DNA of 32,000 bases from Candidatus Nanopusillus sp. (lineage in GTDB: Archaea; Nanobdellota; Nanobdellia; Nanobdellales; Nanobdellaceae). The position numbers and the translations under genes were made by a program. Positions 1-32,000 of the stretch are shown here, one piece after another. The notes under the pieces are model-generated. The model searched no databases and had not been told where the DNA came from. It saw only the letters and a program-made list of their open reading frames with translations. The DNA lies in contig JAPWTW010000004.1 in NCBI GenBank assembly GCA_028275885.1, positions 30,001-62,000 on the forward strand. The letters are read 5' to 3'. Numbering within the stretch: the first letter of the stretch is position 1; the number at the start of each line of letters is the position of its first letter.

Positions 1-446
1 CTTAGATTATGTCTCTTTATATATATAAAATTTATTTGTTCACTTTTTGAACTCTTTATTTTTAGTTGTTTTATATAATTATAAAAGAATAATATTACAA
101 AAAAAGATATCATAACATATACAAATAGATTATATCTAAATATAAAGAATAATATTATTTCTAAAATAATTAATAGATAATAAAAAAAAGCATATGATTC
201 CTTTTTATAAAATAATATCTTTAATTCTGCAATAACATTATCTAAATAGATATATAAACCATAAAATGATGAAACTAAATTAAATATAAATAAAAATATA
301 AAGTATGAAATTATTGTATAAATTATTGAGAAAAATAAATTAGCCAATCCAATAAATAGATTATCCCAATGATTAAAAGATAAGAAAAAACCCACAATTA
401 TTAAATAGTATATTATTCTTCTATCTATTTTTATATATTCAAACAT
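1..446 (-). CDS. Hypothetical polytopic membrane protein, N-terminal fragment (ORF continues past the left window edge)
   Basis: Own reverse-strand translation from the ATG at 446-444: MFEYIKIDRRIIYYLIIVGFFLSFNHWDNLFIGLANLFFSIIYTIISYFIFLFIF... I checked every in-frame triplet down to position 3 and found no stop (148 codons), unlikely by chance in DNA this AT-rich. It is absent from the supplied ORF track, presumably because it is truncated. Several helix-length hydrophobic segments. Confidence 0.5.
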   Translation of the reverse strand, partial: MFEYIKIDRRIIYYLIIVGFFLSFNHWDNLFIGLANLFFSIIYTIISYFIFLFIFNLVSSFYGLYIYLDNVIAELKILFYKKESYAFFYYLLIILEIILFFIFRYNLFVYVMISFFVILFFYNYIKQLKIKSSKSEQINFIYIKRHNL

Positions 447-484
447 ATTTCATCTTTTTATTTTTAACTTTATAAAATATAATT

Positions 485-2347
485 ATGTCTGAAAATGCAA
501 TAATATCAATAAAAGACTTATATAATATATTCAAATTTAAGACTACAGAAGAAATAAATGTACCTGAAAAAATATCAGAACAAATTATTGGACAAGATAA
601 GGCTCTAGATATAATTAAAAAAGCTGCTAAACAGAGAAGACATGTTTTATTAATAGGAGATCCTGGTACTGGTAAGTCAATGTTAGCACAGGCATTAGCA
701 GAGATATTATCAGAAGATAAAGAACAAGTTAGAAATTTAGAAGACATATTGGTATTTCCAAATCCAAATGATGAATATCAACCAATAATAAGGACAGTTC
801 CAATGGGAACTGGAAAAAAAATTATAGAAGAAATGAGAAAAAGAGCATTAGAGCAAACAAAAATGTTTCAATATTTTTATATTTTATTATTATTTATATC
901 TGCATTTACTCCAATGTACTTTTATTATGTAGAAAATTATATAATGGCTGGTGCAACATTTATTGGATTTATGATTCTAATGGCAAGTTTATCTTTTTCT
1001 TTCCAAGTAATTCAAAAACAAATAATGAAAAACATACCAAAATTGTTAGTAGATAATTCAAATAGGACTTCTGTACCATTTGTAGATGCTACAGGAGCAT
1101 TTGAAGGTATGTTATTTGGTGATGTGTTACATGATCCATTTCAATCTGGTGGTCTTGAAACTCCACCGCATCAAAGAGTAATTGCAGGTGCAATACACAA
1201 GGCAAATAAGGGTGTATTGTTTATAGATGAAATTGGAACATTAAGACCTGAAGTTCAGATAGAACTATTATCTGTTTTACAAGAAAAGAAATATCCAATA
1301 TTTGGAAGATCTGAAAGATCTGCTGGTGCAATGGTAAGAACTACTCCAGCTCCTGCTGATTTTGTATTGGTAGCAGCAGGAAATTTGGAAACATTACAAA
1401 AGTTGCATCCAGCATTTAGATCAAGAATAAGAGGATATGGATATGAAGTATTTATGAATTCTGAAATATTATTTACTGAAGAAACTGCAAATAAATTTGC
1501 TCAATTTGTTGCACAAGAAGTTAAAAAGACAGGCAATATACCACATTTTACAAAAGAAGCTGTAATAGAAATTATTAAAGAAGCTCAAAGGAGATCTGGA
1601 AGAAAGAGTTATTTAACATTGAGATTAAGAGATTTAGGTGGGTTAGTAAGATTAGCTGGAGATATTGCAAAAGCAAAAGGAAAAAAATATGTTGAACCTG
1701 AAGATGTTATAGAAGCAAAGGAAAAGGCGTTAACAGTTGAAGAACAATTATCAAAATATTATATTGAAAGAAAGAAAGAATATCAGATAATAAAAACTGA
1801 AGGATATGAAGTTGGAAGGGTAAATGGATTAGCAGTAATTGGATCAAGATTATATTATTCAGGATTGGTATTACCAGTTGAGGCAGAAGTTGTGCCTGGA
1901 AAAGGTAGTAGGGAAATTATTGCTACAGGAAATTTGGGAAAAATTGCAAAAGAAGCAATAGTAAATGTATCTGCAGTAATAAAAAAGAAATTTGGAGAAG
2001 ATTTAAAGAAATATAAAATTCATGTTCAATTTTTACAAACATATGAAGGTGTAGAAGGAGATTCAGCTTCGATAACTGTTGCAACTGCAATAATATCTGC
2101 ATTAAAGAATTGGCCAGTAAGACAAGATTTAGCAATGACAGGTTCTTTATCAATAAGGGGAGAAGTATTACCTGTTGGTGGTATAATAGCAAAAGTAGAA
2201 GCTGCAATAGAATCTGAATTAAAAGAAGTTATAGTGCCGGAGAGTAATTATAATGATATACCTGAAGATTTATTTGATAAAATAAAAATAACACCTGTAA
2301 AAACAATAGATGAAGTTATAGAAATTGCGACTGGTAAAAATATTTAA
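485..2347 (+). CDS. lonB: Archaeal membrane-bound Lon protease (LonB type)
   Basis: Walker A GDPGTGKS and Walker [10 protein letters not shown] two-helix hydrophobic insertion ([21 protein letters not shown]...[17 protein letters not shown]) lies between them, as is typical of archaeal LonB. C-terminal Lon protease domain has the catalytic Ser motif GDSASIT and the Lys in [10 protein letters not shown]. Confidence 0.95.
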
Positions 2348-2371
2348 AAGCCTTTTTATAAATAAATCTTT

Positions 2372-5300
2372 ATGAAAAAGATATATTTATTATCTTTTCT
2401 TTTGTTTTCATTATATTCAATTTTTTCTCAAGGGTATAATATATTGCATTCAGAATATTTATATAAACCAGTAACATTTTTAAGTATGAATTTATCGAAT
2501 AATAATTTATCTGTAGGTCAAACATTATATTATAATGTTTATATAAATTATAGAGATATTTATTATATATCAAATGCATCATTGGTAATACAAATAATAC
2601 AAAAAAATGATAATAACAATATTTATCCATTCCAATTTACATCAAATAACCAAGTATATGAATATGTTATAAAAAATATATATTTACAACCAGGAGAATC
2701 TTTAAATATACCTTTAAATTATACAATTCCAGATAATTTGCCTTCCGGATATTATTATGTTGTTGCATATTTATATACACCTTTAAGTGAAATAAATGGT
2801 TTACCATTTATATATTATCCAGGAGTATATCAAGAATTCTATATATATAATCCAAATAATGTTCCAGAAATTTATATTACAAAAGATCATACATATTTAA
2901 GTTCTTCTGCTTTATATACATGGGGTAGTGTATTATCATCATCAGGATATTATTATTCTTCATTAAATGGACCCTCTGGATATGGTGTTTCAAATTATAT
3001 TAATTTAACAGTTGGTGTATATTCAAGTATAAATACAAATGCTACATTAAATATTTTAATATCTCCATGGGATGATATTTTATATAATTCAATATATAAT
3101 TATGCTGAAAATGTACAATTAAATGAGGGATATAATATAATAAATATTCCATATATAAATGTTGCGACATTAAATCCAAATGCTTATTCATTAAAAATAA
3201 GTTTATTATATAATAATCAGACAGAATCAATATATAGATTAAGATTTATTGTTTTAGGTCCAACAACAAGATTGAATGGTGTTTATTTACAAGGTAATGG
3301 AAATTTAACATTTATAGTATCTCCATCTCCAGATCATTATACATATCCAATTACTCCAAATGTGGTAGCAGAAGTTTATTCAAATACATTAGGATTTAAA
3401 TATGATATACAATTGGGAAATATAAGTTGGAATAGTACACAATTTACTTATGTAAATTTGCAATTACCATTAAATTCTACTAAATTTGATCTATGTATAA
3501 ACCTATATTCAAATAATAATTTGGATTATGCATATTGTACATATTATATTATAAATCAATCAAATACTTATGGAATTCCATTAAGTAGTTTAATTTATGT
3601 AAATTATACAAATAATTATTTCTATATATGTTCAAATATTTCTGGAATATTAAATATAGGATATAATTCTGAATCAAACATAATATATACTGCAAGTATA
3701 AATAACAATTGCGTAAACTATACATTAGGTAGTGGAGTTTATTATATTTCCTTCTATTCACCTCAATATTCAAATCAATGGGTAATAGATAACACAGTAA
3801 TGTATATTCCATATAATATAAGTATAAACCAAACTCAACCAATAAATAATGTACAAAACAATTATAATTATCCAAATTATTATTTAATAATATTAATAAT
3901 TTTTGCTGCAATAATATTATTTATGTTATTGAGAAGAAAAAAATTATTTATCTTTGCATTAGTTTTATTACCACTTTTATTTAATATACATTCTCAGGAA
4001 CTATATCTAAGTTCTAGCCAAATATGTACACCTTTAGATTCATTAAATATAACAACGCAAGGATTTAATGGATCTGTAACAGTTTCTTATAAGTTTTATA
4101 ATTCATCAAATATTTCACAAATTTTCGCAAGTGGTAATTATAGTTATTTAGGAAATAATATATCTATTTATAATTATACAGTATACTTTAATAATTTACC
4201 ATTAAATTTGTCAAATAATATAAATTCTACAATAATAGATTATAATATAACCGTTCAGAATTGTACATTAATTGGTAAAAATCTCCCATTGTTATCTTGT
4301 GATCAATATAATTATAATGGATCAATATATTTAAATTATCCATATTATTTTAAATATTATGCAAATCCAGTATATCAAGGATCAAATAATGCAGGACAAA
4401 TAATTCCAGGTTGTCCATCTTCAAATAATTTATTAAATAATACATACTTTAATTTTACTTTAGTTTTACCAAATGGAGCAAGTGTAGTTACTAGAACAAA
4501 TTGTCCTGGATCTGGAGATCCAGATTGGGGTCAGAACTTATGTGATCTAAATATAAGTAGTTATGATATCAACGCAGGAAACTATACATCTTATGGAGAA
4601 TATTATTATTATAATATTTCATTTAATCAATCATTTATTGACAATCCATTACAAGTATTAGTAGCTAATTCTGGAGAATTTACTACCCAATCATGTTCTC
4701 ATGCATGGACGATAACTAGTGTTAGTTCAAATCCTTTATCTATAAATTTCTTATATTATGGACCATATTCAGGAACATATTATACATATTATAATGGAAT
4801 ATATGTTTTAGCACAAAATACTTCTGTAAGATTTAATGTAGGTAGTGGATATAATATTTTGTGCAGTGATGGTGTCACAAGTACTTCTATACCTTCTGTT
4901 GCTGCTTGGTTATATAGTTCAAATCAATATTATAATCCAAGCTCTTTCCAGTATTTACAGGGTATATCAAATTTACCATTCAATTTCACACAATACGGTA
5001 TAAGTAGAAATATTGTTTATAATATATATCCAAATAAAGGATTATTAATATCAAAAAATTTCCCATCTGGAGATTCTTACTTTACTTTATATAATTTTAG
5101 TGTAAATAATGCTGGTTATTATGTAATATATCAGGATTATATAAAAACAATATGTGATACTCCAGCAAATTATATATGTGATGCAAATGGAAATTTGTGT
5201 AATATTAGTTATATAGTAGGACAGGCACAAGGATGGTTACCAATATCTCCAGAACCAGGATATTATTTATTAGTAATAAATCCAAATGCTACTGTACATT

Positions 5301-6640
5301 TACAAAATTTAACATACTATCCATATATATATAATGTAAATCCGGGTGTCGCAATTTATATCGGTAATATATCTAATGTTGGAATTGGGAATCTTACAAT
5401 AATTATAAACCAAACACTTCCAGTTAAATCAATGAGCTTCTTATTACAACAGCAACAAAATTCACCACTATATATTTATTTCCCAACAAATTTATGTCCA
5501 CATTATGATTGTACAATAAATTATAGTGTAACATATCAAAATGCATATGGACTGACAGTTTATCCTTCTGTAACATATTATGGATATGTAGATATCAAAT
5601 GGGATACATTAAATATATATACTAATCCATCATTAACACAAATAACATATGGACAACCCTCATATATAACATTAGCAGTACAAAATACTGGGCCAGTACC
5701 TGCCGAGAATATATCTGTGCAAAATATATACTATAATTCAAATTGTATACAAGTATTAAATACTGGAGGTCAAATAAATTCATTGAATACAGGCGAAACT
5801 GGTTATTTAAATATAGAAATTAATATAATAAATCTATATTGTTCTCCACAAGATTATAATATAACATTTACAATTTATGGATGGAATACATATATATATA
5901 ATTATTCAATAATATTGCCAATAAGTTATATAATCTCTCCACCAAATGGGGCACAATTACAATCAATAACAACATTTAATATAGTAGATAATAATGCACA
6001 AACATGTTATATAATATTTAATGGAGCTCAATTCCCTAGAAATTGTAATTCAAATTTTGTGTATCAACAATATATGTGTGCAGGATCATTATGTAATACC
6101 CAAATTCAATCAATAAATAATTATGCAGAATTCTATGAAAATTATGTGTATTATAATTATTTAACGAATCAATCATCAATAATAGGAATAGCAGTTGTAT
6201 CAAATGTAATAAGTTTATATGTTGGACAAGAATATAAATATCCAGTCTTGATAAAAAATTTAGTACCAACAAATATTCAATGTTCTCTAGTACCAATTCC
6301 ATCAACTATAAATGATAAAGCAATTGTTACTAATTATAGTATAAATGGAATAAATAGTAATGAATTTACTATAAGTCCTTATGGATCTGCAGAATTGGAT
6401 ATAAATATTCTAGGAGCTTCTAGTGGTATAAGTAGTTTATTATATGGTGTAATATGTAATTCTACATATGGTTCTTCATCATTTAGTACCCAAGTTCCAA
6501 TATATGTATTTGGACCAAATAATTTAATAGCAAACTATACCAAATCTCAAATAATAGTATCTGAAAGAATATCTCCAACAGATTTAATTGGAATTGGAGG
6601 TTTAATAATAGTATTACTTGCTTTATTTAATATAATCTAA
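2372..6640 (+). CDS. Giant bipartite surface protein (S-layer/adhesin-like), two ectodomains joined by a TM hairpin
   Basis: 1422-codon ORF. N-terminal signal peptide MKKIYLLSFLLFSLYSIFSQG. Internal TM + RRKK + second signal-peptide-like segment near aa 503-540. C-terminal TM anchor LIGIGGLIIVLLALFNII. Dozens of N-x-S/T sequons. Segments resembling beta-sandwich adhesion (CARDB-like) domains, e.g. ITLAVQNTGPVPAENISVQN. No enzyme motifs seen. Confidence 0.8.
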   Translation: MKKIYLLSFLLFSLYSIFSQGYNILHSEYLYKPVTFLSMNLSNNNLSVGQTLYYNVYINYRDIYYISNASLVIQIIQKNDNNNIYPFQFTSNNQVYEYVIKNIYLQPGESLNIPLNYTIPDNLPSGYYYVVAYLYTPLSEINGLPFIYYPGVYQEFYIYNPNNVPEIYITKDHTYLSSSALYTWGSVLSSSGYYYSSLNGPSGYGVSNYINLTVGVYSSINTNATLNILISPWDDILYNSIYNYAENVQLNEGYNIINIPYINVATLNPNAYSLKISLLYNNQTESIYRLRFIVLGPTTRLNGVYLQGNGNLTFIVSPSPDHYTYPITPNVVAEVYSNTLGFKYDIQLGNISWNSTQFTYVNLQLPLNSTKFDLCINLYSNNNLDYAYCTYYIINQSNTYGIPLSSLIYVNYTNNYFYICSNISGILNIGYNSESNIIYTASINNNCVNYTLGSGVYYISFYSPQYSNQWVIDNTVMYIPYNISINQTQPINNVQNNYNYPNYYLIILIIFAAIILFMLLRRKKLFIFALVLLPLLFNIHSQELYLSSSQICTPLDSLNITTQGFNGSVTVSYKFYNSSNISQIFASGNYSYLGNNISIYNYTVYFNNLPLNLSNNINSTIIDYNITVQNCTLIGKNLPLLSCDQYNYNGSIYLNYPYYFKYYANPVYQGSNNAGQIIPGCPSSNNLLNNTYFNFTLVLPNGASVVTRTNCPGSGDPDWGQNLCDLNISSYDINAGNYTSYGEYYYYNISFNQSFIDNPLQVLVANSGEFTTQSCSHAWTITSVSSNPLSINFLYYGPYSGTYYTYYNGIYVLAQNTSVRFNVGSGYNILCSDGVTSTSIPSVAAWLYSSNQYYNPSSFQYLQGISNLPFNFTQYGISRNIVYNIYPNKGLLISKNFPSGDSYFTLYNFSVNNAGYYVIYQDYIKTICDTPANYICDANGNLCNISYIVGQAQGWLPISPEPGYYLLVINPNATVHLQNLTYYPYIYNVNPGVAIYIGNISNVGIGNLTIIINQTLPVKSMSFLLQQQQNSPLYIYFPTNLCPHYDCTINYSVTYQNAYGLTVYPSVTYYGYVDIKWDTLNIYTNPSLTQITYGQPSYITLAVQNTGPVPAENISVQNIYYNSNCIQVLNTGGQINSLNTGETGYLNIEINIINLYCSPQDYNITFTIYGWNTYIYNYSIILPISYIISPPNGAQLQSITTFNIVDNNAQTCYIIFNGAQFPRNCNSNFVYQQYMCAGSLCNTQIQSINNYAEFYENYVYYNYLTNQSSIIGIAVVSNVISLYVGQEYKYPVLIKNLVPTNIQCSLVPIPSTINDKAIVTNYSINGINSNEFTISPYGSAELDINILGASSGISSLLYGVICNSTYGSSSFSTQVPIYVFGPNNLIANYTKSQIIVSERISPTDLIGIGGLIIVLLALFNII

Positions 6641-6947
6641 TTTTTTTAATTCTTTTTCTTATTTCTAATATTGCATCATGAATTGCAACACCTAAAAATA
6701 ATGTTGTTAATATATATAATTCATATAAATATGTAATCATTCCAATTATTGCTGATATTACTCCAAATATTGATAAATATATATGGTGAATTTTTGCTCT
6801 ATATTTTTTTGTCCTTGTTTTAATTTCAATAAAGAATTCTGGTGAAAATTTTCTAATTATATAATCTGCTGAGAAATATCCTATTATAAATGATAAACTA
6901 TAGGTCATTATTATAATATTATTCATTTTTATAATATTGTTATTCAT
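6627..6947 (-). CDS. Small hypothetical membrane protein (about 3 TM helices)
   Basis: 106-codon ORF with hydrophobic segments (YSLSFIIGYF, IYLSIFGVISAIIGMITYLY, ILTTLFLGVAI). It fills the gap between flanking genes. The start could be one of the downstream Met codons. No recognised family. Confidence 0.5.
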   Translation of the reverse strand: MNNNIIKMNNIIIMTYSLSFIIGYFSADYIIRKFSPEFFIEIKTRTKKYRAKIHHIYLSIFGVISAIIGMITYLYELYILTTLFLGVAIHDAILEIRKRIKKIRLY

Positions 6948-6949
6948 TA

Positions 6950-6962
6950 TTTTAAAAAATAT
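6950..6962 (+). promoter_or_regulatory. Putative TATA/BRE element for a leaderless rps24e-rps27ae transcript
   Basis: TTTTAAAAAATAT is centred about 26 nt upstream of the rps24e ATG (6981), the spacing expected for an archaeal TATA box with transcription starting at or near the start codon. Caveat: TATA-like strings are common in this composition. Confidence 0.3.
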
Positions 6963-6980
6963 ATCATATAAATTATTTAC

Positions 6981-7265
6981 ATGGATCTAAAGATAATAAG
7001 TAGGGAAAATAATCAATTATTAAATAGGGAAGAAATTATTGTTTTAATAGATCATAAAAATGAACCAACACCAAAGAGAGATGATATAAGGGAAAAAATT
7101 TCAGCAATGATTGGAAAAGACAAAAATTTAATTGTAGTAGAAAAAATATTGACAGAATTTGGGAAACAAAGATCAAAAGCATTTATAAATGTATATCAGA
7201 ATGAAGAAGATATGAAAAAATTAGAGCCAAAACATATATTAAAGAGAAATAAAATTATACAATGA
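6981..7265 (+). CDS. rps24e: 30S ribosomal protein S24e (eS24)
   Basis: Length and pattern match archaeal eS24: NQLLNREEI...HKNEPTPKRDDIREKISAMIG...VVEKILTEFGKQRSKAFINVY...LEPKHILKRN. It lies immediately upstream of rps27ae, as in many archaea. Confidence 0.9.
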   Translation: MDLKIISRENNQLLNREEIIVLIDHKNEPTPKRDDIREKISAMIGKDKNLIVVEKILTEFGKQRSKAFINVYQNEEDMKKLEPKHILKRNKIIQ

Positions 7266-7465
7266 GTGAAAAGAAGGATTTGAAAATATTAAAATTATAT
7301 AAGGTTGAAGATAATAAAGTAATTAGATTAAAAAAAGTATGCCCAAAATGTGGAAGATTTATGGCAGAACACAAAGATAGATATCATTGTGGATATTGTG
7401 GATATGTAGAATTTAAGCAAAATATAGAAAAGAAATATATAAAAGAAATTGGAATACAAATATAA
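7262..7465 (+). CDS. rps27ae: 30S ribosomal protein S27ae (eS31), zinc ribbon
   Basis: CPKCG-x-FMAEHKDRYHCGYCGY zinc-ribbon signature of archaeal S27ae. 4-nt overlap with the rps24e stop. Confidence 0.9.
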   Translation: MSEKKDLKILKLYKVEDNKVIRLKKVCPKCGRFMAEHKDRYHCGYCGYVEFKQNIEKKYIKEIGIQI

Positions 7466-7781
7466 AATAAAATATTTTGGTCCTATTAGATCTTTTATTG
7501 GTTTAATGTTTCAATTACCAAAAAAGGATACAATATATATTTTAGATCTAAAAAAAGATGTTGAAGATGGTTTTGTTCATACATTTTTTTGTTTAAAACC
7601 ATTAGATATTTATCTATATAATTCAAACTTTGAATTGGTTCAATATTATAAAAAATTAAAACCATTTAAAATTTTGGTTCCAAAGAAAAAGTTTAGATAT
7701 ATAATTGAAGGTTTGGATATAAATGAAGATATGTTAAAATATTCAATAGAATATCTAAAATCTTTGCAAATTATTAGTTAA
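7449..7781 (+). CDS. Hypothetical protein, DUF192-like
   Basis: Pattern resembles DUF192/COG1430: SFIGLMF...VHTFFCLKPLDIYLYNSNFELV...LKPFK...RYIIEG. Recognised by eye only. Confidence 0.5.
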   Translation: MEYKYKIKYFGPIRSFIGLMFQLPKKDTIYILDLKKDVEDGFVHTFFCLKPLDIYLYNSNFELVQYYKKLKPFKILVPKKKFRYIIEGLDINEDMLKYSIEYLKSLQIIS

Positions 7782-8141
7782 TATTTCTATTTCTACAAAT
7801 AATTTATCAATCATACTTCTTACTTCTTTTATTCCATTATTTATTTGTCCAAGAATTTCTGTTTTTATATTTGGTGTTATATATGGATTTCCACTTATTT
7901 CTTTATAATATAGTTCTATATAATCTTTTATACTTTCTAAAATGCTTATTAATAATTTCATTGAATTTATTAAATTATTAATTTCTTGCACTTGATAACT
8001 ATATAAATAGTAATAATTTTCATTAATATTTTTTTCATATTCATTTAAACTTTGTAATTGTAAAATATTATTATTTATTTGTGATAATAAATTTTTTATT
8101 CGAGTCAATAATTGGTTTTCTAAATCTTGAATATTACCCAT
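7755..8141 (-). CDS. Hypothetical coiled-coil protein
   Basis: 128-codon ORF rich in heptad-like L/I/N/E/Q repeats (LENQLLTRIKNLLSQINNNILQLQSL...). No TM segment or catalytic motif. Its 3' end overlaps the 3' end of the convergent 7449-7781 ORF by 27 nt. Confidence 0.5.
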   Translation of the reverse strand: MGNIQDLENQLLTRIKNLLSQINNNILQLQSLNEYEKNINENYYYLYSYQVQEINNLINSMKLLISILESIKDYIELYYKEISGNPYITPNIKTEILGQINNGIKEVRSMIDKLFVEIEILTNNLQRF

Positions 8142-8175
8142 AGATAATTAATATTTTAACTATTTTATATTTTTT

Positions 8176-8226
8176 TCAGGTAGGAGGTGTATTCATCATT
8201 TATTCAGTCGCGCGCAACATCATCAT
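8176..8226 (-). ncRNA. C/D box sRNA (2'-O-methylation guide)
   Basis: The minus strand reads AUGAUGA(C)-UGUUGCGCGCGA(12 nt)-CUGA(D')-AUAA-AUGAUGA(C')-AUACACCUCCUAC(13 nt)-CUGA(D), 51 nt in total. This is the canonical archaeal box order and spacing. It is the only conspicuously GC-rich patch in an intergenic position in the window. Confidence 0.75.
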
Positions 8227-8837
8227 ATATACTTTAATATTCCTTCCTTCTTATCTTTATTTAATATTTCTTTTATTGTTTTAAAATCTTGATCAAAATA
8301 TTCTCTCCATTCTTTATGATATAATGTAGATGCAGGATGTAATGTGGGTATTATTATGATATTTTTCCCCCATTTATTTACCTTAAATATTTTTCCTCTT
8401 AATTTTGTTATTGAAGTGAATTTTAATTTAAAATAATCAAAAATCCATTTTGTTGAATAATGACCTAAAGTTACTATTATATCTGGTTGAATTATTTCTA
8501 ATTGTTTTTCTAACCAAAAAGAACATGCTTTTATTTCTTCCTCTTCTGGTTCTCTATTTTCTGGAGGTCTACATTTAACAACATTAGTTATATATACATC
8601 TTTTCTATCTATATTTAATATATTTTTTATATTTTCAGTTAATACTTGTCCAGCTTTTCCTACAAAAGGTTTTCCTTGTTTATCTTCTTCTCTACCAGGT
8701 GCTTCTCCTATAAATAATATTTTTGAATTTGGATCACCATCTCCAGGAACATAATTTGTTTTATATTTATATAAAGGGCATCTAGTACATTTTAATATTT
8801 GATTATTTAATTCTTCAATCATCTTTCTTTTATCCAT
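8223..8837 (-). CDS. udg: Uracil-DNA glycosylase, family 4 (4Fe-4S type)
   Basis: Motif A GEAPGREED, motif B TLHPAS, and four Cys in the family-4 Fe-S pattern (CTRCPL, VVKCRPP, IKACSFW). Confidence 0.9.
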   Translation of the reverse strand: MDKRKMIEELNNQILKCTRCPLYKYKTNYVPGDGDPNSKILFIGEAPGREEDKQGKPFVGKAGQVLTENIKNILNIDRKDVYITNVVKCRPPENREPEEEEIKACSFWLEKQLEIIQPDIIVTLGHYSTKWIFDYFKLKFTSITKLRGKIFKVNKWGKNIIIIPTLHPASTLYHKEWREYFDQDFKTIKEILNKDKKEGILKYI

Positions 8838-8870
8838 TAAAAATATAAGTATGATAATTATTTTAGTTTA

Positions 8871-9707
8871 ATGTTTGCACATGCTCAGGGTGAATATGAA
8901 AAATCAAAATGGATAATAGTAGGAATTCCATCAGAAATTGGTAGTTTATCTCATATAAAAAATTATATTGAAGGACCCGAATCCATTAGGGATGCATCTT
9001 ACAGAATATTTTCTCCAATATTTGGAGAAATAAATATGAAAGATATATATGATTATGGCGATATAGATTTGGAAGATATAAAAGATCTGGATAAATTATA
9101 TGAAAAAATATATAATGAAATTAAAAAAATATATAGAAAGGATAAAAAATATATATTTTTAGGAGGAGATCATTCAATAACATATCCAATATTAAAAATT
9201 GTTAAAGAAAATTGGGAAGATTTTTATTTATTGTATTTTGATGCCCATCCAGATATTCATCCTGATCCATATCCAAATTATCAAAGTTTTATTTATCATT
9301 TAATAAAGGAAAATTATATTGAACCTGAAAAAATTATTTATATTGGTATATCTAATTTATCGTTTGAAGAAAAAAATATAATAAAGGAGTGGGGGATAAG
9401 ATATTACAACCTTTTGGATGTTTGGGATAATATAAAAGAAATTTCAAAGGAGATATCAAATATATTAGAAAATAAAAATTTGTATATTTCAGTTGATATA
9501 GATGTATTTGATACAGGATGTGGACATTGGTTAGAAGGCATTGGAATTAGACCATATCATTATTTTAAGATTATAAAAGAATTAAGAAATATCAATTTAA
9601 TTGGTTTTGATTTAGTAGAATTATTTTCAAATGAAGTATGTGATAATTTGGCTGCAAAAATTGTTATTGAATCAATAGCAATCTTTAATAAATCTATGCA
9701 ATCATGA
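8871..9707 (+). CDS. Arginase-fold ureohydrolase (agmatinase-like), divergent
   Basis: Metal-binding motifs of the arginase/agmatinase family are present: GGDHSITYP, FDAHPD, SVDIDVFD. The segment after the last motif (TGCGHWLEGIGIRP) differs from the usual DPAFAPGTGTPEPGG-type loop, so the substrate is uncertain. Confidence 0.75.
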   Translation: MFAHAQGEYEKSKWIIVGIPSEIGSLSHIKNYIEGPESIRDASYRIFSPIFGEINMKDIYDYGDIDLEDIKDLDKLYEKIYNEIKKIYRKDKKYIFLGGDHSITYPILKIVKENWEDFYLLYFDAHPDIHPDPYPNYQSFIYHLIKENYIEPEKIIYIGISNLSFEEKNIIKEWGIRYYNLLDVWDNIKEISKEISNILENKNLYISVDIDVFDTGCGHWLEGIGIRPYHYFKIIKELRNINLIGFDLVELFSNEVCDNLAAKIVIESIAIFNKSMQS

Positions 9708-10341
9708 AATGTGTTTGATTAATTCTTTTTACATATACTGTTACAAGTTGATAAAATGTAATATTATTTACTGAATAACATGGTATGTAATTACATATAA
9801 TATTTCCATTTGTATTTTCTGTACATATTATATTTCCAGATAAATTTGTTGGAAATAAAAATACAAAAGTTTGATTTGAAGTATTTTTATTACTCAAACA
9901 AAAACTATATAAGAAATAATAAAAATCTGAATAATAATTTTTACATATGGTTAACTTGATATAATCTAAAGAATAATATACTGAAATTGGATATGTATAT
10001 GTATTACAATTTCCATTAAAATTTATAATTCCAAAACTATAATTACCAATTTCTGCTCTAAATGTATAAGGAAATATTGTACAATTTGGAAGCATATTGT
10101 AATATGTTTGATTGAATTGCCTTATTTTTTCCATTGTTGTAAAGTATATTGGATAATTTGGATATCCTATACAATTTGGAGAAAATAGGTTGTATATTAT
10201 TTCTTGTTGATATGAAAAAGAAGTTTGTTCTTTATAATTAGTTAAATTAATGCTAGAAAAAATTGCTAATAAAAGTATCATTCCAACTAAAAATAAAACG
10301 GTTAATATTGTTATAAATACTATGGAAAATTGTTCTTTCAT
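9694..10341 (-). CDS. Cluster protein 12: N-terminally anchored Cys-containing ectoprotein, unknown family
   Basis: 215 codons. N-terminus MKEQFSIVFITILTVLFLVGMILLLAIF (charged/Q head plus one hydrophobic helix). 8 Cys. Many N-x-S/T sequons. Last gene of the co-directional cluster. Confidence 0.75.
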   Translation of the reverse strand: MKEQFSIVFITILTVLFLVGMILLLAIFSSINLTNYKEQTSFSYQQEIIYNLFSPNCIGYPNYPIYFTTMEKIRQFNQTYYNMLPNCTIFPYTFRAEIGNYSFGIINFNGNCNTYTYPISVYYSLDYIKLTICKNYYSDFYYFLYSFCLSNKNTSNQTFVFLFPTNLSGNIICTENTNGNIICNYIPCYSVNNITFYQLVTVYVKRINQTHFMIA

Positions 10342-10349
10342 CTTTTATA

Positions 10350-11585
10350 TTAGAGATAATCTTTTATACATTCCTCTGGGAATGTTATTGTTTCTGGGCA
10401 TGTTGGGTTGTTAGGACATTGCCCTGGTAAACATACTGGACATTCTTCTCCACCAATTATACACATATAGCATTCAACTGGGATTGAATAATAATATGGG
10501 AATGTAAATATTATTTTTGAATCTTCTCTACTTATGCTTACATCACTACATCCATTTATTGAGGAACATGAATATTTTTGATCTTGTAATGTACAACTTT
10601 TCGATATCGCTGTCTTATTTGTTTCATTGTATACTCCAACACATTTATATATACAATTTAGATAATACTCGTTTGTTACATTTTCGTAAAAAACTATAGA
10701 AGTAATAATTATAGATTGCGGATATGTATTTCCGTTATAATATACATTATATCTATTGTCAGAACATTTTAATATTACTCTACAAGCAATTGCTTTAGGA
10801 TATAAACATATTTTACATAATGGAATATCCACACACTTATATGGAATTATTGTTTCGTTACATTTAATATCTGGGTTATTTGAAAATTGTTCAAATCTCC
10901 TTGCACAGTTATCAGTTGTAACATTATTATATAATGTATTTACACAATCTTGGAAAGAACATTCTGGAAATTCTTCTAAAGAAAATTGATATGCTAGATT
11001 ATACAAATAAAATGCTGGATTGTTTGTTATATTTGATGTAGATGCATAGGGAATTATTGAACCAGAAGAAGGTCCAGTAATATTTATGTATACCCCCTGA
11101 ACATAAACAGGAAAGTTATAATTATACTTTCCGGAATATATATCATCACATGTTCCTAGAATACCAGCTCGATAATTATTTGAAAAATTGAAAGATATAT
11201 TATATGGATAATAATATTTATATGCAGACAAATATTGTTCTCCATAGCTTATTAAGCTTGTAAATCCAGAAGTTAGTAAATTATTATAATATTGAATTGC
11301 ATTTTCACATGGTTGTGGTAATATACACTGAGGAGGAAAAGAAGCCCAGTTTTCTTTTCCCCAACCACTTGTTCCTGCTACATAAGATTTTGCATAACCT
11401 TCCTGTGTTAGTGCTGTTTGTAAATATCCTAAAAGGTAGTTTGATAAAGTAGATAAAGATGTAAATCTACCAAAAACAACATTCTGATTATAATTATATG
11501 TTAATGCATAAAAAGATAGAAGAATTATTAATATAGAAACTGTCAAAAATAGAACTATATAAATACTTTCTGTTTGATTTCTCAT
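10350..11585 (-). CDS. Cluster protein 11: N-terminally anchored, highly Cys-rich ectoprotein, unknown family
   Basis: 411 codons. N-terminus MRNQTESIYIVLFLTVSILIILLSFYAL. 24 Cys, with a dense C-terminal knot ECYMCIIGGEECPVCLPGQCPNNPTCPETITFPEEC. 4-nt overlap with the upstream gene. Confidence 0.8.
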   Translation of the reverse strand: MRNQTESIYIVLFLTVSILIILLSFYALTYNYNQNVVFGRFTSLSTLSNYLLGYLQTALTQEGYAKSYVAGTSGWGKENWASFPPQCILPQPCENAIQYYNNLLTSGFTSLISYGEQYLSAYKYYYPYNISFNFSNNYRAGILGTCDDIYSGKYNYNFPVYVQGVYINITGPSSGSIIPYASTSNITNNPAFYLYNLAYQFSLEEFPECSFQDCVNTLYNNVTTDNCARRFEQFSNNPDIKCNETIIPYKCVDIPLCKICLYPKAIACRVILKCSDNRYNVYYNGNTYPQSIIITSIVFYENVTNEYYLNCIYKCVGVYNETNKTAISKSCTLQDQKYSCSSINGCSDVSISREDSKIIFTFPYYYSIPVECYMCIIGGEECPVCLPGQCPNNPTCPETITFPEECIKDYL

Positions 11586-12787
11586 ACTTTTAATTTAATA
11601 TGAAGGTATATAAGTGTTAATATAATCATTGTTACTATCAATCCATGTATTATACCGAGTATTTTCATTATATTTGGTATAAATAATATACTTAATGGAG
11701 GACCTCCATATACTGCAAATTCTAGCAATTCTCCAATTATAACTTGTATTATAAGTAATATTCCAATTGTAATACCAATGGCTTTTTTAATTGGTTTTTT
11801 AACATTACTAAATAGTTTATGATGTATTCCTATGAAGAAAAATATCATAGCCATAAGATATCTTGTATGTAGAGCATAAGAAGTAAAATCTTTATTTGAT
11901 GTAAATAATGCACCCAAAAATATTATCAAGACCATAGTAAATAGTAAGAAATAATTTGTGAAATGATCATTTTTCATGCTCTTATAAATTAAAAAATAAA
12001 TAATAAATTCATATATGGATAAAAATATAAGAGCCTTATATACGGTAATCTGGTATTTTACAATTAAACTCTCTGAAGCTAGATTACTATAAAATGATAA
12101 CCCATATATAGCTATAACAATTTGTAATATTATAATAAAAAATATCGATAAAAATATATACTTTTTATATTTATAAATTTCTGATAATTTTTTGAATATT
12201 TTTGTTCTTACTATAAGTATTTCATTGCCATTAAAATATACAATCAGAAATAGAAATATAGCAAATACAATAAACAAAGTTGAATATAATGTTTTGAAAG
12301 TATAAATATTTGATAATGCAAAGTTAATGACTGAACCGACTATAGGTCCTGTTGCTACTTCTAAATCTATTGTTATAACGTTGATTACCAATTCAATGAA
12401 AAATAGTATTATAAATAAAACTAAAGAAAGTACATAAAATATCAAAGATTTTTTTGAAATATAAAAGTTATTTTCAAATAAATAATATCCTAGAGCAAAT
12501 ACTATAAAGTAAAATATCCAATAATTTATTGAAAGACCAAGTGATAAACGTACTAATAAAGGCCAATTTTGGTAATAGAGAGTTCCAAAAATTATAAATG
12601 GTATAAGTAAAAATGCCGACTTATATATCAAAGAAGTATTCTTTGAATTTTTTAATATAAAAGATAATAGAAATAAATATATTATACCAAAGATGATTAC
12701 ATTTATATTAAATTTACTATCAAAAGTAAAAAATAAGAATATTAGTAAATATAAAAGAAATAAAATTTTATCTTGTTTTTTTACCAT
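11582..12787 (-). CDS. Cluster protein 10: polytopic integral membrane protein (about 10-12 TM), Cys-free, unknown family
   Basis: 401 codons, almost entirely hydrophobic helices with short loops. Zero Cys. Overlaps both neighbours (7 nt upstream, 4 nt downstream). Confidence 0.8.
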   Translation of the reverse strand: MVKKQDKILFLLYLLIFLFFTFDSKFNINVIIFGIIYLFLLSFILKNSKNTSLIYKSAFLLIPFIIFGTLYYQNWPLLVRLSLGLSINYWIFYFIVFALGYYLFENNFYISKKSLIFYVLSLVLFIILFFIELVINVITIDLEVATGPIVGSVINFALSNIYTFKTLYSTLFIVFAIFLFLIVYFNGNEILIVRTKIFKKLSEIYKYKKYIFLSIFFIIILQIVIAIYGLSFYSNLASESLIVKYQITVYKALIFLSIYEFIIYFLIYKSMKNDHFTNYFLLFTMVLIIFLGALFTSNKDFTSYALHTRYLMAMIFFFIGIHHKLFSNVKKPIKKAIGITIGILLIIQVIIGELLEFAVYGGPPLSILFIPNIMKILGIIHGLIVTMIILTLIYLHIKLKV

Positions 12788-14409
12788 ACTGTTAATTTAG
12801 AGACAAGATATCCGCCTAAAAAAGGCATATCTACTGGCAAATATATATAATATACATATATGTTTGTGTTTGGTGGTATTGGATATCCCAAACTTACACT
12901 ATTTTGACTACCTTGATAAATATAAGCGTTTAATTCTTCTTTGTTTCCTGTATCAGTAATACAATATGCTCTTGCCATTGCAACACCGTTTGATCCAGCA
13001 TGTGGGTCATAATATACTGCAGAAATTATAAATTGATAGGTATTTGGGTCTCTATTATTTATTACCCATTTAGTAATATTAAATCTATAAAATCCTTGAG
13101 CATATGTATTAATACCACCTAAGTAAACTAAAGGGCATTCCTTTCCAACAACAATTCCGTTTATATTTTGTATATCATTATATACACCAGTTGGACACCT
13201 TATTGTTTTTTCATTTATTTTATATTCACATAAAGGATCTGCTGCTAAAAATACATAATCTGGTTGTCCATTTTTATTTAAATAAGAAATATATAGAGCC
13301 ACTGTCTCATGCCATGGATAATCTATAAATACTTGTTGGCAATGTGGTGGTATATTTACTACACCTCTGTAAAAAGATCCTACAACCAATACTTGACTAC
13401 CTCCGCAAAGGGAATTACCTGTATATCTTGTACCAAATTCTTGTTGACATGCTGCATTTAAATATTCTCTTGGGATTATAAAATCTGCTAGTCTATTTAT
13501 GTCAGTAGCAGTTTTATAAACAGGAGGACCTTGATAATATTGAGGTTCAGATGTTAGATATTGATTATTAGTTGCCGGACAAGATCTTGTATATATGCAT
13601 AAGAATCCAGAAAAGAAATTTGGTAAGTCAGATACTTGTTGAGCTAGTACACCAACTACACCTAAATAATTTGGAAATAAATGCCATTCACTATTGGGAC
13701 AATATACAGAAGCTTCAGTAAAATTATGATTTGGAAATATTCTTGATAAAGGTTCACAATATCTTAGTTGTATGGCCATTGCTTGTGATCCTTGTGGATA
13801 AAATGATTGTAAGCCCCATGCATTTGTTGATAATGTTTGATGGAAAGGTGCTGTTGCATTGACCCATCCAGCCCCATATATAGTCAGGCTTACTGGTATA
13901 TCAATATTCTGTGTATAATTATTTGTAAAGAAATACGTATAATCCCATTCATACCATTGTTTGCCATTTTGATCTGGTGGAGGTCTCATAGAACAAGGAT
14001 CCCAATTATTTATATTGCCAGCCACTACAAACATCTGGACAATCCATCCGGTTATTGGTGGTACAAAATATATTGTAAGGTTCCATCTATTTCCATATAT
14101 ACTATTAAAATAATTTGTTATAGTCTGTGATATATTTGTACATATATTTTGATTTATGCAGTATGTATCGTTTCCAGAAGATGAAAAATAAGATAATAAA
14201 AATGCATAGGATAAGTTAACTTTATTATCATTAATATATGATAATAAAACAATACTATTCTGGGTTGTTAGAGTATATTGATTTTCTACATTATAAGTTT
14301 GCATTGTTTTTTGATTATAGTTACTTGATATTAAGGTATATAATAGAACTAATAATGATATTATTGAAATTATAATAACAAATGTTAGAGTATTTATTTG
14401 ATTTTTCAT
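12781..14409 (-). CDS. Cluster protein 9: N-terminally anchored large ectoprotein, unknown family
   Basis: 542 codons. N-terminus MKNQINTLTFVIIISIISLLVLLYTLI. 14 Cys. No Walker or other catalytic motif recognised. Confidence 0.8.
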   Translation of the reverse strand: MKNQINTLTFVIIISIISLLVLLYTLISSNYNQKTMQTYNVENQYTLTTQNSIVLLSYINDNKVNLSYAFLLSYFSSSGNDTYCINQNICTNISQTITNYFNSIYGNRWNLTIYFVPPITGWIVQMFVVAGNINNWDPCSMRPPPDQNGKQWYEWDYTYFFTNNYTQNIDIPVSLTIYGAGWVNATAPFHQTLSTNAWGLQSFYPQGSQAMAIQLRYCEPLSRIFPNHNFTEASVYCPNSEWHLFPNYLGVVGVLAQQVSDLPNFFSGFLCIYTRSCPATNNQYLTSEPQYYQGPPVYKTATDINRLADFIIPREYLNAACQQEFGTRYTGNSLCGGSQVLVVGSFYRGVVNIPPHCQQVFIDYPWHETVALYISYLNKNGQPDYVFLAADPLCEYKINEKTIRCPTGVYNDIQNINGIVVGKECPLVYLGGINTYAQGFYRFNITKWVINNRDPNTYQFIISAVYYDPHAGSNGVAMARAYCITDTGNKEELNAYIYQGSQNSVSLGYPIPPNTNIYVYYIYLPVDMPFLGGYLVSKLTVW

Positions 14410-15251
14410 TTTAGATAATATAATAGTATAAATAGGCCTATTATTACTATAATTATAACTATTGCCGTTGGTAAAATCAAATTAACATTATTGATGTTAT
14501 TAGTACTTACATTTGGTTGTGGATAAATTAATTGTTGGTTATTATTTGTAAGATTATTTGTTAAGTTTATTTCAGTTTGATTTATACATTCAAATACACC
14601 GGTACAAGATATATAAACAATATTTGGTGGTGGACATTTCTGTAGAAATTCTTGATACAATTGATTTAATGAATAATTGTATGGGCATCTAAACCAGTTA
14701 CCTTGAAAAGATAAATTCTCTGGACAATAACCACAGCTGTAAAAATTACGGTAATATAATAATAATGACTGATAAGATTCATTACCTGCTAAGTAGGAAA
14801 GTGGTATATATGGGTGATCAAAACATGGGTAAATTTGATTAGAACATGGGGGGTAATACCAAGGCGTATTTGGACAATTTAATAGATTATCACATAATGT
14901 TTGATTTTCTGTTGGTATAGTTAGGTCTTGATATGCCGATGGAGGAATTAATATATATGGACTAACTAATGTACCATTTTGGTATTTACAATAACTGCTA
15001 TTTACATATATTAATCCGTAATGTGCACAAAGAGAATATTCTGGAGGTACATTATTTTCAAAATATTGTAAAGCGTCAAAATATGTATTATTTATAATAC
15101 AATAGGAGCCTGTATCATTTGCGTAATAGGTTCCTCCACCATATTCACAGTAAACTGCTATTGGATTTTTCATAGAGAATATATTATATAGTAAATTTAT
15201 GAAGATAGTTATAAGAAATGCTAATAAATTTCTATTTTGCGAGAGTAACAT
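14406..15251 (-). CDS. Cluster protein 8: secreted Cys-rich type-I membrane protein with DUF333-like N-terminal motif
   Basis: Signal peptide MLLSQNRNLLAFLITIFINLLYNIFS, then KNPIAVYCEYGGGTYYANDTGSYC (resembles the NPA-x-x-YC-x(3)-GG...C motif of DUF333). 14 Cys. C-terminal TM anchor LILPTAIVIIIVIIGLFILLYYLK. Confidence 0.75.
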   Translation of the reverse strand: MLLSQNRNLLAFLITIFINLLYNIFSMKNPIAVYCEYGGGTYYANDTGSYCIINNTYFDALQYFENNVPPEYSLCAHYGLIYVNSSYCKYQNGTLVSPYILIPPSAYQDLTIPTENQTLCDNLLNCPNTPWYYPPCSNQIYPCFDHPYIPLSYLAGNESYQSLLLYYRNFYSCGYCPENLSFQGNWFRCPYNYSLNQLYQEFLQKCPPPNIVYISCTGVFECINQTEINLTNNLTNNNQQLIYPQPNVSTNNINNVNLILPTAIVIIIVIIGLFILLYYLK

Positions 15252-16689
15252 TTTGTATTGCTACAATTGAAAACTTAGGAAATGATATGCCATAAGGTGA
15301 CTGATCAAATGGTACATATATATATCCATCTTGCATCCAATAAACTCCTCCACAAGATGATCCTATTGCGGCACTGCAAGCTTGATAATCTGAATAATAT
15401 CTATAGCATTCACTTTTACTAAGAGTTATTCCACCTATTCTACCATCTGAAGTATAAATTAAACATTCTGTTACACGCCCCCATGAATTTGCAAATATCC
15501 AACATTTTGGAGTTCCATATACTTCTTGACATAGTTGGGATTGTGTATCATATCCAACCAGCAACATAGCATGACCTGTAGTTCTTACAAAATATAAAGG
15601 ATATTTATTTGGATTAGATCCGCCAATTCCAGCCATATAGCCACTAACTGTTAATGGTCCATAGCATAACAAATATTGAATTATTTCTAGACTTGATAAA
15701 GACTTCCCTTCATGAACTAATTCCATAACATTATGTGAATAATATAATGGTGAAGTGGGCCCATTATAGTCAAAATTGCATACATCTCCAGGATAACTAA
15801 TATCATCTGTTCTACACATTGCTAAAGTAGAACTATAATGTCTTCGTTCAGGATCTGCTGGTATACCATATTGAGATGCATATAGTATACCTATATATGG
15901 CCAACCGCCGTTACAACCCATATTATTTTCACAATATATTGTAGTATTCGGATAACCCTTATTACATTTTATTGCTATATATGCAGCGGATAATGTTAAT
16001 CCTTCGTTAGGTTTATTATTTCTTATCATATAAATTGAGGCAATTTGATTTGAAGATGCAAATGCCCAACAGTCTCCACAAACTCCTTGATCACCCACTG
16101 GAGGTAAGTAATTATTTCCATTTACATCACCCCAGAAAAATCTTGATTGTTCAGTATATTTAACTAAACATCTACTATTTGGGTCAATAGTATTATTTAT
16201 TTGGTTAGTCTGATTATTTTGATTAGTTTCTGGACTTATGATTATAATAGTTCCATTAGGCAAATATTGATTAAATATGAAAATTGTATCATTAAAATCT
16301 GCAGAAATAAAAATAGTATTATTTGTACTAACCAAATATATATAATTATTTGGATATAAAAAACTTACATTTTGACCATTATTGTATAAAATTACAGATT
16401 TATTTTGAAAATTAATCGTATAATTATAATTATTATATTGGATTATTAATTTGTTGTCTCTTGAATATAATATAATTCCACTTGGTATATCAACTTTTAT
16501 ATAATGTGTACCTTGCATGTTGTTTATTGTATCCTGTAAATTTTGTAAATTATTGACAAAATTCTCAAATATATATCTTTCTTGTTCCCTTTTAACATTT
16601 GTAGAATATTGATAATAAATTAAGAAAGATAATGATACAATTAATAATATTATTGCTACTGAGAGCAAATTTAACTGATTCTTTTTCAT
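15232..16689 (-). CDS. Cluster protein 7: membrane-anchored papain-family (C1) cysteine peptidase
   Basis: N-terminal anchor MKKNQLNLLSVAIILLIVSLSFLIYY, an N/I/Y-rich beta-like middle region, then a C1 domain with all catalytic elements: Q-G-V-C-G-D-C-W-A-F (Gln oxyanion and Cys207, codon 16069-16071), TGHAMLLVGYD (His), FANSWG (Asn-Ser-Trp). Confidence 0.9.
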   Translation of the reverse strand: MKKNQLNLLSVAIILLIVSLSFLIYYQYSTNVKREQERYIFENFVNNLQNLQDTINNMQGTHYIKVDIPSGIILYSRDNKLIIQYNNYNYTINFQNKSVILYNNGQNVSFLYPNNYIYLVSTNNTIFISADFNDTIFIFNQYLPNGTIIIISPETNQNNQTNQINNTIDPNSRCLVKYTEQSRFFWGDVNGNNYLPPVGDQGVCGDCWAFASSNQIASIYMIRNNKPNEGLTLSAAYIAIKCNKGYPNTTIYCENNMGCNGGWPYIGILYASQYGIPADPERRHYSSTLAMCRTDDISYPGDVCNFDYNGPTSPLYYSHNVMELVHEGKSLSSLEIIQYLLCYGPLTVSGYMAGIGGSNPNKYPLYFVRTTGHAMLLVGYDTQSQLCQEVYGTPKCWIFANSWGRVTECLIYTSDGRIGGITLSKSECYRYYSDYQACSAAIGSSCGGVYWMQDGYIYVPFDQSPYGISFPKFSIVAIQNVTLAK

Positions 16690-16710
16690 TATGATCTATA
16701 ATATTTAAAA

Positions 16711-16720
16711 ATTTTTTAAA
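16711..16720 (-). promoter_or_regulatory. Possible internal TATA element ahead of the peptidase gene
   Basis: The only sizeable gap inside the cluster is 35 nt (16690-16724). The minus strand there reads TTTAAAAAAT, centred about 26 nt upstream of the ATG at 16689. Composition makes this weak evidence. Confidence 0.25.
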
Positions 16721-16724
16721 ATTT

Positions 16725-17165
16725 TTAACTTGGATTTTCTATATAAATTGTTACATCTGTTGGAGATGTTTTTTTAACAAGCAAAGGTATTTTTTGATTA
16801 GGACTTCCACGTGATAATTCATAAAATAATCCGGAAGTATAATATTGAATCATATTATTTGTTGTATTTATTATTACATTGCAAGGTACTGTATAATTAT
16901 AATATTTGTCATATATGTAACAGCTTAATAAATTACCATTACTATATATATAATTTAGATATTTGTTTATTTCAATAGTAATATGAAATTCTGTTCCATT
17001 ATTGGAATAGCACGCTCTTTCAACTGTTGCATATAAATTTTGACATGAAGATATATTTTTATATAATAATTGAGTCTCATTATTTATGCCTGTAAATTTA
17101 AAATATAAATATAAAGATAAACCAAAAGCAATAATTGCTATAATTATCCAAAACCACTTTTCCAT
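16725..17165 (-). CDS. Cluster protein 6: small N-terminally anchored protein (pilin-like topology)
   Basis: 146 codons. N-terminus MEKWFWIIIAIIAFGLSLYLYF. 4 Cys. Beta-rich N/Y/I domain. 2-nt gap from the upstream gene. Confidence 0.7.
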   Translation of the reverse strand: MEKWFWIIIAIIAFGLSLYLYFKFTGINNETQLLYKNISSCQNLYATVERACYSNNGTEFHITIEINKYLNYIYSNGNLLSCYIYDKYYNYTVPCNVIINTTNNMIQYYTSGLFYELSRGSPNQKIPLLVKKTSPTDVTIYIENPS

Positions 17166-17167
17166 TT

Positions 17168-17581
17168 TTATCCTTGAATATTAATATAAACATAATTTCC
17201 TGCCGAATAAATTAATATATACTTTCCAGGATTTATATTATAATTACAATTTTGCATTGCAACATTTGGATCTATACTCTTTACTCCATTTATTAAATCT
17301 TCACATGTAAATGATGGCCCCTGATAATGAATCAAGTAACAGAGACCTTGAGCTTTTTTATAATAACATGATACCACATTCATTGCAACAGTTGTCATTG
17401 AACTTACATTTGTTTCTACTACAGTCTGTGTAGTATTGTATTTGGGCATTATGTTATTTATGTATGAAGATATATTTTCTCTTAATACAAATATTATTCC
17501 TGCAATTGTTAATGTAACAATTATTCCAATAAAGATTAAAAAAGTATAATTAATTGGGAGCTCTTGAATTCTCATTGCCAT
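17168..17581 (-). CDS. Cluster protein 5: small N-terminally anchored protein (pilin-like topology)
   Basis: 137 codons. N-terminus MAMRIQELPINYTFLIFIGIIVTLTIAGIIFVL. 4 Cys. C-terminal GKYILIYSAGNYVYINI motif shared with proteins 3 and 4. Confidence 0.7.
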   Translation of the reverse strand: MAMRIQELPINYTFLIFIGIIVTLTIAGIIFVLRENISSYINNIMPKYNTTQTVVETNVSSMTTVAMNVVSCYYKKAQGLCYLIHYQGPSFTCEDLINGVKSIDPNVAMQNCNYNINPGKYILIYSAGNYVYINIQG

Positions 17582-18051
17582 ATTATAATATAGCTATTGT
17601 TGTATATTATAAATATGCTGTTGTATGGATATATATTTCCTCCACTATTATTTAAATGGAATATAATTTTATTTGGATTAAATTTAGTATAATTTTGTAC
17701 ATATTGTATTAATGTTGCTGAATTTAGGATAATATTCTTATTTATATAAACATCATAACATATATTAAATAATTTATTTGTATTTACATTATTATTATAA
17801 CAATTTAATATTAATCCTACTATACTTAAATAAATTGTATCAATACTCTCATTTGTATATATTATATTTATTGCAGAAGGATAATATTTTTCACATGATG
17901 GAGAAAAACCACCTTGTGATATTAATGTTTGACAATAATATGCTTGAGAATTGCTAAAGAATTTTGTATATATAATACTCAATATAACTGCGACAGATAT
18001 TATTGCTATTATTATTATAAATATTGTATCTATTGTTATATCATTCTTCAT
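17572..18051 (-). CDS. Cluster protein 4: small N-terminally anchored protein (pilin-like topology)
   Basis: 159 codons. N-terminus MKNDITIDTIFIIIIAIISVAVILSIIY. 4 Cys. C-terminal NSIFIIYNNSYIIIW motif. 4-nt overlap upstream. Confidence 0.7.
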   Translation of the reverse strand: MKNDITIDTIFIIIIAIISVAVILSIIYTKFFSNSQAYYCQTLISQGGFSPSCEKYYPSAINIIYTNESIDTIYLSIVGLILNCYNNNVNTNKLFNICYDVYINKNIILNSATLIQYVQNYTKFNPNKIIFHLNNSGGNIYPYNSIFIIYNNSYIIIWQ

Positions 18052-18332
18052 ATATAATTAATACTTCCATTATAAATATATATAATTCTATATCCAGCAG
18101 GTATTGTTATTCCATTTATTGTACAATTTTCATTAAGAAATACTTTAATATCAATTATTTCTTGAAAACTTTTATTATATAAGTTTTTTAGTTGTTGGCA
18201 ATTAATTGTTTGTATACTATTTTCACTTAAATTATTTTTTACATTATAAATATAATAAAAAGAAAATAGGCCAGCAGCTATAATTAATATAAAAGTTATT
18301 ATAATCCAATATATTGTTTGTTGTAATTTCAT
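18048..18332 (-). CDS. Cluster protein 3: small N-terminally anchored protein (pilin-like topology)
   Basis: 94 codons. N-terminus MKLQQTIYWIIITFILIIAAGLFSFYY. 2 Cys. C-terminal GYRIIYIYNGSINYI motif. 4-nt overlap with the platform gene. Confidence 0.65.
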   Translation of the reverse strand: MKLQQTIYWIIITFILIIAAGLFSFYYIYNVKNNLSENSIQTINCQQLKNLYNKSFQEIIDIKVFLNENCTINGITIPAGYRIIYIYNGSINYI

Positions 18333-20299
18333 AATTGTATATTTGTTGGTAAATATGGGCCAAATATTGTATATACTATTAATATTCCTATTATTGAAAA
18401 TATAACATAAAATATTGTTCCAGACAATAAATTTCTACCTATATAATATGATGTCATTGTATTGTCAAATCCATATTTTATTCCAGCACTCATATATGAA
18501 GTTATTATTACATATTCTATAAAAAATGTACCAATTATTGCTTCAAAAAATGTTGGCGGTATTAAATTATATAGATTAAATGTATTTACAACAAAATTGA
18601 ATATATTTGTTCCTCCACCAAGACCAAAAGATTGATCTATTAATTGAAAGAAATATGCAAGTGCAAAAAGCATTGAAACTATACCATTATTAAAAATTGT
18701 AACTATTGCAGAAATTAATGGTACAAGATTTTTTGATGTTATATCTATTAATCCAATTATTTCATTTAATATTTTTCTTACGCTATATCTTATGTTATTT
18801 ACATTTTCTAAGTTTGTTGATATATTATATGCGATCTTTGATAAAACTTCAGGACCTTTTGATACAGAAGTAACTAAAAGTTGCATAGATTCTCTTACTA
18901 ATTTTGATGGATATAAATTTAATGAACCAATTTTTGAATCAAATATAGAAGTACTTAAATCATAACCCCTTCTTAAATTATATAATGTTGTTTTTAGAAA
19001 ATTTTCCATAATTCCAGATGATTTTATTATTTTATAATTATAATATGTTTTTTCAATTACTATTTCAAATGGATAGCCATCTTCTAATAATGATGCAAAT
19101 TCATATATAACAATTGGAAACTCATTTTCTATTTCTTCAATTTGATATATTTTTTTAACTTTTTGAAAAGATGTTAAATAATAATAAGATCCTATACTTA
19201 AACCCAACCCTAAAGGTAATGTTAAAGTTAAAACAGAATATATTAGCGCTCTATCTTGATAAACTATATTTAAATATTCACTTAAAAATCCCTGTGGAAT
19301 AAATGTAATTCTTATAGCTAAAGAAACTAAATGATATATTCCCAGAACTGCAATCGATCCCAATATTATTGAAATTATTATTGCTGGAACTTCTTTATTT
19401 CCAATTTTAAATTTTCCAGGTTTTGGTAAATCTCTTGCTAAAGATAAATCTGGAACAGAAAATGCAAAAGGATTTTTTGATAGGAAGTTTTGAATTATTA
19501 AAAATGTAATAACTGGTAAAATTATTATATATGAAAATGCTATGAAATAGAAACTTACAGTATTTAATAAAAATGTAGATATTATTGGTAATAGCAATAA
19601 ACTAACTATTGGCATCATTACTAAAAAAGATACTATAACTGTTGCAGGTTCTTTTAAGGCATCTACATATAATTGGGATTTTTCTAATGATTTTTTTAAT
19701 ACCCATCCCAATATTCTATCTAATAATTTATTTATATCATCAATAGATGTTTTATATTTAATATTTACAATATGTGTCATTGCATATGCAAAATCTGGAC
19801 TTAAATAAAACCATCGTCTTTGATAGTATTCTAATGCAGATTCTATATCTTTAAATTTATTTGTTTCTAAATTATATAATAATGATCTAAAGTCTGTTGC
19901 AATATAACCTCTCATATAATATGCTACATATTTTATTCCATTTTCTAAATTAGGATTCCTTTTTAGATATAATGATAAATATAATATTATCCATATAATT
20001 TCTGATGTTACTTGAATTCTAATAACCTGTGTATAAAATATTGGATAATATGCAAAATAGAATGATAATATTAATAAAGATATTAATAAAGAAAAAGCAA
20101 ATTGAAAGCTAACAAAACTTAAAATAAAATATATAACTATAGAAAATAATATTAGAGTTACTACAGAAGAAAATATATTATCAGGATTTGTATTTAATCT
20201 ATTTAACCATAAATGAAAGGTATATTTTTTATATATTGGATCAGGAGCTTTTAGTTTTATTAAATTAAAATTATTATAAAAATATTCAAAAAAACTCAT
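18329..20299 (-). CDS. Cluster protein 2: polytopic membrane protein, FlaJ/TadC/PilC-like (T2SS-F type) platform candidate
   Basis: 656 codons. Two helical soluble segments, each followed by TM helices, are arranged like the duplicated T2SS-F domain. First segment: NLENGIKYVAYYMRGYIATDFRSLLYNLETNKFKDIESALEYY. Second segment: EFPIVIYEFASLLEDGYPFEIVIEKT...LRRGYDLSTSIFDS...YPSKLVRESMQLLVTSVSKGPEVLSKIAYNI. Zero Cys. Assigned by eye, not by profile search. Confidence 0.5.
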   Translation of the reverse strand: MSFFEYFYNNFNLIKLKAPDPIYKKYTFHLWLNRLNTNPDNIFSSVVTLILFSIVIYFILSFVSFQFAFSLLISLLILSFYFAYYPIFYTQVIRIQVTSEIIWIILYLSLYLKRNPNLENGIKYVAYYMRGYIATDFRSLLYNLETNKFKDIESALEYYQRRWFYLSPDFAYAMTHIVNIKYKTSIDDINKLLDRILGWVLKKSLEKSQLYVDALKEPATVIVSFLVMMPIVSLLLLPIISTFLLNTVSFYFIAFSYIIILPVITFLIIQNFLSKNPFAFSVPDLSLARDLPKPGKFKIGNKEVPAIIISIILGSIAVLGIYHLVSLAIRITFIPQGFLSEYLNIVYQDRALIYSVLTLTLPLGLGLSIGSYYYLTSFQKVKKIYQIEEIENEFPIVIYEFASLLEDGYPFEIVIEKTYYNYKIIKSSGIMENFLKTTLYNLRRGYDLSTSIFDSKIGSLNLYPSKLVRESMQLLVTSVSKGPEVLSKIAYNISTNLENVNNIRYSVRKILNEIIGLIDITSKNLVPLISAIVTIFNNGIVSMLFALAYFFQLIDQSFGLGGGTNIFNFVVNTFNLYNLIPPTFFEAIIGTFFIEYVIITSYMSAGIKYGFDNTMTSYYIGRNLLSGTIFYVIFSIIGILIVYTIFGPYLPTNIQL

Positions 20300-20303
20300 T
20301 ACA

Positions 20304-21065
20304 TTAGCTTGTTACACTTGGTATATTATTTAACTGGGAATATGGTACTTGTAATAAGAATTGACATAATGGCATTCCATTGACATTATTATTTATACCT
20401 AATGCTGTACAATTTCCAGTTACTACTAATATTCCATTACTAACTGTTAAATTCAAATTACATCCATTTGCAGTATTATAATAGTTAATTATCTTTAATA
20501 ATGCACCAAATACTTGGTTTGTAATCCATGTTGGCAATTGTGCAGAACATTGTGCTGGACCTGGATATAATATTTGAGATGGAGAGGAAATAATAATATT
20601 TGCTTGTCCTGATTTTATATCAAATGATGTAGCAGGAGAATAATTTCCAAATACATAACTTGTTGCTTGTGCTGGACTATAATATAGATCATTAATATAA
20701 TACTGACATTCTATATACATACAGTTAAGAGGCGTTATAGTATATCCTTCATGTTGACATTGACTAGAAGGGCCACCATATAATTGTAATATTACACTAC
20801 ATGGAACAGCATTTGAACAGATATAATATCCAGGACTTACTTGTACAAGTCCATTTCCTATATTTTCATATTTTGTACAAAATGTTGTTGGGGTTGAACA
20901 ATAGCTTGAACAATCTGAAACTGCCTGTTGTATTTGCGTATTTGATATTGTACTAATTTTTGATGATTGTTGTTGGAATAATTTAATTACAATAACTGCT
21001 ACTACTAACATTATTATTATTACAAATATTAACTGTACAGCTATATCTATACCTCTCCTTCTCAT
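20304..21065 (-). CDS. Cluster protein 1: pilin-like Cys-rich protein with class III-like signal peptide
   Basis: N-terminus MRRRG-IDIAVQLIFVIIIMLVVAVIVIKLF: a basic head ending in R-G followed by a long hydrophobic helix, as in archaeal type IV pilin-like precursors. 12 Cys. First gene of the cluster. Confidence 0.65.
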   Translation of the reverse strand: MRRRGIDIAVQLIFVIIIMLVVAVIVIKLFQQQSSKISTISNTQIQQAVSDCSSYCSTPTTFCTKYENIGNGLVQVSPGYYICSNAVPCSVILQLYGGPSSQCQHEGYTITPLNCMYIECQYYINDLYYSPAQATSYVFGNYSPATSFDIKSGQANIIISSPSQILYPGPAQCSAQLPTWITNQVFGALLKIINYYNTANGCNLNLTVSNGILVVTGNCTALGINNNVNGMPLCQFLLQVPYSQLNNIPSVTS

Positions 21066-21088
21066 AATTAAGGATAAACATTTTATTC

Positions 21089-21096
21089 TTTATAAA
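21089..21096 (-). promoter_or_regulatory. Putative TATA box for the 12-gene cluster (leaderless spacing)
   Basis: Palindromic TTTATAAA in the 36-nt gap between the DUF371 stop (21102) and the cluster start (21065), centred about 27 nt upstream of the ATG. Confidence 0.35.
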
Positions 21097-21101
21097 TATT
21101 T

Positions 21102-21509
21102 TTAATAATATATAATAAATTCTATATCTCTTTCATTCCTTAATCTTTCTATTAATCTTCTATCAATATCAATAGCACTCTTATTTGAATTTATTGCCAA
21201 AGTTCTATCATCAATATAATTGCTTTTTCTTATAACAATACTTCTATCATTTGTTAATAATAATCTTCTTGAACCATATGCAATTATCTTATCTATTAAT
21301 TCATCAACTTTAATTACAATTTTTATTTTTCCTTCATTTAATAAATGATCTTTAAGATCCTCTGGTAAATCTTTTACAGAGTAATTTGCACTTATACCAA
21401 TTATACAATCCCCTCTTTCAGTTAAATAATTGTCTTTAGTAATTTCTAAAGTACTTTTATGTGTTGCTTTTATTAATTTATTTCCCTTAGCTTTTATTAC
21501 TAATTTCAT
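21102..21509 (-). CDS. DUF371-family protein
   Basis: About 135 aa archaeal pattern: KATHKSTLEITKDNYLTERGDCIIGISAN..., as I recall for DUF371. Recognised by eye. Confidence 0.6.
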   Translation of the reverse strand: MKLVIKAKGNKLIKATHKSTLEITKDNYLTERGDCIIGISANYSVKDLPEDLKDHLLNEGKIKIVIKVDELIDKIIAYGSRRLLLTNDRSIVIRKSNYIDDRTLAINSNKSAIDIDRRLIERLRNERDIEFIIYY

Positions 21510-22338
21510 TTAAGTAATTTAATATTTCTCTTGTAACATTTTTATTTAAATATTTATCAAACCCCTCATATTGAAATATATGATGTAAATCTATTAAATA
21601 ATATTGATTATCTTTTAATAATAGATCAAATGCAAATATTTGTAAGTCGCATTTTTCCATAATTTTATATCCAATATCTATTATTTCTTCATCTAATTTA
21701 TATTTTCTTCCATATCCACCCTGACTAATATTTGCCTTAAAACTATTTTTATTAATTCTTTCCATTGCATCAATAGGTTTTCCCACAAAAATTATCCTTA
21801 TATCTTTCTCATAAGGTATATATTTTTGAAATATTAAATGTTTTATATTTATTTTCTTCTCCAATAAATATTTTTCTAAAAAATCATATAATTCTTTTTC
21901 ATTATCTATTTTATGTACAAATTCTCCTCTATGAGCAAATTGATGCTTTATTATCATTGGAAATCCTATCTTATTTATTACATATTCTATGTTATCTATT
22001 GAATATATCTTCACAAATTCTGGAATTTTTATATATTTATTAAGAACACTATAAAATAAGGTTTTTGATATTATAGATTCTTTAACATGTATTTTATTTA
22101 TTACTTCTTTTCCATTTTTTTCAAGATATTTTGCCAAAAAGTGTATATCAGATAAAAAATTTGATCCAACGAAAAAGTAATATATATCATAGTTTAATAT
22201 TTTTTCATTATATGGAAATATGTTATCCTTTTCTATATCAATTATTTCAATGTTATTATAATTTTTTATTTCTTCTTTTAACTTTATTATTCTATAATCT
22301 TGTAAATCAGGTTTTGTTAATATAGCTACTCTACCCAT
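21487..22338 (-). CDS. ATP-grasp ligase, RimK-like family
   Basis: ATP-grasp pattern: GFPMIIKHQFAHRGEFVHKI, IFQKYIPYEKDIRIIFVGKPIDAMERI...FKANISQGGYGRKYKL, FAFDLLLKDNQYYLIDLH. Its 3' end overlaps the downstream DUF371 gene by 23 nt. Confidence 0.7.
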   Translation of the reverse strand: MGRVAILTKPDLQDYRIIKLKEEIKNYNNIEIIDIEKDNIFPYNEKILNYDIYYFFVGSNFLSDIHFLAKYLEKNGKEVINKIHVKESIISKTLFYSVLNKYIKIPEFVKIYSIDNIEYVINKIGFPMIIKHQFAHRGEFVHKIDNEKELYDFLEKYLLEKKINIKHLIFQKYIPYEKDIRIIFVGKPIDAMERINKNSFKANISQGGYGRKYKLDEEIIDIGYKIMEKCDLQIFAFDLLLKDNQYYLIDLHHIFQYEGFDKYLNKNVTREILNYLNEISNKS

Positions 22339-22389
22339 TCTTAATATCTGAGAGGTAAAGTTATAAGTTTTTTATAAAAAATAAAATAA

Positions 22390-22704
22390 ATGGCTAAATC
22401 TACTAAAAAGTCCAAATCTAAAAAAGCTTCCAAGGTTAATCAAACTAAAAAAAGTTTAAGTGAGTTATCAGAAATTGATATAACAAAACATTATTTAGTA
22501 CCAAAACATATAATATTATCTGAAGAAGAAAAGAAAGAATTATTAGAAAAGTATAAAGTATCTTTATCAGATTTACCAAAGATTAAAATATCAGATCCGG
22601 CAATAAAGAATTTAAATGCTAAGCCTGGAGATATTGTTAAGATTATAAGAAATAATCCATGGATTGGGGAAGAAATATATTATAGAGTTGTTGTTGAGGA
22701 TTAA
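22390..22704 (+). CDS. rpoH: DNA-directed RNA polymerase subunit H (Rpo5), with Lys/Ser-rich N-terminal extension
   Basis: Core [42 protein letters not shown]...[11 protein letters not shown]...YYRVVV matches archaeal RpoH. It sits directly upstream of rpoB. Confidence 0.9.
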
Positions 22705-22736
22705 GCTTATAAGGATATCTTATATATAAATAAAAA

Positions 22737-24257
22737 GTGGCTAATAATAATGTAGACAATTATATCTTATTTTATAAATATTTGGAGGAAAATGATCTGT
22801 TAGGAGTGCAACTTAGGTCCTTTGAATATTTTGTTGATGTAGAAATGACAAAGATTGGAAGGAAATTGGGGACATTTTCTCCAAGATTATTAGCTCCAGG
22901 ATTAAGGGATCTACAATTTAAAATAGAAAGAATATGGTTGGGGAAGGCAGACTTTATGGAAAAGGAAGGAGTTTCTAGATTAATATATCCTATAGAGGCT
23001 AGAATTAGAAAACTTACATACGCTGGAACAGTATATATGGAATTCTCTGTATATGAAAATGAAACATTTAAAAGTAAATATCAGGTATCTATTGGCAGAT
23101 TACCAATAATGGTTAGATCAAAATATTGTAATACTTATGGATTATCTGAAGAAGAATTAATAAGAATTGGAGAGGATCCTACAGATAGAGGTGGATATTT
23201 TATTATTAATGGAAATGAAAAATTAATTATATTATCCGAAGAACTTGCTACAAATAAATTTTATGTTCAAAAAGAATCTGGTTCTGTAAGATATAGTGGA
23301 TATTTACTATCAGAATCTTTAACTCAATTAAGGGCTCACAGAATGGAAATGACAAAAGATGGTTTATTATACTTATCATTTGAGAAATATAAAAGGGTTC
23401 CTTTAATACCATTGGTAAGGGCTCTTGGTTTAGAAAAGGATGTTGAAATAAACCAATTAATTTCTGAAGAGGATGATTTTGAAGAAGTATATATTAATTT
23501 ATTGGAGTTCCAAGATATAAAAACTTCTGAAGATGCAATAAGATATTTGGCTGATAAATTAAAATTAACAGGATCTCCAGAAGTTAAAAGAGAAAAATTA
23601 TTATCAATATTAGATAATTTATTATTACCGAATATTGGAACATCACCAAATGATAGATTATTAAAGGCGTACAATTTATTGAAGATGGCAAGAAAGTTAT
23701 TATTATTAGCCCATGAAAAAATTAATGAAGATGTGAAAGATCATTTTGCAAATAAAATAGTTAGAACACCTGGAGAATTAATGAGAGAAATTTTCTTAGT
23801 TACTTTAAGAACATTGATGACAGATGCAATGTATCAATATGAAAGGTTGGTGAAAAGGGGAAAAATACCCACATATACATCTATATTTAGATCAAAAATA
23901 TTTACTGAGAGGTTTGAAAATGTAATGGCTATGGGGAAATGGACAAGAAATAGGACTGGAATTTCACAGAATCTTGATAGAACAAATAAAATTTCTGTCT
24001 TATCTCATTTAACAAGGGTTGTTTCTTCAATATCTGGAGAAGCTGAATTATTAGAAGCAAGAATGGCTCATGGTACACACTGGGGTAGATTGGATTTAAT
24101 AGAAACACCCGAAGGTCATGAAACTGGATTGAGAAAAAATAAAACAATACTATCAAAAATAAGTTTTGAGGAGGTTGATAAAGATGAATTAATTAGGAGA
24201 TTAGAAGATATAGGATTAAGGCCAACAGTTAAAAATATTTCAGATATAAAAAAATAA
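22737..24257 (+). CDS. rpoB2: DNA-directed RNA polymerase subunit B'' (N-terminal half of split RpoB)
   Basis: GTG start. Conserved RpoB N-terminal blocks (IGRLPIMVRSKYC, GGYFIINGNEKLII, LSHLTRV). Followed 1 nt later by B'. Confidence 0.92.
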   Translation: MANNNVDNYILFYKYLEENDLLGVQLRSFEYFVDVEMTKIGRKLGTFSPRLLAPGLRDLQFKIERIWLGKADFMEKEGVSRLIYPIEARIRKLTYAGTVYMEFSVYENETFKSKYQVSIGRLPIMVRSKYCNTYGLSEEELIRIGEDPTDRGGYFIINGNEKLIILSEELATNKFYVQKESGSVRYSGYLLSESLTQLRAHRMEMTKDGLLYLSFEKYKRVPLIPLVRALGLEKDVEINQLISEEDDFEEVYINLLEFQDIKTSEDAIRYLADKLKLTGSPEVKREKLLSILDNLLLPNIGTSPNDRLLKAYNLLKMARKLLLLAHEKINEDVKDHFANKIVRTPGELMREIFLVTLRTLMTDAMYQYERLVKRGKIPTYTSIFRSKIFTERFENVMAMGKWTRNRTGISQNLDRTNKISVLSHLTRVVSSISGEAELLEARMAHGTHWGRLDLIETPEGHETGLRKNKTILSKISFEEVDKDELIRRLEDIGLRPTVKNISDIKK

Positions 24258-24258
24258 A

Positions 24259-26061
24259 ATGGCATATGAGGTTTATATAGATAGTATTTTTGTTGGATAT
24301 GTTGATGATGCTAATAAGTTTATTGAAGAATTTAAGGAAAAAAGAAGAAAAGGTATTATTCCATATTTTGTAAATATATATTTTGATGAGACAAGAAATG
24401 TTATAGAAATATTAACAAGAAAAGGAAGGATTTTAAGGCCTTTAATTGTTGTAAAAGATGGTAAACCATTATTAACAAAGGAACATATTGAAAAATTAAA
24501 GAGAGGAGAAATAAAGTGGTCTGATTTAGAAAAGGAAGGTATAATTGAATGGGTTGATCCTGCTGAGGAAGAAAATTTAAATGTTGCATTGTATCCAGAA
24601 GACATAAAAGAAAATACAACTCATTTAGAGTTATCTTCATTAGTAATATTTAGTATAGCTACATCTTTAGTTCCATTTTCAAATAGAAACCAATCTGCAA
24701 GATTAAATAGAGGTGTTAGACCACAGAGACAGGCTCATGCTATATATTCATTAAACTTCCATAATAGATTTGATACTGATATATCGATATTATATTATCC
24801 TCAATACCCGATTACCAGAACATTTTCTTTTAATATATTTAAGGATGATTATGCAATAGGACAAAATGTAATTGTTGCTGTTATGACACAAGAAGGATAT
24901 AACATTGAAGATGCAATTATCATGAATAAAGGTTCAATAGATAGAGGATTATTTAGATCTGTATATTTTAGATCTTATGAAACAGAAAGATTAAGATATT
25001 CTGGGGGATTACAAGATGAAATTACAATTCCAGATCCATCTGTAGAATTATATAGGGGAAAAGATAAATATAAAAATTTAGAAGAAGATGGAATTGTTGC
25101 TGTCGAATCATTTGTAAAATCTGAAGAGGTCCTTGTTGGTAAAGTGTCACCTCCAAGATTTATTGGTTTAACTTCCGAATCTATTGCAACTGGTTTAAGA
25201 AAGAAAGATTCTTCATTAACTACTGGTAGTGGGGAAGAAGGATGGGTAGATAGGGTTATAATAACAGAATCTGCTGATGGAAATTTACTTGTTAGGATAA
25301 AATTAAGAGATTTGAGGATTCCAGAACTTGGAGATAAGTTTTCTGTAAGACATGGACAGAAAGGTGTTTTGGGAATTATTGTTGACCCATCAGATATGCC
25401 ATGGTCATCTTCAGGTCTTGTTCCTGATATAATATTTTCTCCTGCTGGAATTCCGTCAAGACAAACTGTTGGTTTATTATTAGAATTACTTGCTGGAAAG
25501 GTTGGAAGTTTAAATGGAAGATATGTTGATGGAACTCCATGGTATGGGGAAAGTGAAGAAGAATTAAGAAAGGAATTATTATCTTTGGGATTTAGAGAAG
25601 ATGGAACAGAAACATTATATAACCCTTTAACTGGAGATGAATTTAAAGTTAAAATATTTATTGGAAGTATTTATTATTTAAGATTAAAATATATGGCAAA
25701 GAATAAATTACAAGCAAGAGCAACAGGTCCCGTTACATTATTAACAAGACAACCAACAGAAGGTAAATCAAAGAAAGGTGGTTTGAGATTTAGTGAAATG
25801 GAACATGAAGTTCTTGCTGCTCATGGTGCTTCTATATTATTAAGAGAATTATTTTCTTCTGATGATACAACTATTTATGTTTGTGAAAAATGTGGTTCTC
25901 TCGCTGTTGAAGATAATATAAGAAATAGGGTTTATTGTCCTATTTGTGGTGAAACTGAAAAAATATCAAAAGTTAAAATTTCTTATGCATTCTACTTATT
26001 ATTAAATGAATTAATTTCTCTTGGAATTTGGCCTAGACTTAAGTTGAATTATAAGTTTTAA
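24259..26061 (+). CDS. rpoB1: DNA-directed RNA polymerase subunit B' (C-terminal half of split RpoB)
   Basis: GDKFSVRHGQKGV, GGLRFSEMEHEVLAAHGA, and the C-terminal zinc ribbon CEKCGS...CPICGE. Confidence 0.95.
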   Translation: MAYEVYIDSIFVGYVDDANKFIEEFKEKRRKGIIPYFVNIYFDETRNVIEILTRKGRILRPLIVVKDGKPLLTKEHIEKLKRGEIKWSDLEKEGIIEWVDPAEEENLNVALYPEDIKENTTHLELSSLVIFSIATSLVPFSNRNQSARLNRGVRPQRQAHAIYSLNFHNRFDTDISILYYPQYPITRTFSFNIFKDDYAIGQNVIVAVMTQEGYNIEDAIIMNKGSIDRGLFRSVYFRSYETERLRYSGGLQDEITIPDPSVELYRGKDKYKNLEEDGIVAVESFVKSEEVLVGKVSPPRFIGLTSESIATGLRKKDSSLTTGSGEEGWVDRVIITESADGNLLVRIKLRDLRIPELGDKFSVRHGQKGVLGIIVDPSDMPWSSSGLVPDIIFSPAGIPSRQTVGLLLELLAGKVGSLNGRYVDGTPWYGESEEELRKELLSLGFREDGTETLYNPLTGDEFKVKIFIGSIYYLRLKYMAKNKLQARATGPVTLLTRQPTEGKSKKGGLRFSEMEHEVLAAHGASILLRELFSSDDTTIYVCEKCGSLAVEDNIRNRVYCPICGETEKISKVKISYAFYLLLNELISLGIWPRLKLNYKF

Positions 26062-28733
26062 TGATGAATGACATATTTTTTAAGAGAATTTCTGAAATTC
26101 AATATTCTCTATTAAGTCCAGATGCAATAAGGAAAATGTCTGCAGCAAAAATAATTGTATCAGAATTATATGATGAAGATGGAACCCCAATAAGGGGTGG
26201 ATTGATGGATTTAAGATTGGGAGTAGTAGATCCAAGCTATGTATGTGAAACATGTGGAAAAACTGCAGGAAAATGTCTAGGTCATTTTGGTCATATTGAA
26301 TTGGCAAGACCAGTATTGCATCCAGAATTTTTACCAATTGTTAAAGAATTAGTAAATGCAGTTTGTCATAATTGTGGTCATGTAAAATTAACAAAAGAAG
26401 AAAGAGAATTTGCATTAAATAGAATAGAAAAGTATAGGAATGCAAGAAGATGGAATAGATTATATAAATTTATAGTTAAGTTTGTATATTCAAAAGCTAA
26501 AAAAAGGTCAAAATGTCCTATATGTGGATATGAAAATCCAAAAGTTGAATTTAAGAAGCCATTTTACTTTTATATTAAGAATAAAGAAAATGAAAGAAGG
26601 ATGTATCCTGTTGAAATTAGAGCAATATTTGAGAAAATACCAAATGAAGATTTACCATTAATTGGATTTGAACCATCACTTTCTAGACCAGAGTGGATGA
26701 TATTAACAGTTTTACCTGTACCTCCAGTAACAATGAGACCTTCAATAGTTTTAGAAACTGGTGAAAGAGCAGAAGATGATTTAACTCATAAATTAGTTGA
26801 TATTGTAAGAACAAATCAAAGATTAAAAGAAGATATAACTACGGGAGCTCCACAAGTTATTGTAGATGATATATATAATTTATTACAATACCATATATTT
26901 ACATATTTTAATAATACCTTACCATATGTTCCGAAAGCCCAACATAAATGGGGAAAACCTTTAAAATCGTTAGTTGAAAGAATATCTGGAAAAGAAGGAA
27001 TAATTAGGAGATATCTGCTTGGAAAAAGGATAAATTATAGTTCAAGAGCAGTTATTACTCCAGATACAAAGATAAAACCAAATGAGGTTGGAATACCATT
27101 ATATGTTGCAAAAACATTAACAGTTCCTGAAAGAGTTACTGAATGGAATATTGAAAAAATGAAGGAATATGTATTGAATGGACCTGAAAAATATCCAGGC
27201 GCAAATTATGTAATATCACCAGATGGAAGAAAAAGGGTAATTACTGAAGAAAATAAAGAAACACTTGCTTCAATGATTGCACCAGGATGGATTGTTGAAA
27301 GACATTTAATGGATGGGGATATTGTATTATTATTAAGATATCCTTCTTTACATAGATTATCAATGATGGGACATTATGTTAAAGTGCTTCCAGGAAATAC
27401 TTTTAGGATAAATCCAATAATATGTAAACCTTATAATGCAGATTTTGATGGAGATGAAATGAATATATTCTTACCAAGAAGTGAAGAGGCAAGGGCAGAG
27501 ACAGAATTTTTAGCAGAAATATCAAATAATTATATTACTCCAAGATATGGAGACTTTATTGTTGGTATGATTCAAGAAATGATAACAGGATTATATTTAA
27601 TAACACAAGATGATGTAAAGATACCAATTAATCAAGCAGCACAGTTAGTATATATGTCAAATGCTAATGATAAAGATTTAGATAAATTGTCTAATATTAT
27701 TAAAAAAGCAAAAGATGAAGGAAGGAATTATTTAACTGGAAAGGAAGTAGCTTCAGTATTTTTACCAGATGACTTCAACTTTGAAAATGATAAAATAAAG
27801 ATAGAGAATGGAATGATAGTTAGAGGATATTTAGATTCAAGTTTAATAAAAGCAGAAAAAGGTAGATTATTTGTTATATTATATAAATTATATGGAAAAG
27901 AATATGTAACGGATCTATTACAAAAGTATAGCTTACTAGGAATATATTATCAATATAATTTGGGAATTACAATGTCTATTTCAGATTTTGATTTACCAGA
28001 GGGGGCAAAAGAAGAAATAAAAAAGATAATAGATGATACTCAAAAGACAGTAGATAATTTATATAGGCAATATACTGAAGGAACTCTTGAAAGAATTGCT
28101 GGTAGAACTTTGCAGGAAACATATGAATTAAAATCTATACAAGTAATATCTGAAAGTGTTACAAAAATACAGGATGTTCTTAGAAAATATATGAAAAAGG
28201 ATACTGGTACATATATTATGTCTGTAACTGGTGCAAGAGGAGATTGGCAGGATGCTGTCAAGATGGCTGGGTCTTTAGGATTTCAAGCATTTAGAGGAAG
28301 ATTCATAGATTTTGGTTATAGAGGAAGGAATTTATCAATATTTGAGAAAAATATATATCATCCAAAATATCATGGTTGGGTAATAAGTTCTTTTAGAGAT
28401 GGATTAAAACCATGGGAAATGTTCTTCCATGCATTACCTGGTAGAGACTCTTTAATGGATACTGCAATAAGAACCGCTCAATCTGGATATTTCTATAGAA
28501 GATTAGTATTAAGTTTATATGATCTTCATGTAAATGATGATTTAACTGTTAGAGATGCTTATAATAAAATTATACAATTTGTTTATGGAGGAGATGGTGT
28601 TGCAGTACATAAATCAATAAATGGAAAATTAGATGTAAATTTACTGGCCCAAATTTTAAAACCTTATGTAGAAAATAATAAAGATGGAACTACCAGAAAA
28701 AATAAAAAAGGAACTAGAAAAAATAGAAGATGA
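26061..28733 (+). CDS. rpoA1: DNA-directed RNA polymerase subunit A'
   Basis: N-terminal zinc motif CETCGKTAGKCLGHFGHIEL and catalytic NADFDGDEMN. The start overlaps the last base of the rpoB' stop. Confidence 0.95.
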   Translation: MMNDIFFKRISEIQYSLLSPDAIRKMSAAKIIVSELYDEDGTPIRGGLMDLRLGVVDPSYVCETCGKTAGKCLGHFGHIELARPVLHPEFLPIVKELVNAVCHNCGHVKLTKEEREFALNRIEKYRNARRWNRLYKFIVKFVYSKAKKRSKCPICGYENPKVEFKKPFYFYIKNKENERRMYPVEIRAIFEKIPNEDLPLIGFEPSLSRPEWMILTVLPVPPVTMRPSIVLETGERAEDDLTHKLVDIVRTNQRLKEDITTGAPQVIVDDIYNLLQYHIFTYFNNTLPYVPKAQHKWGKPLKSLVERISGKEGIIRRYLLGKRINYSSRAVITPDTKIKPNEVGIPLYVAKTLTVPERVTEWNIEKMKEYVLNGPEKYPGANYVISPDGRKRVITEENKETLASMIAPGWIVERHLMDGDIVLLLRYPSLHRLSMMGHYVKVLPGNTFRINPIICKPYNADFDGDEMNIFLPRSEEARAETEFLAEISNNYITPRYGDFIVGMIQEMITGLYLITQDDVKIPINQAAQLVYMSNANDKDLDKLSNIIKKAKDEGRNYLTGKEVASVFLPDDFNFENDKIKIENGMIVRGYLDSSLIKAEKGRLFVILYKLYGKEYVTDLLQKYSLLGIYYQYNLGITMSISDFDLPEGAKEEIKKIIDDTQKTVDNLYRQYTEGTLERIAGRTLQETYELKSIQVISESVTKIQDVLRKYMKKDTGTYIMSVTGARGDWQDAVKMAGSLGFQAFRGRFIDFGYRGRNLSIFEKNIYHPKYHGWVISSFRDGLKPWEMFFHALPGRDSLMDTAIRTAQSGYFYRRLVLSLYDLHVNDDLTVRDAYNKIIQFVYGGDGVAVHKSINGKLDVNLLAQILKPYVENNKDGTTRKNKKGTRKNRR

Positions 28734-29778
28734 AAAATTAAGAAAAGTTGTAGAAGATTTTTCATATAAATTCATAGTAGATCCTGGTGAACCTGTTGGT
28801 ATAGTTACTGCTCAATCAATTGCAGAACCAACTACACAAATGATATTGAAATCTTTCCACTTTGTAGGTATATCTGCTCAGCAGGTTTCTTTAGGTTTAC
28901 CTAGAATTACTGAAATAACTGATGCAAAAAAGAAAATGAAAAGGAAATATATGATAATAAGGTTATTGGATGAGTATAAAAATGATCTAAATGTAGCTCA
29001 AGATGTTGCAAAAAGGATAAAGGAATTATTATTGGAGGATTTATTATCATCAATAACATTGGATGTATTTGAAAATAAGATAATAATTAGTTTAGATAAA
29101 GAAAAATTGAAAAAGGAAGAATTAACATTTGATGAAGTATTTAGAATATTAAAAAAGAAAATAAAGAAATATAAGGTTGAGAATGATAAACAAAAAATAT
29201 ATATAATTGCTCCTAAATTATCTGCAAGGGAGTTATATTTGCTTAAAGAAATGATAAAGAAAATATTAATAAAAGGGATAAAAGGAATTAAAGATATAAC
29301 TATACAGAAAGAAGGTAATGAATATGTAATATATACCGTTGGATCTAACTTATTAGAAGTTATGAAAATACCAGAAGTAGATTATACAAAAGTATATACA
29401 AATGATTTAAGAGAAATAGAAAAAGTACTTGGAATAGAAGCTACTAGGGCTGCAATATTACAAGAATTAGTTAAATTATATGAACAACAAGGTCTTAATG
29501 TAAATGTAAGACATTTTATGTTGGTAGCAGATATGTTGACATGGTATGGTATATATTTAGGTATAAATAGATATGGATTGCATGCAGAAAAAGAATCTAC
29601 ATTATCAAAAGCAGCATTTGAAACTCCAGTTTCTATATTTGTTAGATCTGCAATAATAGGGCAATCTGATAAAGTATTAAGTGGAATAGATAATTCTATA
29701 ATGAATCAACCAATATATTTAGGTACTGGTTTATATGATATATATTTTGTAGGAAATAAAAAGGAAGATAAGAAATAA
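28684..29778 (+). CDS. rpoA2: DNA-directed RNA polymerase subunit A''
   Basis: GEPVGIVTAQSIAEPTTQM trigger-loop block and the downstream conserved FETP region. Overlaps the rpoA' 3' end by 50 nt in another frame. Confidence 0.92.
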   Translation: MELPEKIKKELEKIEDEKLRKVVEDFSYKFIVDPGEPVGIVTAQSIAEPTTQMILKSFHFVGISAQQVSLGLPRITEITDAKKKMKRKYMIIRLLDEYKNDLNVAQDVAKRIKELLLEDLLSSITLDVFENKIIISLDKEKLKKEELTFDEVFRILKKKIKKYKVENDKQKIYIIAPKLSARELYLLKEMIKKILIKGIKGIKDITIQKEGNEYVIYTVGSNLLEVMKIPEVDYTKVYTNDLREIEKVLGIEATRAAILQELVKLYEQQGLNVNVRHFMLVADMLTWYGIYLGINRYGLHAEKESTLSKAAFETPVSIFVRSAIIGQSDKVLSGIDNSIMNQPIYLGTGLYDIYFVGNKKEDKK

Positions 29779-29804
29779 AAATATTTTTTATATAGATAAA
29801 TTTT

Positions 29805-30077
29805 ATGGTAACATTTGATGATTTAAGAAAGAAAATAGTTGATGAAAAAAGCATAATTATTGGGTATAATAGAACTTTAAAAATGATTAAAAGAGGAAAA
29901 GTTGAAAAAGTATTTTTAGCAAAAAATGTTCCTGAAAATATAAAAAAAGATATAGAATATTATCAGAAGTTAGGAAATTTTGAAGTAGAAGTACTGAATT
30001 ATTCAAATGAAGAAGTAGGTTTGTTATTGAAAAAGCCATTTAAAATTTCCGTTATATCTATATTAAAGAATGGCTAA
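29805..30077 (+). CDS. rpl30e: 50S ribosomal protein L30e (eL30)
   Basis: About 90-aa L7Ae/L30e-fold pattern ([34 protein letters not shown]) in the conserved position just after rpoA''. Confidence 0.8.
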
Positions 30078-30498
30078 TGGATTATTTGCTGCTAAAAAAT
30101 TAATTGAAAATAGAAAAAAATTTAGATGGAGTAAGAAAGAATGGAAAAGAAGAATATTAAAATTAAAAGAGAAATACGATCCCTTGGAAGGAAGTCCAAT
30201 GGCATCGGGAATTGTATTGGAAAAAGTACAGATTGAAAAAAGACAACCATATTCTGGTATGATAAAATGTGTAAAAGTACAATTAAAGAAAAATGGGAAA
30301 ATTGTTACAGCCTTTGCCCCAGGTGATAAAGCAATAAAATATATTGATGAACATGATGAAGTATTAATAGTTGGAATAGGTGGACCTAAGGGAAGAACTA
30401 TAGGTTCAATACCCGGAGTAAGATATAAGGTAGTACTAGTAAATAGACAACCTTTAGAATTATTAAGAAAAGGTAAGATAGAAAAAGCTAGAAGATAG
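30070..30498 (+). CDS. rps12: 30S ribosomal protein S12 (uS12)
   Basis: [50 protein letters not shown]...IPGVRYKVV matches archaeal uS12. Confidence 0.93.
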
Positions 30499-30503
30499 TT
30501 TTT
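30499..30503 (+). terminator. Oligo-T tract immediately after the rps12 stop (possible archaeal terminator)
   Basis: TTTTT directly follows the TAG stop, and a second T6 run lies at 30548-30553. Oligo-T is the usual archaeal termination signal, but such runs are frequent in this composition. Confidence 0.3.
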
Positions 30504-30566
30504 ACTGAATAATTTTCCATATAGAAAGGATAAGAAAATAGTTACTATTTTTTGATAACAGAAATA

Positions 30567-30575
30567 TTTATATAA
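30567..30575 (+). promoter_or_regulatory. Putative TATA box for the inserted membrane-protein gene
   Basis: TTTATATAA centred about 25 nt upstream of the ATG at 30596 (leaderless spacing). Confidence 0.3.
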
Positions 30576-30595
30576 TTTTATTACATAAAAAATAA

Positions 30596-31411
30596 ATGGT
30601 ATATAACTTATTGATATCTATAGGTTATTTTATTGGTTTTCTAATATTGGGTGGCATAGTAGGTTATTTTATTGGATGGATAGTATATAAAGTATTGAAC
30701 TGGCTATTTACAAAATATGTAAAAATAGCAAATGTATATGAAAAATTAAAATCAACATTTAGCAAATTGCCAGAGATAAATGTAGCAAGCTTATTATCAT
30801 ATTTAGTTGGAATAATATTAGGAATATTAGTATTTAATAATGTATTATCATTGATGCCATACTTATTAACATCAGCACTGTATTATTATGTATCTGATAT
30901 ATTCCAATGGACAATGATGATTTCTTCAGCATTATTATTAATATCAATAGTTGTATTAATAATAGCAGCTGGTGTAATTTTTTCTATATTCTTTACATCA
31001 TATCTATATATATTAATTGAAGGATATAATGAATATGTAGCAGAATTATTGAAACTATTACTATTTGTAGGATTTGTATGGATAATAATATATTATTCCT
31101 TAAAATTATTAGGATTCCAATATACATTATTTGATAATATAATAAGTGTATTTGTTGTATTATCAATTGGATTAATTGTAATGAAATATATAACAGAAAA
31201 TATAAGCGAAAATGCATATTATAAAAATGTAAAACCATTTATCCAAGTATTTATATATTCAATATTCGTTATATCATCATTATCAGTATTAACTGTTGGA
31301 TATTCAAACATTTCACCAAGTATAGAGAAAATATTTGCATGGGGCTTTGTAATATTATTTGTACTAACACTAATACCAATTTTAGTTAAGGCAATAAAAG
31401 AATCAGAATAA
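30596..31411 (+). CDS. Hypothetical polytopic membrane protein (about 7-8 TM)
   Basis: 271 codons of mostly hydrophobic helices. No recognised motif. Located between rps12 and rps7. Confidence 0.7.
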   Translation: MVYNLLISIGYFIGFLILGGIVGYFIGWIVYKVLNWLFTKYVKIANVYEKLKSTFSKLPEINVASLLSYLVGIILGILVFNNVLSLMPYLLTSALYYYVSDIFQWTMMISSALLLISIVVLIIAAGVIFSIFFTSYLYILIEGYNEYVAELLKLLLFVGFVWIIIYYSLKLLGFQYTLFDNIISVFVVLSIGLIVMKYITENISENAYYKNVKPFIQVFIYSIFVISSLSVLTVGYSNISPSIEKIFAWGFVILFVLTLIPILVKAIKESE

Positions 31412-31418
31412 TTTTTTT
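31412..31418 (+). terminator. Oligo-T tract (T7) immediately after the membrane-protein stop
   Basis: TTTTTTT directly follows the TAA stop at 31409-31411. Same composition caveat as above. Confidence 0.3.
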
Positions 31419-31442
31419 AATTTATCTTTAATATTATTTTTA

Positions 31443-32000
31443 ATGGTAAATAATATTGATGATTTAAAATTTCTTGGAAGATGGAAATATGAAATAGATG
31501 TAGAAGATGAAACCTTGAAAACATTTATGAATCTAAAGCCGTATATTGTTCCTAAGACAAATGGTAGATATCAAAATAGAAAATTTGGAAGAAAAAATAT
31601 ACCAATTATAGAAAGATTGATTGGCAGATTAATGACACCAGGTCATTATGGTAAAAAACATAAGTTTACATCATATTATGCTTCTGGAGAATATTACAAA
31701 GTATTAAAAATATTAATAAAAACATTTGAAATAATTGAAAAAGAAACAAAACAAAATCCAATAAAAGTATTGACAAAGGCAATAGAAAATGCTGCTCCAA
31801 GAGAAGAAATAACAAATATAGAAATGGGTGGTGCAAGATATCCAAAGGCAATAGATATTTCACCTTTAAGAAGAATTGATCTAGCTATAAGACATATTGT
31901 ATGGGGGGCATATCATAGTTCTAGAAATAAAAAAGATATGGCAAGTGCATTGGCAAAAGAAATAATAAATGCATATAAAAATTCAGTAGAATCATTTGCA
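31443..32000 (+). CDS. rps7: 30S ribosomal protein S7 (uS7), 5' portion (runs off the right edge)
   Basis: Own translation from the ATG at 31443: MVNNIDDLKFLGRWKYEIDVEDETLKTFMNLKPYIVPKTNGRYQNRKFGRKNIPIIERLIGRLMTPGHYGKKHKFTS...NPIKVLTKAIENAAPREEITNIEMGGARYPKAIDISPLRRIDLAIRHIVWGA... This matches archaeal uS7 blocks. 186 codons open to the window end. Not in the ORF track because it is truncated. Confidence 0.88.
   Translation, partial: MVNNIDDLKFLGRWKYEIDVEDETLKTFMNLKPYIVPKTNGRYQNRKFGRKNIPIIERLIGRLMTPGHYGKKHKFTSYYASGEYYKVLKILIKTFEIIEKETKQNPIKVLTKAIENAAPREEITNIEMGGARYPKAIDISPLRRIDLAIRHIVWGAYHSSRNKKDMASALAKEIINAYKNSVESFA

Follow-up and report, generated by a model that had tools for sequence, protein, structure and literature searches.

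The 12-gene cluster described here is probably a strongly diverged type IV filament (TFF) locus that is specific to the terrestrial Nanobdellota (i.e., Nanopusillus, Nanobsidianus, YN1, and Nanobdella). It combines a membrane platform, one classical pilin, and about eight pilin-like proteins in a locus that is mostly unannotated. A first-pass annotation had proposed a candidate undescribed surface apparatus; the locus is indeed divergent, and the literature searched yielded no described system arranged in this order, but it appears to belong to the TFF superfamily. The same annotation rightly took the source to be a reduced, probably host-dependent archaeon: the organism is Nanopusillus/Nanobsidianus-like, and the exact g2 sequence shares a 90% cluster with Nanobsidianus stetteri EOD42221.1. 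The locus is a testable candidate for the host-contact filament of a host-dependent hot-spring nanoarchaeon.

The window (the whole 32-kb stretch of DNA analyzed) carries 12 co-directional ORFs in the ORF listing, running on the minus strand from 21065 to 9694, with junctions, in order from g1 to g12, of +4, -4, -4, -10, +2, +35, -20, -4, -7, -4, and +8 nt. The recomputed coordinates reproduce exactly the ORF number, direction, and junction lengths given in the first-pass annotation, whose gene inventory was also correct. The overlaps suggest that the 12 genes are translationally coupled and cotranscribed. The features are as follows.

Spacer upstream of g1, 21066..21101, minus strand: 36 nt, with TATA-like TTTATAAA at 21096-21089, 23 nt before the ATG
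g1, 20304..21065, minus strand: 253 aa, 12 Cys; prepilin-like, candidate major filament subunit
g2, 18329..20299, minus strand: 656 aa, 0 Cys, ~9 TM; putative FlaJ/TadC/T2SS-F family membrane platform
g3, 18048..18332, minus strand: 94 aa, 2 invariant Cys; small pilin-like protein
g4, 17572..18051, minus strand: 159 aa, 4 invariant Cys; small pilin-like protein
g5, 17168..17581, minus strand: 137 aa, 4 invariant Cys; small pilin-like protein
g6, 16725..17165, minus strand: 146 aa, 4 invariant Cys; small, N-terminally anchored; carrier module
Gap between g6 and g7, 16690..16724, minus strand: 35 nt, the sole long intergenic gap; AT-only, contains TTTTTAAATA
g7, 15232..16689, minus strand: 485 aa; modular, pilin-like plus papain-family (C1) peptidase domain at ~nt 15475-16113
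g8, 14406..15251, minus strand: 281 aa, 14 Cys; type I membrane ectoprotein, not pilin-like
g9, 12781..14409, minus strand: 542 aa, 14 Cys; large pilin-like ectoprotein, orphan family
g10, 11582..12787, minus strand: 401 aa, 0 Cys, 13-14 helices; lineage-restricted polytopic membrane protein
g11, 10350..11585, minus strand: 411 aa, 24 Cys; large pilin-like ectoprotein, orphan family
g12, 9694..10341, minus strand: 215 aa, 8 invariant Cys; pilin-like ectoprotein; last gene of the cluster in this lineage

The 3' end of g12 overlaps a convergent arginase-family gene by 14 nt. TTTATAAA might be a promoter for g1, a weak candidate because a chance match is expected in DNA of ~21% G+C, and the gap with TTTTTAAATA might, just as tentatively, hold an internal promoter before g7.

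All 12 genes are collinear in five of five sampled Nanopusillaceae/Nanobdellaceae lineages with contigs spanning the cluster, among them strain YN1 and N. aerobiophila MJ1, which is in culture. The same gene order is seen in two Nanopusillus MAGs, MAG KM4331-08, YN1, N. aerobiophila MJ1, and two more distant contigs; contigs L011 and L012 stop inside the cluster (after g10 and g9, respectively) and are collinear that far. Because this order and the flanks (DUF371-RimK and divergent rpoH-rpoB-rpoA) are kept across relatives in which g2 identity falls to as low as 53%, the cluster is not a chance arrangement.

The filament reading begins with g1, whose N terminus is MRRRG|IDIAVQ (IDIAVQLIFVIIIMLVVAVIVIKLF after the cleavage mark) and whose orthologues follow M[KR][KR]R[GAS] and then [IVL][DE][MI]A[VI][QE]. 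The signal consists of a basic leader, a small residue at -1, and ~22 hydrophobic residues, and this canonical class III leader is found in all eight lineages, which bears out the call of a pilin-like first gene. In an ATPase+TadC locus of Woesearchaeota, the g1 family profile matched the N-terminal 92 positions of a pilin-like ORF of 119 aa (E 2e-6, from a search of a 33-ORF database). A single-sequence AF2 model of g1 (pLDDT 46) is confident for helix 3-35 only; all 12 of its Cys are at least 80% conserved.

The platform is recognized through its relatives. The g2 protein of the window itself reached no Pfam or NCBIfam model, and its top PDB profile match is the GspF/EpsF cytoplasmic domain at E 0.14. 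phmmer from g2 nonetheless recovered 14 distant homologues (E 5e-68 to 9e-26), and PF00482 (T2SSF) is matched by 6 of 22 aligned g2-family sequences. P0009 (E 5e-68 from g2) scores 38.1 bits against a T2SSF cut-off of 25.2 bits in two stretches, and matches in the N- or C-terminal half of other family members indicate two repeats. Among four distant loci examined, a T2SSE ATPase of ~745-770 aa lies directly upstream of the g2 homologue in three (L003, L005, and L010), and in all four the homologue precedes runs of small proteins starting [KR][GA]Q or KRG. By this transitive link, g2 appears to be a FlaJ/TadC/T2SS-F platform, as first suggested, with the support coming from homologues (Pfam T2SSF, T2SSE neighbour) and not from a direct Pfam match. 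We know of no role for such platforms apart from an assembly ATPase (T2SS, T4P, and archaellum).

Since the annotation of the g2 orthologue in N. aerobiophila MJ1 reads "type II secretion system protein," could the locus encode not an adhesive fibre but a type II secretion-like pseudopilus, a piston by which the protease and g8 are released or presented across the S-layer? A platform with one major and several minor pseudopilin-like genes does resemble GspF plus GspG-K, and a hydrolase is encoded in the operon. We consider this reading very unlikely: the protease bears a pilin-like N terminus of its own rather than being a free Sec substrate, nothing like a secretin or an S-layer channel component was recognized, and we know of no described archaeal T2SS.

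A very short M-[KR]-x-Q leader followed by a hydrophobic helix is common to g3-g7, g9, g11, and g12; with D or E allowed in place of Q, it was counted in seven families besides g1. The first-pass annotation had described proteins with a single N-terminal helix; the helix is present, but these are not generic anchors, as they carry a class-III-like leader with Gln at +1. In N. aerobiophila the leaders of g3 (K-A-Q), g5 (K-G-Q), g9 (K-S-Q), and g12 (K-S-Q) conform to the canonical [KR]-[GAS]|Q class III motif, and in other DPANN archaea, the ATPase+TadC type IV pilus loci that hold the distant g2 homologues encode small proteins with the Gln-after-basic motif. Similarity between families is confined to the N-terminal 25-65 residues (HHalign), a pattern typical of pilins. 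Curated pilin models matched no cluster member, and the same models missed control DPANN pilins.

The small proteins illustrate the pattern. In g3, a hydrophobic helix follows the leader MKLQQ, for which N. aerobiophila has MKAQ, YN1 has MKSQ, and L011 has MKGE; the likeness of g3 to g12, g9, and g11 lies only in the N-terminal 28-62 residues (HHalign). The MKND leader and hydrophobic helix of g4 are kept in five lineages, and its N terminus resembles that of g5 (HHalign 72%, residues 1-28), which reads MAMRIQE here, MAMKGQE in N. aerobiophila, and MKSQE or MKNQE in YN1 and L008. The g6 protein starts MEKWFWIII here versus MRNQVEKFLW in L011, its most distant orthologue.

The same N termini could instead be uncleaved signal anchors for a protease and Cys-rich binding proteins, in a non-filamentous, membrane-anchored ectoprotein assembly with g2 and g10 as scaffolds (i.e., a bindosome-like or wholly lineage-specific surface complex). 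This reading corresponds to the undescribed apparatus of the first-pass annotation. In its favor, Asn predominates at -1, with occasional Tyr, Glu, Leu, Val, or Ile, none of which satisfies the G/A/S rule of A24 prepilin peptidases, and the leaders are only 3-5 residues long, so that cleavage may be dispensable. Further, no prepilin peptidase was found in or near the cluster, and a T2SSE ATPase is missing from the 32-kb window and the 10 kb past its right end as well as from the 22-kb loci of YN1 and MJ1; an A24 peptidase was likewise not found in the two nanoarchaeal genomes available to Makarova et al. in 2016. Four ectodomain families and g10 without known relatives also fit such a complex. 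However, a plain anchor hardly accounts for a Gln kept directly after the basic residue across seven paralogous families, or for the canonical K-[GAS]-Q seen in N. aerobiophila; the motif recurs on pilins of ATPase-linked DPANN loci, g1 is a textbook prepilin, and FlaJ/TadC platforms are known only with an assembly ATPase. On balance, we regard a non-filamentous assembly as unlikely.

In the TFF reading, the larger proteins would be modular. The C1 peptidase noted in g7 was confirmed by Pfam (Peptidase_C1, E 2.3e-18, residues 193-405, above the curated cut-off). Its closest solved relative is dipeptidyl peptidase I (E 6.6e-10), and Q201, C207, H373, and N401 align with the catalytic residues; the protease site is intact. 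The protein starts with MKKNQ plus a helix and resembles g9 at its N terminus (HHalign 77%). The N-terminal domain of g7 (residues 3-130) stands alone in YN1 and L008 as an ORF of 141-143 aa; in YN1 the g6 module is joined by a Pro/Ser-rich linker to a C1 peptidase domain (a 579-aa protein), and the peptidase domain is absent at the L008 locus. Judged from these gene structures, the peptidase module moves between pilin-like carriers (g7 here, g6 in YN1, and none in L008).

The Cys enrichment claimed for the anchored ectoproteins is real: they contain 2.1-5.8% Cys, whereas the eight flanking proteins that are not secreted and measure 200 aa or more contain 0-2.0%, and the two polytopic proteins contain 0%. 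Nearly all Cys positions are conserved among orthologues, and conserved, even-numbered Cys together with many sequons would suit proteins exposed outside the cell at 80 C and pH 3. In g8 (hydrophobic segments at residues 9-27 and 258-276), a Sec-type signal precedes an N-domain resembling DUF333 and then a region rich in Cys, and the protein ends in a TM anchor. The DUF333 likeness, suggested earlier, recurs in six of nine family members but stays below threshold throughout (best E 1.3e-4); the domain is duplicated in YN1 and L008 as a separate 172-175-aa ORF. The leader of g9 is MKNQINTLTF (MKSQ in YN1 and MJ1, MRAQ in L011); in L003, a pilus locus of Aenigmatarchaeota, a protein of 595 aa starts comparably with MKAQINLAV. 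The g9 protein has no relative in Pfam, NCBIfam, or PDB profiles. The g11 protein (MRNQTESIY; orthologues M[KR][NS]Q.E) resembles g9 over its N-terminal 65 residues (HHalign 85%), has 19 of 24 Cys invariant, and has no relative in Pfam or PDB; g12 starts MKEQFSIVF (MKNQ in YN1, MKSQ in MJ1). By sequence comparison, four Cys-rich ectodomain families of the cluster lack known relatives.

A phmmer search of 1.84 billion representatives with g10 returned seven proteins only, all of the g10 family, and neither consistent Pfam matches nor a PDB profile match was found. Its AF2 model (eight-sequence alignment; pLDDT 78, pTM 0.76) retrieved nothing from the PDB with Foldseek (best E 1.7, TM below 0.31); as modeled, g10 resembles neither a known family nor a solved fold. 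H307-T308-R309, H322, G352-E353, E356, H381-G382, and H396 are invariant, whereas no Asp is. Separately, in N. aerobiophila a 348-aa polytopic gene that looks like a g10 paralogue follows g12, and in YN1 the gene after g12 is similar in size.

The operon evolves unusually fast: its distal block consists of deeply diverged, recombining alleles, and the ectodomain genes show both fast evolution and recombination, as expected of host-specificity determinants. Could the locus build the thin filament or tube (6.6-8.2 nm) that runs between cells, along with associated parts of the Nanobdellota attachment organelle, with a pilin-tethered protease opening the host S-layer? The organelle filament measures 6.6 nm in YN1, 7 nm in MJ1, and 8.2 nm in YN4 and is without molecular identity in published accounts (PMC11420986, PMC11104419, 10.64898/2026.06.04.730037). 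The whole cluster is present in both cryo-ET-characterized species examined, YN1 and N. aerobiophila, and the published MJ1 surface-protein survey took in only proteins with detectable signal peptides. Still, other type IV pilus genes are reported in these genomes, a second, 15-nm appendage and nanotubes likewise lack assigned genes, the tube reaches hundreds of nanometers into the host cytoplasm (unprecedented for a type IV pilus), and the cone and portal are not obviously explained by any cluster member. We hold this assignment to be quite unlikely.

We propose a mechanism for the diverged TFF locus in which g2 would serve as the polytopic FlaJ/TadC-type platform of assembly, g1, the classical prepilin, as the probable main subunit, and g3-g6 as small minor pilins that prime or cap assembly. 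The "modular" pilins g7, g9, g11, and g12 would insert their N-terminal helices into a filament or short pseudopilus and display outside the cell their disulfide-rich ectodomains, including one presumably active papain-type protease. The type I membrane protein g8 and orphan polytopic g10 would be accessory membrane parts, and the assembly ATPase and any leader peptidase would be encoded elsewhere. We infer leader cleavage, polymerization, and an ATPase acting in trans, and we posit a role at the cell-cell interface, in host adhesion or in breaching the host envelope.

The first-pass annotation knew of no described archaeal pilus locus that combines these parts; published loci do share the overall plan. 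In archaeal TFF "system 2" and Epd-type loci, a platform and a major pilin are accompanied by many minor pilins, by large pilins that resemble adhesins, and by additional membrane proteins; in Methanococcus a dedicated peptidase processes EppA-type pilins, and papain-fold (transglutaminase-like) peptidases are linked to archaeal TFF loci (PMC4858521; 10.64898/2026.04.22.720090). Because its parts follow this plan, we read the cluster as a divergent variant of a known superfamily and not as a new class of apparatus. Its unusual features are the lack of an ATPase and prepilin peptidase in or near the cluster, the grafting of a C1 peptidase onto a pilin-like N terminus, the orphan Cys-rich ectodomains, the orphan g10, and the recombining distal alleles.

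The cluster consists of twelve consecutive minus-strand open reading frames, g1 to g12 in gene order from 21065 to 9694, as the first-pass annotation had described it, and every junction was reproduced from the coordinates: seven overlaps (-4, -4, -10, -20, -4, -7 and -4 nt), three short gaps (+4, +2 and +8 nt) and one gap of 35 nt at 16690-16724. On one flank, DUF371 and RimK genes lie on the cluster strand and are followed by a divergent rpoH-rpoB''-rpoB'-rpoA'-rpoA'' operon. An arginase/agmatinase-family gene converges on g12, and their 3' ends overlap by 14 nt (9694-9707), so that there is no space for a terminator between the two. The features that matter for the discussion are as follows:

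2372-6640, plus strand: a 1422-aa protein with a Sec-type signal peptide (MKKIYLLSFLLFSLYSIFSQG), 25 Cys (1.8%), 52 N-glycosylation sequons and no Pfam match; probably a large surface or S-layer-type protein, outside the cluster
8871-9707, plus strand: the arginase/agmatinase-family gene
9694-18051, minus strand: g4 to g12, the distal block of the cluster
18048-21065, minus strand: g1 to g3, the first three genes of the cluster

The G+C content of the window is about 25%, and a scan for bacterial-type promoters and terminators is uninformative for such AT-rich archaeal DNA. Past the window's right end (L015:11982-13611), ribosomal protein operons are separated by genes for a phage-type integrase and an AbiEii-like toxin, in what is a very small genome.

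The order of the cluster, together with its flanks, is kept in two Nanopusillus metagenome-assembled genomes (MAGs), in MAG KM4331-08, in YN1 ('Ca. Nanofervidus parviconus', AP031373.1), in MJ1 (Nanobdella aerobiophila, AP019769.1) and in two more distant contigs that stop inside the cluster, one after g10 (L011) and one after g9 (L012). Across the loci with conserved gene order, the identity of g2 falls to 53%; against the Nanopusillus MAG proteins it is 93-95%. The exact g2 sequence is present in the protein collection, where it shares a 90% cluster with Nanobsidianus stetteri EOD42221.1 under the label of hypothetical or putative membrane protein, and the window sequence itself matches a JGI metagenome contig (sample 3300036346). 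The genome papers on Nst1 and N. acidilobi do not mention the cluster. Conserved synteny, which the first-pass annotation had proposed as a check, is thus found in related Nanobdellota genomes, and because it is conserved, chance clustering of the twelve genes is ruled out.

What kind of machine might these genes encode? The platform gene g2, whose product has about nine hydrophobic segments, has no match to T2SSF (PF00482) at E<=0.1 in Pfam and none in NCBIfam. With g2 as the query, phmmer retrieves 14 distant homologues that share 22-29% identity with it (E 5e-68 to 9e-26), and a Nanopusillaceae paralogue (P0009; E 4.9e-68 to g2) itself reaches T2SSF over two stretches, at 38.1 bits against a cut-off of 25.2 bits. 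PF00482 is matched by 6 of the 22 aligned g2-family sequences; the remaining matches among g2 homologues cover residues 153-292 or 366-550, that is, the N- or the C-terminal half, a pattern in which we recognize the two-repeat architecture of the T2SS-F/FlaJ/TadC family. The best PDB match of a profile made from the g2-family alignment (A1) is the cytoplasmic domain of GspF, a weak one (E 0.14), and the MJ1 orthologue of g2 carries the annotation "type II secretion system protein." The kinship of g2 with this family, previously offered as tentative, is therefore transitive but solid.

The distant homologues also bear on the question of the motor. In three of the four distant loci examined (L003, from Aenigmatarchaeota; L005; and L010, from Woesearchaeota), a T2SSE ATPase of about 745-770 aa immediately precedes the g2 homologue, and these three count as ordinary type IV pilus loci of archaea; no ATPase was called near the g2 homologue in the fourth (L004). 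In all four, the g2 homologue is followed by consecutive small proteins, each with a single N-terminal helix. At L005:1-7773, the neighbours of the ATPase-TadC pair are an exosortase/archaeosortase-like gene (PF09721) and genes for giant surface proteins of 1488 and >1880 aa, which suggests that pilus loci of this DPANN kind often lie among surface-protein genes. No T2SSE/VirB11-family ATPase is encoded in the window, in the 10 kb beyond its right end, or in the YN1 and MJ1 loci; FlaI and further ATPases have been reported in nanoarchaea. An archaellum can be set aside as the identity of the locus: by Pfam, the cluster holds no archaellin, FlaH or FlaI, and the archaellum list of YN1, which encodes FlaBDEHIJF, does not include the g2 orthologue (YN1_4460, labelled only as a hypothetical protein).

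The second line of evidence comes from the N-termini. That the first gene is pilin-like, as had been claimed, is borne out by a basic leader, G, A or S at -1 in all eight lineages, and about 20 hydrophobic residues; its N-terminus, MRRRG/IDIAVQLIFVIIIMLVVAVIVIKLF (equivalently, MRRRG/IDIAVQLIFVIII), reads as a textbook class III (prepilin) signal. The products of g3, g4, g5, g7, g9, g11 and g12 begin with M-[KR]-x-Q (or D/E for the Q) followed by about 20 hydrophobic residues, as does that of g6 in the most distant lineage. In N. aerobiophila, the leaders MKAQ (g3), MAMKGQE (g5), MKSQ (g9) and MKSQ (g12) have the canonical form [KR]-[GAS]/Q. The motif recurs in small proteins encoded at the ATPase-linked DPANN loci (MRKGQ, MKKGQ, MEKAQ and MKAQ), and one such locus encodes a 595-aa protein that begins MKAQINLAV, to be compared with MKNQINTLTF in g9. 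A Gln at +1 is a hallmark of EppA-processed Methanococcus pilins. Profile-profile comparison confines the likeness among the twelve families to the first 25-65 residues (g9 with g11, 85%; g7 with g9, 77%; g4 with g5, 72%; g3 with g12, 60%), an N-terminal-only likeness of the kind that pilins usually show. Among the 18 open reading frames of the window outside the cluster, none has such a pilin-like N-terminus. Based on the leader motif, the N-terminal likeness and the counterparts in DPANN pilus loci, g1, g3-g7, g9, g11 and g12 are best read as pilin-like, which replaces the earlier view of generic anchored or one-helix proteins.

Recognition by standard tools is another matter. Pfam and NCBIfam scans of all twelve proteins recognize the C1 peptidase alone; curated pilin models match none of g3-g7, g9, g11 and g12, and they miss control DPANN pilins too. 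Profile searches of the PDB with g1, the g1 N-terminus, g9, g10 and g11 returned nothing meaningful, and an AF2 model of g1 from its single sequence (pLDDT 46) is confident in helix 3-35 alone. Standard detectors may overlook such pilins because of their non-canonical K-N-Q leaders. Tallied by eye across orthologues, N occupies -1 in about half of the cases, one of G, A and S in roughly a third, and E, L, Y, V or I in the rest. Makarova et al. 2016 detected no A24 prepilin peptidase in two nanoarchaea (PMC4858521); EppA is discussed in the same paper. The frequent Asn and the missing A24 enzyme would suit a surface complex that is neither cleaved nor filamentous, whether bindosome-like or lineage-specific, and the canonical N. 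aerobiophila leaders and the motif shared with pilus loci speak against plain anchors; we consider the uncleaved complex unlikely, though the least unlikely of the alternatives.

What would such pilin-like proteins carry? The products of the ectoprotein genes contain 2.1-5.8% Cys, as against 0-2.0% in eight non-secreted flanking proteins of at least 200 aa, so that their description as Cys-rich holds; both polytopic proteins contain none. Nearly all of the ectoprotein Cys are kept across orthologues, and the conserved residues fit structural disulfides in exported domains. The papain-family assignment of g7 stands as well: its Peptidase_C1 match (PF00112, MEROPS C1; E 2.3e-18) scores 67.5 bits against a Pfam cut-off of 20.7 bits, and it aligns best to dipeptidyl peptidase I, with Q201, C207 (GDCWAF), H373 (GHAMLLVGY) and N401 (NSWG) at the catalytic positions. 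Because these four residues are retained, the C1 domain should be active; the catalytic motifs are also visible in the YN1 and MJ1 orthologues.

The peptidase module is mobile between carriers. In YN1, the C1 peptidase is joined via a Pro/Ser-rich linker to a g6-type N-terminus, and the N-domain of g7 is a separate 141-aa open reading frame (L009:13201-16741); MAG KM4331-08 has no peptidase domain at the locus (L008:13201-15920). The DUF333-like domain of g8 is likewise duplicated as a 172-175-aa open reading frame in YN1 and in MAG KM4331-08. Could the locus instead be a T2SS-like pseudopilus that releases an enzyme? The peptidase and the T2SS-F kinship of g2 would be at home in such a system, and an enzyme that begins with a pilin-like helix would be tethered; we judge this reading highly improbable.

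The cluster is also an allelic mosaic. The mosaic was read from loci L016-L036, L006 and L007, and the window was compared with 21 hot-spring metagenome contigs that carry g2 at 90-95% identity. Flanking housekeeping genes in these contigs are mostly 87-98% identical to the window. Most contigs fall to 59-65% in g7, 59-67% in g10, 68-74% in g9, 72-76% in g11 and 73-78% in g8, and the pattern is reversed in three (L027, L028 and L031), where g4-g12 are 81-98% identical and g1 and g3 only about 81-83%. Synonymous divergence (Nei-Gojobori) behaves in the same way: against the common class, dS is 0.4-0.8 for g5-g11 and 0.16-0.44 for the flanks, and against the rare class, it is 0.07-0.3 for g4-g12 and 0.23-0.56 for g1-g3 and the flanks. 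Based on this discordance of identity and dS between blocks, we interpret g4-g12 as old, deeply diverged alleles swapped by recombination, with a breakpoint near g3/g4. The dN/dS ratio is 0.2-0.5 for the cluster ectoprotein genes and g10 and 0.04-0.11 for RNA polymerase, and it never exceeds 1. The allele pattern fits a report on Yellowstone Nanoarchaeota (PMC6142677) of excess non-synonymous SNPs in hypothetical surface proteins and in FlaJ/TadC homologues, which may or may not include g2.

Two members of the cluster depart from the pilin-like scheme. The g8 protein is the exception among the ectoproteins: it combines a Sec-type signal with a DUF333-like domain, and a Cys-rich region with a transmembrane anchor at the C-terminus. 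Its DUF333 (PF03891) match reaches 14.1 bits (E 0.06), and six of nine family members match (best E 1.3e-4), all below the 25-bit threshold. The other is g10: among 1.84 billion cluster representatives, phmmer recovers only its own family, seven proteins in all, and neither Pfam nor the PDB sequences give a match. Its AF2 model (pLDDT 78, pTM 0.76) has 13-14 helices and no Foldseek match in the PDB. Four His are invariant in the family and form two i/i+15 pairs (H307/H322 and H381/H396) on two predicted transmembrane helices, and an HTR motif and a GExxE motif are invariant too; residues 300-401 correspond to window positions 11585-11890. The His pattern calls to mind bis-His sites for a cofactor or a metal. 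That g10 is a polytopic membrane protein, as first described, holds. We considered a second platform, but HHalign relates g10 to g2 at only 0.2%. Other identities fare no better: g10 is not an A24 prepilin peptidase, because it has no invariant Asp, and not an archaeosortase, having zero Cys; an O-antigen ligase or GT-C-like enzyme finds no structural counterpart in the Foldseek search, and a di-haem cytochrome b-like protein is hinted at by the His pairs with no fold or family match behind it. That g10 replaces the prepilin peptidase as a non-homologous enzyme is remote speculation. In MJ1 (L037:20640-21686) and YN1 (L001:21375-21971), a thirteenth gene for a polytopic protein of 348-349 aa follows g12; the window lacks it. 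By its motifs, judged by eye, the 348-aa MJ1 copy looks like a g10 paralogue.

In total, these observations lead us to a mechanism that is largely inferred. In this model, g2 would serve as the membrane platform, and a T2SSE-family ATPase encoded elsewhere would drive assembly. The g1 protein would polymerize via its N-terminal helix, with g3-g6 as putative minor pilins. The products of g7, g9, g11 and g12 would enter via their pilin-like helices and so display a protease and disulfide-rich binding modules, and g8 and g10 would be accessory membrane parts.

If this is broadly right, the locus provides a conserved, fast-evolving set of candidate surface-filament genes in organisms with organelles and extra appendages seen by cryo-electron tomography (cryo-ET), and one member of the set is a protease for which the host envelope is a possible target. 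The sole genomic survey of N. aerobiophila surface proteins left out those without a detectable signal peptide, and Makarova et al. 2016 identified neither pilins for one nanoarchaeal ATPase clade nor a nanoarchaeal prepilin peptidase (PMC4858521). Type IV pilus components in Nanoarchaeota are already known in general terms. Even a conservative reading widens the diversity of archaeal type IV filaments, adding a locus that has no ATPase, a modular pilin that bears an enzyme, and the exchange of allelic cassettes.

The organelle invites the boldest comparison. Cryo-ET papers on N. aerobiophila, YN1 and YN4 describe a cone, a portal and a 7-nm tube or filament and give its molecular identity as unknown (PMC11420986, PMC11104419 and 10.64898/2026.06.04.730037). 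The cluster is present in MJ1 and YN1, and the filament diameter is in the type IV range; we offer the link as a hypothesis only. That the cluster specifies the filament or tube of the attachment organelle, 6.6-8.2 nm across, strikes us as rather improbable. We give the same low credence to the fuller version, in which the twelve genes encode the Nanobdellota organelle filament or tube plus a protease that breaches the host envelope, a type IV filament superfamily (TFF) machine would have been repurposed to penetrate another archaeon, and the three-residue leader would be cut by a non-A24 enzyme, possibly g10, or left uncut.

Among described systems, Methanococcus maripaludis Epd pili (system 1) share with the cluster at least five minor pilins and additional membrane proteins. 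The Epd pilins have a Gln at +1 that follows [KR]-G (Szabo 2007, as cited in PMC4858521). A system 1 locus contains two platform genes together with an ATPase and EppA; the cluster, in contrast, has one platform, no ATPase and no recognizable A24 peptidase, its -1 residue is mostly Asn, and its peptidase is of the C1 family and fused to a pilin-like helix. The g7 peptidase nonetheless echoes, by analogy, the papain-fold (transglutaminase-like) surface peptidases of unexplained role that PMC4858521, in its account of Methanococcus-type pilus loci, links to them.

The Sulfolobus bindosome, in which BasABC-BasEF assembles sugar-binding proteins bearing class III signals (Zolghadr 2011, as cited in PMC4858521), is similar at the level of principle: ectoproteins with pilin-type N-termini, a TadC-like/ATPase pair and small pilin-like proteins. 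The cluster differs in having no solute-binding proteins and no BasE-like ATPase, its cargo being a protease and orphan Cys-rich domains. The modular pilins of Streptococcus sanguinis described in PMC8179133, PilB with a vWA module and PilC with a lectin module, likewise place a functional module on a pilin N-terminal moiety, so that it can be displayed on a filament, and modules are shuffled in the cluster too (g7 versus the YN1 g6 fusion). PilB and PilC are bacterial; filament incorporation of the cluster proteins is predicted. The literature searched yielded no protease-bearing modular pilin.

The closest described plan is archaeal TFF system 2 (clade 2), exemplified by Haloferax volcanii PilB3-PilC3 with PilA pilins (PMC4858521; the MacSyFinder survey 10.64898/2026.04.22.720090). 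This plan combines one platform with many pilins, among them pilin-like proteins of the non-SPIII kind, and with membrane proteins and large adhesins. Unlike system 2, the cluster lacks a cis ATPase, its platform has diverged so far that most genomes label it hypothetical, and it has in addition a C1 peptidase tethered by a pilin-like helix, Cys-rich ectodomains of orphan families and g10, likewise an orphan. The likenesses are a single-gene FlaJ/TadC platform, multiple pilins, some of them lacking a standard SPIII, extra membrane proteins, large adhesin-like proteins and, for the distant homologues of g2, adjoining ATPases of about 745-770 aa. Thus, where the first-pass annotation saw an undescribed apparatus, we see a divergent variant of the archaeal TFF, not a categorically new system, built most nearly on the plan of system 2.

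Follow-up and report, generated by a model that had tools for sequence, protein, structure and literature searches.

A papain-family peptidase joined to a pilin-like carrier in a conserved, TadC-linked gene array of Candidatus Nanopusillus

Nanoarchaeota such as Nanopusillus acidilobi are attached to another archaeon, whose proteinaceous S-layer they must recognise and locally pass, and we know of no effector by which the host S-layer is passed. The locus described here lies in a 32,000-nucleotide stretch of DNA from a Candidatus Nanopusillus sp. (the window; contig JAPWTW010000004.1, positions 30,001 to 62,000) and raises the question of what a papain-family (C1) cysteine peptidase might do within a tightly packed array of 12 genes, with intergenic gaps of -20 to +35 nt. 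The protease is known to databases: public genomes label its gene "Peptidase C1A subfamily" (arCOG03611; ortholog Nps_00495). No paper discussing this peptidase or arCOG03611 was found in the literature searched, and the peptidase was not listed in the supplements of Jarett 2018. The gene arrangement, in which a pilin-like carrier, a partner and a pilus-assembly gene accompany the protease, appears to be undescribed.

Whether the gene encodes a complete enzyme was addressed by Pfam searches and by HMMER alignments to solved structures, from which residues were placed and their codon coordinates verified. The gene and its catalytic and C-terminal parts are as follows:

15232..16689, minus strand: whole peptidase gene, 485 aa (ORF), comprising pilin-like carrier, linker and C1 peptidase
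15475..16173, minus strand: papain-family catalytic domain, aa 173-405 (PF00112; alignment with PDB structures of cathepsin C and papain)
16087-16089, minus strand: codon of Gln201, aligned with papain Gln19
16078-16080, minus strand: codon of Cys204, disulfide Cys aligned with papain Cys22
16069..16071, minus strand: codon of Cys207, catalytic, aligned with papain Cys25; invariant
15571..15573, minus strand: codon of His373, catalytic, aligned with the catalytic His of cathepsin C; invariant
15487..15489, minus strand: codon of Asn401 (equivalent to papain Asn175), aligned with the NSWG of cathepsin C; invariant
15481-15483, minus strand: codon of Trp403
15235..15474, minus strand: C-terminal region, aa 406-485, a Cys-rich insertion (C409, C428, C438, C446) followed by a GVYWMQDGY.YVPF end that is conserved in the homologue alignment

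PF00112 (Peptidase_C1) matched aa 193-405 (E value 2.3e-18), its score of 67.5 bits exceeding the 20.7-bit cut-off, and was present in all 41 peptidase homologues (470-570 aa; the named ones belong to Nanopusillus and Nanobsidianus). The alignments placed DQGVCGDCWAF on NQGSCGSCWAF of papain (Q201 on Gln19, C204 on Cys22, C207 on Cys25), GCNGGW on papain GCNGGY (C259 on Cys63), TGHAMLLVGY on the TNHAVLLVGY that holds the catalytic His of cathepsin C, and FANSWG on VKNSWG, with both Asn and Trp matched. Among 23 full-length homologues, C204, C207, H373 and N401 were invariant, while Q201 and W403 were each conserved in at least 90%. The original prediction had read a full papain catalytic set (Q201, C207, H373 and N401) and a C1 assignment from the letters alone, and both were borne out; by its sequence, the protein is a genuine papain-family member with a complete and conserved catalytic set. 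A papain fold retained for binding, in a catalytically dead adhesin, might be suspected from two homologues that diverge around Gln19 and Trp177 (P0038, P0039) and from a published N. acidilobi co-culture proteome table, which showed no signal for any ortholog of the gene cluster. Such a role is nevertheless very improbable: Cys207, His373 and Asn401 were invariant in 23/23 homologues and were also kept in the distant P0042, P0043, P0044 and P0048.

No I29 propeptide family was found in the peptidase at E<=1 in Pfam, as had been claimed at the outset. A cathepsin-C-type exclusion domain was considered because DPP1 was the best PDB match, and was rejected: the alignment begins at aa 184, and PF08773 is absent. 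(PF08773 is carried by two other matches, P0125 and P0181.) The full-length AF2 model was poor (pLDDT 54, with the L-lobe unfolded), and its best Foldseek matches were cathepsins B and K, at E ~3e-3 and TM ~0.3.

The nearest relatives of the catalytic domain outside the family were prokaryotic proteins that combine C1 with a DUF333 domain, at 70-76 bits. DUF333 lay N-terminal to C1 in 84 of the 142 best C1 matches, and the closest of these relatives were secreted multidomain proteins of an ordinary kind, with signals of the Sec type. Among solved eukaryotic C1A structures the best reached 34 bits against the peptidase C1 domain, and these outgroup scores (76 versus 34 bits) favour the prokaryotic DUF333-C1 proteins over a transfer of the domain from a eukaryote to an archaeon. 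The original view that C1 peptidases are mostly eukaryotic and uncommon in archaea overstated their rarity: prokaryotic DUF333-C1 proteins, some of them from DPANN archaea, are numerous and stand nearest to this peptidase.

No DUF333 domain was detected by Pfam within the 485-aa peptidase itself. A DUF333-like domain was instead recognised in the product of the next gene downstream:

14406..15251, minus strand: partner gene, 281 aa, its first 20 nt shared with the end of the peptidase gene

The partner consists of an N-terminal signal-like helix, the DUF333-like domain (aa 25-80), a Cys-rich region, and a C-terminal transmembrane segment with a basic end. Its match to Pfam DUF333 alone was weak; an HMM made from 84 DUF333 domains gave 24.8 bits for the window's partner and 53.9 bits for its L012 ortholog. 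Because the partner in the overlapping gene carries a DUF333-like domain and the outside relatives are DUF333-C1 proteins, the peptidase and its partner look, from their sequences, like a split DUF333/C1 pair, and the peptidase and this membrane-anchored protein are probably translationally coupled. A parallel arrangement was seen in an unrelated lineage, where a protein with a C1 domain (P0062) has a canonical class III signal at its N-terminus (MRKG|IAILTE) and the gene that follows encodes a DUF333 protein built like the partner in the window; that locus holds a row of KG| proteins, including one vWA protein. No solved DUF333 structure was found, and literature matches for DUF333 concerned other DUF numbers.

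The part of the peptidase that precedes the catalytic domain bears on how the enzyme is held and displayed:

16675..16689, minus strand: leader MKKNQ, aa 1-5, short, basic and class-III-like; M1, K2 and Q5 invariant
16606..16674, minus strand: hydrophobic helix, aa 6-28, membrane anchor or pilin-like alpha1-N (hydropathy; within the AF2 helix 3-57)
16255..16605, minus strand: remaining N-module, aa 29-145, an amphipathic helix to aa 57, eight beta-strands and a short helix (AF2)
16174..16254, minus strand: N/Q/G-rich linker, aa 146-172, of variable length (alignment; pLDDT <50)

The leader followed by a hydrophobic stretch (Kyte-Doolittle hydropathy 2.72 for aa 6-24) was kept in all homologues. 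Position 4 of the leader, the residue preceding the invariant Q, is N, Y or D in most of them, G only in P0012, and L or S in distant ones. The N-module was modelled by AF2 as a helix (aa 3-57) and eight beta-strands with a mean pLDDT of 88.2 and a pTM of 0.71. What had been described as a 150-aa N/I/Y-rich spacer is thus for the most part a confidently folded module (aa 1-145), and low complexity is confined to aa ~146-172, the linker whose length differs widely among homologues (alignment columns ~155-250). Eight N-x-S/T sequons fall within aa 89-165. The N-module also exists on its own, as proteins of 141-142 aa (P0046, P0049), and the C1 domain is found on more than one carrier: in strain YN1 it is fused to a homologue of the 146-aa protein encoded upstream in the array, with its catalytic residues intact (P0043), whereas a gene of its own, two positions off, encodes the N-module as a protein of 141 aa.

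These observations bear on the suggestion that aa 30-170 stand in for I29 as a prodomain that inhibits or chaperones the enzyme, the protein being a membrane-tethered zymogen. The N-module does sit where a propeptide would, no I29 is present, and the module has changed less than the catalytic domain (dN of 0.024 versus 0.095 against L001). Set against this are the YN1 catalytic domain with its other N-terminal partner, the stand-alone modules, and the predicted long helix with an eight-stranded sheet, which is unlike the helical I29. We regard this reading as quite unlikely, and an I29/ERFNIN prodomain proper was rejected: aa 30-170 had no Pfam match to it, the fold is beta-rich, and the N-module HMM gave only 6.7 bits to the I29-like repeats of P0184.

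The peptidase contains 15 Cys residues and 10 N-glycosylation sequons (3.1% Cys; 2.1 sequons per 100 aa), a composition that resembles the S-layer protein and differs from that of the window's cytoplasmic proteins, with 0-0.9% Cys. From topology and composition, both read from sequence, we infer that the peptidase is extracellular, in agreement with the surface location first proposed.

If the enzyme is displayed outside the cell, the question becomes what its carrier belongs to. The rest of the array comprises the following genes:

20304..21065, minus strand: first array gene, 253 aa; N-terminus close to a canonical class III signal (M[KR][KR]R[GA]|IDMAVQ in orthologs)
18329..20299, minus strand: 656-aa polytopic membrane protein, probably a divergent platform of the TadC/FlaJ/GspF type
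16725..18332, minus strand: four small N-terminally anchored proteins of 94, 159, 137 and 146 aa (ORFs, transmembrane segments)
9694..14409, minus strand: distal genes, for proteins of 542, 411 and 215 aa with M[KR]xQ leaders and for a 401-aa protein with 10 transmembrane segments and four invariant His

Several lines of sequence evidence point to a divergent platform protein of the TadC/FlaJ kind in the 656-aa neighbour. PF00482 (T2SSF) was found in 10/19 aligned homologues (best E 1.7e-9), though the window's own protein had no match to it; the only PDB profile matches were EpsF/GspF, at E 0.13; and the N. acidilobi ortholog Nps_00520 is assigned in the literature to arCOG01814, "Pilus assembly protein TadC". 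The protein is 92-95% identical across Nanopusillus. The first array gene had no Pfam match, and one JGI name for it begins "type II secretory pathway". About nine array proteins share similar [K/R]-x-Q leaders, some of them with G ahead of the invariant Q (MKKGQ, MKGQ), and the anchor of the peptidase was, as first noted, of the same kind as the N-termini of nine neighbouring gene products. The "pilus-like operon" of the original prediction can therefore be kept as an array with a TadC/FlaJ platform, whereas the neighbours of the peptidase are pilin-like in architecture only. No pilin family was found in any neighbour in Pfam or NCBIfam. Within the window there was neither an assembly ATPase nor a prepilin peptidase, and there were no tRNA genes.

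Prepilin peptidases expect G, A or S at residue -1, after K/R. The window peptidase has K-N-Q in place of a cleavage motif with such a small residue. The modelled helix and strands of the N-module would fit the "lollipop" description of pilins in PMC8179133; no pilin family was among the Pfam matches of 15 N-module sequences at E<=1, none was returned by a PDB profile search with the module, and no similarity to known pilins was detected by Foldseek. Comparison with the N-termini of P0062, P0097 and P0109 gave 7-10 bits, confined to the hydrophobic helix, and did not establish homology. No prepilin peptidase is listed in the N. acidilobi annotation table, as in the analysis of Makarova 2016 (PMC4858521), in which none was found in two nanoarchaea, while VirB11-type ATPases are encoded elsewhere in the N. 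acidilobi genome. The possibility that the C1 domain is itself the missing prepilin peptidase of nanoarchaea was rejected because of topology as deduced from the sequence: leader cleavage is cytoplasmic, and the C1 domain would lie beyond an N-in anchor.

A rival account of the locus would be a plain signal-anchored ectopeptidase that serves nutrition by degrading environmental or host-released peptides for an organism unable to make amino acids, its helix being a type II anchor plus stalk within an operon of surface proteins that builds no filament. The failure to find pilin-family membership, the lack of a nearby or annotated ATPase or prepilin peptidase, the leader without canonical G/A at -1 and the secreted, Sec-type nature of the nearest C1 relatives all speak for this account. 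Yet linkage to the TadC-type platform gene is strict in all the genomes, the helix-plus-sheet carrier also occurs as a small stand-alone protein, the C1 domain is found on two different small anchored carriers, and the parallel locus of P0062 uses canonical class III signals. We therefore consider a purely nutritional ectopeptidase a possible but doubtful explanation.

A slight majority of our confidence goes instead to an active extracellular papain-fold endopeptidase built like a modular pilin and placed on or near a filament tip that faces the host; we infer its enzymatic activity, its incorporation into a filament and its substrate, just as the original prediction put forward a functional role by inference. 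In this proposal, a basic leader of 3-4 residues would be followed by a hydrophobic helix that runs into an alpha-helix of ~55 residues, then by a small head of beta-sheet that bears glycans, a flexible linker of N/Q/G, and the catalytic domain with its Cys-rich C-terminal insertion. The peptidase would be co-transcribed with the membrane-anchored DUF333-like partner and held in the membrane by its carrier module. Powered by an ATPase encoded elsewhere, the platform could then build the enzyme into a type-IV-filament-like surface structure, at or near its tip, so that the protease might be displayed beyond the symbiont S-layer, towards host surface proteins or the contact zone.

The gene order of the array was conserved in 9 Nanopusillus, Nanobsidianus and Nanopusillaceae genomes and in strain YN1, and also in a lineage whose TadC is just 53% identical; in every locus examined the peptidase was linked to the TadC-type platform gene. 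Rates of change differed within it. With a dN of 0.073-0.090 against the nearest genomes, the peptidase had the highest value in the array after the first gene. Within the protein, the hydrophobic helix had a dN of ~0 against L001, and dN/dS peaked at ~0.55 in the C-terminal region (aa 406-485). Pairwise dN/dS was <1 everywhere, and these pairwise comparisons gave no sign of positive selection. These rates bear on whether the enzyme might act on the symbiont rather than on the host, as a maturation protease that trims or activates the cluster's own surface subunits or the symbiont S-layer. That about ten secreted or anchored proteins are strictly inherited along with the peptidase, and that an S-layer gene lies 8 kb from the peptidase gene, could be read in that way. 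The peptidase is, however, among the fastest-evolving genes, while several of the putative substrates are 91-98% conserved; its flexible linker and carrier suggest outward display; and leader cleavage, judged by topology, would take place on the cytoplasmic face, out of the domain's reach. A maturation role accordingly seems unlikely.

A more elaborate version of the filament-tip proposal, which we offer as an unlikely but consequential speculation, would make the DUF333 ectodomain a prodomain acting in trans. Tethered in the symbiont membrane together with the C1 protein, it might serve as inhibitor or chaperone of the enzyme; the TadC machinery, by pulling the carrier into the filament, would part the enzyme from its inhibitor, so that it would be switched on only at the tip, at host contact, and could open the host S-layer for a cytoplasmic bridge. 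If so, the unusual [K/R]-x-Q leaders, in organisms where an A24 prepilin peptidase cannot be recognised, would mean a new route of processing, or of non-processing, for the leaders of type IV filament subunits.

The filament-tip proposal can be set beside several known systems, none of which it matches in full. With the papain family of MEROPS C1A (papain, cathepsins L/K/B, dipeptidyl peptidase I) the window peptidase shares the PF00112 domain, and the equivalents of Gln19, Cys25, His159, Asn175 and Trp177 and of the Cys22-Cys63 pair all align. It differs from that family in having neither I29 propeptide nor exclusion domain, in scoring ~34 bits to the best solved structure, in a Cys-rich insertion of ~40 aa after NSWG, and in being mounted on an N-terminal membrane or pilin-like carrier in an archaeal thermoacidophile. 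The DUF333-C1 peptidases are the closest outside C1 relatives (<=76 bits); they are uncharacterised, are annotated as "C1A family cysteine protease" or "putative hemolysin", and include giant DPANN surface proteins. Here, in contrast, the overlapping downstream gene supplies DUF333 as a protein of its own with a C-terminal anchor, the N-terminus of the peptidase is pilin-like instead of a Sec signal, and C-terminal adhesion domains (CARDB, cohesin, beta-helix) are lacking.

The design of carrier, linker and grafted module is shared with bacterial modular type IV pilins such as PilB of Streptococcus sanguinis, whose module is a vWA domain (PMC8179133), and these, like the window peptidase, are encoded with filament machinery; a peptidase module is among the 264 modular pilin architectures of that survey. 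The window protein departs from them in being archaeal, in its C1 module, in a leader without the canonical Gly and in a carrier without detectable pilin similarity, and its incorporation into a filament is a prediction. Among archaeal type IV pilus (T4P) loci, those of subclade 4F have a TadC of arCOG01814, the same arCOG as the ortholog of the window's platform (PMC4858521). Makarova, Koonin and Albers (2016) also described surface peptidases of the papain-fold superfamily (transglutaminase-family) linked to archaeal T4P loci, placed the nanoarchaeal ATPase elsewhere and could not identify the cognate pilins; the window peptidase differs from those transglutaminase-family enzymes in being a C1 peptidase and in being itself pilin-like.

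The bindosome proteins of Sulfolobus are substrate-binding proteins processed by PibD. As proposed for the window peptidase, a pilin-type N-terminus there serves to anchor or assemble functional proteins at the cell surface, and such non-pilin proteins with class III signal peptides are mentioned in PMC4858521. The cargo in the window is an enzyme, by contrast, and a prepilin peptidase is not known in the organism.

Cultures exist of both N. acidilobi and YN1, so that the predictions are directly testable. For work on the host surface, the locus supplies a testable candidate set that consists of an apparently active, putative surface protease on a pilin-like carrier, a probably co-translated DUF333 partner and a TadC-type platform, and this set is conserved in cultivated and uncultivated members alike. 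It would also bring archaea, and a C1 enzyme as the module, under the idea of the modular pilin. The recurrent association of DUF333 with C1 also gives a first functional lead for DUF333, because most close relatives carry both domains in one polypeptide, and adjacent genes encode them in two distant archaeal lineages.

The complete Q/C/H/N catalytic set of a papain-family (C1) cysteine peptidase, as originally predicted, was confirmed and is no chance motif, as judged from the Pfam match, alignments to solved structures, a codon check, and conservation in 23 homologues. The ORF at 15232-16689 (minus strand) translates to 485 aa, of which aa 193-405 matched PF00112 (Peptidase_C1) at an E value of 2.3e-18 (67.5 bits against a Pfam cut-off of 20.7). 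In HMMER alignments to solved structures, NQGSCGSCWAF of papain corresponded to DQGVCGDCWAF of the peptidase (Q201, C204, and C207 aligning with Gln19, Cys22, and Cys25) and GCNGGY to GCNGGW (C259 with Cys63), while TGHAMLLVGY and FANSWG aligned with the catalytic-His segment and the NSWG of cathepsin C. Active-site codon positions were checked against the window coordinates. C204, C207, H373, and N401 were invariant in the 23 full-length homologues, and Q201 was at least 90% conserved; this conservation argues against the rival reading of a dead adhesin. All sequence hallmarks of family C1 were present except an I29 propeptide, for which Pfam gave no match in the 485 aa, in line with the original prediction; this propeptide marks only one subgroup of the family. 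A full-length AlphaFold2 model from 23 close sequences left the C1 L-lobe (aa ~131-321) unfolded, with pLDDT below 50, despite the clear PF00112 match, a sign of how divergent the domain is.

The protein was laid out as follows:
aa 1-5: short basic leader MKKNQ, with M1, K2, and Q5 invariant and position 4 being N, Y, D, or G in the 23-homologue alignment
aa 6-28: hydrophobic stretch
aa ~146-172: N/Q/G-rich linker, its length differing widely between homologues
after the linker: catalytic domain, and behind it a C-terminal region that is conserved and holds a Cys-rich insertion past the NSWG motif

For aa 1-150, covering the N-terminal module (N-module, aa 1-145), AlphaFold2 run on 15 sequences, including distant ones, predicted a single unbroken helix spanning aa 3-57, together with eight beta-strands and one further, short helix (mean pLDDT 88.2, pTM 0.71). 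The modeled layout would match the "lollipop" of type IV pilins (PMC8179133). A Foldseek search of the model against the PDB was negative, and no N-module sequence matched any pilin family. Of the originally described 150-aa N/I/Y-rich spacer domain, only aa ~146-172 were low-complexity linker; the rest belonged to a predicted fold of helix and eight strands. Eight of the 10 N-x-S/T sequons lay within aa 89-165, and Cys made up 3.1% of the protein (15 residues); all non-polytopic cluster products had 2.1 to 5.8% Cys and 1.2 to 4.3 sequons per 100 aa, resembling the S-layer protein of the window and unlike its cytoplasmic proteins (0 to 0.9% Cys). This composition supports, without proving, an extracellular location. 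Within the C-terminal region (15235-15474, minus strand; aa 406-485), the Cys-rich insertion of ~40 aa (C409, C428, C438, C446) was placed between NSWG and the conserved end GVYWMQDGY.YVPF and varied in length among homologues; adjoining the Asn/Trp loop, it could shape primed substrate sites.

The peptidase belongs to an array of 12 genes running from 21065 down to 9694, with spacings of -20 to +35 nt, in a window of ~25% G+C that also encodes archaeal RpoH/B/A, S24e, LonB, a uracil-DNA glycosylase, and an arginase-family gene. The array genes most relevant here were:
20304-21065, minus strand: first array gene, all orthologs of which carry a class III signal close to the canonical form, M[KR][KR]R[GA]↓IDMAVQ
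18329-20299, minus strand: second array gene (putative TadC), product polytopic, 656 aa, its own sequence without a Pfam, NCBIfam, or PDB match
14406-15251, minus strand: partner gene, directly downstream of the peptidase with a 20-nt overlap, product 281 aa

PF00482 (T2SSF) was matched by 10 of the 19 aligned homologues of the 656-aa protein (best E, 1.7e-9), and a profile of this alignment retrieved only EpsF/GspF from the PDB, weakly (E 0.13). The ortholog in N. acidilobi is assigned in its published gene table to arCOG01814, "Pilus assembly protein TadC," subclade 4F (Makarova et al. 2016 supplement, PMC4858521). That study was unable to name cognate pilins for the ATPase of this clade in nanoarchaea, and it reported two nanoarchaea to be devoid of a recognisable prepilin peptidase (Makarova et al. 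2016, PMC4858521). The N. acidilobi table lists VirB11-type ATPases elsewhere in the genome and no prepilin peptidase; the host has one. In 7 of the 10 singly anchored array products, the N terminus read M-[K/R]-x(0-1)-x-Q and led into a hydrophobic helix; no array product matched a pilin family. The leader Q was near-invariant and the residue before it variable, being G in some orthologs (MKGQ, MKKGQ). The pilus-like reading of the operon is thus supported by its TadC-type platform protein, anchored N termini, and predicted lollipop rather than by family membership. The 146-aa protein at 16725-17165 (minus strand) starts with MEKWFW, its distant ortholog in another lineage (L012:13105-13554) with MRNQVEKFLW; since the window form begins roughly where a Q-ending leader would be gone, this hints that cleavage, if it occurs, may follow Q.

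Each of the 41 word-indexed peptidase homologues was full length, and those with a name belonged to Candidatus Nanopusillus or Ca. Nanobsidianus stetteri. In Nanobsidianus the homologue is already labelled "Peptidase C1A subfamily," as is the N. acidilobi ortholog Nps_00495 (one TM segment, arCOG03611) in the published gene table, so the C1 annotation of this gene is already public. The novelty therefore lies in the predicted pilin-shaped carrier, the carrier swapping in strain YN1, the putative split DUF333-C1 pair, the TadC-linked array kept across the family, and a parallel locus whose class III signals are canonical. In the literature searched, no paper dealt with this gene or with arCOG03611, and the N. 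acidilobi table held no proteomic value for Nps_00495 or any surrounding cluster gene (Nps_00465-00525). Nine loci emerged when a single genome was scanned for each GTDB species, all from Nanopusillus, Nanobsidianus, or Nanopusillaceae and including the complete genome of cultivated N. acidilobi 7A. Flanked by the RimK/DUF371 genes on one side and the arginase gene on the other, the array kept its order in all nine, and likewise in YN1 (AP031373.1) and in a lineage with TadC only 53% identical. Across Nanopusillus, TadC was 92 to 95% identical, whereas the peptidase was only 59 to 61% identical to its N. acidilobi counterpart. In comparisons with the two nearest genomes, the dN of the peptidase (0.073 to 0.090) was the highest of the array after the first gene, and its dN/dS was 0.27 to 0.30; its leader and helix were nearly frozen, its C-terminal region was fastest (dN/dS ~0.55), and every pairwise dN/dS was below 1. 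The first array gene (20304-21065) had the highest dN against the same genomes (0.118 to 0.122) and was more conserved against N. acidilobi (0.080), the reverse of the peptidase, suggesting recombination or differing histories inside the array.

A C1 domain behind a canonical archaeal class III signal was found in one of the C1 matches from outside the peptidase family, P0062 (524 aa), of assembly GCA_017610385.1 (33% G+C); it starts with MRKG↓IAILTE and ends in the C1 domain (Pfam E 3.5e-32). Its surroundings were:
L014:3566-15253: ~9 proteins whose class III signals are canonical ([K/R]G↓), P0062 among them

The row also holds an 883-aa vWA protein, a membrane protein carrying DUF333, and a protein of 688 aa that matched Peptidase_C25 weakly; it has the look of a locus for several "modular pilins" in an uncultivated, probably archaeal lineage. 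The DUF333 protein (308 aa) comes directly after P0062 and has the same architecture as the window partner (Sec signal, DUF333, Cys-rich region, C-terminal TM helix). Sequence homology between the P0062 N terminus and the N-module could not be shown, and the likeness of the two loci is therefore architectural; even so, it makes a pilin-type carrier with a C1 domain and a DUF333 partner considerably more credible.

Among 1.84 billion cluster representatives, only five proteins were found at E≤1e-30, and stand-alone N-module homologues numbered two (141 to 142 aa). In YN1 the components were differently joined:
L010 13201-16741 (YN1 locus): carrier like the 146-aa protein, fused through an Ig-like/PS-rich linker to C1 (579 aa in all), 283-aa DUF333-like protein, 141-aa N-module, 172-aa DUF333-like paralog

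Here the C1 domain, its catalytic motifs intact, was joined to a homologue of the upstream 146-aa protein (59% identity over aa 1-142 of the fusion), and the N-module formed its own 141-aa gene two positions downstream. The 172-aa product was a second, shorter paralog, giving a DUF333-like gene after each carrier gene. The C1 domain is thus a movable cargo, able to sit on different small anchored carriers, and this argues against the N-module as an obligatory cis-prodomain and hence against a cis-prodomain zymogen.

The best C1 matches outside the family scored ~70 to 76 bits; among solved eukaryotic enzymes the top score was 34 bits. DUF333 was N-terminal to C1 in 84 of the 142 best outside matches (five confirmed by Pfam), named examples including large surface proteins of "Nanoarchaeota archaeon" MAGs. 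In the partner, a signal-like helix precedes a DUF333-like domain (aa 25-80), which is followed by a Cys-rich stretch and, at the C-terminal end, a TM helix. Sub-threshold in Pfam alone, aa 25-80 scored 24.8 bits against an HMM of the 84 DUF333 domains, with ortholog scores of 53.9 bits in the L012 lineage and 23.3 bits in N. acidilobi. Unlike the prokaryotic DUF333-C1 proteins, which carry both domains in one chain, the window has the DUF333-like domain on the overlapping downstream gene; because most of the closest outside relatives are fusions, the pair resembles that architecture split over two genes. No structure of, or literature on, DUF333 was found.

Type IV pilin membership of the peptidase is not established: a prepilin cleavage motif and a pilin-family match were both sought, and neither was found. 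It would work like a modular pilin (PMC8179133) without demonstrably being one. In the best-supported reading, a pilin-like carrier would hold it in place as an active ectopeptidase; a type-IV-filament-like machine built on TadC may expose it to the outside, and the DUF333 partner, itself membrane-anchored, may modulate its action or help it. Rival readings make it a plain anchored protease for nutrition, a protease that matures proteins of its own cluster, a zymogen with a cis-prodomain, or a dead adhesin. We infer both the filament step and the substrate, the host surface being a plausible target. Papain-family enzymes are commonly active at acidic pH; N. acidilobi grows at pH 3.6 and 82°C.

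Elsewhere in the array, a 401-aa protein with ~10 TM segments (11582-12787, minus strand) had no Pfam or NCBIfam match. Its H307-T-R309, H322, E353, E356, H381, and H396 were invariant in 11 orthologs, down to 38% identity; with four invariant His in its membrane part, the protein may bind haem or a metal, or be catalytic. On the plus strand, archaeal LonB protease (485-2347) precedes a Cys- and sequon-rich 1,422-aa ORF (2372-6640) without a Pfam match, whose N. acidilobi counterpart is Nps_00425, an "S-layer domain" protein (arCOG02079).
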